The position numbers and the translations under genes were made by a program. From assembly GCA_964631255.1 (NCBI GenBank), contig CAZVWS010000004.1, positions 35,806 to 99,805 of the forward strand: a DNA stretch of 64,000 nt. The letters run 5' to 3'. Each line of letters opens with the position of its first letter. Positions within the stretch are counted from its first letter, which is position 1. Source of the DNA: an uncultured Dysgonomonadaceae bacterium. GTDB taxonomy: Bacteria > Bacteroidota > Bacteroidia > Bacteroidales > Dysgonomonadaceae. Positions 1-64,000 of this stretch are shown here, in pieces. Below the pieces are notes generated by a model, which worked only from the letters and a program-made list of their open reading frames with translations, did no database searches and was not told the origin of the DNA.

Positions 1-1130
1 AATAGAGCAAAACTAACCAATCCTGCCAAAAGGCTGCAAATGATTGCAAACGCCACACTGCCAACAACGTATTGAAAAAGGGAGTTCATCACAAATTCCA
101 TAGAAATTGTTTGTACCGAAAAATTGAGCGGACGGCTCAGCAGCCAGGCTCCGGTTGCGTAACTACCGAAAAGAATGAACGGTATCATTGGCGGAATGCT
201 GATATTGGACGCTACCAACGTGATTACTTTGTTGAGTTTGAGCAGATGCGCCAACAAAAATGCCACTGCCATCTGGTAACCCCAAATAGGGACAATCCCC
301 ATAAAAATACCCAGCATGATTGCTGAAGTAATTCGTGCGTTGCTTTCAGGTGAATGGGTAATATTGGTACGTATGAATTTGCGAATGTTTTCTTTGGTGA
401 GGCTTCGCACCGCTTTCCACGGATAGTACCAAAGCAAAGCAATCAAAACCAAGACCGTGTTTAACAGACTGATACGAGTAAAATCGCGCCAAGGTCTGAA
501 ATGGCTAACCCTCTCTTCTTCCGGCGGATAATATACCCGAACGGGAATATTCCGCACATCGATACCTCGCCAAGCCGACTGGACAATTACCTCTAACTCA
601 AACTCATACTTCCCGGTAAAGAACGCCATTCCTCTCATCTTATTCAACGGATAGAGTCGAAAACCCGACTGCGTGTCTTGCATCTTTTTCCCGGTTTCAA
701 TCCGATACCAAAAATTGGAAAATTTATTGGCGAAAGTGTTTTTGCCGGGCATATTATCGGCTTGCAAATTTCGCGCGCCAATAAGCAAAGCGTCCGGTTT
801 TTGCTCAATTTCTGTCAAGAAAACGGAGATATCTTCGGGATAATGTTGCCCATCGGCATCCAACGTGATGGCGTAACGATAATCCTTTTGCCCAGCTTGT
901 TTTAAGGCGGTTTTCAGGGCGGCACCTTTACCTCTGTTTTTAGGGAAATGGATAATTTCAATATCGGCAAACTGCTCCAAAACGGACTTGGTGCCATCGG
1001 TAGAACCATCGTTTACCACCCAAATGGGCAGCCCGAATTTTTGTGTTCTGCTGATGATATCCCCCACCGTTTCGGCATTATTAAAGGTGGGAATAATGAC
1101 TACGATATTTTTATTATCCTGCTTCTCCAT
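1..1130 (-). CDS. Glycosyltransferase family 2 fused to a DUF2062-like membrane domain (C-terminus runs off the window)
   Basis: Manual reverse translation from ATG at 1130-1128 gives MEKQDNKNIVVIIPTFNNAETVGDIISRTQKFGLPIW...NDGSTDGT...LDADGQH, a GT2 core. The frame stays open to base 1 and ends in a hydrophobic tail. It is absent from the ORF track because no stop lies in the window. Plus-strand ORFs 72-326, 678-905 and 948-1340 are antisense shadows. Confidence 0.8.
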   Translation of the reverse strand, partial: MEKQDNKNIVVIIPTFNNAETVGDIISRTQKFGLPIWVVNDGSTDGTKSVLEQFADIEIIHFPKNRGKGAALKTALKQAGQKDYRYAITLDADGQHYPEDISVFLTEIEQKPDALLIGARNLQADNMPGKNTFANKFSNFWYRIETGKKMQDTQSGFRLYPLNKMRGMAFFTGKYEFELEVIVQSAWRGIDVRNIPVRVYYPPEEERVSHFRPWRDFTRISLLNTVLVLIALLWYYPWKAVRSLTKENIRKFIRTNITHSPESNARITSAIMLGIFMGIVPIWGYQMAVAFLLAHLLKLNKVITLVASNISIPPMIPFILFGSYATGAWLLSRPLNFSVQTISMEFVMNSLFQYVVGSVAFAIICSLLAGLVSFAL

Positions 1131-1486
1131 CAAAAAGATATAGTTGCTTTTAGCTTCATACATTGTGTGTTATCCACAAAAACAGCTCCTTTTATTTCGT
1201 TTTGTTCCGAAAGCGAAAACTCCAAAACAAACTCTTTGGTTACTTGTGGATTGATGACCGATAGAAATTTACATTCTCTGATTTTGCAGAAAAACACGGT
1301 TTTTCCAATTACCTCTTTGGTCGCGTTTTTTATCGCGTGAAGCAGGCAAACACCCGGCATAACGGGCATTTGAGGAAAATGTCCTGAAAAAATTGGGTGA
1401 TTTTGGTCGATTGTGCAAACAAATTGATAGCTGTTTTCCTCTTTCGTAAGTAAGCGCAATTGAAACAAATTGTGTAGTTTGACCAT
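1130..1486 (-). CDS. FabZ/FabA-like 3-hydroxyacyl-ACP dehydratase (hotdog fold)
   Basis: Motif HPIFSGHFPQMPVMPGVCLLH is typical of FabZ-like dehydratases. The stop overlaps the start of the downstream glycosyltransferase. Confidence 0.8.
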   Translation of the reverse strand: MVKLHNLFQLRLLTKEENSYQFVCTIDQNHPIFSGHFPQMPVMPGVCLLHAIKNATKEVIGKTVFFCKIRECKFLSVINPQVTKEFVLEFSLSEQNEIKGAVFVDNTQCMKLKATISF

Positions 1487-1546
1487 AAAATCTATTGGTT
1501 TTGATGCACAAATATAACCATATTTTTAGAAAAAAACGAAACGGAA

Positions 1547-2170
1547 TTATAGAGGACTCAATTCTCTCACCACAATGTTGGGCGCAAATAATCCTTTGTT
1601 GTTCAATTTCACTATTTTAGTGCCATTTTCGTAAAATATCTCGGCTTTAATGCCGGGTGTTTTTATTGTGTGGGGACAATTGTTTGCATCCACTCTGTAA
1701 AGATATGTGCCTTTATCTGCTTCAAAAGTGATGAGTTTGTCCGCCTTATTACACGTTGTTTGTTTTGCAAAAAAAGTATCGGGCAAGTTGTAGCCGAACA
1801 GCAATTTGAAATTTTCTTCAAATAAGCTGTGTATCAATAGCTTATTTAGTCCTTCGAACATATAATGCATTTTTGCCGAACGGGGCGATAGCTCAAAATC
1901 CATCATGCTCATACCGAAATAGGAGTTCACGATAACACGTGCCGTATCGCCCGATTGCCGTTTTACCAGCATCATCCCATTGGTGCGTTTTCCAACAATA
2001 CTAACCTCTATGTCAAACGATTGTAAACTATCCGAGACTGCAATTATTGGGCAAATATCTTGTCTATAGAGCGTGGATGAGGTAAAGTCGCTGCATCCTT
2101 TTTTAAGAGAAGAACACGACGAGAATAGCAAAACAAAAACAAACAGACTAACGAATAGTAAATTTTTCAT
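1547..2170 (-). CDS. Lipoprotein of unknown function (pigment-cluster associated)
   Basis: Signal peptide with lipobox LLFSSC. It overlaps the upstream LolA-like gene by 23 nt. Confidence 0.6.
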   Translation of the reverse strand: MKNLLFVSLFVFVLLFSSCSSLKKGCSDFTSSTLYRQDICPIIAVSDSLQSFDIEVSIVGKRTNGMMLVKRQSGDTARVIVNSYFGMSMMDFELSPRSAKMHYMFEGLNKLLIHSLFEENFKLLFGYNLPDTFFAKQTTCNKADKLITFEADKGTYLYRVDANNCPHTIKTPGIKAEIFYENGTKIVKLNNKGLFAPNIVVRELSPL

Positions 2171-2780
2171 TGTTTTTCAACGTGTTATATTTCTGATTGA
2201 AAAAGAAATAATCGGTATAATCGTTGTTGTTTTCAGTCATTCTCAATTGGATAACGCCCATTGTTTGGCGGTCGAAAGTAATCCCTATTTCTTTTACATA
2301 CGCCTGTATTGATTTGCTTATCGGTGTTATTTTGATGAAATAATCGGCATCCGACTGAAAATATTCCAACCGGTAATCTTTGCTCAAAGCCGAAATGTTA
2401 CCCACCATGCTTGCTTCGATTAACCCACGCATTTGTGCCATCATTTTGTTGCTTCCCAAATTTACCGTGGTTTTATTTTTTCCTGAAATTGTTTGAAGTT
2501 TTTCATTAGCAATGGTAATGTTATACGACATCGGTTTTTGGTATTGTAGGCTGATATTATTAGGTTTACGATAGTAAAATTTTCCCGAAGATATAATTTT
2601 TTCGGCGAAAACGCTCATGAATTTTTCTTGACGAAATTCGCTTTCAACCGATTGCGTTTTTTCGCTTACTGCTTGTAGTTTTTTCTCAAATTCCGATTTA
2701 TTGGTCATTTTTTGTCTGTTTTGTGCAAAACCGATTGGTGCCAAAATCAGTAAAAACATTACAATTAATTGTCGTATCAT
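2148..2780 (-). CDS. LolA-like outer-membrane lipoprotein carrier family protein
   Basis: N-terminal signal peptide (ILAPIGFAQ). Size and sequence character match the LolA-like proteins found in aryl-polyene clusters. Confidence 0.6.
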   Translation of the reverse strand: MIRQLIVMFLLILAPIGFAQNRQKMTNKSEFEKKLQAVSEKTQSVESEFRQEKFMSVFAEKIISSGKFYYRKPNNISLQYQKPMSYNITIANEKLQTISGKNKTTVNLGSNKMMAQMRGLIEASMVGNISALSKDYRLEYFQSDADYFIKITPISKSIQAYVKEIGITFDRQTMGVIQLRMTENNNDYTDYFFFNQKYNTLKNNEKFTIR

Positions 2781-2834
2781 TTTTTTCGTTTTTAAGATGC
2801 CTTATTTATTGAGATTGAATTTTTAAGAAATCGT

Positions 2835-3503
2835 TTAAATAACACTTTTCACGCTCCATCCGTTTTCTTTCAGATAAATCAATAATTTGTCGGTCAGTTC
2901 GGCTGCAAACGGCATTCTATCGTGCAAAAGTATAATATCGCGCGGTTTCAATTTCTTTTTTATTCGCTCCAAAACTTCATCGGCACTTGTGGCTTGCGTG
3001 TCTAACGAGCGCAAGCTCCAACCGATAGTTTTCAACCCTAACCCACTTACAACTTTACCGATAGGTAGATTTGTAACACCGAAAGGTGGACGAAAAAGCA
3101 GAATTTCTTCTCCCGCTATTTGTTCCAAAATTTGTTTTGATTTTAGCAAGTCGTTCATCATTCTTTTTTTGTTGTAAACGGGAAATTTATTTTCGTGCGA
3201 GTATGAATGATTTCCGATAAGATGACCTTCTGCATACATTCTTTTGACAATTTGGGGCGATTGCTCCGCTTTTTCCCCGATACAAAAAAAACAGGCTTTT
3301 ACCCGGTGTTTTCTCAATACATCCAAAACCAATGGCGTTGTACCAATTTCCGGGCCATCGTCATAAGTGAGGGCAACTGCTTTTTCGGTTGTATTTAGTT
3401 TGCATATTGCTTTCAAATACACGCCGGCAGAGATAGAATATGATGCGTAAAACAATGCAAACAAGAGCAATACAAGAATGGCGGCAATTACAAAAACAAT
3501 CAT
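2835..3503 (-). CDS. Polysaccharide deacetylase (NodB homology domain) with N-terminal membrane anchor
   Basis: Motifs LTYDDGP, HSYSH and LLHD. N-terminal hydrophobic helix. Confidence 0.8.
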   Translation of the reverse strand: MIVFVIAAILVLLLFALFYASYSISAGVYLKAICKLNTTEKAVALTYDDGPEIGTTPLVLDVLRKHRVKACFFCIGEKAEQSPQIVKRMYAEGHLIGNHSYSHENKFPVYNKKRMMNDLLKSKQILEQIAGEEILLFRPPFGVTNLPIGKVVSGLGLKTIGWSLRSLDTQATSADEVLERIKKKLKPRDIILLHDRMPFAAELTDKLLIYLKENGWSVKSVI

Positions 3504-4357
3504 TTTCTTATCAAAATTGATGTATGGTTATTCTGAAACGAATTACAAACAAGCATTGTTTCGTTTTCCGAAATCTGCGAACATGCGTGCCACAAGCCAA
3601 ATGCTGCGGCAGTAAAATATTCGCCACAAATAGATTTATACTCCTCTTCGTGAAAGATACGGGCATTTTCTGCTCTGTTTTTTTGTAAAAAATGTTTTCT
3701 TTTTTCTGCCAATGTCGTGTTGGAATAATCACCACTTTGCATATCCACCGCCACGATTTGGGCAAATGTATCGGTTGTTTTGTTGGTCGAAAGCAGAAAA
3801 AAAGCAGTTCCTTCGCCGGCACAGTAATGACGATAAACCCCCATTTTCTCCAAAATATGGAAAAGTGTCGGTGTCAGTTCATCTATTGCGCCAACCAAAA
3901 TATTTTTTGCTTCACCGCATTGTAGTTGCATCAGGCTGTCAATCAGTGCACTTTCGAATGAAAAATTGCGATGTACGTAAGTGGTATTGTAGGATTTATT
4001 ACCCGAAATCAAAGCAATTTGCCCTCCAATTGTGTTGAATGTGGACTGGATGAACGGCGTAGGCGAAAGCAGTTCTTCGTTTTGCTCAAAAATAGATTGC
4101 ATGAATTTCTCGGTATCGCCCAGAAAACCTAATCCGGTGGCAGTTATTATAGCATCTACCTGTGTGTAAGCTGATTGCAAGCATTGAAGTCCTGCAGCAA
4201 CGCCCATTTTTACCATTCTGCTCATCCGTCTTCGTAGTCCCGCATCCGTAATCCAATGTTTGTAATCCGGTTCTTGGGCAAACAACTTATTCTCAGAGCA
4301 GTTTCCCATTGGATGAATGGACGACGCAGATTGTATATAAACAGGCAATTTATTCAT
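3500..4357 (-). CDS. Ketosynthase-like protein lacking the catalytic Cys (chain-length-factor-like)
   Basis: Thiolase-fold similarity without an ACSS-type active-site Cys. Start re-set to MNKLPVYIQ (ATG 4357-4355), which overlaps the stop of the upstream KS (ATGAATAA). Confidence 0.7.
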   Translation of the reverse strand: MNKLPVYIQSASSIHPMGNCSENKLFAQEPDYKHWITDAGLRRRMSRMVKMGVAAGLQCLQSAYTQVDAIITATGLGFLGDTEKFMQSIFEQNEELLSPTPFIQSTFNTIGGQIALISGNKSYNTTYVHRNFSFESALIDSLMQLQCGEAKNILVGAIDELTPTLFHILEKMGVYRHYCAGEGTAFFLLSTNKTTDTFAQIVAVDMQSGDYSNTTLAEKRKHFLQKNRAENARIFHEEEYKSICGEYFTAAAFGLWHACSQISENETMLVCNSFQNNHTSILIRK

Positions 4358-5546
4358 GAATAGCGTGTTTCTGAAATATAAGCGATGTATTGTTTCCTCC
4401 AAAACCAAACGAATTGGAGAGTACCGTATGGAGGGTACAATTTTCCTTGAAATCGGAAACGGGTGTGAGATTGGTTTCTGTTATAGGCGCGCAAAAACGA
4501 AGATTTGGGAATATCACGTTGTGGTGGATGGACATCAAGCTAAAAACGGTTTCCAATCCACCGGCAGCACCAAGCGTGTGTCCCGTGAATGCTTTGGTAG
4601 AGCTAAACATGGGGATATTATCGGCAAAAAGTCGTTTGATTGCCACACTTTCCGAAAGGTCATTATTCTTTGTTCCCGTACCGTGCGCGTTGATATAATC
4701 CACATCCGATGGCGTTATTCCGGCTTTTTCCAAAGCTCGGCTCATTGCCAAAAAAGCACCTTCGCCATGAGGCGACGAAGCTGTTTGATGGAAAGCATCG
4801 TTGGCATTGGCATAGCCGATTAGTTTACCATATATTTTGGGTGAAATTCGCGATAATTTCTCCGACTGTAATACCACGTATCCGGCTCCTTCGCCCAGAT
4901 TTAAACCGTTTCTGTTTTCATCATATGGACAACAAGGATTTTGGTCAAGAATGAGTAGTGAATTGAATCCGTTCCATGTGAATTTGCAAAGTGCATCAGC
5001 TCCTCCGGCAATGACTACATCCAACACATCTTGCTCTATCATTCTCGCGCCCAATAAAATAGCATTTGCAGCCGATGAGCAAGCGGTACTGATGGTTGTT
5101 CTAAATCCAGAAATATTTAGGTAGGCAGCAACTTGCTCGGTATGGTCTCCAATATCGTGATGTGCCACGTTTCTCAAGCGCACGTTTTGACTTTTCGTGA
5201 GGGCGGGATATACATTTTCGGTCAAATCCATTCCTCCGGTGGAAGATGCCGATATCAACCCGATTCGCACATCCTTTGCATACAAATGGGCATCATCAAA
5301 AGCTTGTTTGGCAGCGCACATTGCCAAGAGAGCAGTTCGAGAAAAAGTTTCTCGATGAGAAAGGCCAAGAATGCTTTTCAGTTCGGAGTTCGCCCTTTTT
5401 ACTTCGGCAACCGGAAATTGCAATCGGGAGCGAAAAAGTGTAATCTTTCCCAACCCATCTTGCTTGTTTCTAAAAGCTTGCAGATGCTCATTGGCATCCA
5501 ATCCGATGCCCGAAACACATCCAATGCCGGTAATAAAAACGCTCAC
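4350..5546 (-). CDS. Beta-ketoacyl-ACP synthase
   Basis: Active-site motifs STACSSA, NAHGTGT and GHTLGAAG. 4-nt overlap with the upstream ACP gene. Confidence 0.9.
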   Translation of the reverse strand: MSVFITGIGCVSGIGLDANEHLQAFRNKQDGLGKITLFRSRLQFPVAEVKRANSELKSILGLSHRETFSRTALLAMCAAKQAFDDAHLYAKDVRIGLISASSTGGMDLTENVYPALTKSQNVRLRNVAHHDIGDHTEQVAAYLNISGFRTTISTACSSAANAILLGARMIEQDVLDVVIAGGADALCKFTWNGFNSLLILDQNPCCPYDENRNGLNLGEGAGYVVLQSEKLSRISPKIYGKLIGYANANDAFHQTASSPHGEGAFLAMSRALEKAGITPSDVDYINAHGTGTKNNDLSESVAIKRLFADNIPMFSSTKAFTGHTLGAAGGLETVFSLMSIHHNVIFPNLRFCAPITETNLTPVSDFKENCTLHTVLSNSFGFGGNNTSLIFQKHAIHE

Positions 5547-5800
5547 TTTTTCCTGTTTTCGTGGATGTATTTACTCAGTGTATCAACGGAGTAAAAGACT
5601 TCTTTGGCTTCTTCTGGTTTTTCTATGCGTATGCCGTAGTTACGCTCGAGAATTAGAATTATTTCTAACGCGTCAATCGAATCTAAGCCCAATCCATCGC
5701 CAAAAAGCGGTGCGGCATCCTCTATCTCTTCGGGTGTGATATCTTCTAAGTTGAGCGATTGTATTAGAGACTCTTTGAGTTCTTGTTTTAGTTTATCCAT
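5543..5800 (-). CDS. Acyl carrier protein
   Basis: 85 aa with a GLDSIDALE phosphopantetheine attachment motif. Confidence 0.9.
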   Translation of the reverse strand: MDKLKQELKESLIQSLNLEDITPEEIEDAAPLFGDGLGLDSIDALEIILILERNYGIRIEKPEEAKEVFYSVDTLSKYIHENRKK

Positions 5801-5928
5801 TTTCTATAAAAATAAATAGTTACGAGTTATGATTATATCTCTATTTTTTAATGTTTTAATCTTCAAAAATAATACAAAATAAGCAATGTTGAAAAAAAAT
5901 CAGCTTACCATTAATTGAAAACTATGTT

Positions 5929-7692
5929 TTATTTTACTTTTTCAACAAGAAAAAATTCAGCTTCAAAATCCTCCGTCAGCAAATCGCACCATCCTACGAT
6001 GCAAGTTTGCAAATTTTGCGCTTGCATTGCCAACCGAGCATAGTGCATCAGAAAATAGAAATCGGGTTTTTCTTGGATGAAAAACGTGTTTTCTCCCTTT
6101 ATTTTCCACCGGATGCAGATTTCACCCAACATCACATTTGGCAATGTATAAACAAAAATAGCGGGACTAACTTCGTAGTCTCCAACGGAATCCATATTTC
6201 GTCTGAAATTTACATCGGTATGAAGCGACGCGCTTTTGTTGGCAACAACGATACCTTTACTTTCGGGTTGGATTTGGGAAAAATCATCTGCAGAACGAAG
6301 TAAAAAGGCGGTTGTGATAAATCCCAATTTGGATAAATCGTCCATTTTATAAAATTTACGATAATCTAAATCCAAAAAAGTGTACGCTTTACGAATAAAA
6401 GTTGCAAAATTGTCTGCCGACTCGTTTGAAATTTCTGTTTTATTATCCACATAAATACCGGTTTTATCTGTTTTGCAATGTGATACAACTTGTGTTTCAA
6501 ATGTATTGTGTATGAATTCCGGATTCGCTTTGGATGCTGTACCAATCACGATTGCCGCGTTACATCCTCCAAAACCGGATGCCGTTTTCAGACAAGTAGT
6601 TAACTCCATCTGCTTGTGTTTGGATGAAATACAGAGCGGAAAAGGCACGCCGTTTGCTTCGTAATTGGGAATTCCCAACATGCGGTTTTGTTCAATTTGT
6701 TTTTTGCAAAAAATGGTTTCGATAATGCCCGATGCGCCCAAAGTATGCCCTAAAAAAGGCTTCAAACTTTGCGTAGGTGTCTCGGTTAATCCAATCAGAT
6801 GCAACGCTTTGCTTTCCATCTCGTCGTTATAAATAGTCGCCGTGCCGTGTGTGTTCACAAACGATATATCTGTGGCTTGCAGATTTGCTTCGGTCATGGC
6901 GTTGAACATGGCAGCCGACAACTCTTGCCCCGTGCGCGAAGGACCCGAAATATGGTTGGAATCGTTGCTTATAGCTCCTCCCAACAGACAAATTGGCTCG
7001 GGTTCTGCAACCATTGTTGCATCGGATGTGAGCAACAAAGAGCCACAGGCTTCTCCCAACGAAAGTCCATCGCGAGCAGCATCGTAGGGTTTGCAAATAT
7101 TTCTACTTATCGATTTAAAAGCATGAAAACCGGCAGTTACAAAATGGGTAAGCTCATCGCCTCCGGCAACGATTATGTTTTTGTACGTGCCGTTTTGGAT
7201 GAGCCGTTTGCCCGTGATAAGTGCCGAAACGCCCGAAATGCAAGCATTGCAAACTACAATGGGCTTGGTAGTAAAACCAAAATAAGCAGCTATTCTTTCG
7301 GCAAAATCTGTCAGATAAAGCTTTGTATCGGTCTCATTTTCTGCCGATAATAGTCCTATATTTCCTTTTGTGGATGAGATGATGAGCCCACAATTGGATT
7401 CCGTTACATCTATTTTTCCAGTAAATATAGTTTTTTCTATAGAGAGGATAAAAAGTTGTTCCAAACGAGTAAAGCGGTACAATTTTTTCTTGCTGACATA
7501 ATTTTGTAGTTTTGAATCCGAAATTTGCGCAGCCAAAAAGGGTTCTACGTATAGCAACGGGTTGTTTATTAGGTTGATACCCGAATCATAATTCAGCATT
7601 TTGTTCCAATTTTCGTCGGTAGAAAAGCCCAAAGAGCTAATTACGCAATCGGCTGTTATATAGACTGCTGTATGTTCCATTTCTCTTTCCAT
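5929..7692 (-). CDS. Beta-ketoacyl synthase with ~190-aa C-terminal KS-N-lobe-like extension
   Basis: Motifs CNACISG, NTHGTAT and GHTLGASG. The C-terminal part contains KFYKMDDLSKLGFITTAFLL, which resembles a KS N-terminal segment. Confidence 0.8.
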   Translation of the reverse strand: MEREMEHTAVYITADCVISSLGFSTDENWNKMLNYDSGINLINNPLLYVEPFLAAQISDSKLQNYVSKKKLYRFTRLEQLFILSIEKTIFTGKIDVTESNCGLIISSTKGNIGLLSAENETDTKLYLTDFAERIAAYFGFTTKPIVVCNACISGVSALITGKRLIQNGTYKNIIVAGGDELTHFVTAGFHAFKSISRNICKPYDAARDGLSLGEACGSLLLTSDATMVAEPEPICLLGGAISNDSNHISGPSRTGQELSAAMFNAMTEANLQATDISFVNTHGTATIYNDEMESKALHLIGLTETPTQSLKPFLGHTLGASGIIETIFCKKQIEQNRMLGIPNYEANGVPFPLCISSKHKQMELTTCLKTASGFGGCNAAIVIGTASKANPEFIHNTFETQVVSHCKTDKTGIYVDNKTEISNESADNFATFIRKAYTFLDLDYRKFYKMDDLSKLGFITTAFLLRSADDFSQIQPESKGIVVANKSASLHTDVNFRRNMDSVGDYEVSPAIFVYTLPNVMLGEICIRWKIKGENTFFIQEKPDFYFLMHYARLAMQAQNLQTCIVGWCDLLTEDFEAEFFLVEKVK

Positions 7693-8108
7693 TTCAAATA
7701 AAAATCAGGATTGTTCAGTTCCAAAACCCCTGTCTCTATATTTGTAAATACTTGAATAGTAGAAGCCTCGGCAACTATGGCATTGTCGCTCTTGCGAAAA
7801 ATAGTGTAATCGAACTGAATTTTGGCAGCATCGCAAGCCACAAACCGTGTTTCTACAATAGCTTGTTCGTTGAAGGAGAGCGATAGCTTGTAATCTATAT
7901 TCAGCTTCACAATTGGCGCGGCAAAGCCCTCGTTTTTTATGTCCATGTAACCAATTCCGTAGCGTTTGCCAAAAGCCTCGCGACCATCTTCTATGTATTT
8001 CACATATTCGCCGTGCCACACTATTTGCAGCGCATCTATCTCGCTAAAGCGCACTTTTATTTCAATCTTGTCGGTCAAGGCAGCGGTTCTTTTTTGTTTT
8101 CTTCTCAT
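7656..8108 (-). CDS. 4HBT/YbgC-type acyl-thioesterase
   Basis: Hotdog thioesterase signature VRFSEIDALQIVWHGEYVKYIEDGREAF. Confidence 0.75.
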   Translation of the reverse strand: MRRKQKRTAALTDKIEIKVRFSEIDALQIVWHGEYVKYIEDGREAFGKRYGIGYMDIKNEGFAAPIVKLNIDYKLSLSFNEQAIVETRFVACDAAKIQFDYTIFRKSDNAIVAEASTIQVFTNIETGVLELNNPDFYLKWKEKWNIQQSI

Positions 8109-8560
8109 TGCTCTCTGTTCAAATAAATTTTTAATTCGCCTTCGGCAACCATTTCCTCGTTTGCTCTTGATTGTACACGTGCCAGCGTAATGTTCCCAAC
8201 TTCTTGTACAACAGTTACTATTGTTTGCAACTTATCACCTAATTGGGGTAAAAAATATATCGATAATTTGCTCACAGCACCTATAAAACCGATAGGAACA
8301 GGCTCTTTTTTCTGCAAGAAAATATATCCGATACGGGCAGCTGCCGACTGCGCAAAGTGCTCAATAATACCTTCTTCGGAAAGTTTTCCTTGGTCACAAA
8401 AAATATTTTCGGTAATTACCGTGAGGGATGAAAACGAGTGTTGGTTGTCCATTCCATAAAACGCATCTACCAAAACCATGGGCGAGCGTTGGGGTATGAG
8501 TTGTAAAATATCGTTCCCTTCAAAAAGAGGTGTTTTAAAAAAATGTGCAAAATTTTCCAT
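8105..8560 (-). CDS. Hotdog-fold dehydratase-like protein of aryl-polyene clusters
   Basis: Size and position match APE-cluster dehydratases. Start re-set to MENFAHFFK, downstream of the methyltransferase stop. Confidence 0.55.
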   Translation of the reverse strand: MENFAHFFKTPLFEGNDILQLIPQRSPMVLVDAFYGMDNQHSFSSLTVITENIFCDQGKLSEEGIIEHFAQSAAARIGYIFLQKKEPVPIGFIGAVSKLSIYFLPQLGDKLQTIVTVVQEVGNITLARVQSRANEEMVAEGELKIYLNREQ

Positions 8561-8577
8561 ATACAGATGTTTTTCAA

Positions 8578-9660
8578 CTAAATAACACACTCTAATATGG
8601 TGTGTCCAAGACCTAAATTATCGTGAATTTTTTCAATTTTCAACCCTGCTTTTTCTATCAATCGTATCATATCGGCAGAATAATACATTTTGCTGTTTCC
8701 GTTTGCCAAAGCGGTAAAATAGACACTTGTTTGTGTCAAGTCGAATGCCGATGTTTCGTATTTTTGTCTGTCCCAAAAGGTTTCCATGATGAATAGCCGA
8801 CAATTTTTTGTCATCGACTTCGCGGCGTTGGAGACTATTTTCAAAATCTGTTCTTCGGAAAAACAGTCCAAAAATTGACTCATCCAAATGGCTTCAAACG
8901 GTGTGGGGAATTGGGCTTCGGGATGCAGTACATTGGCAGCATACCCGCTGATGCGGTTGGCAAATTTGGTTTTGCTCACTTGCTCGCGCATGGTAGCTAT
9001 TTGTTGTGGCAAATCCATGATTGTAACATGCACATCGCTGTTAAATTCTACGCACTGCAACGCCCAACGTCCGGTATTGCCACCTACGTCTAACAACGTT
9101 TTTGGCGAATGTTGGAACACAATTTCCAATGCTTGCTTAAACGAATTGTCGGAATAGAAATGGTCGAAACCGAACCAACTGCTCTGTACCTCAGCCGGTA
9201 ATGACGATAAACCCTCGTAGATGGTTTCCCAGTTGCCAAAAACTTTTAGCCCTTCGGGCTTATCATTTTTTAATGCTTCCTCTAAGGAGAAAAGTCCCAA
9301 ATAATTGACATCGTGGTTAAAATTCATATTTACTTCTATCATGGGATCTGTCAAACAAAACCAACCAATTTTACTTAGCAAAAATCGTCCGTTGTGAAGC
9401 AAAATTGTACCTGTGGTGAGCGACGATTCTAACAAGATTTGTACAGCATAACGCGATAAACCTGTTTTTTGGACGACCTCATCCAACGAGAGACCCTGGT
9501 CATTATCTCTGAGAAGAGAAAAAATACCAAACTTGTGCATAAGCCTAGTAATTTGAAAAACAACGGGGGCAAAGGCTATCAGGTGCGCCATTCGTTGCGC
9601 ATCGGGAGCCGATATGTGGTCTTTTTCGTAAGCTTCCTTCAGAGGAGAATTAAGTTTCAT
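8578..9660 (-). CDS. SAM-dependent O-methyltransferase
   Basis: Class I SAM-binding motif LLDVGGNTG, with an N-terminal winged-helix/dimerisation-like region. Confidence 0.85.
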   Translation of the reverse strand: MKLNSPLKEAYEKDHISAPDAQRMAHLIAFAPVVFQITRLMHKFGIFSLLRDNDQGLSLDEVVQKTGLSRYAVQILLESSLTTGTILLHNGRFLLSKIGWFCLTDPMIEVNMNFNHDVNYLGLFSLEEALKNDKPEGLKVFGNWETIYEGLSSLPAEVQSSWFGFDHFYSDNSFKQALEIVFQHSPKTLLDVGGNTGRWALQCVEFNSDVHVTIMDLPQQIATMREQVSKTKFANRISGYAANVLHPEAQFPTPFEAIWMSQFLDCFSEEQILKIVSNAAKSMTKNCRLFIMETFWDRQKYETSAFDLTQTSVYFTALANGNSKMYYSADMIRLIEKAGLKIEKIHDNLGLGHTILECVI

Positions 9661-9685
9661 CTTGTATATTCAATTTCGTTTGTTT

Positions 9686-10588
9686 TTATTCCCAAAACCG
9701 ATAATAATTGAACCATTGTTCGGGATAGCGTGTCAGTATGCTTTCTAATGCCTTTGTGTATTGTTGCAATAACTGCATTTCGGGTTTCACAGCATTGCCA
9801 TTGGTAGTCGGTTGCGCAATATGGAAATGAAATTTGTATTTCATTTTTCTGTTTCGCATTGCAAAATAGAAAATTACGGGAACTTGCAATCGCGATGCCA
9901 AAATGAATGGAGCAATTGGGAATTGTGCCTTTTTCCCAAAAAAGATGGTTTTGACAACCTGCGAATTTCCTAAAAATCTATCGCCTTGAAAACAGATATA
10001 TTCTCGTTTGTCTAATATCTCTTTTACCCGAAAGATATTGCTCATGCCATCTTTCTCGCTCAATGGCAATATTTGGTAGTTTTTTGCATCGTTTCGTTGA
10101 TCCAATATTTTTTTTATTTTCCGGTACTCGGCATCCAACATTGCCACGTGCATTTTTTTTCCATACTCATCAAAAAAAGGTGCTCCTATTTCCCAACTTC
10201 CCACGTGTGCACCAATCATAATCGCTCCGTTTTGTTGATTCAAAATTTGCAGAAATTGCGGATAAGTGCTGTCAAAATCAAACTGATACTTATCTTTGTT
10301 GCCCGATGCAATTGCCACTTTATCGATGAGCGTTTGCCCAAATCGGTAATAATTTCGGAATAAAAAAAGGGGCGCTTGTAGGCGATTTTTCTTCAAAATA
10401 TGGCGTGCATACCACCACGATGCGGCAGTTGCTTTGGGCGCGAAAGGAATAAAATAAATAACGACAAAAGCCAGAAAAAAATAGGCAAACCGGACGCCTA
10501 AAGTGTCAATAAGAAAAATAAAAAATCGATAACCAAAAGAACCGCCACGGGTCTTACCGCTCCATTTTTTTGAGTTACTGTTGCTCAT
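9686..10588 (-). CDS. LpxL/HtrB-family lysophospholipid (lipid A-type) acyltransferase
   Basis: N-terminal TM segment. Motif GAHVGSWEIG is the H-x4-E/D type site of this family. Confidence 0.8.
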   Translation of the reverse strand: MSNSNSKKWSGKTRGGSFGYRFFIFLIDTLGVRFAYFFLAFVVIYFIPFAPKATAASWWYARHILKKNRLQAPLFLFRNYYRFGQTLIDKVAIASGNKDKYQFDFDSTYPQFLQILNQQNGAIMIGAHVGSWEIGAPFFDEYGKKMHVAMLDAEYRKIKKILDQRNDAKNYQILPLSEKDGMSNIFRVKEILDKREYICFQGDRFLGNSQVVKTIFFGKKAQFPIAPFILASRLQVPVIFYFAMRNRKMKYKFHFHIAQPTTNGNAVKPEMQLLQQYTKALESILTRYPEQWFNYYRFWE

Positions 10589-10826
10589 TTATTTTGTTTT
10601 CGATGAAATCGTAGAAATTTTGAAAAGTTACTACTTCTTTAAAATCGGTTGCCTTGGGAGTGAAGTTGAAGTTTTGTTCAATCAGAACCACCATATCTAC
10701 CAAATCCAAGCTGTCCAAATCCAAAGTTTGCATCAGCGGTGCATCGGGGGTAATGGTTTCTACATCTACCTCAAACTCGTCTGCCAAGCTATTGTTAATG
10801 CGCTCAATAAGTGCTGCTTTATCCAT
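10575..10826 (-). CDS. Acyl carrier protein
   Basis: 83 aa with an LDSLDLVDMV motif. Confidence 0.85.
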   Translation of the reverse strand: MDKAALIERINNSLADEFEVDVETITPDAPLMQTLDLDSLDLVDMVVLIEQNFNFTPKATDFKEVVTFQNFYDFIENKINEQQ

Positions 10827-10848
10827 AAGTGAAACGAAAATATATTTT

Positions 10849-12072
10849 TTATTTAGAAAATTTTTTAATTATCAAAGTTGAGTTTGTACCACCAAATCCA
10901 AACGAATTGGACAAAAATGTATCGAAAGATTGGTGGATGGTTTTGGTGGGAATATTGAGTGCCGGAGCATCGTCTTCTGCCTGTTGGAAATTGATGTTGG
11001 GTGCAATAAAATTATTTTGCATCATCAGCATCGAGTAGATTACTTCGCTGGCACCAGCCATCCACATTTCGTGTCCGGTCAGGGCTTTAGTAGAGGCCAC
11101 AAACGGCTTGTGAGTGCCAAAAACAGCATCGATAGCTTTCGCTTCGTTGAGGTCGCCAACGGGCGTGGATGTGGCATGGGCATTCACATATCCAATCGCT
11201 TTTGCAGAAATGCCAGCATCTTTTATTGCCATCTCTAACGACCGTTTTGGTCCATCGATATTGGGCACAGATATATGATTTCCGTTCGATGAAAAACCAT
11301 ATCCAATCACCTCGCCAAGAATATCGGCTCCACGTTTCACGGCATTTTCGTAACTTTCCAAAATAACGGTTGCGCCGCCGCCGCTGGGGACAAGTCCGTC
11401 GCGTTCTTTATCAAATGGGCGAGATGCCTTACCGGGCTCATCTTCACGCACCGAAAAAGCTGATAAACCATCGAAACTTCCAACCGAAAACAGATTTACT
11501 TCTTGTGCTCCGCCACACACAACACAATCTTGAAACCCTTGTTTGATAAGCAAATACGCCAACCCGATGGCATGCGACCCGCTGGCGCAAGCACCCGAAA
11601 CCGTGAAATTTATCCCTTTCAATTTAAAAATCACCGACAAATTCATCGATACAGTAGAGTTCATGCTCTGAAAAATGGAGCCCGAGCCTACCAAAGCTGT
11701 ATTTCTTTTCTGTCGAATAATATCGCACGCTTCTATCACGGGATGTGCCGAACTATCATTACCATAAATGATTCCTACCTCGTTGTTATCTAAGTAGTTG
11801 TTGTCAATTTTTGCTTGCTCGAAAGCCTCGATGGTTGCCATGTAAGCGTATTTCCCTTGTTCGGCAAGTCCGGCACGTTGGCGTCGGTCTAAGTGAGGTT
11901 TCAAATCGGGTATTTCTAACAATCCGGTCAATGCCGAACGAAAACCATACTCTTTTCGCTGCGGATCTATACCGATGCCCGATTTTCCATCGTGCAATGA
12001 CTGCAGAACCTCGTTTTTATTTTTCCCAATACAGGAATAAATTCCCATCCCTGTGATGACTACTCTATTCAT
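10849..12072 (-). CDS. Beta-ketoacyl-ACP synthase I/II family
   Basis: Motifs GACASGSHA, NAHATSTPVGD and GHEMWMAGA. Start re-set to MNRVVITGMGIY. Confidence 0.9.
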   Translation of the reverse strand: MNRVVITGMGIYSCIGKNKNEVLQSLHDGKSGIGIDPQRKEYGFRSALTGLLEIPDLKPHLDRRQRAGLAEQGKYAYMATIEAFEQAKIDNNYLDNNEVGIIYGNDSSAHPVIEACDIIRQKRNTALVGSGSIFQSMNSTVSMNLSVIFKLKGINFTVSGACASGSHAIGLAYLLIKQGFQDCVVCGGAQEVNLFSVGSFDGLSAFSVREDEPGKASRPFDKERDGLVPSGGGATVILESYENAVKRGADILGEVIGYGFSSNGNHISVPNIDGPKRSLEMAIKDAGISAKAIGYVNAHATSTPVGDLNEAKAIDAVFGTHKPFVASTKALTGHEMWMAGASEVIYSMLMMQNNFIAPNINFQQAEDDAPALNIPTKTIHQSFDTFLSNSFGFGGTNSTLIIKKFSK

Positions 12073-12124
12073 ATTGTTGCAATTGATGCGGGATATTTTT
12101 ACTCTTTGGATTGCTCGTGCCTTT

Positions 12125-12856
12125 TTACGTGTAAATTCCTCCATTTATCGAGATTACTTCGCCGGTAATGTATCCGGCTTCTTTGGACACCAAAAAAGAA
12201 GTCAGAGCCGCCACCTCTTCCGCTGTGCCAAATCTGCCACAAGGTATCAATTTCTTGAGTTCTTTTTCATCCAAATCTTGGGTCATATCCGATTGGATAA
12301 AACCCGGTGCAACTGCATTCACGGTTACTCCCTTCTTGGCAACTTCTTGTGCCAAAGCTTTTGTAGCAGCAATAACACCTGCTTTTGCCGCCGAATAATT
12401 GGTTTGTCCCGGCATTCCTTTTATTCCCGACAAAGATACAATATTTACTATTCGTCCGAAACGATTCACAAGCATATTTTTCAGCAACGGTCTCGTTACA
12501 TTATAAAACCCATTCAAACTGGTGTTTATCACATTATTCCATTCTACTGACTCCATCCAAATCATTAGATTATCTTTGCGAATGCCGGCATTGTTTACCA
12601 ATACTTCGATATATTCCGTTGCATTTTGTCGCATCCACTCGTTGATAACTTGAGCGGTTTGTTGGTTGTCGGTAACATCAAATTGCAACAATTCGCCATC
12701 AGAACCGACGCTGCGAACGGCTTCCAAAGCTTTTTCTGCTTCATCGGTACGGTGGTTGTAATTGATTAAAATATAGTATCCTTGTTGAGCCAATCGTACG
12801 CAAATGGCTCTGCCAATTCCGCGACTACCACCCGTTACGAGCGCGTATTTTTTCAT
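12125..12856 (-). CDS. fabG: 3-oxoacyl-ACP reductase (SDR family)
   Basis: Motifs TGGSRGIGRA and NYSAAKAG, plus the C-terminal INGGIY that is typical of FabG. Confidence 0.9.
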   Translation of the reverse strand: MKKYALVTGGSRGIGRAICVRLAQQGYYILINYNHRTDEAEKALEAVRSVGSDGELLQFDVTDNQQTAQVINEWMRQNATEYIEVLVNNAGIRKDNLMIWMESVEWNNVINTSLNGFYNVTRPLLKNMLVNRFGRIVNIVSLSGIKGMPGQTNYSAAKAGVIAATKALAQEVAKKGVTVNAVAPGFIQSDMTQDLDEKELKKLIPCGRFGTAEEVAALTSFLVSKEAGYITGEVISINGGIYT

Positions 12857-14397
12857 AAGGAAATCTGTTTTGTTTTCAGAAAATCGACCATTTTGCTGAT
12901 ATCGTTGTATTTTGGTTTATCGTTTACAAATAACGGGAAAATTTCGCGAATTTCGTTATATAGTTTTTGGCTTTTTGTAGATAGTTTTTTATCCACTTGA
13001 AGACAATCAATTGCTTGTGCAATAGCCATATAATGAATTGCCATGACCTGGAACCCGTTTTCTATCACGGTTTTGGCGAGCAGCGCAGAATTGGTACCCA
13101 TGCTCACGATGTCTTGGTTGTCGTTGTTGTTTGGAATGCTGTGCAGATACATCGGATACGAAAGTGTTTGATTTTCGGCAGTGGTGGATGTTGCTGTGAA
13201 TTGCACCGCTTGCATTCCGTAGTCCAATCCCAATTTTCCCAAATTTACAAATGGTGGCAATATCTCATTCACTTTATCGTGCATCAAATAGTTTAACTGC
13301 CGCTCCATAAGCATTATAAGTTTTGTTATAGCGATTTTTAGTTTATCCATTTCAAATGAAACGTAATCGCCATGAAAATTTCCCCCGTGGTATATATTCT
13401 TCGATTGAGAATCAACTATCGGGTTATCGCTAACCGAGTTGAGCTCATCTATGAGCACTTTTTCGGCATTTGCAATTTCATCCCAAATGGATCCGATTAT
13501 TTGCGGAACGCAACGCAAAGAGTAATAGGGCTGCACTTTGTGCTTGAAATGTTGTGCTTGTGTACCGTTGTAGAGTTCGTTTTCTCGTTTGCGCAGCAAT
13601 TGGCTGTCGCTGAGCCATTGGCGCATGAAGTGGGCTGTTTTTTGTTGCCCTGCGTGCTGTTTTGCTTCGTTTAGTTGAGTGGCTAAAAAATCATCGTAAG
13701 AAGATGCAATTTCATTCATCATTGCCGATGCTGCTAGAGCGGCATGCAACAATTTTTTCACATAAATCAGATTGACCAAACCAATACCCGTCATCACAGA
13801 AGTGCCGTTAGTAAGTGCCAAACCATCTCTTATTTTTAGTTGAATAGGCACCATCCCAAGCTCCCGCAAAACATCTGCTGTGGCACGACGTTGGTTCTGA
13901 TAAAAAACTTCGCCTTCGCCAATGAGCGTGAGCGCGATGTGTGCCAACTGAACCAAATCGCCACTTGCTCCCACGCTACCGTGCGATGGCACAAATGGAG
14001 TAATATCTCGATTGATAAAGTCGGCAATGTGTTGAATTAATTCCGGATTGACACCCGACAAGCCTTGCTTGAATGTGCATAAACGGGCAAAAAGTGCTGC
14101 TTTCACATAGATAACTTCCAAAGGCAAGCCGGCCCCTGCCGAGTGGCTTCGGATGATATTGTATTGCAATTGAGTTACTTCATCGTCCTTTATGCGAAAC
14201 TGTGCCATGGGGCCAAATCCCGTATTGACGCCGTAAATAACTTTATCGGCAGAAAAAGTTTTCAAAAAACGGTAGCTTTCGGCAACAATTTCTTTCACTT
14301 CTTGACTAATAACTACTTGCGTTTTGTCAAAAAGCAATTGTTCCACGTCGCGTAATTCTACTTTGTTTTTTGTTATAGTTGTAGTATTCAAACACAT
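12853..14397 (-). CDS. MIO-dependent aromatic amino acid ammonia-lyase (HAL/TAL family)
   Basis: GASGDL motif (Ala-Ser-Gly MIO precursor) and YGVNTGFG. Start re-set to MCLNTTT (ATG 14397), downstream of a TACTTTTG -7 motif. Confidence 0.9.
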   Translation of the reverse strand: MCLNTTTITKNKVELRDVEQLLFDKTQVVISQEVKEIVAESYRFLKTFSADKVIYGVNTGFGPMAQFRIKDDEVTQLQYNIIRSHSAGAGLPLEVIYVKAALFARLCTFKQGLSGVNPELIQHIADFINRDITPFVPSHGSVGASGDLVQLAHIALTLIGEGEVFYQNQRRATADVLRELGMVPIQLKIRDGLALTNGTSVMTGIGLVNLIYVKKLLHAALAASAMMNEIASSYDDFLATQLNEAKQHAGQQKTAHFMRQWLSDSQLLRKRENELYNGTQAQHFKHKVQPYYSLRCVPQIIGSIWDEIANAEKVLIDELNSVSDNPIVDSQSKNIYHGGNFHGDYVSFEMDKLKIAITKLIMLMERQLNYLMHDKVNEILPPFVNLGKLGLDYGMQAVQFTATSTTAENQTLSYPMYLHSIPNNNDNQDIVSMGTNSALLAKTVIENGFQVMAIHYMAIAQAIDCLQVDKKLSTKSQKLYNEIREIFPLFVNDKPKYNDISKMVDFLKTKQISL

Positions 14398-14420
14398 ACG
14401 TTTTTGTAAATATTGCATCA

Positions 14421-14428
14421 CAAAAGTA
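14421..14428 (-). promoter_or_regulatory. Candidate Bacteroidota -7 promoter element (TACTTTTG) for the pigment cluster
   Basis: The reverse complement of caaaagta matches the TAnnTTTG consensus, about 25 nt upstream of the chosen ammonia-lyase start. Confidence 0.45.
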
Positions 14429-14516
14429 ATCATTTTTTCTCTGTTAGCAAATAGTTTTAAAAATTGAAAAAGCAGAAAAAACGGTGGTTGTAATTCCAAT
14501 TTTTCATAAATCTAAT

Positions 14517-14524
14517 TAACTTTG
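14517..14524 (+). promoter_or_regulatory. Candidate -7 promoter element (TAACTTTG)
   Basis: TAnnTTTG match in the divergent intergenic region. It overlaps the TTG start given in the ORF track, which argues for a downstream start. Confidence 0.45.
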
Positions 14525-14530
14525 CAAATT

Positions 14531-17116
14531 ATGATTCTATGTTCTAATTTTTTGTTATTGAACACGATAAAAAAACAGACGAAACGTGCAATAAAATCTT
14601 TGCTACCCTTGTTTTTTATGATTTTGCCGATGCATGGCTTGTCGGCACAAACGGAGAGATACATACAAGGCGTGGTAAAAGACAGTGTGAATGGCGAACC
14701 AGTGTCTTTTGCATCGTTGCAGTTTGAGGATACCAATCACGGAACGGCAACAGATTTAGACGGCTATTTTAGTTTGATTTCGGTGCCGAATAACAAAAAA
14801 ATCCGTGTTTCGTCTATGGGCTACGAAACCAAAACAATAGATGTATCAATCATAGAAAACAGCAACCGGCTTATCATTCATCTTTTGCCTTCGGCAATTG
14901 ATTTGCAAGAAGTTGTGATAAAACCGAGCAAACAAAAGTATTCTCGACACAACAATCCCGCGGTGGAATTGATGCGAAAAGTGATAGAAAAAAAAGAACA
15001 AAACCGAATGAAAAACGCACCCAATTTGCAGTACGAACAATATGAAAAACTGACACTTTATTGGGATAATTTCAGATTAGAAAACAAGTTGTTGAAAAAT
15101 AAATTTGGCTTCATACAAAATCATTTAGATACCTCAATTTTTACCGGCAAACAAGTGTTAACACTCTCTATGCGTGAAACTTTGAGCCAAATAACAGAAG
15201 GCTCGAAGAGCAATTTGATAGCAAAACGTACCGTGGGCGCGGAAGAGACGTTTAATGATGGCTCGATGGATATTTTTTTGGCGCAAGTATTTCGAGAAAT
15301 CGATATATATGACGATAATTTAGAAGTCTTACTCAACAAATTTGTAAGTCCAACCTCTTCTTCTTTAAGTTCTGTATATTATAAATTTTATATACAAGAC
15401 ACTGTATTTGTGGATAATATGCGATGCGCAAACGTAGCATTTTTCCCTTTTAATGCCGAGAGTTACAGCTTTAACGGCAATCTGTACATTGCCATTGACC
15501 ACCACTATGCCATCAAACGCGCCGACTTGCAAATTCCCGGAAATCTGAATATCAATTTTCTCGAAAATTTGCGTATAGTACAGCATTACAATTTGTTAGA
15601 CAGTAGTTTTTGGGTGAAAGAGAAAGAGGATATGTATGCCAATTTTAAAATGACCGATTTTCTGACCAAAGTATATGCTCACCAAGTGCGTTCTTATCGG
15701 GATTTTGACCTACAAAAAGAGCCCCATTTTGCATCGGATATAGCAATGACAAACGTGGAAAAATCGGATGATTTTTGGGAAAATAATCGCCATCTGATAC
15801 TAAAAAAAGCCGAATCCGATTTGCCAAAATTGATGACCGAACTCCAGAACGTGGCTTGGTACAGACGTTTTGAGAAATTTCTGGAAATCGTGATTACCGG
15901 ATATATAAAAACTGCCAACGAACGCCAAACAAAGAGTAAAATAGACTTGGGTCCAATCTATTCCGTTTACGGAAAAAATCCCATCGAAGGGCATCGCTTG
16001 CGTTTTGGTTTGATGACTACGGCTCATTTGCATCCGCAAATTTTCTTTTCGGGATATGCCGCCTACGGATTTTTAGACAAAAAATGGAAATATTCGGCAA
16101 CCGCTACTTACTCATTTTTGAAAAAAGATAATTACAGAAATGAATTTCCCCGAAACGACATATCTTTCTCTGCCGAACATGATTTGTACTCACTTGGTAT
16201 GCAGATGAATGACGCCATAAAAGACAATCTTTTCGTGGCTCTTGGCACGCAAGGAATTGCCAACAGAAGCTACCAAAATCGTTATAAATTGAGCTATACG
16301 GTTGACCACCATTCGGGATTTGGTATTTCGGCATGGTTGCGGCACACCAAAGATACTCCCGCCGGCGCGTTGGAGTATTGGCAAGAAACGGAGGCTGATG
16401 TTTGGGATAAAATTCCGCATTTTTCGCTTTCGCACATCGGATTGAATATCTCCTATTCGCCCGGAATGACAGATTTTGGAAAAAACAGAGATGGACAAAA
16501 TGCCAAAATAAATTTCATAAACGACAATATTCGGTTCAATATTTGGCACGAATATGCTATAAAAGGTTTCGGTGAAGGCAATTACAGCTACCATCAAACA
16601 CAAATTGCCGTAACGGATAGATTTTGGTTGTCTTCCTTCGGACACATCGATTTCCATTTTTCCGGAGGAAAAGTGTGGAACAAAGTACCTTTTCCCATGC
16701 TTGCAAGTCCACGAGTAAATCCGTCAATCTTCATAGAAAAAAATCATTTTCACATGATGCAACCATTTGAATTTGTGGCAGATGAATATCTTGCATTGCA
16801 CACCAATTATTACCTGAAAGGATGGTTGTTGAACCGCATCCCCGTCTTACGAAAACTGCAATTGCGTGAAGTCATTTCGTTTAGCGGATATTTTGGTAAT
16901 TTGACAGATAAAAATAATCCCGAAACAACGTTGGGCTTGTTCCGTTTTCCCGAATCGGCAAACGCCATGAAAGGTGAACTTTACTGCGAAGGCAGCATTG
17001 GCATTGAAAATATTTTTAAAGTTTTTCGGATAGATTATTTCAGAAGATTTACGCACCTCGATTATCCCGAAGCCAAACGCAACGGTGTTAGAATAGGTTT
17101 TAGATTCGCGTTTTAA
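14531..17116 (+). CDS. CarboxypepD_reg-like domain outer-membrane protein (DUF5686-like)
   Basis: Signal peptide ending HGLSAQ. The segment YIQGVVKDSVNGEPVSFASLQFEDTNHGTATDLDGYFSL is a carboxypeptidase-regulatory-like domain. C-terminal beta-rich region ends in RFAF. Start position is uncertain (14531 or later). Confidence 0.7.
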   Translation: MILCSNFLLLNTIKKQTKRAIKSLLPLFFMILPMHGLSAQTERYIQGVVKDSVNGEPVSFASLQFEDTNHGTATDLDGYFSLISVPNNKKIRVSSMGYETKTIDVSIIENSNRLIIHLLPSAIDLQEVVIKPSKQKYSRHNNPAVELMRKVIEKKEQNRMKNAPNLQYEQYEKLTLYWDNFRLENKLLKNKFGFIQNHLDTSIFTGKQVLTLSMRETLSQITEGSKSNLIAKRTVGAEETFNDGSMDIFLAQVFREIDIYDDNLEVLLNKFVSPTSSSLSSVYYKFYIQDTVFVDNMRCANVAFFPFNAESYSFNGNLYIAIDHHYAIKRADLQIPGNLNINFLENLRIVQHYNLLDSSFWVKEKEDMYANFKMTDFLTKVYAHQVRSYRDFDLQKEPHFASDIAMTNVEKSDDFWENNRHLILKKAESDLPKLMTELQNVAWYRRFEKFLEIVITGYIKTANERQTKSKIDLGPIYSVYGKNPIEGHRLRFGLMTTAHLHPQIFFSGYAAYGFLDKKWKYSATATYSFLKKDNYRNEFPRNDISFSAEHDLYSLGMQMNDAIKDNLFVALGTQGIANRSYQNRYKLSYTVDHHSGFGISAWLRHTKDTPAGALEYWQETEADVWDKIPHFSLSHIGLNISYSPGMTDFGKNRDGQNAKINFINDNIRFNIWHEYAIKGFGEGNYSYHQTQIAVTDRFWLSSFGHIDFHFSGGKVWNKVPFPMLASPRVNPSIFIEKNHFHMMQPFEFVADEYLALHTNYYLKGWLLNRIPVLRKLQLREVISFSGYFGNLTDKNNPETTLGLFRFPESANAMKGELYCEGSIGIENIFKVFRIDYFRRFTHLDYPEAKRNGVRIGFRFAF

Positions 17117-17219
17117 ACGAAAAAAGCTGCTTCAAAACTTCAACCGAATTCCCATAAAATAAAACCCGATTTTCCCATTTTTTTGAAACAGCCTTTCTTA
17201 TTCCGTAAAAAACTTTTGT

Positions 17220-17804
17220 TTACTTCATCTTTTTCATAGTCGAGTATAGTGCGCCCGCCCAAAAATTGCGCAGACCAAATCCTTTAGCTTTTCCCGTGAG
17301 TTCTTTCTGAAAAATAATTTGGTTCGTTTGCTGGTCAAAAATCACGTAAGTAAATGTTCCCCTATTGCTCGTTTTGTTGAGCAAGCCGGTCAGAATTATT
17401 GCACCAAATTGGCTGTCTCCCTCTTTTTTGAGTTGAGCAATAGCATTAGCAATATCCTCATCAGAAAGCACATAACTATTATTTTCAGCGAACAGGTCGG
17501 ACTCCGAAATGTTTTTCGCATTGGATTTCGCTTCCGAATTATACAAATATACCCGACTTATGCCCAGAGCTTTGCTCATGTCATATTTTTGGGGTTCCGA
17601 TTCAAATAAATCATTGATTCGGGCAAATGCTTCGGTCAGATTTTGGTAAGAATCGTCCGAACCATATATTTTTGCAAACGAAAAATCCACTCCATAAAAA
17701 CTAATGTCTTGGATGTGATTCAACTCTTTTGTAGCTTGCGCATTTGCCTTTTGCCCGAAAACAAAACAGAGCAAAGCTGCTACCAATAATAATTTTTTTC
17801 TCAT
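17220..17804 (-). CDS. Secreted hypothetical protein
   Basis: Signal peptide MRKKLLLVAALLCFVFGQKANAQ. No recognisable domain. Confidence 0.55.
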   Translation of the reverse strand: MRKKLLLVAALLCFVFGQKANAQATKELNHIQDISFYGVDFSFAKIYGSDDSYQNLTEAFARINDLFESEPQKYDMSKALGISRVYLYNSEAKSNAKNISESDLFAENNSYVLSDEDIANAIAQLKKEGDSQFGAIILTGLLNKTSNRGTFTYVIFDQQTNQIIFQKELTGKAKGFGLRNFWAGALYSTMKKMK

Positions 17805-17887
17805 AAAATTATAGATAAGTTAGGTAAATAAAAAATTTCTTGCAAATTTGCACCTTCGTGCAGAGAGTGCAATCCTTATTCTTTGAT

Positions 17888-18166
17888 TTATAGCACATCA
17901 CGAATTTCCGGCATTTTGTCAAAAACCGATTTGGCGAAAGGGCACAAAGGCAATATCTTCACATTGGCTGTACGAGCATAATCTACTGCCGCAAGCAACA
18001 TTTTTTTGCCAACGCCTTTGCCCGCGTAATCTGGATTTACCTCGGTATGATCAATAATAAATCGGGTGTCTCCTGCCCACGAATAGCTCATTCGTCCGGC
18101 CTCTTTACCGTTGTCATCGGCTTTAAAAAAACCTTTGTTTTCGTAATTTGTTTGTTTTATTTCCAT
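17888..18166 (-). CDS. Small GNAT-family N-acetyltransferase (YjdJ-like)
   Basis: 92 aa. The motif GKGVGKKMLLAAVDYAR is typical of the acetyl-CoA binding segment. Confidence 0.7.
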   Translation of the reverse strand: MEIKQTNYENKGFFKADDNGKEAGRMSYSWAGDTRFIIDHTEVNPDYAGKGVGKKMLLAAVDYARTANVKILPLCPFAKSVFDKMPEIRDVL

Positions 18167-18314
18167 TAGAAATTTATTATTGGTAATATGTTATTTATAT
18201 TCATTGAATTGCATAAACTGAATACAGTTTTTGTAGAAAAAGTCAATACCGTCGCAAACTAAAAGCAAAGGTAAGAAAAAGCGTACATTATTACTATAAA
18301 AAGATGAAAATCGT

Positions 18315-18322
18315 TATCTTTG
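18315..18322 (+). promoter_or_regulatory. Candidate -7 promoter element (TATCTTTG) upstream of upp
   Basis: TAnnTTTG match about 80 nt upstream of the upp start. Confidence 0.4.
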
Positions 18323-18401
18323 TCCATTATTTTAGAAAAATGGTATTGCAACGGAATGGCGTTTATCATTTTTACTATATCACAGAAAACCAAATATTTG
18401 C

Positions 18402-19061
18402 ATGAAAATAATTAATTTTTCAAAAGAAAACTCATTGGTAAGCACCTATGTTCGTGAAATAAGAGATATTACCATCCAGAACGACCGCTTGCGTTTTCGT
18501 CGCAATATAGAAAGAATAGGCGAAATCATGGCTTATGAAATTAGCAAAACGCTATCGTACAAACCAATCGACATCATGACTCCTTTGTGCGAAACATCGG
18601 TTAATGTTTGCAACTCGGATGTTGTAATTGCCACTATTTTGCGTGCCGGATTGCCGTTTCATCACGGCATGCTCAACTATTTTGACGGTGCCGAAAACGC
18701 TTTCGTTTCGGCTTATCGCAAATACAAGGAAACGGGGCATCAGTCGTTTGACATTCATATTGAATATATTGCATCGCCACGTATCGATGGAAAAATTCTT
18801 ATTCTTACCGACCCTATGCTCGCGACAGGCAGCAGTATGGATTTGACATACAGAGCTTTGCTAACAAAAGGCACACCTAAAAACATACACATTGCCACCA
18901 TTATCGCCAGCCAACAAGCTATCGATTATTGCCGTGCCAATTTTCCGCAAGAGAACACCACCATTTGGGCAGCAGCAATAGACCCGGAACTCAACGATTC
19001 GTCGTACATTGTGCCTGGTATTGGCGATGCGGGGGATTTGGCATTCGGTCAAAAAGTTTAA
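18402..19061 (+). CDS. upp: Uracil phosphoribosyltransferase
   Basis: PRPP-binding motif ILILTDPMLATGSS and C-terminal YIVPGIGDAGD. Confidence 0.9.
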   Translation: MKIINFSKENSLVSTYVREIRDITIQNDRLRFRRNIERIGEIMAYEISKTLSYKPIDIMTPLCETSVNVCNSDVVIATILRAGLPFHHGMLNYFDGAENAFVSAYRKYKETGHQSFDIHIEYIASPRIDGKILILTDPMLATGSSMDLTYRALLTKGTPKNIHIATIIASQQAIDYCRANFPQENTTIWAAAIDPELNDSSYIVPGIGDAGDLAFGQKV

Positions 19062-19114
19062 TTTCTTTTGAATAACCAACACATAAATATCCATATAATA
19101 AAGCAGAAAAGAAA

Positions 19115-20233
19115 GTGATACTCAACCATCTATCCATTATCAATTACAAAAACTTAGGGCAGGTAGAAATATCGTTGTCGCCAAAAATAAATTGTTTCAT
19201 CGGCGACAACGGAATGGGAAAAACCAATCTGCTCGATGCCGTTTATTATCTTTCTTTCTGCAAAAGCCACACCAATCCTATCGACTCGCAAATCATAAAA
19301 CACGACACCGATGTTTGCATGCTTCAAGGCAAATACAGTTTTGGAGAACGAATAGAGGAGGAGATTTTTTGCGGATTGAAAAGAAGGCAGAAAAAGCAAT
19401 TCAAAAGAAATAAAAAAGAATACGAGCGCTTGTTAGACCACATCGGTTTTATCCCTCTCGTGATGATTTCGCCGGCAGATATCGAATTAATAAACGGCAC
19501 AAGCGAAGAAAGGCGCAGATTTATGGATATGGCGATTTCGCAATTCGACAAGGAGTATCTATTTTCGCTTGTTCGTTACAACAAAGCCCTACAACAGCGA
19601 AATGCCTTGCTTAAACTGGACGAAGAGAATATCGACACCACTTTACTTGATATGTGGGAAAGCCTGATGGCAGAAAATGCCACTTTTGTTTATGAAAAAC
19701 GACGCGATTTTATAGAAAACTTCACGCCCATTTTCGAAAACTATTACGCCATCATCAGCAAAAGCAAAGAACGGGTTTCGTTTAAGTACATCTCCCATCT
19801 TTCGGGTGGAAATTTGCGCGAACGGTTGTTTAATAATCGTCAACGAGATATAGCGATTGGGCATACAACTACCGGCATACACAGAGACGAACTGGAAATG
19901 TTGCTCAACGATTATCCCATCAAAAAAGTGGGTTCCCAGGGACAATGCAAAACTTATTTCGTATCGATGAAATTTGCCCAATTCAACTACTTGTTGCGGC
20001 AGGGCAAGCAAACACCTATATTGCTTCTCGACGATATTTTTGACCGATTGGATTCGGAACGTGTGCAAGAGATTGTGAAATTGGTATCGGGAGACGAATT
20101 TGGACAAATTTTTATTTCGGATACCAACCGTGAATCTTTAGATAAGATTTTGGGTCGATTTGACAACCAACACCACATTTATTCTGTAAAAAACGGAGAA
20201 ATTGTACAAGCAAACGAGTTGAAAACAGAATGA
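19115..20233 (+). CDS. recF: DNA replication and repair protein RecF
   Basis: Walker A GDNGMGKTN and signature-like GSQGQCKTY, with LLLDDIF Walker B. GTG start. Confidence 0.9.
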   Translation: MILNHLSIINYKNLGQVEISLSPKINCFIGDNGMGKTNLLDAVYYLSFCKSHTNPIDSQIIKHDTDVCMLQGKYSFGERIEEEIFCGLKRRQKKQFKRNKKEYERLLDHIGFIPLVMISPADIELINGTSEERRRFMDMAISQFDKEYLFSLVRYNKALQQRNALLKLDEENIDTTLLDMWESLMAENATFVYEKRRDFIENFTPIFENYYAIISKSKERVSFKYISHLSGGNLRERLFNNRQRDIAIGHTTTGIHRDELEMLLNDYPIKKVGSQGQCKTYFVSMKFAQFNYLLRQGKQTPILLLDDIFDRLDSERVQEIVKLVSGDEFGQIFISDTNRESLDKILGRFDNQHHIYSVKNGEIVQANELKTE

Positions 20234-20523
20234 AAAAAAAAGAAGCAATATCACTGAAAGATGCTATTTCCATTTTTTTTGAAGAACATGAATCCCTAAA
20301 AATTGGATTAGCCGAACGTAAAGCAATTAAAGCTTGGGACAGTTTGCTTGGAGAAGGAGTGGTACACTACACAAATAAAATATATCTCCGAAAAAACACA
20401 CTTTACGTACACCTGACTTCTTCGGTTTTGCGTGCAGAACTTCTGATGAACAAACAAAACCTTATCGATAAATTAAACGAATCGGCAGAAATGACGGTTA
20501 TCAAAGATATTGTTTTCCGATAA
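20230..20523 (+). CDS. DUF721 (DciA-like) protein
   Basis: 97 aa, overlaps the recF stop by 4 nt, which is the conserved recF-DUF721 arrangement. Confidence 0.7.
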   Translation: MKKKEAISLKDAISIFFEEHESLKIGLAERKAIKAWDSLLGEGVVHYTNKIYLRKNTLYVHLTSSVLRAELLMNKQNLIDKLNESAEMTVIKDIVFR

Positions 20524-20655
20524 AACCTCTTTTTTTGCCCACTTCCATTTTCTAAAAAAATCTACAACAGAGCGTATATCCTCTGTAATAATGAAATAAA
20601 TGCAAAAAAACAGAAAAATAACGCCCACTTTCATCATTAATTCAACAAAAATAAT

Positions 20656-20663
20656 TACTTTTG
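20656..20663 (+). promoter_or_regulatory. Candidate -7 promoter element (TACTTTTG) upstream of guaB
   Basis: TAnnTTTG match 30 nt upstream of the guaB ATG. Confidence 0.5.
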
Positions 20664-20680
20664 CGTGCAATAAAATTTAA

Positions 20681-22171
<1,491 letters not shown>

Positions 22172-22254
22172 CTTCGTTCTGTCAAATACAATTTTTCATA
22201 AGAGTATCCGTTAATTATTACGTTTTTACAAATCGAAATTTTTCAAAAATAGCT

Positions 22255-24201
22255 ATGACTTCCAAATTTAAATTTTTCTTGCTTTTTGTATTGTGTTTTC
22301 AAATTTTGCATGCACAACAGACCGATCCGGTTGTAATAACCATCAACGGCAAACCGATTACCAAATCCGAATTTGAATATACCTTTCATAAAAATAATTC
22401 GGACAATGCCTTGGACAAAAAATCGCTGGACGAATATGTGGATATGTTCGTCGATTACAAATTGAAAGTAGAAGAAGCCAAAGCCCTGGGTTTGGACACC
22501 GTAACTACTTTTGTAAAAGAGTACAATTCGTATCGCAGCCAGTTGGCTTTGCCTTATTTGGTTAATGAAGAGGTGAAAAACCAGCTTGCACGCGAGGCTT
22601 ACGAACGTAAAAAAATAGAAACAGAATCGAGCCATATCCTCATAGGACTTCCTCGCCAATACTATCCCAAAGATACCCTCGTGGCATACAACAAAATGAT
22701 GGATATTCGCAATAAAATAGTAATAGAAGGCGAAGATTTTAACGAAATGGCTGCCATGTATTCTGAAGATCCGAGTGCACAAAAAGTAACTCCCGCGGGA
22801 CACCTTGGCTGGATGGGCGCACTCAGATTTGTAGATGAGTTTGAACACGGTATGTACCAAACCGGCATCAATGAAGTGAGCCTTCCGATTCGTTCTCAGT
22901 TTGGATATCATCTGATAAAAGTACACAATCGTCGCCCCAATATGGGTGATATTAAAGTTGCCCACATCATGTTGGCAATGCATCCCGCCATGAGCGAAGT
23001 GCAAAGAGATAGCGTGAAAAAAATTGCTGACGACGTGTACAAACAGTTGCAAAAGGGAGCAGATTTCGCCGAATTGGCAAAAAAATATTCTACCGATGTC
23101 AATTCAAAAGAAAAAGGCGGTGAGTTGGCTTGGTTTGCCAGCGGACAATATCCAAAACCATTTGAAGAAGCAGCCTTTTCGCTTCAAAACAAAGGAGACT
23201 ACTCCAATCCCATCAGCACAGCTTACGGATACCATATTCTTCAATTGATTGACAAACGCCCCATGGCAAGTTTCGAAGATAGCAAAGAATCTATCATGGG
23301 TTCTTTCTTACGCGGTTTGAGAATAAAAGAGGTGCAACAAGGCGAGATAGATCGCATCTTAAGAACAACAAATTTTGCAGCCAATAACGAAACATACAAA
23401 AAAATGGCAGCCATCACCGACTCCATTTTTGTTGGCGACCCAAAATTTAGACAATACTATCCCAACAAAGAAGATATTTTATTCACAATCAATGGAAAAG
23501 ATTATCGAGTTGCCGACTTCTACGAATATTTGAATACGGATAAATATGCCTTGTATCCATTATCGACCGACGATTTGAAAGGCAAATATAATAAATTCTT
23601 ACTCAACCTGCTCAAAGCAGAAGAGATTAGAACATTGGAAGATAATAATCCCGAATTCAAAAATCTTTCGCAAGAGTATTACGACGGCATTTTGCTGTTC
23701 GAACTCATGAACCAAGAAATTTGGGGCAAAGCACAAACCGATACCATCGGGTTAGAAAACTATTATGCCAAAAACCAAAAGAACTACAAATGGAATCAGC
23801 CCAAATTTAGCGGAGCAGTAATCTTAACCGCAAACGCGCAAATAAAAGGCCAAATAGAAAACCTTTTGCACCTACCCACTGACAGTTTGTATCGCAAATT
23901 GGAAGAGATGCAAGAAGCCGATAAAAACTTCAAAATAAAAATAGACAAAGGTTCTTGGAGCAAAGGCGAAAACACATTTGTTGATTTCAAAGCGTTCGAT
24001 GGCGACACCTACCCGGCTACCGAAAATTCGTATCCTTTCTACTTGGTAGTGGGTCAAGTACAATCTCAACCCCAATTGGACGACATCAGAGGCGAGGTTA
24101 TAAACGACTACCAACAATATTTGGAAAAAGAATTGATGGTAAAACTTCGTAAAAAATATCCGGTAAAACTGAATAAACGTGAACTAAAGCGTGTTAAGTA
24201 A
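22255..24201 (+). CDS. Periplasmic peptidyl-prolyl isomerase with two parvulin (PpiC) domains
   Basis: Signal peptide. Parvulin motifs SQFGYHLIKV and TAYGYHILQLI. Confidence 0.85.
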   Translation: MTSKFKFFLLFVLCFQILHAQQTDPVVITINGKPITKSEFEYTFHKNNSDNALDKKSLDEYVDMFVDYKLKVEEAKALGLDTVTTFVKEYNSYRSQLALPYLVNEEVKNQLAREAYERKKIETESSHILIGLPRQYYPKDTLVAYNKMMDIRNKIVIEGEDFNEMAAMYSEDPSAQKVTPAGHLGWMGALRFVDEFEHGMYQTGINEVSLPIRSQFGYHLIKVHNRRPNMGDIKVAHIMLAMHPAMSEVQRDSVKKIADDVYKQLQKGADFAELAKKYSTDVNSKEKGGELAWFASGQYPKPFEEAAFSLQNKGDYSNPISTAYGYHILQLIDKRPMASFEDSKESIMGSFLRGLRIKEVQQGEIDRILRTTNFAANNETYKKMAAITDSIFVGDPKFRQYYPNKEDILFTINGKDYRVADFYEYLNTDKYALYPLSTDDLKGKYNKFLLNLLKAEEIRTLEDNNPEFKNLSQEYYDGILLFELMNQEIWGKAQTDTIGLENYYAKNQKNYKWNQPKFSGAVILTANAQIKGQIENLLHLPTDSLYRKLEEMQEADKNFKIKIDKGSWSKGENTFVDFKAFDGDTYPATENSYPFYLVVGQVQSQPQLDDIRGEVINDYQQYLEKELMVKLRKKYPVKLNKRELKRVK

Positions 24202-24242
24202 TTTCGGAATGATTGCATGATTGTCAATTCTCATTTTTTTAC

Positions 24243-24250
24243 TACCTTTG
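24243..24250 (+). promoter_or_regulatory. Candidate -7 promoter element (TACCTTTG) upstream of ileS
   Basis: TAnnTTTG match about 37 nt upstream of ATG 24287. Confidence 0.5.
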
Positions 24251-24286
24251 CACACAAAATTTTCAATAGGTATAAAAACATTGACA

Positions 24287-27200
24287 ATGAGCAAGAAATT
24301 CACCGAATACAGTCAGTTAAATTTATCGGAAATCAACAAAGAGCTGCTACAGCAGTGGGACAATAAAAACGTATTCCACAAGAGCTTAGAAACGCGCCAA
24401 GGCAAACCCGAATTTGTGTTTTACGAAGGCCCCCCTTCGGCAAACGGCATGCCCGGGATACACCACGTGATAGCACGCTCCATCAAAGATATTTTTTGCA
24501 GATACAAAACAATGAAAGGCTTTTTGGTAAACCGAAAAGCCGGATGGGACACGCACGGACTGCCCGTGGAGTTGGGCGTTGAAAAATCGCTCGGCATCAC
24601 CAAAGAAGATATTGGCAAAACTATATCGGTAGAGGAGTACAACAACGCATGCCGCACCGAGGTAATGAAATATACCAAAGAGTGGGAAGACCTCACCCGA
24701 AAAATGGGCTATTGGGTAGATATGAACGACCCATATATCACCTACGACAACCGATACATAGAGACTTTGTGGTATTTGCTCAAAGAAATTTACAAAAAAG
24801 GATACCTCTACAAAGGTTACACCATACAACCCTACTCACCCGCGGCGGGAACCGGGTTGAGCACACACGAGCTGAACCAACCCGGCTGCTATCGCGATGT
24901 AAAAGATACTACTTGCACCGCCCAATTCAAGATTAAAAACCCATTAACCGAATGGGCTGAGTTTGGCGAACCATTTTTCTTGGCTTGGACAACCACACCT
25001 TGGACATTGCCCTCCAACGTGCTATTGGCAATGGGACCCAATATCGAATACGTTGCCGTGCAAACCTACAACCCGTACACAGGCAAACCGATGACGACCA
25101 TTTTAGCTAAAAATCTGCTCAACGTATATTTTCCGCAAAAGAATGCCGAATTAAAACTCGAAGAATACAAAGAAGGCGATAAAAATGTGCCCTTCCGCGT
25201 GTTGAACAAAGTTTGGAAAGGCTCTGAATTGGCAGGAATAGAATACGAACAACTATTTCCTTGGATAAAAGTACAAGACAATGCTTTTCGTGTTGTAACC
25301 GGCGATTTTGTAACCACCGAAGACGGAACAGGAATTGTGCACATTGCTCCCACCTTTGGTGCCGACGATGCCAAAGTAGGCAAAGAAAACAATGTTGCCG
25401 GACTAACACTCATTGACAAAGACGGAAACATCCGCCCAATGGTAGATTTGACCGGAAAATTCTTCCTCATCGAAGATTTGGACGAAGATTTTGTGAAAAA
25501 CAATGTAAACGTTGATTTATACAAGGAGTTTGCGGGACGATTCGTGAAAAACGAATATGAAACCCCCTCTAACTCCCCCAAAGGGGGAGAACTAAGCCCC
25601 TCCTTGGGAGGGGGTGGAGAGGCTACCACGCTCGACGTGGACTTATCCGTAACACTCAAGTTGCAAAATCGTGCGTTCCGCATCGAGAAGCATGTGCACA
25701 GCTATCCACATTGCTGGCGCACAGACAAACCCGTTTTATATTACCCGCTCGATAGTTGGTTTATCCGCACCACCGCTTGCAAAGAGCGTATGATGGAGTT
25801 AAACGAAACCATCAATTGGAAACCACAATCTACCGGAACGGGACGTTTTGGCAAATGGTTGGAAAATTTACAAGATTGGAATTTGAGTCGCAGTCGCTAT
25901 TGGGGAACGCCGTTACCAATTTGGCGTACCGAAGACGGTAAAGAGGAAAAATGTATCGGCTCGGTAAAAGAATTGGTCGATGAAATGCAAAAAGCCCTGG
26001 ATGCCGACGTTATGACCGAACTTCCGTGGAAAGATTTCGATTTGAACAACCACAAAGATTTAGATTACACTCATATAGACCTGCATCGTCCTTATGTGGA
26101 CAAAATAGTATTGGTTTCTGACAGCGGAAAACCGATGCACCGCGAACTCGACCTCATCGACGTTTGGTTTGACAGTGGTGCCATGCCTTTTGCACAGTTT
26201 TTCTATCCTCATATTTCAGAAGAAGATTTTGCCAAAGTATATCCCGCCGATTTCATTGCCGAAGGCGTAGACCAAACACGTGGTTGGTTTTTCACGCTAC
26301 ACGCCATCAGCACCATGGTAAAAGACAGCGTGGCATTCAAAAATGTGATTTCAAACGGATTGGTTTTGGATAAAAACGGCAACAAAATGTCCAAGCGATT
26401 GGGTAATGCCGTTGACCCGTTCGAAACGATAGAGAAATACGGTTCCGACCCGCTTCGCTGGTACATGGTTACCAATGCATCGCCGTGGGACAACCTGAAA
26501 TTTGATATTGACGGTGTGGAAGAAGCCCGACGCAAATTTTTCGGTACGCTTTACAACACCTACTCATTCTTCGCACTTTACGCCAACGTGGATAATTTCC
26601 GCAACCAATTCCCACAAATAGAATTGGCTAAACGTCCCGAAATTGACCGTTGGATTTTATCGCTCCTCAACTCACTGATTAAAGAGGTGGACGAAGATTA
26701 CGCCAATTACGAGCCTACGAGAGCCGGACGAGCCATCAACGATTTTGTGAACGACAACTTGAGCAACTGGTTTGTCCGTTTAAACAGAAAACGTTTTTGG
26801 GGCGGAGAAATGACCAACGACAAGCTTTCGGCATACCAAACACTATACGAATGCTTGATTACGGTGGCAAAACTGATGGCACCCATCGCCCCTTTTTATG
26901 CCGATAGACTCTATTTAGATTTGACACAAGCCACAGAAAACGAAATGTTTGAATCGGTGCACTTGGCAGATTTCCCATCGGCACACGAATCGGTAATCGA
27001 CACCACGCTCGAAGAGCAAATGTACTTGGCACAAACGGCATCGTCCATCGTGTTGGCATTGCGCCGCAAAGAGAACTTGCGGGTAAGACAACCACTTTCC
27101 AAATTGTTGATTCCCGTATTGAACGATGAACAACAAAAAAACATTGAAGCCGTTCAAGCACTCATCTTGAGCGAAGTAAACGTGAAAGCGATAGAGTTTG

Positions 27201-27742
27201 TGGATTCGGCAAACGATATGTTGGTGAAACGAGTGAAACCCGATTTCAAAAAACTGGGTCCCAAATATGGCAAAATCATGAAATTGGTAGCCGCCAAAAT
27301 CCAAGAGATGTCGCAAGAGGAGATAAACAGTTTAGAGAAAAACGGCAATATCCAACTAACGATAGACAATCAGCAAATCGCAATTGATGCCGCCGATGTG
27401 GAAATCATTTCGGAAGACATTCCCGGATGGCTCGTAGGCAACGAAGGCCGATTGACTGTCGCACTCGACATAACCGTAACCGACGAACTCCGCAAGGAGG
27501 GAATCGCGCGCGAGTTGGTAAATCGCATCCAAAATCTGCGCAAAGCGAAAGATTTTGAAATTACCGACCGCATAGCGGTACAACTTTCGTCGCATCCTCA
27601 ATTTGATGAAGCGGTCAAAGATTTTACCGATTATATTTCGGGACAAGTGCTTGCAGACTCCATCTGCATCGTGTCGCAAACATTGGAAGATGAAATTGAG
27701 ATTGACGAAGAGAAATTGACCATTTCTGTTTGTAAACAATAA
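24287..27742 (+). CDS. ileS: Isoleucine-tRNA ligase (long, eukaryote-like type)
   Basis: Class I motifs PSANGMPGIHH (HIGH-like) and KMSKRLGN (KMSKS). Start re-set to MSKKFTEYSQ, downstream of the promoter motif. Confidence 0.95.
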   Translation: MSKKFTEYSQLNLSEINKELLQQWDNKNVFHKSLETRQGKPEFVFYEGPPSANGMPGIHHVIARSIKDIFCRYKTMKGFLVNRKAGWDTHGLPVELGVEKSLGITKEDIGKTISVEEYNNACRTEVMKYTKEWEDLTRKMGYWVDMNDPYITYDNRYIETLWYLLKEIYKKGYLYKGYTIQPYSPAAGTGLSTHELNQPGCYRDVKDTTCTAQFKIKNPLTEWAEFGEPFFLAWTTTPWTLPSNVLLAMGPNIEYVAVQTYNPYTGKPMTTILAKNLLNVYFPQKNAELKLEEYKEGDKNVPFRVLNKVWKGSELAGIEYEQLFPWIKVQDNAFRVVTGDFVTTEDGTGIVHIAPTFGADDAKVGKENNVAGLTLIDKDGNIRPMVDLTGKFFLIEDLDEDFVKNNVNVDLYKEFAGRFVKNEYETPSNSPKGGELSPSLGGGGEATTLDVDLSVTLKLQNRAFRIEKHVHSYPHCWRTDKPVLYYPLDSWFIRTTACKERMMELNETINWKPQSTGTGRFGKWLENLQDWNLSRSRYWGTPLPIWRTEDGKEEKCIGSVKELVDEMQKALDADVMTELPWKDFDLNNHKDLDYTHIDLHRPYVDKIVLVSDSGKPMHRELDLIDVWFDSGAMPFAQFFYPHISEEDFAKVYPADFIAEGVDQTRGWFFTLHAISTMVKDSVAFKNVISNGLVLDKNGNKMSKRLGNAVDPFETIEKYGSDPLRWYMVTNASPWDNLKFDIDGVEEARRKFFGTLYNTYSFFALYANVDNFRNQFPQIELAKRPEIDRWILSLLNSLIKEVDEDYANYEPTRAGRAINDFVNDNLSNWFVRLNRKRFWGGEMTNDKLSAYQTLYECLITVAKLMAPIAPFYADRLYLDLTQATENEMFESVHLADFPSAHESVIDTTLEEQMYLAQTASSIVLALRRKENLRVRQPLSKLLIPVLNDEQQKNIEAVQALILSEVNVKAIEFVDSANDMLVKRVKPDFKKLGPKYGKIMKLVAAKIQEMSQEEINSLEKNGNIQLTIDNQQIAIDAADVEIISEDIPGWLVGNEGRLTVALDITVTDELRKEGIARELVNRIQNLRKAKDFEITDRIAVQLSSHPQFDEAVKDFTDYISGQVLADSICIVSQTLEDEIEIDEEKLTISVCKQ

Positions 27743-27781
27743 TAGAACTAAATACGTTTATTATTGATATGTAAATCGTAT

Positions 27782-27789
27782 TAACTTTG
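27782..27789 (+). promoter_or_regulatory. Candidate -7 promoter element (TAACTTTG) upstream of the dksA-like gene
   Basis: TAnnTTTG match. It lies inside the ORF-track start, so the real start is taken as ATG 27835. Confidence 0.5.
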
Positions 27790-27834
27790 CAGAAGCAAAA
27801 ATTCATAGATATAAATCATAAAAACCTTGCTGTT

Positions 27835-28215
27835 ATGAGTGAAAAAACAAGATACTCAGATGAAGAATTGGAAGAATTCAGAGCCATCATCAACGAAAAG
27901 CTCCGAATTGCCCAACAAGAATACGAAAATTACCGTGCTGCAGTAACCAATTCCGACGGAAACGATACCGTAGATACCTCGCCAACCTACAAAGTGCTGG
28001 AAGAGGGCGCATCTACCCTATCTAAAGAGGAAGCAGGACGTTTGGCACAACGCCAGATGAAATTCATACAGAATTTGCAGGCTGCGCTGATTCGTATCGA
28101 AAACAAAACGTATGGGGTTTGTCGCGAAACCGGCAACCTGATTCCAAAAGAACGCCTACGTGCTGTTCCACATGCCACATTGAGCATCGAAGCCAAAGAA
28201 GGTAAAAGGAAATAA
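27835..28215 (+). CDS. DksA/TraR family C4-type zinc-finger protein
   Basis: Coiled-coil N-terminal part and a C-terminal TraR/DksA-like finger segment (GVCRETGNLIPKERLRAVPHATLSI). Confidence 0.8.
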   Translation: MSEKTRYSDEELEEFRAIINEKLRIAQQEYENYRAAVTNSDGNDTVDTSPTYKVLEEGASTLSKEEAGRLAQRQMKFIQNLQAALIRIENKTYGVCRETGNLIPKERLRAVPHATLSIEAKEGKRK

Positions 28216-28317
28216 TTGCACGAAGAGAAAAATGGCAATAAAACAGACACAAACCGGCGTGGTGCAGAAAAATAATAATTCTGCACCCGTTGTTGTTGTG
28301 CCGAAAAAACAGTTCAA

Positions 28318-29004
28318 ATGAATAATGCCGCAAAAAAAGGGCTAATTGCTACCGCAGTAGTCATTTTGATTTTACTCATCGACCAAATTACTAAGATTTG
28401 GGTAAAAACCAATATGGCACTTTACGACATGATTCCTATAACCGATTGGTTCAAAATCTATTTCGTAGAAAATAATGGCATGGCGTTTGGGCTGGAGGTA
28501 TTCGGGAAACTATTCCTTACCCTATTCAGAATTGTAGCAGTGGGAGTCATTATTTTCTATCTGTTTAGAATCATAAAAGAGAATTACAAAACAGGTTTTA
28601 TTGCTTGCATTGCACTTGTTTTGGCAGGAGCTGCCGGAAATATCATCGATAGTGTTTTTTATGGCATGTTTTTCGAAGCGAGCTATCCGGGACATATTGC
28701 AACATTTACTCGTTGGGGCGAAGGCTATTCCACACTGTTTCACGGAAAAGTGGTAGATATGTTCTATTTTCCTCTCATAGAGGGCACCTACCCCGATTGG
28801 GTTCCTATTTGGGGCGGACAGGAGTTCTTGTTTTTCCGGTTCATTTTTAATATTGCCGATTCTGCCATCTCGGTAGGCGTGGTGCTGCTACTCATTTTTT
28901 ACAGACATACGCTCTCCTTCTCGCTCTTATCCAAGAAAGACAAAGAAAAACTGGAGGCCGAAAAGCAACAACCATTAGAAAAAGAGAGTGCACGTGAACC
29001 ATAA
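28318..29004 (+). CDS. lspA: Lipoprotein signal peptidase (signal peptidase II)
   Basis: Multi-TM protein with the motifs VENNGMAFG and FNIADSAI. Confidence 0.9.
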   Translation: MNNAAKKGLIATAVVILILLIDQITKIWVKTNMALYDMIPITDWFKIYFVENNGMAFGLEVFGKLFLTLFRIVAVGVIIFYLFRIIKENYKTGFIACIALVLAGAAGNIIDSVFYGMFFEASYPGHIATFTRWGEGYSTLFHGKVVDMFYFPLIEGTYPDWVPIWGGQEFLFFRFIFNIADSAISVGVVLLLIFYRHTLSFSLLSKKDKEKLEAEKQQPLEKESAREP

Positions 29005-29824
29005 AACCATTGTATATCTGATAGCTTTCCTCATTTTTGGCATCTTGTTTACCTCATGCAGCCGCCCCAAAGAGGTGCTCAGCCGCAAGAAAATGGAGAA
29101 ACTGATGTATGATATTTATATTGCCGAATCCATTATCGAAAATGACCTGCAAAATTTTGACTCGCCACAAAAAAAAGAAGCACTCATCAACGAAGTATTT
29201 CAAAAAAACAAAATCACCCAAGCCCAATGGGACTCTTCGCTGACGTGGTATTCTGACAGAATTGATTTGTATCTGCGTATAAACGATTCGGTAAAAAACA
29301 GACTGCAAAGAGAACACAAACTACTGGAGAGCCAACTCAACAACCAATTGCTTCTGGAACAGCGAAGTGCCCAACAGCAAGGATTATCTACCTTTATTCC
29401 AACAAACTACACATTTGACGGAACAACCAATCAAAACGGATTTAGATTTCGATTCAATTCGTCTGATATTGAAGCCAACATGCCACAACCCACTTCAGAA
29501 TACACTTTCCGGGTTTTCGGCATTACGCCATCACCAACTGCCGTATTGAAATCATTTCTGATGTTAGAATACAAAGACACAACCATTTATAGGGTAAATA
29601 ATATTTCCGAAAACGGAACTTACACACATACAATCAACAAATATATCGGCAACGATACCATTCAAAATATGATTGGATTCATGCGCCTGCAAAGCAGATT
29701 AAAAGAGAATCAGTCAATTCAATTATACAACATAAAGCTTGGCAACAATTCAGATAACTCGGAAACAATTATACCCGATGCAAAAGAAAGTACAGCACAA
29801 AATTTTGAACAAATAACAAAATAA
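28988..29824 (+). CDS. DUF4296-like lipoprotein
   Basis: Lipobox LFTSC, then KKMEKLMYDIYIAESII, which is typical of DUF4296. Overlaps the lspA end. Confidence 0.65.
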   Translation: MHVNHKTIVYLIAFLIFGILFTSCSRPKEVLSRKKMEKLMYDIYIAESIIENDLQNFDSPQKKEALINEVFQKNKITQAQWDSSLTWYSDRIDLYLRINDSVKNRLQREHKLLESQLNNQLLLEQRSAQQQGLSTFIPTNYTFDGTTNQNGFRFRFNSSDIEANMPQPTSEYTFRVFGITPSPTAVLKSFLMLEYKDTTIYRVNNISENGTYTHTINKYIGNDTIQNMIGFMRLQSRLKENQSIQLYNIKLGNNSDNSETIIPDAKESTAQNFEQITK

Positions 29825-29891
29825 TTATTCAAAAAAAGCACTTTGCAGTAATCTTGTTTTCCGTATTTTTCATAAATACCAAATTTATTGG

Positions 29892-29899
29892 TATTTTTG
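29892..29899 (+). promoter_or_regulatory. Candidate -7 promoter element (TATTTTTG) upstream of ppdK
   Basis: TAnnTTTG match about 70 nt upstream of the ppdK ATG. Confidence 0.4.
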
Positions 29900-29969
29900 T
29901 AGCAGCATAGCATCTTATGTGAAAAAAATATCCGCAAAAATAAATATATCTTAATAATAACAACAAAAA

Positions 29970-32687
29970 ATGGACAAAAAAAGAGTTTACACCTTTGGTA
30001 ACGGTGTTGCTGAAGGACGTGCAGATATGAAAAATCTGCTGGGGGGTAAAGGTGCTAACCTTGCCGAAATGAACCTGATTGGTGTTCCCGTACCTCCGGG
30101 ATTTACCATTACCACCGAAGTTTGTACCGAGTATAATAAATTGGGAAAAGACTACGTGGTAGAAGTGTTAAAATCAGAAGTGGAAGAAGCAATCGCAAAC
30201 ATCGAGCAACTGATGGGCGCGAAATTTGGCGACCGCGAAAACCCATGCTTGGTATCTGTACGCTCAGGAGCTCGCGTTTCTATGCCCGGTATGATGGACA
30301 CCGTTCTCAACCTTGGTTTGAATGACGATGCAGTAGAAGGTATCGCCAAAAAATCGGGTAACGAGCGTTTCGCTTGGGACTCTTACCGCCGTTTCGTACA
30401 AATGTACGGCGATGTGGTTCTCGGAATGAAACCCGAAAGCAAAGACGACATCGACCCATTTGAAGAGATAATGGAAGAAATGAAGGAAGCCAAAGGAGTA
30501 GAATTAGATACAGAACTATCGGTAGAAGATTTGAAAGAATTGGTAAAACGTTTTAAAGCAGCCGTGAAAAAACAAACCGGAAGCGACTTCCCCGAAAGTG
30601 CGTGGGAACAACTTTGGGGTGCCATTTGTGCCGTATTTGATAGCTGGATGAACGAACGCGCTATCCTTTACCGGAAAATGAACAACTTCTCCGATGAGTG
30701 GGGAACTGCCGTAAACGTACAAGCCATGGTCTACGGAAACATGGGAAAAACTTCGGGAACAGGCGTTGCTTTCACACGCGACTCAGCAACCGGAGAAGAT
30801 ATTTTTAACGGCGAATACCTGATAGATGCACAAGGTGAAGACGTTGTTGCCGGTGTACGAACACCACAAGAAATCACGATAGAAGGCTCGCGTCGTTGGG
30901 CAAAATTGCAAGGCGTTTCGGAAGAAGAACGTGCTGCAAAATACCCATCGTTGGAAGAAGCGCTACCCGTTTGTGCCGCAGAACTCATCGAGACACAACA
31001 AAAACTCGAAGACTACTTCAAAGATATGCAAGACTTGGAATTTACCATCCAAGACGGAAAATTGTGGATTCTGCAAACCCGTAGCGGAAAACGTACCGGT
31101 GCAGCCATGATAAAAATTGCTATCGATATGCTTCACCAAGGATATATCGACGAAAAAACAGTGCTGAAACGTTGCGATGCCGAGAAATTGGACGAACTGT
31201 TGCACCCTGTTTTCGACAAAAAAGCATTGGCAGAAGCAAAACCGATTACCAACGGACTTCCCGCATCGCCGGGTGCTGCCGCCGGACAAATTGTTTTCCA
31301 TGCCGACGACGCCGAAGAATGGGCAAAAGACGGAAAGAAAACAATTCTTTGCCGCATCGAAACATCGCCCGAAGACCTCCGCGGAATGGCTACGGCTCAA
31401 GGTATCCTCACTGCACGTGGTGGTATGACATCGCACGCTGCTGTTGTGGCACGCGGTATGGGTAAATGCTGTGTTTCGGCTGCAAATGGCGTTGTTATCA
31501 GTTATAAAGACAGAACAATGACCATAAACGGCAAGGTGTTGAAAGAAGGCGACTGGATTTCGCTGAACGGAACAACCGGAAACGTTTACGAAGGAAAAAT
31601 ACAAACGCAGGATGCGGAATTGGGTGACGATTTCCTCGAACTGATGAAAATTGCCGACAAATATACCCGCATGAACGTGCGCACCAATGCCGATACGCCT
31701 CGCGATGCCAAAGTGGCTCGCAATTTCGGTGCAACCGGTATCGGACTTTGTCGTACCGAGCACATGTTCTTCGAAGAAGACAAAATCATTCCCATGCGTG
31801 AAATGATTTTGGCGAAAAACGAAGAAGGTCGTCGCAAAGCGTTAGAAAAACTGCTTCCATTGCAAAAAGAAGACTTCAAAGGAATATTCACGGCAATGGA
31901 CGGATTCCCCGTTACCGTTCGCTTGCTCGACCCACCATTGCACGAATTTGTACCACACGATGAAAAAGGACAAATGGAAATGGCAAGAGTAATGGATATC
32001 TCCTACGAAGATATTCACGAACGTGTTGAAGGATTGATGGAATCGAACCCGATGCTCGGATTGCGCGGATGCCGTCTCGGAAACCTCTATCCCGAGATTA
32101 CCGAAATGCAAACACGCGCCATCATGGAAGCTGCCCTCGACCTGAAAAAAGAAGGCATCAAAGCCGTTCCCGAAATCATGGTTCCCCTTACCGGTATCTT
32201 GCACGAGTTTAAAGCACAGAAAGATATCATCGAAAAAACCATCAAAGAGGTATTTGCAGAATACAACGATTCTATCGACTACCACGTGGGCACGATGATT
32301 GAAATTCCACGCGCTACACTCACTGCACACCGCATTGCAACCGAAGCCGATTTCTTCTCGTTCGGAACCAACGACTTGACGCAGATGACATTTGGTTACA
32401 GCCGCGACGACGTTGCCAAATTCCTACCGATGTATATCGACAAAGGAATTTTGAAACACGACCCGTTTGCCGTGCTCGACCAAAACGGTGTTGGTCAGCT
32501 CGTGAGCATGGCCGTTCAAAAAGGTCGCGAAGTGAAACCCTCGCTCAAATGCGGTATTTGCGGCGAACACGGAGGCGAACCCTCATCCGTGAAATTCTGC
32601 CACCGCGTAGGCCTCAACTATGTTTCTTGCTCTCCTTTCCGTGTGCCCATCGCACGTTTGGCGGCAGCGCAAGCGGCTATTGAATAA
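29970..32687 (+). CDS. ppdK: Pyruvate, phosphate dikinase
   Basis: 905 aa. Phosphohistidine motif GGMTSHAAVVARG and the PEP-utilising C-terminal domain segment GICGEHGG. Confidence 0.95.
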   Translation: MDKKRVYTFGNGVAEGRADMKNLLGGKGANLAEMNLIGVPVPPGFTITTEVCTEYNKLGKDYVVEVLKSEVEEAIANIEQLMGAKFGDRENPCLVSVRSGARVSMPGMMDTVLNLGLNDDAVEGIAKKSGNERFAWDSYRRFVQMYGDVVLGMKPESKDDIDPFEEIMEEMKEAKGVELDTELSVEDLKELVKRFKAAVKKQTGSDFPESAWEQLWGAICAVFDSWMNERAILYRKMNNFSDEWGTAVNVQAMVYGNMGKTSGTGVAFTRDSATGEDIFNGEYLIDAQGEDVVAGVRTPQEITIEGSRRWAKLQGVSEEERAAKYPSLEEALPVCAAELIETQQKLEDYFKDMQDLEFTIQDGKLWILQTRSGKRTGAAMIKIAIDMLHQGYIDEKTVLKRCDAEKLDELLHPVFDKKALAEAKPITNGLPASPGAAAGQIVFHADDAEEWAKDGKKTILCRIETSPEDLRGMATAQGILTARGGMTSHAAVVARGMGKCCVSAANGVVISYKDRTMTINGKVLKEGDWISLNGTTGNVYEGKIQTQDAELGDDFLELMKIADKYTRMNVRTNADTPRDAKVARNFGATGIGLCRTEHMFFEEDKIIPMREMILAKNEEGRRKALEKLLPLQKEDFKGIFTAMDGFPVTVRLLDPPLHEFVPHDEKGQMEMARVMDISYEDIHERVEGLMESNPMLGLRGCRLGNLYPEITEMQTRAIMEAALDLKKEGIKAVPEIMVPLTGILHEFKAQKDIIEKTIKEVFAEYNDSIDYHVGTMIEIPRATLTAHRIATEADFFSFGTNDLTQMTFGYSRDDVAKFLPMYIDKGILKHDPFAVLDQNGVGQLVSMAVQKGREVKPSLKCGICGEHGGEPSSVKFCHRVGLNYVSCSPFRVPIARLAAAQAAIE

Positions 32688-32720
32688 CAAATCAGATTTT
32701 CATCCTTATTTTTACATATC

Positions 32721-32754
32721 ACGGAGCAGCTTATGGGTTGCTCCGTGTTTTTTG
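32721..32754 (+). terminator. Rho-independent terminator after ppdK
   Basis: Stem ACGGAGCA (32721-32728) pairs with TGCTCCGT (32739-32746), followed by a T-run. Confidence 0.7.
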
Positions 32755-32765
32755 TTATATCTTTA

Positions 32766-32796
32766 CCGTAGGAAAATAAAACAAACATTATCTAAA
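32766..32796 (+). promoter_or_regulatory. Bipartite motif CCGTAGGAAAA-N12-TATCTAAA (candidate ECF-type promoter), copy 1
   Basis: Ends 23 nt upstream of the sigma-factor start. An identical bipartite motif with identical spacing recurs at 33353-33383. Confidence 0.5.
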
Positions 32797-32818
32797 CAGA
32801 AAATTCAAATCATCCGCT

Positions 32819-33358
32819 TTGTCCGACACCAAACTCATATACAACATTCTTTCAGGCAACAAAGATGCTTTTAAGGAATTGATGGAGAAATACCAAGCCA
32901 AGGTATTTAGTACAGCGATGGGTTTTGTTCACTCCAAAGAGGATGCCGAAGATATAACGCAAGAGGTTTTTATCAAGGTATATCAATCTTTATCTACATT
33001 TAAAGGTGAGGCAGCATTTTCTACCTGGCTCTACAGAATAACGGTGAATCACAGCCTGCTTTTCATTAACAGAAACAAAAAAAACAGACTACTGGTTTCG
33101 CTCGAAAATATATTCAACAAGCCCAACAACGAAAATACTCCGTTAGAGAGTCTCGAAATAAAAGAGCGCGACGAACGAATAAAAAAAGCCATCGATTCTC
33201 TCTCCGATTCGCAGCGAGCAGCATTCGTACTAAGCAAATACGAAGAGTTGAATCAGAAAGAGATTGCGGCTATTTTAAACAAATCAGAAGGGGCGGTAGA
33301 GCAACTTTTACAACGGGCAAAAACCAATTTGCAAAAAAAATTGCAACCCTCACCGTAG
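32819..33358 (+). CDS. ECF-type RNA polymerase sigma-70 factor
   Basis: Region 2 (EDAEDITQEVFIKVYQSL...WLYRITVNH) and region 4 (SQRAAFVLSKYEELNQKEIAAILNKSEGAVEQLLQRAK). TTG start. Confidence 0.85.
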   Translation: MSDTKLIYNILSGNKDAFKELMEKYQAKVFSTAMGFVHSKEDAEDITQEVFIKVYQSLSTFKGEAAFSTWLYRITVNHSLLFINRNKKNRLLVSLENIFNKPNNENTPLESLEIKERDERIKKAIDSLSDSQRAAFVLSKYEELNQKEIAAILNKSEGAVEQLLQRAKTNLQKKLQPSP

Positions 33359-33383
33359 GAAAAAACAACAACAAGTATCTAAA
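33353..33383 (+). promoter_or_regulatory. Bipartite motif CCGTAGGAAAA-N12-TATCTAAA, copy 2
   Basis: Overlaps the sigma-gene stop codon and ends 18 nt upstream of the next gene. Confidence 0.5.
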
Positions 33384-33400
33384 TAATAAACGAAAACAAA

Positions 33401-33694
33401 ATGAAACCGGAAGATTATATCGACGATTTTATCCAACGCGAAAGGCAAACAAAGCCAAATCCGTTTTTGAGTACAAAGGTGCTAACAAAAGTGGACGAAT
33501 TGGAGAAAAGCAGTATCAAAAAGATGCCGTTGTGGCAAACGGTTTCCGTGGCAGCAAGTATTGCCATTGCAGCTTATTTTGGCATTTCTGTCGGCAACAG
33601 CTACATCGATAACCAAATGCCCGAAGTGGTGATGAACATAAACGACAGCCAGATAGAAAATTTAAGTTACTACAATTTTGACGATTATGAATAA
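33401..33694 (+). CDS. Small single-pass membrane protein (anti-sigma-like by position)
   Basis: 97 aa with one TM segment (LWQTVSVAASIAIAAYFGISV), immediately downstream of the ECF sigma gene. Confidence 0.5.
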   Translation: MKPEDYIDDFIQRERQTKPNPFLSTKVLTKVDELEKSSIKKMPLWQTVSVAASIAIAAYFGISVGNSYIDNQMPEVVMNINDSQIENLSYYNFDDYE

Positions 33695-34241
33695 TTCAAA
33701 TAAAATACTTTGGCTAATCATTGTCTTGTTGGTCATTTTGAACATAACAACCTTGGGTACCATATTTTACCACAACAAGCAAAACAGAAACGATAAATTG
33801 GCCATTGTTCTGGACGAAAACAGACAAAATCCGCTCACGGGACGCTTTTTTAGGCAAAATCTCGGTTTCGACGACTCGCAAATGGCAGCTTTTAGAGAAA
33901 CAAATCGCGAATTTCAACACGTAGCCAATAATCTGATTTTCGAAATGGATTCTTTGAAGACGGAAATGTTCGCAGAATTGAATTCCGCGCAGCCCGATAC
34001 CGCCAAACTCAATAATTTATCGGCACATCTGGGCAGCCACCATGTGGAATTAAAGAATATTACCAACCACTACTATCTGAAAATAAAATCGGTATGCAAA
34101 CCTTCGCAACAAGAACGATTGCAAGAAGCCTTCGCACCTCTTTTTAGAGATGGAACTTCCACCAACTTAGGAAAAGGGCTCAACCGAAAAAACGGCAACG
34201 GATACCGATACCGAAACGGACGCGGCTGGAGAAACCAATAA
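33678..34241 (+). CDS. Spy/CpxP-like periplasmic protein (periplasmic heavy metal sensor family)
   Basis: N-terminal anchor, helical repeats such as LGFDDSQMAAFRETNREF, and an Arg/Gly/Asn-rich tail. Confidence 0.55.
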   Translation: MTIMNNSNKILWLIIVLLVILNITTLGTIFYHNKQNRNDKLAIVLDENRQNPLTGRFFRQNLGFDDSQMAAFRETNREFQHVANNLIFEMDSLKTEMFAELNSAQPDTAKLNNLSAHLGSHHVELKNITNHYYLKIKSVCKPSQQERLQEAFAPLFRDGTSTNLGKGLNRKNGNGYRYRNGRGWRNQ

Positions 34242-34275
34242 ACCGGAATACATAAACATTTAAATATTTATCAAG

Positions 34276-34734
34276 ATGAAAACAAAATTATTTATCACAG
34301 TATGGAGCCTGATATTGTCAGTAGGACTACTATCTGCTCAAACCCAAAACAATACCCAAAAGCAAAACGAGAAAACCACTTCCGAACAAAAAGGACCGGC
34401 TTTTGTAGATAAAAACAACAACCTCATTTGCGACAATTTCGAGAATGGCACTCCCGGCAATAAAAATGCCAACGGCAAACAACGTCTGTTGGATGGCTCA
34501 GGAAGAAATCTTGGAAAAGGCAAAGGGATGAGAAACGGCAGAGGTAATGGAAGAGGTTGCGGAAGAAATTTTGTAGATAACAACAACGACGGCGTGTGCG
34601 ATAATCTGAAAAACAGAACTCCCCGCCGACAAAACGGCACGGTAGATGTAACCGGACTTCGCAATGGAAGAGGCTACGGCAGAAATTTTGTGGATAAAAA
34701 CAACGATGGCATCTGCGACCGCCGCCAAAAATAG
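34276..34734 (+). CDS. Secreted protein with three FVDxNN(D/N)x(I/V)CD motifs separated by Arg/Gly/Asn-rich linkers
   Basis: Signal peptide ending LLSAQ. Internal repeats FVDKNNNLICDNFENGTP, FVDNNNDGVCDNLKNRTP and FVDKNNDGICDRRQK. Confidence 0.6.
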   Translation: MKTKLFITVWSLILSVGLLSAQTQNNTQKQNEKTTSEQKGPAFVDKNNNLICDNFENGTPGNKNANGKQRLLDGSGRNLGKGKGMRNGRGNGRGCGRNFVDNNNDGVCDNLKNRTPRRQNGTVDVTGLRNGRGYGRNFVDKNNDGICDRRQK

Positions 34735-34820
34735 GCATACCATTCGTTAATCACAGAAAAAAATTTATCATTGGATACAGTCCACTGAGCTTATACAACA
34801 TTAATAACACCCCCAAAGGC

Positions 34821-35066
34821 ATGCTTATCAACAAAAACATAGCAGTAAGTGAAAATGGATTCATGTTTAATCCACTCACAGGAGATAGTTTCAGCGTGAA
34901 CCAAACCGGTTCGTTTATCATTCAAAAAATGAAAGAAGGCAAATGCGAAAAAGATATTTTACAAGCTCTTTGCCAAGAATACGAATTGGACAGTTACACT
35001 GCCGAAAAAGATTTCTATGATTTCATCTCGTTGTTAAATAGTTATCAGCTCATTGAAAATGAATAG
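34821..35066 (+). CDS. PqqD-family small protein (peptide-chaperone/RRE-like)
   Basis: 81 aa. FMFNPLTGDSFSVNQTGSFIIQ...YDFISLLNSYQLI resembles PqqD-like proteins. Confidence 0.65.
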   Translation: MLINKNIAVSENGFMFNPLTGDSFSVNQTGSFIIQKMKEGKCEKDILQALCQEYELDSYTAEKDFYDFISLLNSYQLIENE

Positions 35067-36108
35067 AAAGAAAATAACTGTTGGTGTTACGGGGCTCAAT
35101 AACATAGACAGCCCCGGACCCGGCATGCCCGTTATTCGCGCATTAAAAGAAAGTACCGATTTCGATTTTAGCATTGTTGGTCTTTCGTACGAAACTTTGG
35201 AACCCGGAATCTATATGCACGAACTGCTGGATAAGGTATATCAACTACCTTTACCGTCGGCTGGTTCATCAGTTTTGAAAGAGAGATTGCAATACATCCA
35301 TCAAAAAGAGAAATTGAATGTAATTATTCCAAATTTTGATGCAGAATTGCATAATTTTATCAAAATACAACACGCTCTAAAATCGGAAATGGAAATTGCC
35401 ACATTCTTGCCGTCGCACGAATCTTTTGAAGAAAGGCAAAAATCGGAACTGAACAAATTTGGCGAAAAATACAACGTGAAAGTACCCAAAAGTTACATGA
35501 TTAACCAAATATTGGAGTTCAAAGAGATAGAAAAAGATATTCATTACCCGATGGTAATAAAAGGCAGATATTACGACGCCTATATTGCTTACACTTACGA
35601 ACAAGCCGTGTCGTACTTCTACAAAATAACCTCCAAATGGGGATATCCGGTTATCGTGCAACAGTTTGTAACAGGCACAGAAGTAAATGTAACTGCAATT
35701 GGTGACGGCAAGGGCAGTTGCGTTGGCGCCGTAGCGATGCGAAAACTATACATAACCGATAAGGGCAAGGCGTGGTCGGGCATTGCACTGGAAGACAATA
35801 AATTGATGCAAATTTCGAGTCGGGTAATTGAAAACAGCAAATGGCGTGGCGGATGTGAGTTAGAATTTATCAAAACCAATGATAAAGAATATTATTTGTT
35901 AGAAATGAATCCGCGATTTCCGGCTTGGATATATCTGGCTAACGGTTGCGGACAAAATCATCCCGAAGCACTTGTAAAAATGGCTTTGGGTGAAAAAGTA
36001 CAGCCATTTGCCCAATACAAAAGCGGAAAAATGTTTTTACGCTACTCTACCGATATGATTGTAGATATTTCGGAATTTGAAAAAATTTCAACAACAGGCG
36101 AGTTATAA
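35053..36108 (+). CDS. ATP-grasp domain protein
   Basis: Central YPMVIKGRYYDAYIAY...PVIVQQFVTGTEVNV and CELEFIK...YLLEMNPRFPAW resemble ATP-grasp ligases. Overlaps the PqqD-like gene by 14 nt. Confidence 0.8.
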   Translation: MKMNRKKITVGVTGLNNIDSPGPGMPVIRALKESTDFDFSIVGLSYETLEPGIYMHELLDKVYQLPLPSAGSSVLKERLQYIHQKEKLNVIIPNFDAELHNFIKIQHALKSEMEIATFLPSHESFEERQKSELNKFGEKYNVKVPKSYMINQILEFKEIEKDIHYPMVIKGRYYDAYIAYTYEQAVSYFYKITSKWGYPVIVQQFVTGTEVNVTAIGDGKGSCVGAVAMRKLYITDKGKAWSGIALEDNKLMQISSRVIENSKWRGGCELEFIKTNDKEYYLLEMNPRFPAWIYLANGCGQNHPEALVKMALGEKVQPFAQYKSGKMFLRYSTDMIVDISEFEKISTTGEL

Positions 36109-36205
36109 CTCTTCACTCAATCATAAAAAGAAAATTTTCAAAATTAACATCTTCAATCAGATAGTAAAGAATCAGGAACAACAAAAAGTGATAAAAAACG
36201 AACTT

Positions 36206-37561
36206 ATGAAACTAACATACGAACGACCGATAATTCAAAAATTAAATACAGGCTTACTTAATAAATTTGGTTACAGAACCGAATACACACCACTAAAACA
36301 GATTGATGGTGTATCTGTTAACGAATTGATGGATAGCTACGGTTCCCCGCTATTTGTGATAAGCGAAAAAACAATACGCGACACCTATCAACGTGCACAA
36401 AAAGCATTTAAAATGCGCTACCCGAAAGTGCAGTTTGCCTGGAGTTACAAGACCAATTATCTGGATGCCGTGTGTCATATTTTTCATCAGGAAGGTAGTT
36501 GGGCTGAAGTTGTATCGGGTTTTGAGTACCAGAAAGCAATTCGCAACGGCGTTCCGGGTAATCTCATCATCTTTAATGGTCCCGACAAATCAGCAGAAGA
36601 TTTGCTGACCGCCACCACCAATGGTTCTTTGATTCATATTGACCATTTCGACGAACTTTATACCCTCATCCAAATTTTGGAAGGCACCCAACTCAAAGCA
36701 AGGGTTGCCATTCGGGTAAATATGGATACTGGCGTCTATCCGCAATGGCATCGATTTGGTTTCAATTACGAATCGGGCGAAGCTTGGAGTGCCATCATGA
36801 AAATTGTTACCCAAAAAAACTTAGAGTTAGAGGGTTTGCATTGCCACATTGGCACGTACATGCTAACAGCAAACGCGTACGCAGTAGCTGCACAAAAAAT
36901 GTGCGAACTGGCACATAAAACGGCTACCAAAGCCGGCATTAAAGTAAAATATATGGATTTGGGAGGCGGATTTTGCTCCACCAATACACTAAAAGGCTCT
37001 TACTTGCCGGGTGCAGATATGACTCCGTCGTTCGATGATTATGCCGAAGCCATTACAAATACCATTTTGCATTTCGGATTCAAGCCCGACGAGTTGCCGC
37101 TGCTCATTCTCGAAACCGGTCGTGCGCTCATAGATGAAGCGGGTTATCTGCTCGGCTCCGTGCTGGCAACCAAACGTATGCCCGACGGACGACGTGCCAC
37201 CCTTCTCGATATTGGATTAAATATCATGTTCACATCCTTCTGGTACAACCACCGTGTGTCGGTTGCCCAAGATTTTTCCCAACATTCCGAAGAGATGGTG
37301 CTGTATGGCCCGCTTTGTATGAATATCGACTGTCTTCGTGAAAGTATTTATCTGCCACTGCTCAAAAAAGGAGATAAAGTGGTGGTGCACGAAGTTGGAG
37401 CATACAACATGACCCAATGGATGCAATTTATCACACTGCGCCCCAATATTGTACTGATAGACACAAAGGGTAAAGTGCATCTGATTAGAAAAGAGGAAAC
37501 CACAGAATCTATTGTATCTCATGAATTGACGCCCAAGTATCTGGCTACCTTTACTTTGTAA
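36206..37561 (+). CDS. PLP-dependent decarboxylase, Orn/DAP/Arg decarboxylase family 2 (LysA-like)
   Basis: GSPLFVISEKTIRD, the PLP-lysine region WSYKTNY, MDLGGGF and EVGAYN. Start re-set to MKLTYERP (ATG 36206). Confidence 0.85.
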   Translation: MKLTYERPIIQKLNTGLLNKFGYRTEYTPLKQIDGVSVNELMDSYGSPLFVISEKTIRDTYQRAQKAFKMRYPKVQFAWSYKTNYLDAVCHIFHQEGSWAEVVSGFEYQKAIRNGVPGNLIIFNGPDKSAEDLLTATTNGSLIHIDHFDELYTLIQILEGTQLKARVAIRVNMDTGVYPQWHRFGFNYESGEAWSAIMKIVTQKNLELEGLHCHIGTYMLTANAYAVAAQKMCELAHKTATKAGIKVKYMDLGGGFCSTNTLKGSYLPGADMTPSFDDYAEAITNTILHFGFKPDELPLLILETGRALIDEAGYLLGSVLATKRMPDGRRATLLDIGLNIMFTSFWYNHRVSVAQDFSQHSEEMVLYGPLCMNIDCLRESIYLPLLKKGDKVVVHEVGAYNMTQWMQFITLRPNIVLIDTKGKVHLIRKEETTESIVSHELTPKYLATFTL

Positions 37562-37582
37562 TTATTTTTAAAGTTACACCGA

Positions 37583-39754
37583 ATGAAAACTCGGATACAA
37601 TCAACCGCAAAGCTACACCTGCATGGTTTGATAAACAGCTACGCGCAAATATTTTTCTCTCAAGACAAATGGTATGCCATTGTTTTGCTGATCCTTAGCA
37701 TGTTAGACCAGAGGGTAGGATTAGGTGGATTGGTGGCTGTGCTTATAACCAACTTAGTGGCGCATCTTTTCGGTTTTTCAAAAGATAAGATTCTGGCAGG
37801 ACTATATGGTTTTAATGCCATTTTTATCGGATTGAGTTTGACATACAAATTTCACGTTAATTCCTCTTTCTTGATTCTTTTCTTTTTCTCAGTCGTATTA
37901 GGATTTATGTTTACAATCTGGTTCGAAACACTTTTCAGCAAATACAAAATTCCAATCCTAACCTTGCCGTTTGTTTTTACCCTTTTCATTATCGATTTAT
38001 CGTTCACCAATTTTACCAACATACAACCCATTCTTCCTTTTGATAGAGTTACCATTGTATTGGCTGAACAAATGAAAGCTCCTTGGTATTACTTGGTACA
38101 TCTTCTGGATAGTGTTTCATTGCCACAAATGCTTCTCTATTATCTGAAAACGATGGCATCAATCTTTTTTGCCGATAGTGTTTTGGTTGGTATAATTATG
38201 GTGATTGCCCTGTTTTTTCATTCGCGAATAAAATCAACGGTTGCTTTCTTGGGATTTCTTTTCGCATTTATTACAGGTAAAATGATGGGCGTAGATGTTC
38301 AGCAACTAACTCAAAATCTGGTAGGTGTGAACTATATTTTTTGGGGAATGGCGATGGGTAGTTTCTTTATTATCCCCAACGCGTACAGCTATTTGCTGGT
38401 CATTGGGCTTACCCCAGTACTATTTTTCTTTCAAACAGGCATTGATAATTTAATTTCATTTGCCGGATTGGCATCATATACCCTGTCATTCAGTTTGATA
38501 ACGATTTTAGTTCTGTTTATTTTGAAACAAAGAAGTAAAAACAGATTTTTTATTTTCCCATTTATTCAATATTATAATCCCGAAAAAACAGTTTACAAAA
38601 ATATGAATTATATGCAGCGTTTCGGGCAGGAAGTATTGTTTAAGTTTCAACTACCTTTTCTAGATAAATGGACTGTCAGTCAAGGTTATAACGGAGCTAT
38701 TACCCATTTAGGTGCTTGGGCAAAAGCTATGGACTTTCAGATTACAGATGAGCATGGCAATACCTGTTGCAAACCAAGCAAACAAAAAGAAGATTATTAC
38801 AGTTTCAACAAGCCGGTTCTGGCACCTGCAGACGGCTATGTGTATATGATTAGCAATATCACCGAAGACAACGAGATTGGAAGTGTAAATACTATCCAAA
38901 ATTGGGGTAATACCATTATTATCAATCATCTGAATGGACTTTTTTCACAATTAAGTCATTTAAAAAAAGATAGTTTCAGAGTTCAGATTGGCGATTTTGT
39001 TACAAAAGGTAGCGTGGTTGCTGCTTGTGGTAATTCGGGAAGATCGCCCGAACCACATTTGCATTTTCAGATTCAACTCTCGCCCGAGATTGGCGCGACA
39101 ACTTACTCGTATCCTATAGGATATTTTTTTGAAAAAACAGAAGAAGCACCCATCCTTCGAATAGGAGATACACCCAAGGAGAACAGTACTATTTATAACG
39201 TAATCTCTTCGGAACTGGCACACCATGCTTTTGATACAATGCCGGGCAGAGTGCTTCGTGTAAAAAGTAACAACGATGATTTTTTGTGGGTCATTGCTAC
39301 CGATGCTTACAATAAGAAATACATCTATTGTAACAAATCAAAATCTGTGGCTTATATCGAAAACAATGGTACCATGTTCTATTTTACCGATTTTGAAGGG
39401 AAAAAATCCTCCCCACTTTATTTCTTGTATCGAAGTTGCTTCAAAATATTGCTATCCAACGAAATAGGTATTGTTATTAAAGACGCTATCCCACTGACTA
39501 AAGAGCATCCCATTGGCACAAAATGGTTGCAAGATTTGGTCGCACCGTTTTTTATTTTTACACAAGTAAAATATCAATCGAAACTTATCGAATCCAATCA
39601 TGCACATTATCCAACAGAACTTGTGTATCAGACAGAAACACATGTTTCTCCACTCAATTTAAAAAGGGGAAGAAAATTTGCCACAGTAACAATTGCAAGC
39701 AATAGAATTGAAATAAACTCAAAAAACAGGAAATTATGTATAGATTGGGGCTGA
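37583..39754 (+). CDS. Fusion protein: urea-transporter-like multi-pass membrane domain + C-terminal M23 (LytM) metallopeptidase domain
   Basis: N-terminal LINSYAQIFFSQD plus about 10 TM helices is UT-family-like. The C-terminal part has HLGAWAKAMDF, NWGNTIIINH, CGNSGRSPEPHLHFQ (the M23 HxxxD / HxH motifs). Confidence 0.8.
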   Translation: MKTRIQSTAKLHLHGLINSYAQIFFSQDKWYAIVLLILSMLDQRVGLGGLVAVLITNLVAHLFGFSKDKILAGLYGFNAIFIGLSLTYKFHVNSSFLILFFFSVVLGFMFTIWFETLFSKYKIPILTLPFVFTLFIIDLSFTNFTNIQPILPFDRVTIVLAEQMKAPWYYLVHLLDSVSLPQMLLYYLKTMASIFFADSVLVGIIMVIALFFHSRIKSTVAFLGFLFAFITGKMMGVDVQQLTQNLVGVNYIFWGMAMGSFFIIPNAYSYLLVIGLTPVLFFFQTGIDNLISFAGLASYTLSFSLITILVLFILKQRSKNRFFIFPFIQYYNPEKTVYKNMNYMQRFGQEVLFKFQLPFLDKWTVSQGYNGAITHLGAWAKAMDFQITDEHGNTCCKPSKQKEDYYSFNKPVLAPADGYVYMISNITEDNEIGSVNTIQNWGNTIIINHLNGLFSQLSHLKKDSFRVQIGDFVTKGSVVAACGNSGRSPEPHLHFQIQLSPEIGATTYSYPIGYFFEKTEEAPILRIGDTPKENSTIYNVISSELAHHAFDTMPGRVLRVKSNNDDFLWVIATDAYNKKYIYCNKSKSVAYIENNGTMFYFTDFEGKKSSPLYFLYRSCFKILLSNEIGIVIKDAIPLTKEHPIGTKWLQDLVAPFFIFTQVKYQSKLIESNHAHYPTELVYQTETHVSPLNLKRGRKFATVTIASNRIEINSKNRKLCIDWG

Positions 39755-40968
39755 TTACAATATTTATTTTAACCGTCTGGATTCTGAATGCACAAACTAA
39801 TGTGAGTGCCATACAAACAGACAGTATCAAGCAAGCAACTATGCGCAATAAAAAAGGGACAGACACCACGTTTCAGCAAATTTATTGGCAAAAAGCAAAA
39901 AATAGTTTTTCAAAAAAAAATTATGCATTGGCAGCAAAATATTTCTCTGAAGAACTCAAAAGTAACCCATTGGATTCCAATTTACAACAAGAATTATACC
40001 ATTCATATTTACTAAGCGGACAAAAGGTAAAAGCCGAAGTTTTATTTAAATCGGTTTTGCCGTCGTATCACAAAAAATCAGTTATAGAGTATATCGCTCT
40101 CTCATCTGGGTATCTTGTCAACAACAACAAACCCAAAATAATGCTTCATTTTCCACAATACGACTCAGTCAACCAATACCAAAATATGTTTTACACGAGT
40201 CTTACATTGGGTTTGAATATAACAAAAAGAACTAAATTGACACTTGGGTATCAGATGTACAATACACATTTTGAGCAATATGGCACAATGGGTCTTCTTC
40301 AGAATTTTAATCTATCTCAGCACCAGTGGATAGCATCGTTGCAATATTTTGCAAAAAACAATATTTCGACCGGTTTTTCGGCAGCTTTTTATCAGATTGA
40401 TACTTTTAATAAACAACAATTCTATTCAAATAATTCATCGGGCAACCCCCCAAAAAAAAGTTCTTCTTCGGCATTTTCTGTACTTGCATTTATAAACAAA
40501 CGTTTTGTCCATCTTCAACCCGAAATTTCCATTGCCTATTCCAATTTTGGTACAGATAAACAGTATCAGGCAGAAGGTTCGCTCACGTATTATCCTCTTG
40601 GCAATCTAAATTTATACGGTCAAACAAAACTTGCCGCCATACACAATGTTCATTTTTTGCAAACAAATCAATTCGTCTTTTCGCAAAGCGTAGGGGTTCG
40701 ATTAATCAAACAATTGTGGTTGGACGGACGTATGGGTATCGGAAACCAACAAAACTACATCACGGAACACTCTTTTTTGGTTTACGACACCTACAATCCC
40801 ATCATAGCTATTACCGGCGCTTCGCTCTCCTATTATTTCAAGAAGGCTACTATATCTGCAGGATATCAATGGCACAAAAGAGAAGGATATGCTTACTCTA
40901 TGATAGATTACACCAAATACAGTTATAACAATCACTTAATAAACATAGCATTGGTATGGAACTTTTAA
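39736..40968 (+). CDS. Outer-membrane beta-barrel protein with N-terminal TPR-like segment
   Basis: Signal peptide ending ILNAQ, alternating beta-strand pattern, C-terminal ALVWNF. Overlaps the upstream gene by 19 nt. Confidence 0.55.
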   Translation: MYRLGLITIFILTVWILNAQTNVSAIQTDSIKQATMRNKKGTDTTFQQIYWQKAKNSFSKKNYALAAKYFSEELKSNPLDSNLQQELYHSYLLSGQKVKAEVLFKSVLPSYHKKSVIEYIALSSGYLVNNNKPKIMLHFPQYDSVNQYQNMFYTSLTLGLNITKRTKLTLGYQMYNTHFEQYGTMGLLQNFNLSQHQWIASLQYFAKNNISTGFSAAFYQIDTFNKQQFYSNNSSGNPPKKSSSSAFSVLAFINKRFVHLQPEISIAYSNFGTDKQYQAEGSLTYYPLGNLNLYGQTKLAAIHNVHFLQTNQFVFSQSVGVRLIKQLWLDGRMGIGNQQNYITEHSFLVYDTYNPIIAITGASLSYYFKKATISAGYQWHKREGYAYSMIDYTKYSYNNHLINIALVWNF

Positions 40969-41570
40969 CTAAAAAATACGGCTTGATATTGGTTTTATTC
41001 TTGTTTGTTCTCTCTGCTACGGCGCAAACAGAAATCTCTAATCACTTCTCCAACAGCTATAAATACGAATCTACGGGCGATTATAGAAAAGCTATTCAAG
41101 AAATGAATTTCCTGAAAGGTTACGATTACCACAAAGCTTTGCGATTGGGCTGGCTGTATTATTTGTCAAAAGATTTTGAGAGTAGCAAGAAGTATTACAA
41201 TCAGGCTATCAGTCTATCTCCCAAATCAGTAGAAGCACTTTTGGGGATTTGTTATCCTTTGGAAGTACAAAATAAAACCGAAGAATTAGAAATTGTATAT
41301 AAAAAAATACTCCTTTTGGATAAAAACAACTCCAAGATAAACTACGCGTTAGGAAATATATATTATTACAAGAAAAATTTTAAACTAGCAGAAAAATACT
41401 ACGATATTGTGATACAATTGTATCCGTCCGATTATTATTCAACACTTATGGGGGCGTGGACTAAATATTTTTTGGGTAAAAAAGCCGAAGCGCTCAAACT
41501 ATTTAACCATGTACTCATTATTTCGCCAACCGACCAATCGGCAAAATATGGACTCAATCTTCTGAAATAA
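40956..41570 (+). CDS. Secreted TPR-repeat protein
   Basis: Signal peptide ending SATAQ. TPR-like repeats (YNQAISLSPKSVEALLGI, ALGNIYYYKKNFKLAEKYYDIVIQLYP). Overlaps the upstream gene by 13 nt. Confidence 0.7.
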   Translation: MELLTKKYGLILVLFLFVLSATAQTEISNHFSNSYKYESTGDYRKAIQEMNFLKGYDYHKALRLGWLYYLSKDFESSKKYYNQAISLSPKSVEALLGICYPLEVQNKTEELEIVYKKILLLDKNNSKINYALGNIYYYKKNFKLAEKYYDIVIQLYPSDYYSTLMGAWTKYFLGKKAEALKLFNHVLIISPTDQSAKYGLNLLK

Positions 41571-41572
41571 TA

Positions 41573-41908
41573 CTACTTGCTCACCAAATTGAGCCCCACG
41601 ATAGAAATTACCAAGGTAATCAGGAAAAAGATGCGCCAAAAAGCAGTAGATTCACCCAAGAAGACAATGCCGGCAAGTACTGTAAATACAGCCCCAATAC
41701 CACCCCAAACGGCGTATCCGGTGCCAATGGCAATAGCATTTTCGCCACTAATGGCTTTGTACAACAAAAACATGCTGATAGAAACACTTGCCACAAAAGA
41801 GAGAAACCAGAGCCAAGCGGTTTTTCCCGAACTTTCGGACATACGCTCTAAACTAAAAGCAAATACGGCTTCGAACAAGCCCCCGACAATAAGATAAATC
41901 CAATTCAT
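41573..41908 (-). CDS. SMR-family (SugE/QacE-like) small multidrug/quaternary ammonium efflux protein
   Basis: Four TM helices and a conserved membrane Glu in GGLFEAVFA. Start re-set to MNWIYLIVGG (ATG 41908). Confidence 0.85.
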   Translation of the reverse strand: MNWIYLIVGGLFEAVFAFSLERMSESSGKTAWLWFLSFVASVSISMFLLYKAISGENAIAIGTGYAVWGGIGAVFTVLAGIVFLGESTAFWRIFFLITLVISIVGLNLVSK

Positions 41909-42070
41909 AATAATAGCACCATGAGAACGTGTTTTGCGACACGAGATTACAGAAATTTCTTGCAAAAATAGCATAGTTTTCACAAAAAAGGAAAACTGTG
42001 TGGCAAGTTAACAAAAAAATGAGCAAGAAATAGAAATTCAGGACTGAAAATTACTAACTCAATTTTGCAT

Positions 42071-42376
42071 TTATTCGATAACAAGTATCTGTAATTCAAT
42101 TTTTTTAATTGGTTTTTTATCTTTCTCCCATGGTCTTTTTTCGACTAAAACAACCGTTGTTTCGCCCGCAGAAAGCGCTTCAATAGTTACCAAAACGAGA
42201 ATACTTGCACCAATAATTACATCATCGATGCTCTTTTTTTTCTGCCGGTTTTCGAGTGTTACACGCACCATTGTTTCGTCATACGACTCCGCGCTCCACA
42301 AATATCCGGTTGTTGGGTTCGATTGTATCTCGAACGTATATTTTTCATTTTTTTTTAAAGAAATTGATTTTGCCAT
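42071..42376 (-). CDS. Chagasin-family (I42) cysteine peptidase inhibitor, no signal peptide
   Basis: 101 aa with the hallmark NPTTGYLW loop. Confidence 0.8.
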   Translation of the reverse strand: MAKSISLKKNEKYTFEIQSNPTTGYLWSAESYDETMVRVTLENRQKKKSIDDVIIGASILVLVTIEALSAGETTVVLVEKRPWEKDKKPIKKIELQILVIE

Positions 42377-42454
42377 TTAATTGAAGTATTTACATTGTAC
42401 ATTTCCAATCAAAGATACAAAAAAAGCCGATATGAATAATACCGGCATTTTTCA

Positions 42455-43258
42455 CTAATAATCACTCACTTTGCGTATTGTCCAAAAATCGGAACAATAG
42501 TTTCTGTCGCTGATATACTGGTAAGGCATCCAAAAATATCCTTTATCTCCCCAGTTTTTACCCCATGAGTTTCTGACCAGTACCATCTGTTTTTCGTCGT
42601 CGTATCCTACTGCTAAAACAGCATGTCCGCCCAACATCGATTCGGTTTTAATATCGGGCATTGGCATGATTCCGGTTGTAGTAACCTCTTGCGAGTAAAA
42701 ACTCTCGTAAACCGAAAAACCAAAAGCAATTGGAAATCCCTCGGCTAAGCATTGTTTTATACCCATCAATCCGTTTGAAATACGAAAATAGCTGCCAATT
42801 ACGTGATTAAGAGCCGATGTGTAGCACATAACCGGTGGTTTTTTGGTGAATTTTGCAAATGGTTTGGTGCTGGCACTATATCGCCATTCCGATTCGTAAC
42901 AAACACCTTGCTTGCTCAATGACTTGATTCCGTCGCGAAGATATGCGCCACTATCGTAGCTTTCACTACCCATCATCACTCTTTCGTTGTAGTACAAAAA
43001 TAACCTCGACATCCGTCTATTGCGTTTTTTTTGAACTTTTCGTCCATATTCCACGGCTGCATTCAGCGCATTTGCTGTGCAACTTCCCAAATTGCCCTGA
43101 CTAAAAACAGGTGGGCAATTTTTCCTTAAATCTATTTTTGCCGGAAGTGATTTGGCTATTCTCAATGGTGCTACATAAGAATAATCTCTTGCATCGGGTA
43201 TATCGGGGATCCACCCCAATTTTGGCATTTTAATCTTTTTTGGACTATTTGCTTGCAT
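42455..43258 (-). CDS. Papain-like (C1 family) cysteine peptidase, no signal peptide
   Basis: Catalytic motifs QGNLGSCTANA (Cys), GGHAVLAVGYDD (His) and VRNSWGKNWGDKGYFWMPY (Asn/Trp). Confidence 0.85.
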   Translation of the reverse strand: MQANSPKKIKMPKLGWIPDIPDARDYSYVAPLRIAKSLPAKIDLRKNCPPVFSQGNLGSCTANALNAAVEYGRKVQKKRNRRMSRLFLYYNERVMMGSESYDSGAYLRDGIKSLSKQGVCYESEWRYSASTKPFAKFTKKPPVMCYTSALNHVIGSYFRISNGLMGIKQCLAEGFPIAFGFSVYESFYSQEVTTTGIMPMPDIKTESMLGGHAVLAVGYDDEKQMVLVRNSWGKNWGDKGYFWMPYQYISDRNYCSDFWTIRKVSDY

Positions 43259-43355
43259 TGTTGTCTTATTTACATTGATTTTTAGTTTTTAGATAACGAT
43301 ACGTTGCAAAAATATAATTTTATATACGTAGATGTTAGGATTTTTTGCGCATTTT

Positions 43356-43373
43356 ATAGGACAAATTGCGCAT
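43356..43373. repeat. Left arm of 18-bp inverted repeat (ATAGGACAAATTGCGCAT)
   Basis: Its reverse complement occurs at 44191-44208 with one mismatch (17/18). Both arms are flanked by TTTTGCG-containing sequence. Confidence 0.7.
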
Positions 43374-44190
43374 TAACAGTTGCACGAAAAGGATAATAAA
43401 TAACTTTATAACCAGTTATTCATCTATTTGTAAGACAATTATATAATAAAATTATTTATTTGCCAGTAATATTGTATTTTTGATTGAAGATTTTTTCCGA
43501 GATTTTCTTACAATATACTAACTCCTTTCCATCTATGAATCTTTTTCCTTTGGATGAAAAAAACCGATACTAAAATTGAGCTAATGCATATGTATAGTAT
43601 GGAAAAATATTTTCGGAAGTATTAAACTTTATTCGTTAATTACACATGCTATGTAACCGAAAATTAAATTGCAAAAAAAGGAATAGCCTTTATAGAGATA
43701 AGTACTAACAGATAAATTAATAGATAAAAAAAAGACCAAGGTTTTGCTTGATCTTTTCCTAAAACTTAAATCACGCAATTACGCAACAGTTTTTCTATAA
43801 CTGTTCGCTGTGCACTCAGAACACCTAAATCTAAGTTTTAATGTACAAATATAGCTTAAAACTCTGTTTAGTCAAAATAAATTCTAATATTTAACATTAT
43901 ATTAACTTTTTACTCACATTCAAATATTGATAGTTCAGTATCACATTATCATGATTCTAATAATTGTTGAAAAGACAGCCGGTTTATTTAAAAAAACACC
44001 AATAAAAAAAATATTATTACGATAAACACGAGTAATGTCCCCCCTACTGAAAGAATATTTTCTTGAAATTTCGTATAATTTTTAGTAAATACAAAATATT
44101 TGCTTTTTAAACATGGTTAATTTTTGTTATTTCTACTCGTCGGCACCAGGATTTTTTAGTCATTATATGTCAATATATTAGGCTATTTTG

Positions 44191-44208
44191 ATGCGTAATT
44201 TGTCCTAT
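44191..44208. repeat. Right arm of 18-bp inverted repeat (ATGCGTAATTTGTCCTAT)
   Basis: Pairs with 43356-43373. The arms enclose 817 bp of ORF-free AT-rich DNA. Confidence 0.7.
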
Positions 44209-44281
44209 TTTTATGAATGTTAACGCAAAATAATTCTGATATTTTTATTCTCTTTTGGAATAATTAATTAAATAAACATAT

Positions 44282-44289
44282 TATATTTG
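44282..44289 (+). promoter_or_regulatory. Candidate -7 promoter element (TATATTTG) upstream of the paralog operon
   Basis: TAnnTTTG match about 190 nt upstream of ATG 44479, outside the inverted-repeat-bounded segment. The region is AT-rich, so a chance match is possible. Confidence 0.3.
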
Positions 44290-44478
44290 CCATTATAATT
44301 TATCACGGTTCAATAAATGTGATATATGATAAGCAACCCATCTTTACTAGCGCGTACAAAATTGGAAGTAGAAAAATAAAACAACAAAAAAAGAAAGCAA
44401 CGTAAAATATCATTTCATATCAGAATTCTGATATTGGAATAAATAAATATTCATTTTCACCATTAAAAAACAAATATT

Positions 44479-45528
44479 ATGAACTATTTAAACAGCAATG
44501 CTTCAAATATCGCTACAAGCGCGTTGAAAGCAATCCCATTTGGAGATATTATAGGCGGCCCGTTAGAAGCCTGTATTTTGGCTCAAGAGAAGGCTGCAGT
44601 TACCACGGTCAACTTCATAGAGCGTGTAGGTATGCAAAGAAAACCCGTATTTGATGCCACGGGTAATCCGGTTAAAATAAAAAATGAAAACGGTGTTGAG
44701 GAGCAAGTTTTTGAATGGGAAGCTATTTATATATCTTTCCAGTTTATACAAGGCGGACGAATGGTACGACTCAATGTTCCTATGCTCACGGTGGTGCCGG
44801 TACCTTATATAGCAATAAACACGATTGATATCAACTTCAAAGCGAACATTTCAGCTTCGGCTGCCACTTTTGATGAGGAAACAGAAAGTGATTCGAGTAA
44901 TCAAAAAGATTCTCAATTTGCTAGTGCCAGCGAATATGCGAGGCAGAACACCCGTAAAGGAGTAGGATTTTTAGGATTTTATAGAAAAAACAATACTTCT
45001 AGCAGTAGTTCAAGAAACTATTCGCAAAGTAGCATGAGTGCCTCCATATCCAGCAAAAAAGATTCCAAAGGAACAGCCGAATCCAAATATAGTGTAGAAT
45101 ACACCATGGACGTGGCAGTGCACGCATCGCAAGACAGTATGCCGGCCGGTATGGCAAAAATATTAGAACTGATTGGAACGGCAATGGACTTGTGCGATCC
45201 CGATGGCGAATTTGTAGTAAACTCTACACAATTTCGAGTTACAGGAAACGAAAAAGTACAGCTGGAAGCATCTTACAAAACACCTGCCGGTCTGCTAATG
45301 GCAGAAGGTTTTAAATTATACAAATACAATGACTTAAAAGAATTTAATAAAAATGAATTCAATGATAAAGGTTTACCCAAAAATGGTACAGAATTACAGG
45401 ATGGTCGCAAATTAAAAGATAAAAAAACTTATGAATTGGGTGAGGGTTATTATATTCTGCAATCAGACGATAAAACACAGTTTTTGCAATTGGCTGTAGA
45501 AAAAGAAGCTACATCCCAAACCACCTAA
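44479..45528 (+). CDS. Split-core family paralog 1 (DUF2589-like by recollection) with beta-rich C-terminal domain
   Basis: Core blocks IPFGDIIGGPLEACILAQEKAAVTTVNFIERVG, RLNVPMLTVVPVPYIAINTIDINFKANISAS and SKKDSKGTAESKYSVEYTMDVAVHASQDSMPAGMAKILELI. No signal peptide. Confidence 0.8.
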   Translation: MNYLNSNASNIATSALKAIPFGDIIGGPLEACILAQEKAAVTTVNFIERVGMQRKPVFDATGNPVKIKNENGVEEQVFEWEAIYISFQFIQGGRMVRLNVPMLTVVPVPYIAINTIDINFKANISASAATFDEETESDSSNQKDSQFASASEYARQNTRKGVGFLGFYRKNNTSSSSSRNYSQSSMSASISSKKDSKGTAESKYSVEYTMDVAVHASQDSMPAGMAKILELIGTAMDLCDPDGEFVVNSTQFRVTGNEKVQLEASYKTPAGLLMAEGFKLYKYNDLKEFNKNEFNDKGLPKNGTELQDGRKLKDKKTYELGEGYYILQSDDKTQFLQLAVEKEATSQTT

Positions 45529-45656
45529 ATAAATGTACATTGAATTTCAAGTTTTATAGAGTGCATTTCTCTCAATAACCTCCTGATATAGAGCATGAAT
45601 ATAAAGAAACAACAAAATAAGTTGTACAAATAAAGAATATAAAAAAATAAATAATT

Positions 45657-46541
45657 ATGGCATTAGATACATCGGCTTCACAAACCGCTACCAATGCGTT
45701 ACAATCTATCCCTTTTGGTAACATCATTGGCGGACCGCTCAACGCTTGTATCGAAGCACAAGCACAATCGGCTCAGACCACTTGGCGATTTATACAAGAA
45801 GTAGGTCTCAGAAGTGATGAAAACGGCAAAAGAGAAGCCGTGAGCGTTAATTTTGAATATGTACAAGGTGGCAGGAAACTGATGTTGATAGTACCCCTGC
45901 TTACTATTGTTCCTATCCCTTATATTGCAATAGATGAAATTGAAATAAATTTCAAAGCACAAATTTCGGCATCGGCTTCTACCTCGAGCGAGAAAAGTAA
46001 CTCTACCGGAATGGAAGCCGGAGTTTCTGCTTCGGCTCGTTTTGGCGGTTTTCTCAATCACGGAAAGGTAAATATGCATGCCAATTTTTCGAGCAAAAAA
46101 GACTCCAAATCCACACAAGAATCTAAGTATAGTGTAGAATACACCATGGACGTGCGGGTACATGCCATGCAAGATAGTATGCCTGCCGGCATGGCTCGCA
46201 TTTTAGAAATTCTGAACAGTTCGGTAGATTCGGTCAACTCCAAAGGAGAGCTTTATGCAAGCGACAACGTACTGTATCTAACCAAAGACACAAGTGTGGT
46301 AACTGTTGCCTCTTACAAATCTGCAGAAGGACTGCTTTCGCCAAGAGATATTGAAATATTTGATGCCGATGACAAGTCCATTTTAAAATTACCCGATGGA
46401 AAAAATAAAGATGAAAATAAATCGAAAGGCGTAAGTATTAGATTATCTGATTCGGGCGAGAATTTGTTATGCAGCTTTACAAAAAAAGGAGCCTTCTATT
46501 TAAAAGCAAATGAGTGTCAACAGTTAGTAACAGTGATATAA
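45657..46541 (+). CDS. Split-core family paralog 2
   Basis: IPFGNIIGGPLNACIEAQAQSAQTTWRFIQEVG, LIVPLLTIVPIPYIAIDEIEINFKAQISAS and SKKDSKSTQESKYSVEYTMDVRVHAMQDSMPAGMARILEIL. Confidence 0.8.
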   Translation: MALDTSASQTATNALQSIPFGNIIGGPLNACIEAQAQSAQTTWRFIQEVGLRSDENGKREAVSVNFEYVQGGRKLMLIVPLLTIVPIPYIAIDEIEINFKAQISASASTSSEKSNSTGMEAGVSASARFGGFLNHGKVNMHANFSSKKDSKSTQESKYSVEYTMDVRVHAMQDSMPAGMARILEILNSSVDSVNSKGELYASDNVLYLTKDTSVVTVASYKSAEGLLSPRDIEIFDADDKSILKLPDGKNKDENKSKGVSIRLSDSGENLLCSFTKKGAFYLKANECQQLVTVI

Positions 46542-46595
46542 TTTCTGTCAGAACTATATTACCAAGATGTTTTACCTCCAAAAAAATGATGAATC

Positions 46596-47696
46596 ATGAG
46601 CGAAAATCAAACAAATGACTTTTCCCAATTAGATGGTCTGAGTAAAGTGGTTACCAATTCGTTAAGCCAGTTGCCATTTACGCATCTGATAAGCGAACCA
46701 CTAAAAGCGTGTGTGCATGCACAAAACGAAACTACCAAAGCTACATTAGCCTCCATGATGGAAATGGGACTAATTGCAGACAAAAATAAAAACAAAGCTG
46801 CCATTTTTGTCGAATTTGAGTTTATGAGTGGAGGTAGAATTAAAAAAATGTCTGTACCTTTGCTCACTTTAGTCCCGATAAATTTTATTGGAATCAATTC
46901 TGTTACTATCGCCTTTAAAGCAGCAATAAATGCTTCGTCGAAAAATACGTTTGCAGATATTGGAGCCGAAATAGCTAAAGCAAAAAAAGATTCTGCTAAA
47001 AAAGATGAAAGTGAAGGAGGAAGTGGTGGAGAAAATAATAATACAAATGAACCACCAAAAAAAAGTGTTAGGGCAAACGCGAAGAAAAACAAAAGCTCTT
47101 CAGGTGAAGAAACTACTACAGAAGAAAATGATTCAAGCACACCTGACAACCAAACCAGTGGTAGTGATGACAAAGATGGGGATAAAGGTTTCGACTGGGA
47201 TATTTTAAAAAACGTGCCAAAAGTTGTTGAATATGTGATAGATCTTATTCCGTCTAAAAAAGACGAAAAAGCCAAAGACAAGGAAAATGGATCAAATTAT
47301 TCCAATAAAAAAGACTCTACCTCCACTCGCGAATCGAAATACAGTATAGAGACAACTGTAGATTTTTCGCTCTCTGCCGGACCAACCGATATGCCGGGTG
47401 GCATGGCACGAATGCTCGAAATCCTGAATTCCACGATTGAGGTTTTTGACCCCGATGGCGAACTATTGATAACGGAATACAAAATTGGCAAAGGAGAAAA
47501 AGTGTACATTGAATACAAAAACGAGAAAGGGCTGTACGAGATAGAAGAGATAAAAATAAACAACAGCCAAGACGTAAGTGTACCAAAGGAAAAAATTGAA
47601 GAAATGGGAAATGGTATCTTGGTACAGTTGGATGATGCAGGCAATTACACGGTAACAGCAAAGAAAAAGAAAGAAGTTATTATTGTAACTGAATGA
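46596..47696 (+). CDS. Split-core family paralog 3 with ~120-aa charged low-complexity insertion
   Basis: LPFTHLISEPLKACVHAQNETTKATLASMMEMG, MSVPLLTLVPINFIGINSVTIAFKAAINAS and NKKDSTSTRESKYSIETTVDFSLSAGPTDMPGGMARMLEIL. The linker is rich in K/E/D/S/N/G/T. Confidence 0.8.
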   Translation: MSENQTNDFSQLDGLSKVVTNSLSQLPFTHLISEPLKACVHAQNETTKATLASMMEMGLIADKNKNKAAIFVEFEFMSGGRIKKMSVPLLTLVPINFIGINSVTIAFKAAINASSKNTFADIGAEIAKAKKDSAKKDESEGGSGGENNNTNEPPKKSVRANAKKNKSSSGEETTTEENDSSTPDNQTSGSDDKDGDKGFDWDILKNVPKVVEYVIDLIPSKKDEKAKDKENGSNYSNKKDSTSTRESKYSIETTVDFSLSAGPTDMPGGMARMLEILNSTIEVFDPDGELLITEYKIGKGEKVYIEYKNEKGLYEIEEIKINNSQDVSVPKEKIEEMGNGILVQLDDAGNYTVTAKKKKEVIIVTE

Positions 47697-47709
47697 TAAT
47701 AAAATAACG

Positions 47710-48483
47710 ATGACAAATTTAAAACAAATACTCACATCGGTACTACACGATGTTGTTCAAGCCCAACACGAAGCAAACCTATTTGCTGTAAACTTGGCGG
47801 CAGAATACGCGCAACAAAACAAGGGACTAACCATAACACCTCCGTCTGTTGCTGTAGGCGAATTGTCTATCAACTTACGCTACGCTGTGCAAGAAGGGGA
47901 AGAAATTAACGAAAAGAAAACTCTGAACCAAAAAGAAAAGGCAAATTGGTTAAAAAAACTATCCAAACAATTGGCTAAACTCATGATCAGAAAACTGGTT
48001 GAAGAGCTGCAAGCATCTAAAGTACCTTATGAAGATAACGGGTTTTCTTTTGTTAATGACTTAGGCGATAATGAAAGTCTGCAAGACTATATCGCCCAAC
48101 GAACTCTTACCTCGTTAGAATTACTCAAAGATCGGATTATTTTAGAAAACTCGGCTTTTGATATTGAATTAATTTCGGATCAAGTATTATATGTAGGCGA
48201 ACAGTATCTGCTCAAGCATTCTGATATTATCGGTTTATTTAACCTTCCGGAAGGTTCTGCGCTGTTTAACAGAATAAAAAAGGTTCTGGATCATGAAATA
48301 AATGATAGTGTAAAACAAATTGTGGACGAAATTTCGGTAGAAACAATGTTTGATTCACATAGCTATGCATCTCTGAATATTACGGTGAATGCCGATGAAT
48401 TAAAAAAACTCCCCGCAGAAAGCATACAGCAATTGAGTATCAAAATCGGTTCTAAAACAATAAATGAGGTTACTAATTTGTAA
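47710..48483 (+). CDS. Divergent helical member related to the split-core family
   Basis: The N-terminal ILTSVLHDVVQAQHEANLFAVNLAAEY, then PPSVAVGELSINLRYAV and the C-terminal SLNITVNADELKKLPAESIQQL echo the three core blocks. The central part is helical. Confidence 0.65.
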   Translation: MTNLKQILTSVLHDVVQAQHEANLFAVNLAAEYAQQNKGLTITPPSVAVGELSINLRYAVQEGEEINEKKTLNQKEKANWLKKLSKQLAKLMIRKLVEELQASKVPYEDNGFSFVNDLGDNESLQDYIAQRTLTSLELLKDRIILENSAFDIELISDQVLYVGEQYLLKHSDIIGLFNLPEGSALFNRIKKVLDHEINDSVKQIVDEISVETMFDSHSYASLNITVNADELKKLPAESIQQLSIKIGSKTINEVTNL

Positions 48484-48496
48484 AAATTAAGCTTTT

Positions 48497-49435
48497 ATGC
48501 CAAATATAATTTCCAACGAAGCAAATCTTTCCAAGTTGCTGAGCGATGCTTACACCTCCACTCTCAATGCTGAGTTGCAGGGACAAAAACAACACTTAGA
48601 AATATTAAACCAAATAAAAGATTTGCCTCCATTTTCTTTCTCCTTTACCGATGAAAATGGGAACAAAACAGTGTTACAAGTGCCGGTAATAACATTGATT
48701 CCCCTTTCTATGTTGCATATCGAGGAAGCAGAATTTAATTACTCCGTGTCGCTATCATACAATAGTACATCACAAAGCGAGACTCCAATATTAGATAAGG
48801 GAATTCCCAATTTTACAAAAGCATTTATTTACAATAATGGTGCTACTAAAATGATTAATAATAGAAAAGTATATGAAGGAGAATATACAGAATTAGAAGA
48901 AATCGAAATTTTTTTACCAATCACCGGTAGTCAAATTCCAATTTTTAAAATAATAGAAATAGGAGGTGAACCAGTCTATTATCACTCGAAGATATCAAAT
49001 GTAAAACAAAAAATTAAATTGCTTTCATTCGGAAGACCTCACGTAGCTCTTTGGGAATTAAAAAATCCGGATCTAACCAAATATAAATTTTTGATTAGAT
49101 TTCAACTATCTGGAGTGGTTGAATATGAAAATAAGAAGTACATACAAGACAACAAAGGAGAAAAAACCATCGAAATAAAAAAAGAAATATTCAATAACAG
49201 AGACGGGAAAAGATTCGCGTTGAAAAAACACATAGCTCGAGAATTTCTTCACAGATCTCAATATACTGAAATAAACAAGAGCAATACAAACTTTATGGTA
49301 ACGTTAGATAACGAAAACCAAATGAATACAAACCTGACAGTAAAGGTAAAATTGAAACAAAGTAGCATCCCTACTGGTATGTATGAAATTTTGCAAACTG
49401 CCGGTAATAATATAAAAATTATTCAAGGCCGCTAA
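48497..49435 (+). CDS. Divergent split-core family member
   Basis: LSKLLSDAYTSTLNAELQGQKQHLEILNQI, VLQVPVITLIPLSMLHIEEAEFNYSVSLS and NLTVKVKLKQSSIPTGMYEILQTAG match the three core blocks. Confidence 0.7.
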   Translation: MPNIISNEANLSKLLSDAYTSTLNAELQGQKQHLEILNQIKDLPPFSFSFTDENGNKTVLQVPVITLIPLSMLHIEEAEFNYSVSLSYNSTSQSETPILDKGIPNFTKAFIYNNGATKMINNRKVYEGEYTELEEIEIFLPITGSQIPIFKIIEIGGEPVYYHSKISNVKQKIKLLSFGRPHVALWELKNPDLTKYKFLIRFQLSGVVEYENKKYIQDNKGEKTIEIKKEIFNNRDGKRFALKKHIAREFLHRSQYTEINKSNTNFMVTLDNENQMNTNLTVKVKLKQSSIPTGMYEILQTAGNNIKIIQGR

Positions 49436-49480
49436 ATTCTATTATTCTCAAATTCAGATTAAAAAAAGAAATAACAGAAA

Positions 49481-49705
49481 ATGAATCCAACAGAACAAAA
49501 AAAACCGGGACTCGCGTGTCCAAAATGCAATCGTTTCATCGAAACGACTATCGGAGATCTTATTTCAAAATCATATATTGAATGTTCTCACTGCAGATTG
49601 CGCCTCAACATCAACAAGCAAGAGTCGAAAAAAGCACTTGATATATTGCAAGATGTGGAAAAAGCCCGACAAAATTTGGACAAAGCAAGCAATTTTAAAC
49701 GATAA
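49481..49705 (+). CDS. Small zinc-ribbon protein
   Basis: 74 aa with two CxxC pairs (CPKC ... CSHC) and a basic helical tail. Confidence 0.6.
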   Translation: MNPTEQKKPGLACPKCNRFIETTIGDLISKSYIECSHCRLRLNINKQESKKALDILQDVEKARQNLDKASNFKR

Positions 49706-49732
49706 TCACCTTTTCAAAACATATTATTCATC

Positions 49733-50944
49733 ATGCAACACAATGTAAATGACGACATGGCGCGCATCCCTTTTAGTGATTTGATTGGCAGACCGCTAAG
49801 AGCATGTATCGAAGCACAAGAAAAAGCATCCATGTGCACTTGGGACTATATACAGTCTATTGGTTTGCAGGATGTTACTGGCTCTGATAATCCACAAAAG
49901 GAATTGCTGATGATTACCTTTTCATTTATCAGTGAGGGTGGAATGGCTTCGTTGCGCCTGCCTTTACTCTCCGTAGTTCCTATTCCTTATTTTTCTATCG
50001 ACACATTGGATATCAGCTTCCGGGCAAATATTAAATCGGTTCAAGTAACCGAAGAAACCGGCGAAACCAGCCTGAAAGGAATTAATAATATTACCGGAAG
50101 ACGTACAGAAAATATTTTAGCAAGCTATTCGATAAGCAAAGATTCAGAGTCAATAGAAAGCAGCGAATACAATGTAGAAAACGCCATTGACGTAAGAATA
50201 CGTGCCACGCAAGATCACATGCCCGCCGGATTGTCAAAAGTTTTGGCATTTATGGAACAAGCCATACAGGTAAAAACACCACAAATAGAACTAAAAGACA
50301 CAAACATGGCAACTGCCATTCGCGATTTTAGGTATAAATTTTCCAGTCTGCCCAATTCTAATCTCTCTCCTGTTTTAACCTCTATCCCCGGTTTGGTGCC
50401 TGACAAGTCCGATCTTCACATGAAAGAAGGTGTTATAGATAGAAGTTATTTGCAAAGCATCGAGGTTTTGAGTTTTTTATATTCCGATTGTCCTTTTAAC
50501 AACATTGACGATTTGGCTAATATGGATAACCTTACGGCTTTTATTTGTGATAAAATTGTGATTTCTTCTATTTACAGTTTTTCAATGCAAAATCTTTCGT
50601 CGGTGGCTCTATTATCGTTAAACAGCAATGGTGATGCACTTCACGAAAAACAACATATACCAAATTTTGAGTTTAAGTGGCTCCATAAAATTCAAACTCT
50701 ATTCCTGAGCAATTTTCAACAACTTGCACTGAATCAAGTTATTTTGAGCAATTCATTTGATTTAGTTTCACTTGTTATATATAACTGTCATATCGAAGTG
50801 GTGGATATATCCGTTTCAAAAAACATACAAGTTTTAAAAATAGAATCAGGAAATGTAAAAGAGCTAATAGTTTGGCGCGGTTTTTCGACTAATAAATTGC
50901 AAATCTGCAAATTACCCAATGATATTATCATACAAGAAATTTAA
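49733..50944 (+). CDS. Split-core family paralog with leucine-rich-repeat-like C-terminal half
   Basis: IPFSDLIGRPLRACIEAQEKASMCTWDYIQSIG, LRLPLLSVVPIPYFSIDTLDISFRANI and SEYNVENAIDVRIRATQDHMPAGLSKVLAFM. The C-terminal ~200 aa carries LxxLxL-type repeats. Confidence 0.8.
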   Translation: MQHNVNDDMARIPFSDLIGRPLRACIEAQEKASMCTWDYIQSIGLQDVTGSDNPQKELLMITFSFISEGGMASLRLPLLSVVPIPYFSIDTLDISFRANIKSVQVTEETGETSLKGINNITGRRTENILASYSISKDSESIESSEYNVENAIDVRIRATQDHMPAGLSKVLAFMEQAIQVKTPQIELKDTNMATAIRDFRYKFSSLPNSNLSPVLTSIPGLVPDKSDLHMKEGVIDRSYLQSIEVLSFLYSDCPFNNIDDLANMDNLTAFICDKIVISSIYSFSMQNLSSVALLSLNSNGDALHEKQHIPNFEFKWLHKIQTLFLSNFQQLALNQVILSNSFDLVSLVIYNCHIEVVDISVSKNIQVLKIESGNVKELIVWRGFSTNKLQICKLPNDIIIQEI

Positions 50945-50958
50945 CCGGTAAATAAATT

Positions 50959-52122
50959 ATGGCTAAGAAAAAGCAGTACAATAATTTACGTGATGAACCC
51001 ACTGAGCATTTACGGAACATTCCTTTCAGTACTATGTTGGGCGGTCCTGTTGAAGCATGCATTCAAGCACAAGTAGATGCTGCAAACAGCACACGCAGAT
51101 ACATAGAATCGGTCTGTTTTGAAACCGATTATTATGGTCGAAAAAAATCGGTAATGCTGAGTTTCGATTATGTATTTGAGGGTAAATATATGCGACTTAC
51201 CATGCCCCTGATAGCTATAGTACCGGTTCCATTTTTTTGTGTGGATAGCTTAGATATCGAATTTAACGCGAATGTTACCGGATACGAAAACAACAGTATA
51301 CAATGTAAATTTGCACGTATAAATAGAGGAAATTCAGAAAAAAATGATGGAACAAGTACTTTCCACTATTCTAACGAAAATGTGCTAAACGTTCGATTAC
51401 ATGCTTCACAAGACAACATGCCGGGAGGGTTAGGACGTGTATTAAATATTCTGGAGCAATACATGCATATAGAAGAACCGGTAACACCTAGCACTCCAAT
51501 AAAAATTGAATTAACCCCTGAAAAGGTAAACTTAAAAGTTGGAAAGCGAGTAACCTTAAAAGCAAGCACCGATACTGATGTTTCATTAAAATGGACCACT
51601 GACAAACCGGATTTGATAAGAGTATCAAAAAAAGGAAGAGTAACTGCTCTAAAAGAAGGGATAGCCAACGTAATTGTTAGCCATGGTTCTGATTATGCTG
51701 CGGTAAAAATTATCATCACGTCAAATGATGATTTGCCGACTACTTCATTTACATCCGGCAGTGGTCAATCAACATCTCACTACGGTATTGAAATAATTCC
51801 CGATTATTCTTCGACTACAACTACAAGTTCAACTACGGCATCAACCACTATTTCAAGTTCAAGTTCATCTTCAAGTAGTAGCCAATCACATTATGGACTT
51901 GATTTGTTGGCAGATTATTCTACAGAAACCTCAGCCAATAGTTATACAGCACATAGTAGTAGTCCGGCACATTATGGCATCCGGTTGATACAAGATAGTA
52001 ATACTCCACGTAAAAATGTATCCAAATTAAAAAAACAAGCAGAAGCCAAAAAAAATAATCAAAAGAAGAAAATTTCAATCGAAGAAAACATCCGAACAAC
52101 CAGACCTCGCCGGAAAAAATAA
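50959..52122 (+). CDS. Split-core family paralog with Big_2 Ig-like domain, Ser/Thr-rich HYG repeats and basic tail
   Basis: IPFSTMLGGPVEACIQAQVDAANSTRRYIESV, LTMPLIAIVPVPFFCVDSLDIEFNANV and NVLNVRLHASQDNMPGGLGRVLNIL. The Big_2-like segment is LKVGKRVTLKASTDTDVSLKWTTDKPDLIRVSKKGRVTALKEGIANVIV. Confidence 0.8.
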   Translation: MAKKKQYNNLRDEPTEHLRNIPFSTMLGGPVEACIQAQVDAANSTRRYIESVCFETDYYGRKKSVMLSFDYVFEGKYMRLTMPLIAIVPVPFFCVDSLDIEFNANVTGYENNSIQCKFARINRGNSEKNDGTSTFHYSNENVLNVRLHASQDNMPGGLGRVLNILEQYMHIEEPVTPSTPIKIELTPEKVNLKVGKRVTLKASTDTDVSLKWTTDKPDLIRVSKKGRVTALKEGIANVIVSHGSDYAAVKIIITSNDDLPTTSFTSGSGQSTSHYGIEIIPDYSSTTTTSSTTASTTISSSSSSSSSSQSHYGLDLLADYSTETSANSYTAHSSSPAHYGIRLIQDSNTPRKNVSKLKKQAEAKKNNQKKKISIEENIRTTRPRRKK

Positions 52123-52139
52123 TCACAACAAAACATTCC

Positions 52140-52991
52140 ATGTTAGCGATACACACCACAGATAGCAGACCCGCCGCACAGCGTGGGGAAAACTTTTTCC
52201 AAGCCGATTTTGAATTGCTTTGCATGGTATTGTCTGCTCTGAAATGGCGTGAAAAAAACGGTAAAATAAAACTTTATACCGATTCCGCCGCTATGCGCTT
52301 CTACGAAAAAGAGGTATTGCAAGAAATATGGGATGGCGGTATTGATACGCACAGTTTGCAATCGGACAAACACGATATAGATTATCGCATCTTTTGGGCA
52401 GCGGGCAAACTGATTGCTTTGAGCAACGAAACTTCGCCCGTTGCAACAATAGATACCGACATGATTCTTTGGAACGAACTGGGTTATTGGAACGAAAAGC
52501 CAAATTCGTGTATCTGCATCCACAAAGAAGAGTTGTATGAAGGTGTATATTTGGACCCGGTATTCTTGAAAACGGCAGAAGATTATCGGTTCGACGAATC
52601 ATGGGATTGGACAGCCTTGCCATGCAACGCGGCATTCGTATATCACGGCAACCAACAACTACTCCATTATTATTTGGAAGAAGCGTTCCGATTTATGCAC
52701 AAAAACAGAGAAACTCCCGAAGAGATGGTTAGCCAAATGGTGTTTGCCGAACAACGTTTGTTGGGCATTGCTGCCAAAAAACTGAATTTGGAAGTAGATG
52801 CGTTCTATCGGGTAGATGAACTTGCTTCTCAAAAAAATTTTACCCACTTCTGGGGATATAAAGCGGAACTGCGAAAGGACAAAAAATTGGCCGAAACGAT
52901 TTGTAAACAGAGTGTAGAGCGACTGCTTCATGATTTTGCAACGCGACACCCTTTTTTGTTAAAAATGCCGGTTGTGCAGCGATATATGTAA
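52140..52991 (+). CDS. Hypothetical cytoplasmic protein with DxD-like motif (possible nucleotide-sugar transferase-like fold; I recall it as DUF6734-like, unverified)
   Basis: 283 aa, 17 nt after the previous gene. The IDTDMILW segment resembles a DxD motif. No TM segment or signal peptide. Confidence 0.5.
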   Translation: MLAIHTTDSRPAAQRGENFFQADFELLCMVLSALKWREKNGKIKLYTDSAAMRFYEKEVLQEIWDGGIDTHSLQSDKHDIDYRIFWAAGKLIALSNETSPVATIDTDMILWNELGYWNEKPNSCICIHKEELYEGVYLDPVFLKTAEDYRFDESWDWTALPCNAAFVYHGNQQLLHYYLEEAFRFMHKNRETPEEMVSQMVFAEQRLLGIAAKKLNLEVDAFYRVDELASQKNFTHFWGYKAELRKDKKLAETICKQSVERLLHDFATRHPFLLKMPVVQRYM

Positions 52992-53015
52992 TATACTTAA
53001 GAGCAGGTCGAAACT

Positions 53016-55625
53016 CTAATATCTATAACTCACCGTTAACATTATTGCACGCGGACGGATATTATACATATAATCGAAGCGGTCTAAGCCATTGTAAATA
53101 GAGTAAGAGTAATGCCGTTCATTAAACAAGTTATTTGCTGATAGGTTAAACCCCATCTGAGCGTACTTAAAAGTAATTCCTATATCAGCAAAAAATATTT
53201 TTACCGAACTATTTTCTCCAATTTCATTGTACGAATGCTCCAGACGACCATTAAATTGCCACTTTTTACCCAACAAATAGAATGCCGACAACTGCTGTGT
53301 TATTTGCCACATAGAGGATCGAAAAACGTTGGTGTTTTGAATGATCTCCGAGATTTGATTATTTGCCATGGCTTGATAAGTAACTGAACTTGCATCTGAT
53401 AATTTAATGTTTAGCTTGGGTAATAATGCCCATCCCGAAGCTTTATAAGGATACAAGACACCTTGTTATAAACGCTTCCCATTCATACTATTATAACTAA
53501 CATTGAATGAAATATTTGTTCTGATTTCGGAGAAATATTTTCCCGCATAAAACGTCCACAAGAGCATATCAGAACAAGTTGAAAACTCCTTGTTTCCACT
53601 TATCGATTCATTTCCTACAAAGCGTTGTGTGTTTACCGTGTTTCTTGCCGAAGGAGAATATGACAACGATGTGTTTAAGAAAAATATTGTTAAAGGATTA
53701 CGATATTGCACACTCGTGTTGAAAGATTGTCGTTTTATCTGCGATAAAATGTTACTCCGTTTACTGAAATTACGATACGAAGACATAAAATAAACATCAG
53801 CAAGTTCAATAAAATCGCCGATAGATTGTGTATAGCGATATCCCACACGAGCCGTGAGCATGGGAGAAAACCGATAATTGATACGAAAAGACGGAATTGG
53901 GAAAAAGTAAGAACGGTTATTGGAATTAGACATATCTATATAATGCTTCTTGAAAGCAACATCTGCATTGATAATTAGCTTATTTCCCCGATACATATAC
54001 GTAGGTACCAACTCCAAAAGAAAATAATCAGCGTGGAAATTACCGTGAACACTATCTGTAAAAACCGGATGCGTTAACTCTGATTGGTATTTATGTAACG
54101 ATGCTTCCATTGCACCTTTTATAACAAAACTAGAATTGCGCCAACCGAAACCGTAATACGTGCTGTTTCGGGTATAAAAGCCAGAAAGGTTGACCTGTTG
54201 TAATTGCTGAACTTCTACTGTATCGACATTCACTTCCAACCACTGGGGCTGTGCAGAATAAAGAGTGAAAGAGGTAATATCCCACAAATGTTTACCCCAT
54301 TTTTTCACAAACTTTAAATCGTTTTTTACCAATTGCGCAGGTAAATTGAAATGTTGAGATACTCCCATATCATTTACAATTACCGATGCTGTAGTTTTAT
54401 TCCAATTACTGTTCCACGCAAGTGCATTTTTCAAATAGTAATTGGGATTATTATCTGTAAATGTTGCAACCGCATCAACAATATTCACTCGTTGCGAAAG
54501 CTCACTTGTTTCTTTGATATGCAGAGAGCCATCCGGCAATAAGTATTCGCTATTGCGTGATATATTTTCTTTTATTGCATCATTGATATATTGAATATTG
54601 AGTCTTAATTGACTGTGTTCGCCGGTTTTCCAAAGGTTGTTTGCTGATACCGCGTGTGAATTATTAAACAAGTATCTCTTTTTCTCCAATGGTGGATAAT
54701 TGAATAAACGAGCATCTAATAGGTTTTTTTGCGAGAATCCGGATACATCTTCCAACTCGCCCACGGACATTGTTTGAGCCGTAAGTTCAGTTGCGATATC
54801 TTTCGTCGCATTGTTGGTTTTGTACATCACGATAGATTGTAGTTTTCGACCGGCACTCATAGCAAATGCTTCTGCAAGCCACAATAATTCATCGGCATAG
54901 CCGCCACCCAGCGTTACATTTCCAACCGGACGGGATATTTTGTCCTTTTTCAACCGCAGGTTTACAGCTGCTTTATCGCTGGCTACTTCATCTTTTAAAG
55001 TTTGTATGGGTTGATGGTTTTCGATGATTTCGATATTTTGCACCGCGTCTACCGGCACATTGTTGGTGGCGATACCGTAACGACGCTCCAACAAATCCAA
55101 TCCCTCGATATAAAATTTATTGATAGCTTCACCTTGGTATTTTATGCTTCCACTTTCGCTCACTTCAACACCCGGAAGTTTTCTAAGCAAATCGCCGATG
55201 GATTTGTCTTCCAAACTTTTAAAAGCATCAACACTATACACCAATGTGTCCTCTCTACTCCACATAGGACGTGATTTTACAACCACCTCGCGCAACTCTA
55301 TTTCGCCAAACGACATTTCGATAAACAGTTGTTGCGTTTCATTCTCAATGCTTAGTTTCGCCTCCTCATAACCCAATAAACGAGCTTGTAAAACAAGTTG
55401 TTGCGTTTCGTTTTTCACATTTATCCGGAAACTTCCATCTTGTTTTGTTATGGTATAGGCAACGGTTTCTCCATCGTTATCAAGCAAGGTAATAACTGCG
55501 CCCGTAATGGGTTTTTTATCTTCTTTATCCGTTACCCATCCGCTTATGGCAGTCTGAGCTTGAGCACAAAAAGTACTTACAGCAAAAAGAAATAAAAGAA
55601 CCCAACTTTTTTTCATGTCAATCAC
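53016..55625 (-). pseudogene. CarboxypepD_reg + plug + beta-barrel outer-membrane receptor (TonB-dependent-receptor-like) interrupted by one in-frame TAA
   Basis: ORFs 53466-55625 and 53016-53456 are in the same frame. Read-through gives ...NGKRL*QGVLYPYKASGW.... The C-terminal fragment ends in VSYRY, a typical OMP terminus. Confidence 0.7.
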
Positions 55626-56484
55626 TTAATTCTATTGGATTGTATGGACGAGCCTTACTTGCCGATACCGGTAATGAGGATTGTATCATACCCGAATTTT
55701 CTATTTTTCCACTTGGGTTTTCATGGTATTTGCGTTGCGCATCTAAAAAGCGTTTTTTAGTAATATTAAAGCGCGATTTACTTTCTTGAAAATAAATAGG
55801 ATCGCTCCATGTAGGTTTCTCAATACCGATACATTCAAACAAATAGTGCCCTTGATCGTCTTCAATCTTCAAAATTAGTCCGGGCAAACCTCCAAACTTC
55901 CACGGTCCATTATCAGTTGGTATCTCGGGTGTGTACCACGCTGTGTAATTACGTCCAAAAATTGAAGACGTAGCTTTTTTGCACAGATAACCGCAAACAG
56001 TAGTTGTATCGCTACTCAGTGTCCATTCGTATGTCGGTAATTCTTCTTCATACAAATAGCTATCAAAAGGTATACGGTCGATGGTAGTTATCTTCCCTTC
56101 GGGATAGTTTTTAAAAATACTTATCGCTATTGGACGCACTCCTCTACCTAATATTTTGTTCATCGCATCTATACCATCCATTTGCTGTTTGGCGTATTCT
56201 TGCATTAACGAATCGGATAGATATTTTTGTCGGTCAAAAAACTTACTGACAGTCTTTCCCACCTGCAAAAGCATTTCATTCTCGGTTTTTTGGGTGGGGT
56301 TTTCAGCATCTTTAACCCAAAGCATTTTATAATAACAACGAAACAAGGTATTATCTAAAGTATCTTGTTGAGCAGATTTAATGGGAGTTGAATTATAGCC
56401 GGGTCCTACCTCAATTCTGGGTTGAGACAATACATTTATGCAATAAATGATTAGTAGTAATATAAAGAAAAATAATCGTCTCAT
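55618..56484 (-). CDS. GLPGLI family protein
   Basis: Signal peptide and the family-defining GGLPGLILKIED motif. Overlaps the start of the receptor gene by 8 nt. Confidence 0.85.
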   Translation of the reverse strand: MRRLFFFILLLIIYCINVLSQPRIEVGPGYNSTPIKSAQQDTLDNTLFRCYYKMLWVKDAENPTQKTENEMLLQVGKTVSKFFDRQKYLSDSLMQEYAKQQMDGIDAMNKILGRGVRPIAISIFKNYPEGKITTIDRIPFDSYLYEEELPTYEWTLSSDTTTVCGYLCKKATSSIFGRNYTAWYTPEIPTDNGPWKFGGLPGLILKIEDDQGHYLFECIGIEKPTWSDPIYFQESKSRFNITKKRFLDAQRKYHENPSGKIENSGMIQSSLPVSASKARPYNPIELSD

Positions 56485-56709
56485 TGTTATATTTTTTTAA
56501 TGATAATATGCATTTCCTGTATTTTTTACAGAAAGCAAATGTATGAAAAAAAGCAACATAATGATAACTAATTATAGGTAAATGTATTTCAAAGACAAAT
56601 TTTCCATCTGTAATATCTCATTTTATTAACTTTTAATAGTCTCTTTGTTTGCCCATAACCCGATTATAACTACTTTTACGGTTGCATTTATAAAAACAAG
56701 TGATTTAAG

Positions 56710-58077
56710 ATGAAATTTCAGGTAAAAGTATTTATCTTTTTAGCGTTTGCCGCCATTTTTGCACAAAACGCCGTTTCGCAAAACAATATTATCGACGAAA
56801 TTGTGTGGGTTGTTGGAGATGAGGCAATTTTAAAATCGGAGGTAGAGGAGTTTCGTAAAGAAATTCTGATGCAAAACCAACGAATAGATGGCGACCCCTA
56901 TTGCTTCATTCCGGAGCAAATGGCAGTAAACAAACTTTTTCTCGACCAAGCCAAATTAGACAGTATCCAGGTGCAAGAATCAAACGTGAACCGCATGTTA
57001 GAATATTACATCAACGAATATGTATCGTCTATCGGGTCGGAAGCCAAATTGGAAGAGTATTTCGGCAAAAGCATCCGAAAAATTCGCGACGATTTGCGTA
57101 CACAACTTCGCGAACAACAACTCATTCAAGGCGTACAAGAAAAACATTTCGGAAATATAACGCTCACGCCATCCGAAATAAGAAAATTCTACAACTCGAT
57201 GCCACAAGATAGTTTACCATTTATCCCCACAACGGTAGAAGTACAGATTATTACCCGAGAACCCGAAATTCCATTGACGGAAATTGACGCCGTGAAAGCC
57301 CGACTTCGCGAATTTACCGAAGAGATAAACAGCGGCGAGCGTAGTTTCTCTACTTTGGCACTACTCTACTCCGAAGACCCATCGGCAGTGAAAGGCGGCG
57401 AACTGGGATTCATGAACAAAGCCGGATTTGTGCCCGAATTTTCTAACGTGGCTTTTGCCTTGACCGACCCCAAAAAAGTGTCGAACGTGGTAGAAACGGA
57501 ATACGGTTTTCACATCATTCAACTGATAGAACGCAGGGGCGATATGGCAAATTTCAGACACATATTGCTCAAACCCAAAGTGTCGCAAGTACAGTTAGAC
57601 TCGGCAATGGTGAGATTAGACTCTATACGCAGCGGCATCGATAGCAAAAAGATAACGTTTGACGATGCAGCCTTGTTCCTCTCTGCCGACAAAGATACGC
57701 GCAACAACAAAGGTATCATGGTCAATCTTCGCCCAAATTCTGACAATGCCGGAACACCGCGTTTTGAACTGAACGAACTCAACCAAGACATTGCCAAAAT
57801 TGCCGGCGATATGCAAGTTGGCGAAGTGTCCAAACCATTTGTTATGCGCAACGAAAAAGGGAAACAAGTAGTGGCAATTGTGAAAATATCCAGTAGAAAC
57901 GAAGGACACAAAGCCAATATCAACAACGATTATCAAATCATCAAATCGATGGCAGAAAGTGCCAAACGACAAGAATTGATGGACAAATGGTTGTTGAAAA
58001 AAATAGAAACGACATACGTGCGCATCGATCCAAACTGGAAAGGATGCGATTTTAAATACAAAGGTTGGATAAAATAA
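56710..58077 (+). CDS. SurA-like periplasmic chaperone / parvulin peptidyl-prolyl isomerase
   Basis: Signal peptide, SurA_N-like region, and parvulin motif GGELGFMNKAGFVPEF...EYGFHIIQLIERRG. Confidence 0.85.
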   Translation: MKFQVKVFIFLAFAAIFAQNAVSQNNIIDEIVWVVGDEAILKSEVEEFRKEILMQNQRIDGDPYCFIPEQMAVNKLFLDQAKLDSIQVQESNVNRMLEYYINEYVSSIGSEAKLEEYFGKSIRKIRDDLRTQLREQQLIQGVQEKHFGNITLTPSEIRKFYNSMPQDSLPFIPTTVEVQIITREPEIPLTEIDAVKARLREFTEEINSGERSFSTLALLYSEDPSAVKGGELGFMNKAGFVPEFSNVAFALTDPKKVSNVVETEYGFHIIQLIERRGDMANFRHILLKPKVSQVQLDSAMVRLDSIRSGIDSKKITFDDAALFLSADKDTRNNKGIMVNLRPNSDNAGTPRFELNELNQDIAKIAGDMQVGEVSKPFVMRNEKGKQVVAIVKISSRNEGHKANINNDYQIIKSMAESAKRQELMDKWLLKKIETTYVRIDPNWKGCDFKYKGWIK

Positions 58078-58147
58078 AGGATTGGTTTTTTCTCGTGAAA
58101 CAACCATAAGCGAAAGAAAGAATTTCGACGCACAAGAAGACAAATAG

Positions 58148-58216
58148 AGTCCTAAGTTGTTCAACGAAAGGTTATAAAGTCCAACAGTCTTGATTCTTGG
58201 CTCAAAAAAATAAACA
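58148..58216 (+). repeat. Conserved intergenic element, copy A (core GTCTTGATTCTTGGCTCAAAAA at 58187-58208)
   Basis: Shares AACGAAAGG...AAAGTC...GTCTTGATTCTTGGCTCAAAAA...AATAAACAG with 62180-62265. The 22-nt core is identical. Confidence 0.75.
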
Positions 58217-58217
58217 G

Positions 58218-59843
58218 GTGAAAAAAAAGATATTTGCTCCAATAAAACAGATAAGCACGCTCTTGATGGGTGTGCTTTTTGTGCTTATAATGGCAGCAAA
58301 TACGCAACAACCACCCAACACAAATCCCGAAACAGACAACACGAAAATAATATCGCTCATCCAAGCAGATGAGTTGCAAGGCATTAAATCGGAAGATGCA
58401 CAGATACTTAGAGGAAACGTGGTGCTTTACCACCAAGGAGCACACATGTATTGCGACAGCGCGTATCGCTATATGTCTCAAAACTCGTTCGAGGCATTTG
58501 GCAATGTGCGCATGGAACAAGGCGATTCCATCTTTGTTTACGGTGACTATCTCTATTACGACGGCAATACCCGATTGGCACAATTGCGCAACAATATCCG
58601 CATGGAAGACCGCCACTCCACCCTATTTACAGACAGCCTCAACTACGACCGAATAACCAATATCGGCTACTACTTCGAGGGCGGCATGATTGTGGACGAC
58701 CGCAACGAACTGACCTCTTTTTGGGGACAATACAGTCCCGATACCAAAGACGCGCTTTTTAGCGATAGTGTGAAACTCATCAACGAGCAGTACACCATCT
58801 ATGCCGATACGCTCAAATACAATACCGAATCGCAAATTGCCAATATCTTGGGACCATCCACCATTGACTCCGACAGCGGATACATAGAAACCACAAACGG
58901 CTGGTACAATACCGTTACCGACGATGCCCACCTGTTTGAACGCTCGCGTATTTACAGCAAAGACAAAACAAAAATTCTGACCGGCGACACTATTATCTAC
59001 AACCGACAATCGGGCGACGGCGAAGCATTTGGCGATATTCATCTCGAAGATTTGGTGCGAAAAGCCATCTTGAAAGGAAACTACGCCTTTTACAACGAAA
59101 AACAAGAGGCAGGAATGGCAACAGATAGTGCCTACGTGATAGAATATTCGCAAAAAGACAGCCTATTCCTACATGGCGATACGATTCGGCTTCAGCCCGA
59201 TTCGATATACAAAAACATCCTTGCACTTCACAACGTTCGTTTTTATAGAAGCGACATACAAGGTATTTGCGAGTTCATGAGCTACGTGCAAAGAGACTCG
59301 GTGCTTTATATGAATGAAAATCCGGTAATTTGGAACAATAGCAACCAGATTTTGGGCAATATTATCGAAATTCACATGAACGACAGCACCGTAGACAAGG
59401 CTCTGGTAAAAGATTACGCCCTTGCCATACAAAACAAAGAGACCGATGACCAATACAACCAGATAAGCGGCAAGCAACTCACTGCCTATTTTCAGAACAA
59501 CGAGCTCCGATATGTTCTGGTAGAAGGCGATGCCGAGTCGCTCTATTATCTGCAAGAAGAAGACAAAACCATGATTGGGCTAAACCGAACGCAAAGTGCC
59601 TATCTCTCAATGGATATTCTGGACGACGAGATTCAGAAATTGAAATTGTGGCCGGCAACCTCTGCCTCCACAACACCCTTGTCGAAACTGAAACCGGGCG
59701 AATCGAAACTGAAAGGTTTCGTATGGCTGCAATATTTGAGACCTCTGAATAAAAATGATATTTTTCGCTCCAACAGTCGCAAAGCAGACGATACCGCTAC
59801 ACCACCGCCACGAAAATTCTCGAGAGAAGACGCCGAGGAATAA
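58218..59843 (+). CDS. OstA-like (LptD N-terminal domain family) envelope protein
   Basis: The OstA_N-like repeats include LRGNVVLYHQGAHMYCDSAYRY...AFGNVRMEQGD. Start set to GTG 58218 (VKKKIFAP...), because the ORF-track TTG at 58197 lies inside the repeated intergenic element. Start is uncertain. Confidence 0.75.
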   Translation: MKKKIFAPIKQISTLLMGVLFVLIMAANTQQPPNTNPETDNTKIISLIQADELQGIKSEDAQILRGNVVLYHQGAHMYCDSAYRYMSQNSFEAFGNVRMEQGDSIFVYGDYLYYDGNTRLAQLRNNIRMEDRHSTLFTDSLNYDRITNIGYYFEGGMIVDDRNELTSFWGQYSPDTKDALFSDSVKLINEQYTIYADTLKYNTESQIANILGPSTIDSDSGYIETTNGWYNTVTDDAHLFERSRIYSKDKTKILTGDTIIYNRQSGDGEAFGDIHLEDLVRKAILKGNYAFYNEKQEAGMATDSAYVIEYSQKDSLFLHGDTIRLQPDSIYKNILALHNVRFYRSDIQGICEFMSYVQRDSVLYMNENPVIWNNSNQILGNIIEIHMNDSTVDKALVKDYALAIQNKETDDQYNQISGKQLTAYFQNNELRYVLVEGDAESLYYLQEEDKTMIGLNRTQSAYLSMDILDDEIQKLKLWPATSASTTPLSKLKPGESKLKGFVWLQYLRPLNKNDIFRSNSRKADDTATPPPRKFSREDAEE

Positions 59844-59871
59844 ATATTTTTGTAAATAGCGATATTATTTT

Positions 59872-59879
59872 TACATTTG
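59872..59879 (+). promoter_or_regulatory. Candidate -7 promoter element (TACATTTG) upstream of the small membrane protein and mutL
   Basis: TAnnTTTG match about 100 nt upstream of ATG 59982. Confidence 0.35.
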
Positions 59880-59981
59880 TAATCGGTGCTTGTGCAATTG
59901 AGCCAAAACCGATAACTTCGGACAAGACGTAACCGGCTCTATTAAAAATAATTATTCATTCTTTTTAATTTTATAACAAAT

Positions 59982-60311
59982 ATGGGAGCATTCTTTTTTT
60001 ACAACAACCGCAAACCTCGAAAATTCAACCATTCGCCCATTCTTTATAATGTGGAGGAAGAGCAGCGAAAAGCACGTCTGGAAAACAGAATCAGAGAGAT
60101 TAAAAAAGAGATGAATGTAGAGGTAGAACCGGAACCTGCATCCGGGAAAAAAACAAATTTTCAGGAAGCATTTCTATCGGAAACCAAACACCTGAAAAAA
60201 AGAAAGGCGCGCGAAGCAGATGACGACAAACCATTTTTTACCAACAACACAACGCTCGTAATCATTATATTGGCGTTGGGAGTACTTTTTTATATCTTTT
60301 TCTTGAGATAA
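59982..60311 (+). CDS. Small hypothetical protein with C-terminal TM helix
   Basis: 109 aa, charged N-terminal part, TM helix LVIIILALGVLFYIFFL. Ends 3 nt before mutL. Confidence 0.55.
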   Translation: MGAFFFYNNRKPRKFNHSPILYNVEEEQRKARLENRIREIKKEMNVEVEPEPASGKKTNFQEAFLSETKHLKKRKAREADDDKPFFTNNTTLVIIILALGVLFYIFFLR

Positions 60312-60314
60312 AAC

Positions 60315-62129
60315 ATGACAGATATTATCCAACTATTGCCCGATTCTATTGCCAACCAAATTGCTGCCGGCGAAGTCATCCAAAGACCTGCGTCGGTAGT
60401 AAAAGAATTGGTAGAAAACGCCATCGATGCCGGAGCTACAAATATACAAATTGTAATAAAAGATGCCGGACGAACACTCATTCAAATCATAGACAACGGC
60501 AAAGGGATGAGCGCCACCGACGCCCGACTGGCATTTGAACGACACGCCACATCAAAAATAAAAACAGCCGACGACCTTTTTAGCCTGCACACCATGGGTT
60601 TTAGAGGCGAGGCCTTGGCATCCATAGCGGCAATTGCACATGTGGAACTAAAAACCCGACAACCCGACGAAGAAATTGGCACATACTTAGAAATAAAAGG
60701 CTCGCGATTGGAGAAACAAGAAATTACAACTTGCGCCGCCGGAACCAATATTTCGGTAAAAAATATCTTTTTTAATGTGCCGGCACGACGTAAATTTCTG
60801 AAATCGAACGAAGTAGAACGACGCAATATTTTTGTGGAGATAGAGAGAATAGCACTGGTAAATCCTGAAATTGAATTTTCGCTCACCGAAAATGAGGTGC
60901 AAACACTTCTGTTGCCTATCTCAAATTTGCGACAACGAATCGTACATTTGGAAGGGAAAAATATAAACCAACAACTGATTGAAATTGAAGAAGAAACAAG
61001 CTTGGCAAAAATTTTTGGTTACGTAGCCAATCCACAATATGCCAAAAAAGGCAGGGCTAAACAGTTTTTCTTTGTCAACAACCGCTACATCCGCCATCCC
61101 TATTTTCACAAGGCACTCATGACGGCATACGAACCACTGTTGTCGGCAAACGAAAACCCAAACTATTTCATCTACTTCCAAGTAAATCCCGATGCCATAG
61201 ATGTGAATATACATCCCACTAAAACAGAGGTAAAATTTGAGAATGAACAATCTTTGTGGCAAATTCTGATGGTAACCATCAAAGAGGCATTGGGCAGATT
61301 CAACGCCATACCGAGCATCGATTTTGATACCGCCGACGCACCCGAAATACCCATCTTCGACCCAACAAAATCACCCTCGATGCCAAAAGTAAGTCTCAAT
61401 CCCAATTACAACCCTTTTGGCAACAGTTTCAAGAAAGAGAAGCCCACGTTTGATTGGGAAACACTTTACAAAGGATTTGAAAAAGAAAAAGAGAGCCAAA
61501 TAGTATCGCCACAAACAGAAAACGAGCTGTTTACCGACTCCGACACATCCAAAAACGCGCTACGTACCGCACCCGAACATTACCAATATAAAAACAAATA
61601 CATACTCACTTCCGTGAAATCGGGTTTAATGCTTATCGACCAACGTCGGGCGCATATCCGCATCCTTTTCGAGCGATTTATCCAAAGGGTGCAAGACAGA
61701 AAAGGAGCTTCGCAACGACTGTTGTTTCCCGAAATTATGGAATTCAACAACAGCGAAGCACTTGCCTTGCAAGAAATATCGGACGACTTAGAAGCTTTGG
61801 GTTTTGAAATAAACAACATGGGAAACAACGCGTTTGCCGTGCACGCCATGCCTTCCGAAATAGGTAATTTGCATCCGGCATCACTAATAAAAAGTCTGAT
61901 TGACAACAGCATAGATACCGGTCTGGATGTAAAATCAGAAATCAGGGAAAAATTGGCGTTGTCCATGGCAAATTTCGCGGCCATTCCATCGGGGAAATCG
62001 CTATCGGAAGAAGAGATGCTCCTGTTGGTGAGCCAACTGCTTGCTTGCAAAATACCCAATCACACTCCCGACGGAAAAACAATTATCTCTGTTATTCCGG
62101 ACGAGGAGATGGATAAAAGAATGAAATAA
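60315..62129 (+). CDS. mutL: DNA mismatch repair protein MutL
   Basis: GHKL ATPase motifs ANQIAAGEVIQRPASVVKELVENAIDAG, DNGKGM and GFRGEAL. Confidence 0.95.
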   Translation: MTDIIQLLPDSIANQIAAGEVIQRPASVVKELVENAIDAGATNIQIVIKDAGRTLIQIIDNGKGMSATDARLAFERHATSKIKTADDLFSLHTMGFRGEALASIAAIAHVELKTRQPDEEIGTYLEIKGSRLEKQEITTCAAGTNISVKNIFFNVPARRKFLKSNEVERRNIFVEIERIALVNPEIEFSLTENEVQTLLLPISNLRQRIVHLEGKNINQQLIEIEEETSLAKIFGYVANPQYAKKGRAKQFFFVNNRYIRHPYFHKALMTAYEPLLSANENPNYFIYFQVNPDAIDVNIHPTKTEVKFENEQSLWQILMVTIKEALGRFNAIPSIDFDTADAPEIPIFDPTKSPSMPKVSLNPNYNPFGNSFKKEKPTFDWETLYKGFEKEKESQIVSPQTENELFTDSDTSKNALRTAPEHYQYKNKYILTSVKSGLMLIDQRRAHIRILFERFIQRVQDRKGASQRLLFPEIMEFNNSEALALQEISDDLEALGFEINNMGNNAFAVHAMPSEIGNLHPASLIKSLIDNSIDTGLDVKSEIREKLALSMANFAAIPSGKSLSEEEMLLLVSQLLACKIPNHTPDGKTIISVIPDEEMDKRMK

Positions 62130-62179
62130 CAATTTCAACACAGAAAAAATATAATTGTAGTCCGAAGACGGATGTCCGA

Positions 62180-62265
62180 AGTCTAAAACTGGTTAACGAA
62201 AGGATATATAGGTATATCAATAAAGTCTACTGGTCTTGATTCTTGGCTCAAAAATAATAAACAGA
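62180..62265 (+). repeat. Conserved intergenic element, copy B (core at 62233-62254)
   Basis: See copy A. It lies just upstream of the lipoprotein gene start at 62293. Confidence 0.75.
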
Positions 62266-62292
62266 TAAAATTAAGAAAAAACAAATCTCGGT

Positions 62293-62739
62293 ATGAAAAT
62301 CATAAAATGCACATTTCTGATGCTGTCGCTTCTGATGCTGTTTTCTTGCGTCAAAGAAGAAGAAATTTACACCATACCTTACGCATCGGTCTATTTCAAG
62401 GTGGATATCAACGGACTGGATTCCGATTTAACGCACTTCAGTTATAAAACTTTTACCGAAGGAAGAACCATCGGTGAATCTACCGGGTTTGGCGGTTTGC
62501 TTGTTTTTAGAAACAGCGAAGGAAATATATTTGCTTTCGACCTCTGCTGCCCGCACGAACGTGCCAAAGATATCCGGGTTGTTCCCTCGGACGTGGGCGA
62601 AGCAATTTGCCCTACCTGCCATAGAAAGTATGTTTTTTGGACAGGCACCGGGCATTGCGAGCAGGGAGGCGCATCGCTACAAAAATATGCCGTTTACGGC
62701 AGCACCTATCCCGGAGTTTTTCATATCAGAAACAGATAA
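62293..62739 (+). CDS. Lipoprotein with CPH...CPTCH Cys/His motif (Rieske-like or CxxCH-like)
   Basis: Lipobox LLMLFSC. LCCPHE, then 17 residues, then CPTCH. Confidence 0.65.
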   Translation: MKIIKCTFLMLSLLMLFSCVKEEEIYTIPYASVYFKVDINGLDSDLTHFSYKTFTEGRTIGESTGFGGLLVFRNSEGNIFAFDLCCPHERAKDIRVVPSDVGEAICPTCHRKYVFWTGTGHCEQGGASLQKYAVYGSTYPGVFHIRNR

Positions 62740-62752
62740 AAATTGAACCAAC

Positions 62753-62794
62753 AAAAAAGCACCACCGACAGACAAAATCGAGTGGTGCTTTTTT
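62753..62794 (+). terminator. Rho-independent (bidirectional-looking) terminator
   Basis: A-run, stem GCACCAC (62759-62765) pairing with GTGGTGC (62782-62788), then TTTTTT. Confidence 0.65.
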
Positions 62795-62880
62795 AGTAGC
62801 CCATTTGTTAAGTAAGAAAAGTGAATCACGTAATTCCTCAACTTATGCTGAAAAAACAAGCAGGAGGTTCTATACTGTTC

Positions 62881-63149
62881 CGTTGGGGTTATATAACCCC
62901 GTCGTTGGGGTTGTGAACCTCGTCGTTGAGGTTGTATAACCCCATCGTTGAGGTCGAGAACCTCGTCGTTGAGGTTAGGAACCCCATTGTTTAGGTTACA
63001 TAACCTCATCGTTGGGGTTGCGAACCCCAACGCTTCTATCCGGAACCCCAACCGGGGAGTTTTCAACCCCAACGGGAGCATAAATAACCGCGTGAGGAGG
63101 ACAAACAACCCCATCGTTGCCATAAACAACCCTAACCGCGGGCTATTGC
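62881..63149. repeat. Tandem array of about 12 units of a 21-22 nt repeat (consensus AACCYCRTCGTTGRGGTTnnn), each with an internal palindrome
   Basis: Units start at 62895, 62916, 62938, 62959, 62980, 63002, 63023, 63044, 63065, 63086, 63107 and 63128. The first six are well conserved and the last six are degenerate. Confidence 0.85.
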
Positions 63150-63334
63150 ACCTCTTCGGCGGGATAATACTGCCGTAATTGTAAAGTTTGTGAATGCGTA
63201 CATCCTTAAAAAAATTGATAAAAAAGAGGTCCGATTCACTCAGGCTAAAATAATAAACCAAGAAACCGTTTTTCTTCTGTATTGGGGGATAAATCCAAAC
63301 ATAAATTGTATTTTTGCACTCTAATAGATTTTGA

Positions 63335-64000
63335 ATGAAAGACTTTGTAACAAACGAAATAAAAAATGCAAACGCTATCTTGGTTGGTCTGATAACCCCC
63401 GACCAAAACGAAGAGCGTGTGAATGAATACTTAGACGAATTGGCTTTTTTGGCCGAAACGGCGGGACTAATCCCCACCAAACGATTTGTACAGCGACTGG
63501 AAATGCCCAATTCGGTTACCTTTGTTGGAACGGGCAAGCTACAGGAAATAAGAGATTTTGTGAAAGACGAAGAGAACGAAGTGGGGGTGGTAATCTTCGA
63601 CGACGAGCTATCGGCAAAGCAGATTAGAAATATAGAGAAAACGGTAGAAATCAGAATCCTGGATCGCACAAGCCTCATCCTGGATATTTTTGCCATGCGT
63701 GCCCAAACCTCACACGCCAAAGCCCAGGTAGAACTTGCCCAATACCAATATCTATTGCCCCGACTAACGCGTTTGTGGACACACTTGGAGCGCCAACGAG
63801 GCGGGGGAGGCGTTATTATGCGTGGTCCGGGAGAAACACAGTTAGAAACCGACCGACGCATCATTTTAGATAAAATATCGCGCCTCAAGCAAGAACTCAT
63901 AGATATTGACAAACAGAAAACCGTGCAACGCAAAAATCGGGGCAAAATGGTGCGTGTGGCACTCGTGGGCTATACCAACGTGGGCAAATCTACACTGATG
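63335..64000 (+). CDS. hflX: GTPase HflX (N-terminal part; continues beyond the window)
   Basis: Manual translation from ATG 63335 gives MKDFVTNEIKNANAILVGL...RTSLILDIFAMRAQTSHAKAQVELAQYQYLLPRL...GPGETQLETDRR...VALVGYTNVGKSTLM (HflX N-domain plus G1 motif). Confidence 0.9.
   Translation, partial: MKDFVTNEIKNANAILVGLITPDQNEERVNEYLDELAFLAETAGLIPTKRFVQRLEMPNSVTFVGTGKLQEIRDFVKDEENEVGVVIFDDELSAKQIRNIEKTVEIRILDRTSLILDIFAMRAQTSHAKAQVELAQYQYLLPRLTRLWTHLERQRGGGGVIMRGPGETQLETDRRIILDKISRLKQELIDIDKQKTVQRKNRGKMVRVALVGYTNVGKSTLM

Follow-up and report, generated by a model that had tools for sequence, protein, structure and literature searches.

In the biosynthesis of rhizoferrin in Francisella, FigA and FigC/FslC, with which SbnH and AcsE can be grouped, ligate first and then decarboxylate the conjugate, and a second, diamine-first route to rhizoferrin has been described as well (PMC7857480). 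The butirosin proteins BtrI, BtrJ and BtrK combine an ATP-grasp ligase and a fold-III decarboxylase, which act on a tethered amino acid, with a small partner, the phosphopantetheinylated carrier BtrI. In tabtoxin biosynthesis, TabA is LysA-like and TabS is an ATP-grasp enzyme. The lasso peptide machinery comprises the PqqD-type RRE protein B1 and, as B2, C and D, a protease, a cyclase that forms amides with the use of ATP and a membrane exporter. Here, we describe a six-gene cassette of Bacteroidota that has parts in common with each of these systems. Literature searches found no characterized pathway in which these six gene types are combined, as a preliminary description of this DNA had supposed.

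The cassette occupies positions 34821–41570 of the window, the whole 64-kb stretch of DNA that was analyzed, and all six of the co-directional open reading frames (ORFs) previously proposed for this region are present on the plus strand. A 19-nt overlap (39736–39754), a 13-nt overlap (40956–40968) and a 21-nt gap (37562–37582) had been described correctly. The first two genes do overlap, but the 14 nt given earlier require a TTG start at 35053, where the mechanical ORF of the ATP-grasp ligase begins; because the database protein and its homologs are 349 aa long, the start is assigned to ATG 35059 and the overlap with the end of the PqqD gene is 8 nt. Similarly, the decarboxylase is taken to start at ATG 36206, 97 nt past the ligase stop, because its homologs are 451–452 aa long, and the start of the mechanical ORF at 36077 was rejected on the same grounds.

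The six-gene order is kept in nearly all of the sufficiently long loci among 80 fetched, so that the co-conservation on which the proposed operon depended holds; the arrangement is far beyond chance and the genes form one co-conserved unit. Relatives of the ligase occur in at least 578 Bacteroidota species in a scan of 185,579 species, and because this is a small share, the cassette looks like an accessory function of Bacteroidota. Only these six genes are conserved across the loci, and the flanking regulators differ. In many lineages, two-component regulators lie beside the cassette or are fused into its operon, which would be expected if its accessory function were regulated; LytTR two-component systems occur next to many cassettes and, in some lineages, within the operon itself, and ECF sigma/anti-sigma genes lie upstream in Bacteroidales.

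The third gene (36206–37561, plus strand) encodes a fold-III PLP decarboxylase of 451 aa, which matches Orn_Arg_deC_N (E 3.8e-32) and Orn_DAP_Arg_deC (E 3e-12), with PF02784 and PF00278 both above their cutoffs. It carries the PLP lysine, stacking histidine, glycine loop, cofactor-binding glutamate and arginine, and catalytic cysteine of this fold, and the catalytic set (K82, H214, G253-255, E303, R306 and C371) is invariant in 72/72 homologs. The best solved relative is FigC (7kh2, 202 bits), compared with 162 bits for the best DAPDC, and BtrK is also detectable (93 bits); the likeness to enzymes that decarboxylate conjugated amino acids, noted in the preliminary description, is therefore apt. 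The same description had held that the grouping would fail if the decarboxylase were simply the housekeeping LysA; in that case its neighbors would be unrelated genes. The lysA family TIGR01048 is indeed the second-best NCBIfam match, but its score of 223.6 bits is below the cutoff of 297.9, FigC outscores every DAPDC, and the canonical DAP-binding residues are absent. The position of the specificity-helix arginine (R343 in MjDAPDC) is occupied by threonine in 67 of the 72 homologs and by asparagine in the remaining five, and the DAPDC sequence CES reads CMN in all of them; the roles of this arginine and of the acidic residue after the catalytic cysteine in DAP binding have been described (PMC7857480). 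Furthermore, the gene is always situated inside the cassette, which is itself restricted to a small share of the scanned species. The LysA explanation is thus already contradicted and its chance is negligible: the enzyme is FigC/FslC-like, not LysA. No second fold-III decarboxylase is present within the window. Identity with the N-citrylornithine decarboxylase FslC was also rejected, since the FslC family NF041039 gives 228 bits against a cutoff of 500 and the citrate-binding H357 and R387 of FigC are replaced by I374 and Q404, which are invariant in 72/72 homologs. The pocket lacks the arginine and glutamate of DAPDC as well as the aspartate of ODC, and its residues T343, W346, Y347, M372, N373, I374 and Q404 are invariant and neutral.

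The first gene (34821–35066, plus strand) encodes a small protein of 81 aa, whose PqqD-like identity is upheld by a PF05402 match of 46.7 bits (gathering cutoff 23.4, E 4e-12) and by similarity to solved RREs. The best match of the family profile is the lasso leader-binding protein TbiB1 (5v1u, E 6.7e-12), TfuB1 follows with E 3.5e-6, and the best NCBIfam matches are lasso PqqD chaperones. In sequence, this is an RRE of the canonical type that resembles lasso B1 proteins most, and it is a putative peptide-binding adaptor. The gene is present in 77 of 81 loci, the absences being at contig ends. It had been likened to the small carriers of BtrI and LysW systems, a comparison that is not supported: only the PqqD domain is present, PP-binding and LysW features are lacking, the C-terminal tail is variable in both length and sequence among 77 homologs, and no attachment residue is conserved in it. 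A carrier-tethered pathway of either kind was rejected, as the small protein has neither a phosphopantetheine site nor a conserved C-terminal glutamate handle. Where a PqqD/RRE protein is encoded, a ribosomal precursor is normally to be expected, but none is found nearby in the 81 loci; this counts against the model that we propose below.

A possible partner of the RRE lies on the decarboxylase. The N-terminal extension of this enzyme (about 17–19 residues) carries the motif Y-E-R/S-P-x-I/L/V, here YERPII (36218–36235), in which Y5, E6 and P8 are invariant in 72/72 homologs and position 10 is isoleucine in 65, leucine in five and valine in two. Alignments with FigC and MjDAPDC begin only at residue 33–34 of the query. 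Lasso leaders bear the motif YxxPxL (PMC10368454). The resemblance of YERPxI to this motif makes it a candidate docking peptide through which the decarboxylase may bind the PqqD/RRE protein.

The closeness to lasso B1 proteins also raises the question of whether the cassette makes a RiPP by lasso-like logic from an unlinked precursor. The RRE would bind a leader, the ATP-grasp enzyme would make an isopeptide or add an amino acid, the decarboxylase would edit this residue in the manner of MccE in the microcin C pathway, and the cytoplasmic M23 domain would be a leader peptidase coupled to export, like a peptidase-containing transporter. In terms of function, a lasso cluster likewise consists of an RRE, an enzyme that forms amides with ATP, a peptidase and an exporter, and LytTR systems flank many cassettes, much as they adjoin loci for peptide signals in Firmicutes. 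In addition, MccE falls into one decarboxylase clade with BtrK (PMC7857480). However, a search of both strands for a short precursor ORF revealed no conserved candidate within about 10 kb in any of 81 loci, so that a classical RiPP with its precursor gene adjacent is not supported. The enzymes are 60–84% identical across orders, which is unusual for RiPP tailoring enzymes, and the lasso_PqqD score (37.5) is well below its cutoff of 70. A peptide would not pass a UT pore, and the second cassette type described below lacks the RRE. We regard a RiPP of this kind as unlikely. A lasso peptide biosynthetic cluster proper was rejected on the low lasso_PqqD score, the lack of B2 and C domains in the six proteins and the lack of a conserved small ORF; a graspetide (ATP-grasp RiPP) cluster was rejected on the last of these grounds, and a survey of graspetides does not mention decarboxylase, M23 or urea terms (PMC8939145).

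The ATP-grasp ligase (35059–36108, plus strand; 349 aa) matches PF15632, PF02786 and PF02655, with all Pfam and NCBIfam scores below the family cutoffs. It has thousands of database relatives, the best 120 of which are 67–100% identical. In its AlphaFold model (pLDDT 84), the best fold match is 2pn1, a protein of unknown function, followed by biotin carboxylases, CPS, L-amino-acid ligases (among them RizA, BacD/YwfE and BL00235) and PylC. Neither sequence nor fold permits a substrate to be assigned to the ATP-grasp enzyme of either cassette type.

The fourth gene encodes a fusion of a UT-fold channel domain (residues 1–318; 37583–38536), an M23 metallopeptidase domain (about residues 360–540; 38660–39202) and a C-terminal beta-rich domain (about residues 541–723; 39203–39754), all on the plus strand. 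The UT match spans residues 16–314 (E 7e-47; PF03253, 160 bits against a cutoff of 25) and the Peptidase_M23 match residues 409–498 (E 5e-16; PF01551, 59 bits against 28.7). Both folds are recovered on the AlphaFold model (pLDDT 84), and the Foldseek TM-score of the UT domain to DvUT, normalized to the target, is 0.77–0.81. The C-terminal domain is modeled with confidence and has no Pfam match. In a search of representatives, the M23 and C-terminal domains occur essentially only in proteins of about 700–750 aa that are matched from about residue 330, that is, in UT-fused form; the search gave 506 representatives at E <= 1e-30, and the shorter matches look like fragments. A paper of 2026 lists the combination of UT with M23 but gives it no function (PMC12998343).

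The first half of the UT signature is retained (IPILTLPF) and the second is partly changed (SYTLSF), and the score against the yut equivalog TIGR03441 is 107.5, below the cutoff of 274.6. The canonical UT pore is too narrow for much beyond urea-sized amides; with the signature largely retained, a charged N-acyl-diamine of the kind proposed below would fit it poorly, a second point against the model. If the channel instead served uptake, a small nitrogen compound resembling urea or an amide would be taken up by way of the barrel protein and UT, and the peptidase, the ligase and the decarboxylase would act on it in the cytoplasm. The UT fold and signature are consistent with such assimilation, as are the nearest large families of both ATP-grasp types, the bicarbonate-activating CPS and biotin carboxylase, but that similarity is at the fold level only, ATP-grasp ligation is anabolic, and no urease, amidase or allophanate hydrolase gene is conserved near the cassette in the fetched loci. 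Uptake is accordingly judged to be highly improbable.

In the M23 domain, H375, D384, H459, H492 and H494 are invariant in 32 homologs, including those of the second cassette type; the zinc ligands and catalytic histidines of peptidase family M23 are present, with the first motif H-x8-D rather than HxxxD. The termini of UT proteins are intracellular, and the positive-inside pattern across the 32 homologs, with the juxtamembrane tail KQRSKNR, places M23 on the cytoplasmic side. For these two reasons, the M23 and C-terminal domains are predicted to be in the cytoplasm, and not in the periplasm as had been assumed. This bears on a role in modifying or recycling cell-envelope or peptidoglycan peptides, in which substrates resembling stem peptides would be acted on by the ligase, the decarboxylase and M23, perhaps by the conversion or attachment of a DAP, lysine or diamine residue, with the TPR and barrel proteins as envelope partners. 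M23 enzymes are typically peptidoglycan endopeptidases, the nearest NCBIfam names for this one are Pgp3, MepM and DipM, the decarboxylase derives from the DAPDC clade, and the ECF sigma/anti-sigma genes of Bacteroidales would suit an envelope function. On the other hand, the scores of all peptidoglycan-peptidase families are far below their cutoffs, the decarboxylase is without DAP-binding residues, no Mur-ligase, transpeptidase or muropeptide-permease gene is conserved with the block in the fetched loci, and the limited species distribution makes the cassette look accessory. The alternative is further weakened if M23 is cytoplasmic as predicted, and we consider it very unlikely.

The last two genes encode secreted proteins. 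The fifth (39736–40968, plus strand; 410 aa) had been described as an outer-membrane beta-barrel protein. Its N-terminus, as read from the translation, is signal-peptide-like, and its C-terminal strand ends in an OMP-like LxWNF, the phenylalanine being terminal in 29 of 51 homologs. These features support a putative outer-membrane beta-barrel, although this copy has no Pfam family, nothing beyond its TPR part matches a family or a PDB structure, and TPR repeats, absent from the earlier account, are found in 22 of 28 homologs. The protein is at the same position in 57 loci. The sixth gene (40956–41570, plus strand) encodes a TPR protein of 204 aa (TPR_2, E 2.5e-18), which is present in 56 loci. 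The trans-envelope route previously drawn through the channel, the barrel and the TPR protein is plausible.

A second cassette, type B, keeps the UT::M23, TPR and barrel proteins of the arrangement described so far (type A) and lacks PqqD. Its enzymes are a PRK06524 ATP-grasp, an OKR_DC_1 fold-I Orn/Lys/Arg decarboxylase and a VOC-like protein, and this unit adjoins the UT::M23/TPR/barrel genes, divergently transcribed, in 5/5 places examined. The type B ligase (5240 proteins at E <= 1e-10) has only the core fold in common with that of type A (hhalign probability 16%), and the two are non-homologous. The TPR proteins of the two types are 41% identical, and in a neighbor-joining tree without support values the UT::M23 proteins of type B branch as a single clade from within type A. 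Because type B has no PqqD, the adaptor is not essential to the logic that the two types share, which is a further point against the model proposed below.

The reading that we tentatively prefer, as possible if short of probable, is that the cassette makes an N-acyl-diamine-type amide in the cytoplasm, which is released or processed at the channel-peptidase and exported by the TPR/barrel route. We infer the following order of steps and direction of transport. The ATP-grasp ligase would join a carboxylate, via an acyl-phosphate formed with ATP, to a dibasic amino acid like Orn, Lys or DAP at the amine of its side chain, and the FigC-like decarboxylase would remove the alpha-carboxylate of the conjugate to leave the amide. 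As a peptide-binding adaptor, the PqqD/RRE protein may hold a peptide that supplies the carboxylate, or dock the decarboxylase through its N-terminal YERPxI. The cytoplasmic M23 domain on the UT-fold channel would trim or release the product or a peptide-borne precursor, and the inner membrane would be crossed there; the periplasmic TPR protein and the TPR-barrel protein would then carry the product across the periplasm and the outer membrane. In type B the order would be reversed, with the fold-I decarboxylase yielding the diamine first and the unrelated ATP-grasp ligating it afterwards to give the same kind of product. A bolder proposal, which we find doubtful as a whole, is that the UT channel with its built-in cytoplasmic M23, the TPR protein and the TPR-barrel protein are an unrecognized release-and-export route across the envelope of Bacteroidota, dedicated to a new class of diamine amides derived from amino acids or peptides; that the biosynthetic front end of this route is swapped between non-homologous ligase/decarboxylase pairs; and that the RRE of type A now serves to dock an enzyme, by way of YERPxI, and not a precursor. 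In this proposal the exported diamine amide is possibly a signal, in view of the LytTR systems that some lineages carry within the operon.

The type A cassette is widespread (at least 578 genomes at the species level), and its enzymes are strongly conserved. If the model is true, it would reveal a new class of metabolites in a phylum that is dominant in the communities of the gut, wastewater and fresh water, give the bacterial UT::M23 fusion its first role, show an M23 peptidase at work in the cytoplasm and possibly represent a non-RiPP use of the RRE domain.

The proposed pathway resembles parts of several known systems. The UT domain has the fold of DvUT, UT-B and Yut and a first-half LPxxTxPF-type signature in common with them, but in the cassette it is fused to M23 and an extra domain and never adjoins urease genes in the loci examined. 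PgaA, BcsC, AlgK/AlgE and Slam likewise combine periplasmic TPRs, in one protein or in two, with an outer-membrane barrel near an inner-membrane component; the likeness is one of architecture only, as the barrel protein has no sequence match to any of the four, and such systems export polysaccharides or proteins, whereas the cassette has no glycosyltransferase or synthase. With the lasso machinery the cassette shares a B1-like protein and the general functions of amide formation with ATP, peptide cleavage and membrane export, but the lasso-type YxxPx[I/L] is on the N-terminus of the decarboxylase, and a transglutaminase-type B2, an Asn-synthetase-type cyclase, an ABC exporter and a nearby precursor gene are all missing. 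Tabtoxin and the antimetabolites made by L-amino-acid ligases (BacD, RizA) likewise use a LysA-family homolog and an ATP-grasp enzyme to form a small peptide-like metabolite, as proposed here; there is no specific sequence relationship, and those pathways are without an RRE, UT::M23 or a TPR/barrel module. The butirosin enzymes offer the same combination of ATP-grasp, fold-III decarboxylase and small partner, although the partner in the cassette is a PqqD/RRE protein with neither a PP-binding domain nor a conserved attachment residue. The rhizoferrin system follows the same order of ligation and decarboxylation as that proposed for type A, and FigC and the cassette decarboxylase both have threonine at the position of the DAPDC arginine and methionine after the catalytic cysteine. 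It differs in that FigA-type systems use a NIS synthetase where the cassette has an ATP-grasp ligase, and siderophore uptake genes are absent from the cassette. The relation of type A to type B mirrors that of the ligation-first and diamine-first routes to rhizoferrin (PMC7857480). Because both types should give related compounds, the swap of enzyme modules between them is a natural experiment for finding the product.

All six plus-strand ORFs named in the preliminary description are present, and their families are confirmed by Pfam and NCBIfam: a PqqD protein (34821-35066), an ATP-grasp protein (35053/35059-36108), an Orn/DAP/Arg-type fold-III PLP decarboxylase (ORF 36077-37561), a UT + Peptidase_M23 fusion (37583-39754), a protein without family, here called the barrel protein after its putative beta-barrel (39736-40968), and a TPR protein (40956-41570). 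Three of the junctions described for this operon (overlaps of 19 and 13 nt, a 21-nt gap) stand, but the 14-nt overlap of the PqqD and ligase genes is corrected to 8 nt (ATGAATAG). Database searches show that the ligase homologues are 349 aa long, one of them being identical to the window protein, and the start is therefore placed at ATG 35059. By the same reasoning, the decarboxylase, whose homologues have 451-452 aa, starts at ATG 36206, 97 nt past the ligase stop.

The window has a G+C content of ~40% and is an ordinary Bacteroidota chromosome, with IleRS, LspA, and PPDK upstream of the cassette. Downstream of it lie genes of the SMR, chagasin, and C1-peptidase families and three paralogues with DUF2589. 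The SMR family gene (41573-41983, minus strand) is convergent with the end of the cassette, 2 nt past the TPR stop, and is not conserved beside it in the other loci. At 42071-43258 (minus strand), a papain-family C1 peptidase gene is immediately followed by one for a chagasin-family I42 inhibitor, forming a protease/inhibitor pair, and the consecutive DUF2589 paralogues (44479-47696) encode 349, 294, and 366 aa. Upstream of the cassette, a four-gene unit (32819-34734) comprises an ECF sigma factor, a putative anti-sigma protein (97 aa), a 187-aa protein without Pfam match, and a secreted, Gly/Arg/Asn-rich 152-aa protein in which an FVDxNNxxxCD repeat occurs three times.

Relatives of the ligase number 6030 in the database at E <= 1e-5; the best 120 of them show 67-100% identity and belong to Bacteroidales, Chitinophagales, Sphingobacteriales, and Flavobacteriia. 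A scan with one genome per species found a relative in at least 578 species, and 80 loci were retained. In tblastn searches with the window proteins, nearly all sufficiently long loci have the order PqqD, ligase, decarboxylase, UT::M23, barrel protein, TPR protein. ORF clustering of 81 loci gave a conserved set of exactly the six cassette families (in 81, 77, 73, 64, 57, and 56 loci, with absences falling at contig ends), so that the six genes are indeed co-conserved elsewhere; the other clusters that recurred consist of antisense shadow ORFs and of lineage-specific regulators. The regulators of the cassette vary by lineage. The ECF sigma/anti-sigma genes and their two small neighbors adjoin it only in Bacteroidales (loci L001-L004), a LytTR response regulator with His_kinase lies near it in 25 loci, and an AraC-type regulator in 17. 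Two distant variants of this cassette type, L090 (4306-13090) and L092 (1-8274), with UT::M23 proteins 31-32% identical, have it bracketed by regulators: a LytTR regulator directly downstream in both and, immediately upstream in L090, a hybrid histidine kinase (CHASE3, HisKA, REC) whose gene overlaps that of PqqD; in L092, the gene upstream encodes 494 aa and lacks a domain call. YHYH, MbnP, and MauG-like genes lie downstream in L092. The TPR gene is found in two tandem copies in L028, L029, L042, and L052, and in L045, L049, L051, L053, L063, and L074 a 200-aa TPR gene, or a second copy, is located ~4-5 kb upstream of PqqD and not after the barrel gene.

A second type of cassette (type B, the window cassette being type A) was found through the genomic contexts of UT::M23 homologues and of its own ligase. 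UT::M23, TPR, and barrel protein genes here adjoin a divergently transcribed three-gene unit encoding a protein of 142-149 aa weakly similar to glyoxalase/VOC proteins, a fold-I Orn/Lys/Arg decarboxylase (OKR_DC_1, ~910 aa), and an ATP-grasp protein of ~490 aa that meets NF005096 (PRK06524; 717 bits vs. a cutoff of 684). Neither PqqD nor a fold-III decarboxylase is present at the type B loci L081 (from the isolate Wenyingzhuangia sp. IMCC45574, 4783-14115), L085 (3043-12118), L086 (145-10467), and L087 (1270-10467) or at one further place, and no type B genes were found in the flanks of type A. From locus to locus, the proteins of the three-gene type B unit share 74-82% identity; their ligase family comprises 5240 proteins at E <= 1e-10, with 69-80% identity among the non-identical matches listed. 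A neighbor-joining tree without support values places the UT::M23 proteins of type B as a single clade inside type A, and the TPR proteins of the two types are 41% identical. Thus, the envelope module is constant in both types, whereas the pair of ATP-grasp ligase and amino-acid decarboxylase is swapped for non-homologous enzymes. This swap is strong evidence that the two activities jointly define the chemistry of the cassette.

The ligases themselves say little about substrate. The AlphaFold model of the type A enzyme (pLDDT 84) has only generic fold matches to ATP-grasp enzymes, the best being 2pn1 (function unknown), followed by biotin carboxylases, CPS, L-amino-acid ligases, and PylC, and a profile search of the type B enzyme against the PDB gave weak biotin-carboxylase matches only. 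A specific kinship of the two was rejected, as only the core aligns (hhalign probability 16%), as was a hidden RRE in the type B ligase (0.1%). An Acyl_transf_3/HGSNAT-type membrane acyltransferase is encoded beside or near the type B ligase at four of the five type B places examined (e.g., L086 10454-11488, L087 10468-11517, L081 662-1684), and no such gene was found in loci of type A. Modification of an exported amine would be a possible role.

The type A decarboxylase falls below the cutoffs of the TIGR01048 (lysA) model (223.6 bits vs. 297.9) and the FslC model (228 vs. 500). Its closest solved structure is the N-citrylornithine decarboxylase FigC/FslC of rhizoferrin synthesis (7kh2, 202 bits); the scores against the diaminopimelate decarboxylase (DAPDC) of M. 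jannaschii and BtrK are 162 and 93 bits. FigC, SbnH, AcsE, MccE, and BtrK form one clade together with DAPDCs, and its non-DAPDC members have been argued to serve specialised metabolism (PMC7857480). Residues were mapped by alignment to solved relatives, with roles taken from the same study. All 72 family members share an identical catalytic set (K82, H214, G253-255, E303, R306, and C371); the position of the distal-carboxylate Arg of DAPDC is occupied by Thr in 67 and Asn in 5, and the "CES" loop of DAPDC reads "CMN". The Met at the second position of this loop is shared with FigC; the citrate ligands H357 and R387 of FigC are replaced by Ile and Gln. The pocket is therefore neutral and conserved, in contrast to the pockets of enzymes acting on DAP, Orn, or citryl substrates. 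The sub-cutoff TIGR01048 score and the absent DAP-binding residues contradict a housekeeping LysA and effectively exclude it.

A PqqD profile built from 21 homologues matches the leader-binding lasso B1 proteins TbiB1 (E 6.7e-12) and TfuB1, and the PqqD protein is a canonical RRE. Its C-terminal tail is acidic and varies in length and sequence among homologues, which argues against a LysW- or BtrI-like carrier; the carrier-tethered chemistry proposed earlier was rejected on this ground. The suggested search for a short precursor ORF was also carried out. No conserved ORF of 15-70 aa (ATG start, plus strand) was found within 700 nt upstream of PqqD, and none of 12-90 aa when every intergenic stretch of 81 loci was searched on both strands with any start codon allowed; the recurrent items are only PqqD itself and shadow ORFs of coding genes. 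Rfam gave no match in window 32000-44500 (E <= 1) and one tRNA only in seven loci, and the counts of a promoter/terminator scan, which does not model Bacteroidota promoters, equal the shuffled expectation. A RiPP with an unlinked precursor would account for the RRE, but these searches gave no conserved small ORF and type B lacks the RRE; we regard this explanation as possible though rather unlikely. The N-terminus of the decarboxylase may offer another partner. Relative to FigC and MjDAPDC it is extended by ~17-19 residues in the alignment, with Y5, E6, and P8 invariant and I, L, or V at position 10 (residues 5-10, window 36218-36235). Lasso leaders are recognized via a YxxPxL motif (PMC10368454), and the YERPxI of the decarboxylase matches the YxxPx[I/L] of leaders that B1-type RREs recognize. 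A chance match in the N-terminal region is roughly estimated at ~1%, before post-hoc searching is allowed for. The RRE might dock the decarboxylase via this motif rather than a precursor, which is a lead and not a finding.

In the model of UT::M23 (pLDDT 84), the UT domain (target-normalised TM-score to DvUT, 0.77-0.81) is followed by M23 and by a beta-rich domain at the C-terminus that has no family match. All 32 homologues share the residues for metal binding and catalysis of M23 (H375, D384, H459, H492, and H494). Of the two UT signatures, the first is kept as IPILTLPF, and the second is SYTLSF here. Among 1.8 billion representatives searched, the M23 and C-terminal domains occur essentially only in ~700-750-aa proteins, matched from ~residue 330, indicating that they are fused to UT (506 representatives at E <= 1e-30). 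In UT proteins, the N- and C-termini are both intracellular. The N-terminus of UT::M23 and the segment after its last helix (KQRSKNR) are positively charged family-wide, and the central loop is acidic. Taken together, this charge pattern and the intracellular UT termini predict that the M23 and C-terminal domains are cytoplasmic, instead of periplasmic as previously supposed. An envelope or peptidoglycan role, to which an M23 peptidase would lend itself, is weakened by this predicted topology and by the absent DAP-binding residues, and seems unlikely. In the putative barrel protein, the N-terminus is signal-like and the C-terminal strand (...LxWNF) OMP-like; TPR repeats occur in 22 of 28 homologues. 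A 1305-aa protein of locus L089 (P0454, 3358-7275) was considered as a new fusion; because it spans the positions of the UT::M23 and barrel genes, which overlap by 19 nt in the window, it is probably a frameshift or assembly join.

The simplest chemistry fitting both types would be the joining of a carboxylate, through an amide bond, to a diamine that stems from a dibasic amino acid. In type A, ligation would come first and the conjugate would then be decarboxylated, which fits the FigC-like neutral pocket; in type B, the free amino acid would be decarboxylated before ligation. Exactly this pair of alternative routes has been documented for rhizoferrin (PMC7857480). The carboxylate donor may be a peptide, as the RRE points to, although the lack of a conserved small ORF and of an RRE in type B is against it. 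A cytoplasmic M23 mounted on a channel would couple cleavage or release to passage through the inner membrane. The main difficulty of this export model is the pore, since the canonical UT pore is narrow and its signature is largely kept. Uptake through the same channel is improbable, given the ATP-consuming ligase.

In the literature searched, no description of this gene set was found, in line with the preliminary description, whose observation is confirmed and whose interpretation is supported in part; the sole relevant mention is a listing of bacterial UT + M23 proteins, without function (PMC12998343). The proposed M23-on-channel arrangement is analogous to peptidase-containing transporters in logic, not in ancestry, and the TPR protein and the putative TPR-barrel are architecturally similar to TPR/porin pairs found in exporters of polymers and proteins. 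The components of the cassette belong to known enzyme families, and the logic of ligase plus decarboxylase is already known from siderophore, aminoglycoside, and antimetabolite pathways; what is new here is the constant envelope module and the module swap.

Follow-up and report, generated by a model that had tools for sequence, protein, structure and literature searches.

The 18-bp inverted repeat in the longest ORF-free spacer of this uncultured Dysgonomonadaceae genome probably consists of regulator operator units at two divergent promoters and not of recombination sites, as judged from the sequences of the locus and its relatives. The spacer lies in the window, which is the whole 64,000-nucleotide stretch of DNA that was analyzed, and its position and neighbors are listed in Table 1. 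It had been described as ORF-free and AT-rich, and indeed no ORF of at least 60 aa was present at positions 43259–44478, where the GC content was 0.23–0.28. It had also been called the longest gene-free stretch in the window. When the entire 2.26-Mb assembly (100 contigs, 40.8% GC, 96% complete) was scanned, its 1220 bp proved to be the longest gap without ORFs of at least 60 aa in the whole assembly, the runner-up being 662 bp.

The left arm (ATAGGACAAATTGCGCAT, 43356–43373) and the right arm (ATGCGTAATTTGTCCTAT, 44191–44208) form an inverted match of 17/18 positions with 817 bp between them, and both the coordinates and the match of the preliminary description were reproduced. A repeat search lengthened the pair to 21 nt at 90% identity (19/21; 43356–43376 and 44188–44208). 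When up to three mismatches were allowed, the 18-mer was present in the 64-kb window only at the two arms. Dinucleotide shuffles of the same search gave a mean of 0.10 copies, and none of 100 shuffles contained two, indicating that the chance expectation is well below one, as first estimated, even at three mismatches. The TTTTGCG-type sequence noticed near both arms was found at 43341–43351 (TTTTTTGCGCA), within unit 1 of the module described below, and at 44224–44230 (CGCAAAA). Outside the described features, the spacer also contains two other stretches, of approximately 340 bp (43384–43720) and 270 bp (43877–44146).

Table 1. Features of the divergent spacer and its flanks (positions in the window).
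Feature	Position	Strand	Remarks
Chagasin-type I42 inhibitor gene	42071–42376	minus	Left flank
Papain-family C1 peptidase gene	42455–43258	minus	Left flank
Divergent ORF-free spacer, 25% GC	43259–44478		Flanked by the C1 peptidase gene and the first DUF2589 gene
Candidate −7 box TATTTTTG (TAnnTTTG) of the C1 peptidase/chagasin operon	43307–43314	minus	Plus-strand reading CAAAAATA
Operator unit 1 (putative) TAGGATTTTTTGCGCA	43336–43351	plus	21 nt from the −7 box; PWM 23.0 bits
Operator unit 2 (putative) TAGGACAAATTGCGCA	43357–43372	plus	Left arm of the preliminary description; PWM 26.4 bits
Candidate small RNA gene	43720–43876	minus	Promoter, terminator, and fold
Weak unit-like sequence CAGGATTTTTTAGTCATT	44147–44164	plus	Head-to-head with the right arm; R1 E-value 0.051; PWM 10.3 bits
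Right arm, single high-scoring operator unit (putative) TAGGACAAATTACGCATC	44191–44208	minus	PWM 23.3 bits
Candidate DUF2589-operon promoter	44254–44289	plus	−33 TTTG 44254–44257, 24 nt, −7 TATATTTG 44282–44289
Seven tandem DUF2589 paralogs	44479–52122	plus	Right flank; first gene 44479–45528

On the left, the arm turned out to belong to a larger arrangement. The minus strand from the peptidase start (43258) to 43845 contained a sole consensus −7 box, at 43307–43314, and no −33 TTTG was present ahead of it. The box is followed by 21 nt, unit 1, 5 nt, unit 2, and a tail (GCATTAACA), which together form a module of approximately 85 bp. Units 1 and 2 are 16-bp direct repeats of TAGGA-N4-TTGCGCA, 21 bp from start to start (16 + 5 + 16). 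The center of unit 1 falls at approximately −43 relative to the predicted start, and the conserved tail TTAACA behind unit 2 extends that unit to 43357–43378. Further copies of the module were found in the same genome (C64:9267–9354) and at two sites of a congener (G002:C25 and G002:C3). The alignment of the four copies (A1) was ungapped, and CAAAnnTA, the 21-nt gap, both TAGGA...GCA cores, and the GCATTAACA tail were invariant.

From the four-copy alignment we built a sequence-only model, R1, which detected one or two strong module copies in each of the three genomes of the genus (the present genome, G000; G001, with C50 and C38; and G002) and likewise in several other genera of the family (G013, G015, G016, and G017). 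No inverted partner was found beside the other module copies, either in the genus or in the family genera. Considering that it recurs elsewhere without an inverted partner, the left arm can be assigned to a conserved promoter-plus-upstream-site module and is not a switch-specific repeat. With the proximal unit at about −43 and a promoter without −33, the module resembles a class II promoter that depends on an activator. Other readings of the module were rejected by inspection. When TAGGAC...TTGC was taken as the GG-N10-GC of a sigma-54 promoter, the spacing was 3 nt too short; for a rightward promoter, the distance from TTTG to the −7-like 8-mer was 13 nt instead of 19–21 nt, and the 8-mer lacked TA.

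The genes downstream of the module were then compared among the genomes. C1 peptidase and chagasin genes follow it here and in G001:C38, where the gene order is swapped, and S8 subtilase genes follow it in G001:C50 and G002:C25. A DUF805 gene was found behind the module at C64 of this genome, a gene for an HU-HIG DNA-binding protein in G016, G017, and G018, and a gene for an SPFH-domain protein in G013. In G015, a DUF2589 gene (Pfam E-value 1e-26) lies directly downstream of a full module. Among 78 DUF2589 loci in other Bacteroidales, none carried the module, so that its link to DUF2589 rests on the present locus and one other genome, and the module as a general feature of DUF2589 loci is ruled out.

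A regulator gene was repeatedly found beside the module. In G016, G013, and G018, the gene whose end immediately precedes the module, and which is read in the same direction, codes for a hybrid sensor kinase/response regulator that carries an AraC-type domain at its C-terminus. Of the module copies in G017, one lies ahead of a stand-alone AraC-domain gene and another behind a histidine-kinase ORF; at G002:C68, a weak module lies behind a regulator paralog. The order of regulator, module, and target gene was seen in G013, G016, G017, and G018, and weakly at G002:C68. The strong modules and the regulator genes of G001 and G002 are on separate contigs. This genome has one close regulator homologue (C57:8846–11704, 952 aa). 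Its N-terminus is lipoprotein-like, and the protein has TPR repeats, a single transmembrane segment, and HisKA, HATPase_c, Response_reg, and HTH_18 domains. Contig C57 shares exactly 55 bp at its end with the reverse complement of the C64 end, indicating that the regulator gene precedes, by approximately 250 bp and in the same orientation, the C64 module and the DUF805 gene.

These comparisons agree with what is expected of a tandem operator. Two direct sites of approximately 16 bp, approximately 21 bp apart, occur ungapped in all four genus-level copies. As in a regulon, the motif lies upstream of genes in related genomes (G000, G001, G002, G013, and G015–G017), and it stands beside a gene for an AraC-type HTH regulator in G000, G013, G016, G017, and G018.

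For the right arm, a PWM was derived from 13 units with the right arm excluded and scored on approximately 4.5 million 18-mers of the genome. The right arm ranked third genome-wide with 23.3 bits; the other four of the top five places were taken by the four canonical units, and the best remaining site outside the modules reached 18.3 bits. The PWM and copy searches revealed three near-identical copies of the 18-mer in the genome, two in canonical modules and one at the right arm. Other genomic copies had been named as a possible sign of an invertible system, and a third copy does exist (C64:9325–9342), but it belongs to a direct-repeat operator by the regulator gene and not to a second inverted pair.

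The right arm is oriented toward the DUF2589 operon, as canonical units face their promoters, and the −7 box of that operon follows 73 nt downstream, compared with a canonical distance of 42 nt. This box (44282–44289) is the only TAnnTTTG on the plus strand from 43483 to the ATG at 44479, and the predicted leader is approximately 185 nt. With filters off, R1 matched 44186–44290 on the minus strand as the second-best site of the region (11.1 bits, E-value 5e-4 in a 1.7-kb search), a match that was not significant at genome scale. The box and the arm, the latter as unit 2, were aligned, for which insertions of 22 and 8 nt were needed. A full second tandem module on the right was rejected, as the partner aligned by R1 (44224–44239) was at PWM background with −1.8 bits. 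The weak unit-like sequence at 44147–44164 reached a PWM level that is found at approximately 0.07 sites per kb in the genome. With no tandem partner that beats the background, the right arm is best regarded as one strong putative operator unit standing alone.

The unit is asymmetric and bipartite, with TAGGA and TTGCGCA approximately one helical turn apart. The two-HTH domain of AraC/XylS proteins contacts bipartite sites approximately one helical turn apart. We propose that both arms are copies of an asymmetric operator unit of 16–18 bp, TAGGA-N4-TTG(C/A)GCA, which would be read by the AraC-type DNA-binding domain of the membrane-bound hybrid two-component regulator encoded at C57:8846–11704. 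Two units 21 bp apart would put the two domains of a dimer on the same DNA face. Since the left units have this spacing and stand 21 nt from a −7 box without −33, a bound dimer would occupy approximately −43 and −64, where it would activate the C1 peptidase/chagasin operon. At the right unit, which faces the opposite way toward the DUF2589 −7 box 73 nt off, the same regulator may also act. The inverted repeat would then be the appearance of two back-to-back promoters sharing one operator type, which implies ordinary gene regulation and no flippable switch. Binding, activation, the transcription start sites, and the role of the right-hand unit are what we infer from architecture, conservation, and regulator adjacency.

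Much of the spacer has no counterpart in the closest relatives. The DUF2589 array is absent from the two congeners G001 and G002, where the neighbors of the module are a subtilase gene on one side and a SurA-like PPIase gene on the other. A conserved stretch of 110 bp ahead of the congener PPIase gene corresponds to window positions 56611–56720, indicating that approximately 13.1 kb (about 43461–56611) occupies the position of approximately 85 bp in G002. Besides the seven DUF2589 genes, a DUF6734 gene, and three genes on the minus strand, this block includes the right arm, the candidate sRNA gene, and the greater part of the spacer; no integrase was found in it. The block is absent from two congeners among three genomes compared, and gain here or loss there would both fit. 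The spacer had been suggested to be a silenced, horizontally acquired boundary, and of this suggestion the accessory-block boundary stood, given that most of the spacer lies in the 13-kb block without a counterpart in the two congeners. At the 78 DUF2589 loci of other Bacteroidales, the gaps upstream of the arrays were mostly 100–700 bp, so the long gap here is a local feature and not a family trait.

It may be asked whether the right arm functions at all, or whether only the left tandem module does. In one version, the arm would be a stray or duplicated unit 2, brought or made when the 13-kb DUF2589 block came here, and would not regulate DUF2589. Such a relic would be expected to lack a proper tandem partner, as the right arm does, and the distance of 73 nt instead of 42 nt to the −7 box, the position of the arm inside a block missing from the congeners, and the absence of the module from DUF2589 loci elsewhere would all suit it. 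However, drift in non-coding DNA of 25% GC is unlikely to keep a 17/18 match to a constrained unit, and the orientation of the arm to the DUF2589 promoter is the functional one. In G015, moreover, a full module stands right ahead of a DUF2589 gene, and a weak second unit lies 27 nt from the right arm here; both speak against a relic, which we consider unlikely but worth keeping in mind. It is barely conceivable that the segment is a MITE with terminal inverted repeats or the chromosomal replication origin, although the repeats have TTTT on both outer sides and the DNA is gene-free and AT-rich, with divergent genes and a local GC-skew minimum. A MITE was rejected, for the spacer interior is single-copy in the genome and absent from 40 relatives, a plasmid collection, and the JGI metagenome contigs, and what would be the left terminus occurs as native promoter sequence in genomes that lack the insert. 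The oriC reading was likewise rejected: no DnaA box was found in the spacer, from which TTATCCACA was absent at up to one mismatch, and the cumulative skew of C4 keeps falling across the site, with no switch in the contig-wide skew.

Invertons of Bacteroidales, such as the capsular polysaccharide and fimbrial switches and PhaseFinder-type elements, have inverted repeats of approximately 18–21 bp around a non-coding AT-rich segment. The preliminary description had proposed an invertible phase-variation segment at this locus, and the 817 bp might be a true inverton whose recombinase is encoded elsewhere in the genome. The segment is bounded by a significant inverted repeat of that size (17/18; 19/21 when extended), is AT-rich and non-coding, and lies upstream of a multi-gene surface- or structure-type operon, and Bacteroidales often use invertons. 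Nevertheless, it is larger than the classical ones, and its left arm belongs to a conserved, non-inverting operator module that occurs at loci without an inverted partner. The −7 boxes of both flanking operons (43314–43307 and 44282–44289) lie outside the arms, and the only full consensus promoter inside the segment (43876–43846, minus strand) is followed by its own terminator (43760–43727) and does not read out into a flanking gene, so that inversion would switch nothing obvious.

The genome was also searched for recombinases. No match to the serine recombinases (Resolvase, PF00239), to which an Mpi-type enzyme would belong, was found in the 96%-complete assembly. Five matches to the tyrosine recombinases (PF00589) were found, all on other contigs and none on the 107-kb contig C4; these five genes would be the candidates for a distant recombinase. 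The earlier observation that the window has no recombinase gene holds for the entire contig C4. Furthermore, six independent Logan assemblies (ERR14137403, ERR13731212, SRR8925794, SRR8925816, SRR8925818, and SRR8925825) were compared over 42455–45528, with a short contig of 42455–44626 for SRR8925825. All were colinear with the window at 99.8–100% identity and had identical arms, although contigs show the majority form, may hide a minority orientation, and here come from nearly identical strains. None of the six was broken at the arms, and all had the reference orientation. The left junction had no match in either orientation among the JGI metagenome contigs. An invertible element is thus unsupported by the module, the promoter positions, the colinear assemblies, and the recombinase search, and we regard it, including low-frequency inversion by a recombinase acting in trans, as very improbable.

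The promoter inside the segment belongs to a candidate sRNA gene and is of the textbook Bacteroidetes type. Its −33 TTTG (43876–43873) is followed by a 19-nt gap and the −7 box TATATTTG (43853–43846), and approximately 85 nt past this box a 14-pair hairpin (43760–43727) precedes a U run. The predicted transcript of approximately 120 nt (about 43840–43720) would form a closing stem of 13 bp, a pair of inner hairpins, and the terminator, with an MFE of −33.4 kcal/mol and a z score of −3.8; none of 200 shuffles folded equally well. No ORF was found in the candidate gene, an Rfam search over 42000–46000 with E-values up to 1 gave no family match, and no homologue was found in 40 relatives or elsewhere in the genome. 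The element is therefore a candidate for a species-specific sRNA. Its duplex energy with the DUF2589 leader was no better than that of shuffled controls, and that with the peptidase leader was marginally better than the shuffles, which yielded no usable target.

AraC loops DNA via I1 and O2. In a similar way, a dimer or higher oligomer of the regulator could bridge the left module and the right arm, looping approximately 830 bp of AT-rich DNA and coupling or repressing the divergent operons. Strong identical units stand at both ends of this flexible AT-rich DNA, and regulators of this family are dimers whose two DNA-binding domains are attached by flexible linkers (AraC, HTCS; PMC11253607). 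On the other hand, the left module alone gives a dimer two adjacent sites, the regulator is membrane-anchored, and the module at all other loci has no distal site. We judge such a loop to be improbable. Of the original suggestion of operator sites for a dimeric, looping regulator, the operator part is upheld by the conserved units and the linked AraC-type regulator, and the looping part gained no evidence. If a loop did form, it would be an AraC-style loop approximately four times the I1–O2 size of araBAD, made by an HTCS outside carbohydrate metabolism. A loop containing the sRNA gene would let one sensor jointly control the peptidase/inhibitor pair, a species-specific sRNA, and an acquired array of seven DUF2589 paralogs, to which we give an equally low probability.

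We return to the preferred reading, that the arms are operator units at two divergent promoters. Class II activation by AraC/XylS proteins is exemplified by araBAD, with I1–I2 and the distal O2, and by XylS at Pm. The sites at the present locus are likewise asymmetric, bipartite, and approximately 16–17 bp long, suited to a two-HTH domain, and are repeated in tandem at a distance of 21 bp, the proximal site overlapping the −35/−33 position. As in AraC, there is a distal single half-site, which the AraC system can use for looping. Unlike the soluble, ligand-binding AraC, the present regulator is a hybrid kinase/regulator bound to the membrane; the distal site stands at 830 bp compared with 210 bp, and the promoter is of the Bacteroidetes TAnnTTTG type.

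Predicted operators of Bacteroides HTCSs are direct repeats with a 21-bp periodicity, and those of the mannan HTCSs are pairs of 16-bp sites around a 5-bp spacer (Ravcheev et al. 2013, PMC3878776). Exactly the same 21-bp geometry, with two direct sites on the same face, is found here. The regulator resembles the HTCSs in being a single polypeptide with HisKA, HATPase, REC, and AraC-type HTH_18 domains, and the operator, as in these systems, lies beside the regulator gene and ahead of a few further operons. In contrast to the glycan HTCSs, the sensor has an N-terminal TPR part with a lipoprotein-like signal and no periplasmic beta-propeller. The targets also differ, being peptidases (C1, S8), HU-HIG, DUF805, and possibly DUF2589 instead of polysaccharide utilization loci, and an extra inverted single unit lies 811 bp away. 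In the Porphyromonas-like setting, GppX of Porphyromonas gingivalis (PGN_1768) is likewise a single-polypeptide sensor kinase and response regulator. This hybrid two-component protein was once linked to gingipain activity, but the reported protease link is disputed, as gppX mutants in later work had no gingipain or T9SS defect, and no operator is described for GppX in that work (PMC6590471). From its sequence architecture, the present feature fits well with a tandem-repeat operator of the HTCS/AraC type, with a TPR-sensor regulator, peptidase targets, and an extra inverted unit facing the neighboring operon.

These results indicate that a non-coding inverted repeat in Bacteroidales need not mean an inverton. 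At other loci, one can likewise check whether the arm of a repeat forms part of a conserved direct-repeat operator that occurs elsewhere unpartnered. To our knowledge, no DNA target has been described for the TPR-sensor class of hybrid regulators in Porphyromonas-like bacteria. The present locus offers a concrete, testable operator, namely two copies of TAGGA-N4-TTGCGCA that are spaced by 21 bp and stand 21 nt from a −7 box. In addition, it points to a candidate sRNA that is unannotated and sets an uncharacterized DUF2589 array beside a defined regulatory input. The TPR-sensor hybrid regulator is found outside polysaccharide loci and appears to control peptidases.

The module, a predicted promoter unit with a -7 box and, upstream of it, two 16-bp direct repeats (units 1 and 2), was compared with its copies in related genomes. 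Both congeners, G002 and G001, kept the orthologous module and, with it, a peptidase-type leader segment of approximately 40 nt that contains the 'gcttgCAT' start context. The gene downstream, about 300 nt further on, encoded an S8 subtilase, and no C1 peptidase was found behind the module at either locus. At these loci the predicted promoter was preserved and its downstream protease gene was exchanged for another. At another locus of G001, both units of the module were identical (TAGGACAAATCACGCAT), and the genes that followed were chagasin and then a C1 peptidase, the reverse of the order of the peptidase-chagasin pair in the window.

A further copy in G002 carried a third unit, TAGGACAAATCAAGCATCAAAA, in direct orientation and 26 nt beyond unit 2. 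Its tail, GCATCAAAA, was identical to that of the right arm, the single inverted operator-like unit facing the DUF2589 operon in the window, and unlike the unit 2 tail, GCATTAACA. In the source genome (G000), the ends of contigs C57 and C64 could be joined because they overlapped by exactly 55 bp. The joined sequence encoded a 952-aa hybrid regulator (TPR-HisKA-HATPase-REC-AraC), which is therefore located directly upstream of the second module copy and a DUF805 gene.

Compared with G002, in which only about 85 bp separated the module from the SurA-like gene, the window contained a block of 13.1 kb comprising most of the ORF-free spacer, seven DUF2589 genes, one DUF6734 gene, and three genes on the minus strand, among them those for CarboxypepD_reg and Porph_ging proteins. 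No integrase gene lay in the block, and it was not bounded by obvious repeats. Within the spacer, a candidate small RNA gene had consensus -33/-7 boxes with a gap of 19 nt; the predicted transcript was strongly structured (z -3.8) and ended at an intrinsic terminator of 14 pairs. The candidate had no Rfam match, and no homologue was found in relatives. Inside the predicted DUF2589 leader, 45 nt from the ATG, lay a perfect 18-bp palindrome, ATATCAGAATTCTGATAT, half of which, AATTCTGATAT, also occurred 185 bp upstream, at a position immediately downstream of the right arm. The palindrome may form a hairpin in the leader, or it may be an operator bound by some other dimeric factor.

Features in the window and module loci in related genomes
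Feature	Location	Coordinates	Strand	Basis
13.1-kb block	window	~43461-56611
Candidate small RNA gene, ~120 nt	window	43720-43876	minus	promoter, fold, terminator
Palindrome half	window	44232-44242
Palindrome	window	44417-44434
Module before S8 subtilase (L002)	G002:C25	1480-1620
Module before S8 subtilase (L104)	G001:C50
Module before chagasin (L133)	G001:C38	2466-4069
Module with third unit (L009)	G002:C3	1500-1575
Module before DUF2589 gene (L106)	G015:C32	558-1579

In a different genus of the same family, a DUF2589 gene directly followed a full module. This locus is the sole independent link found between the predicted operator and the DUF2589 family.
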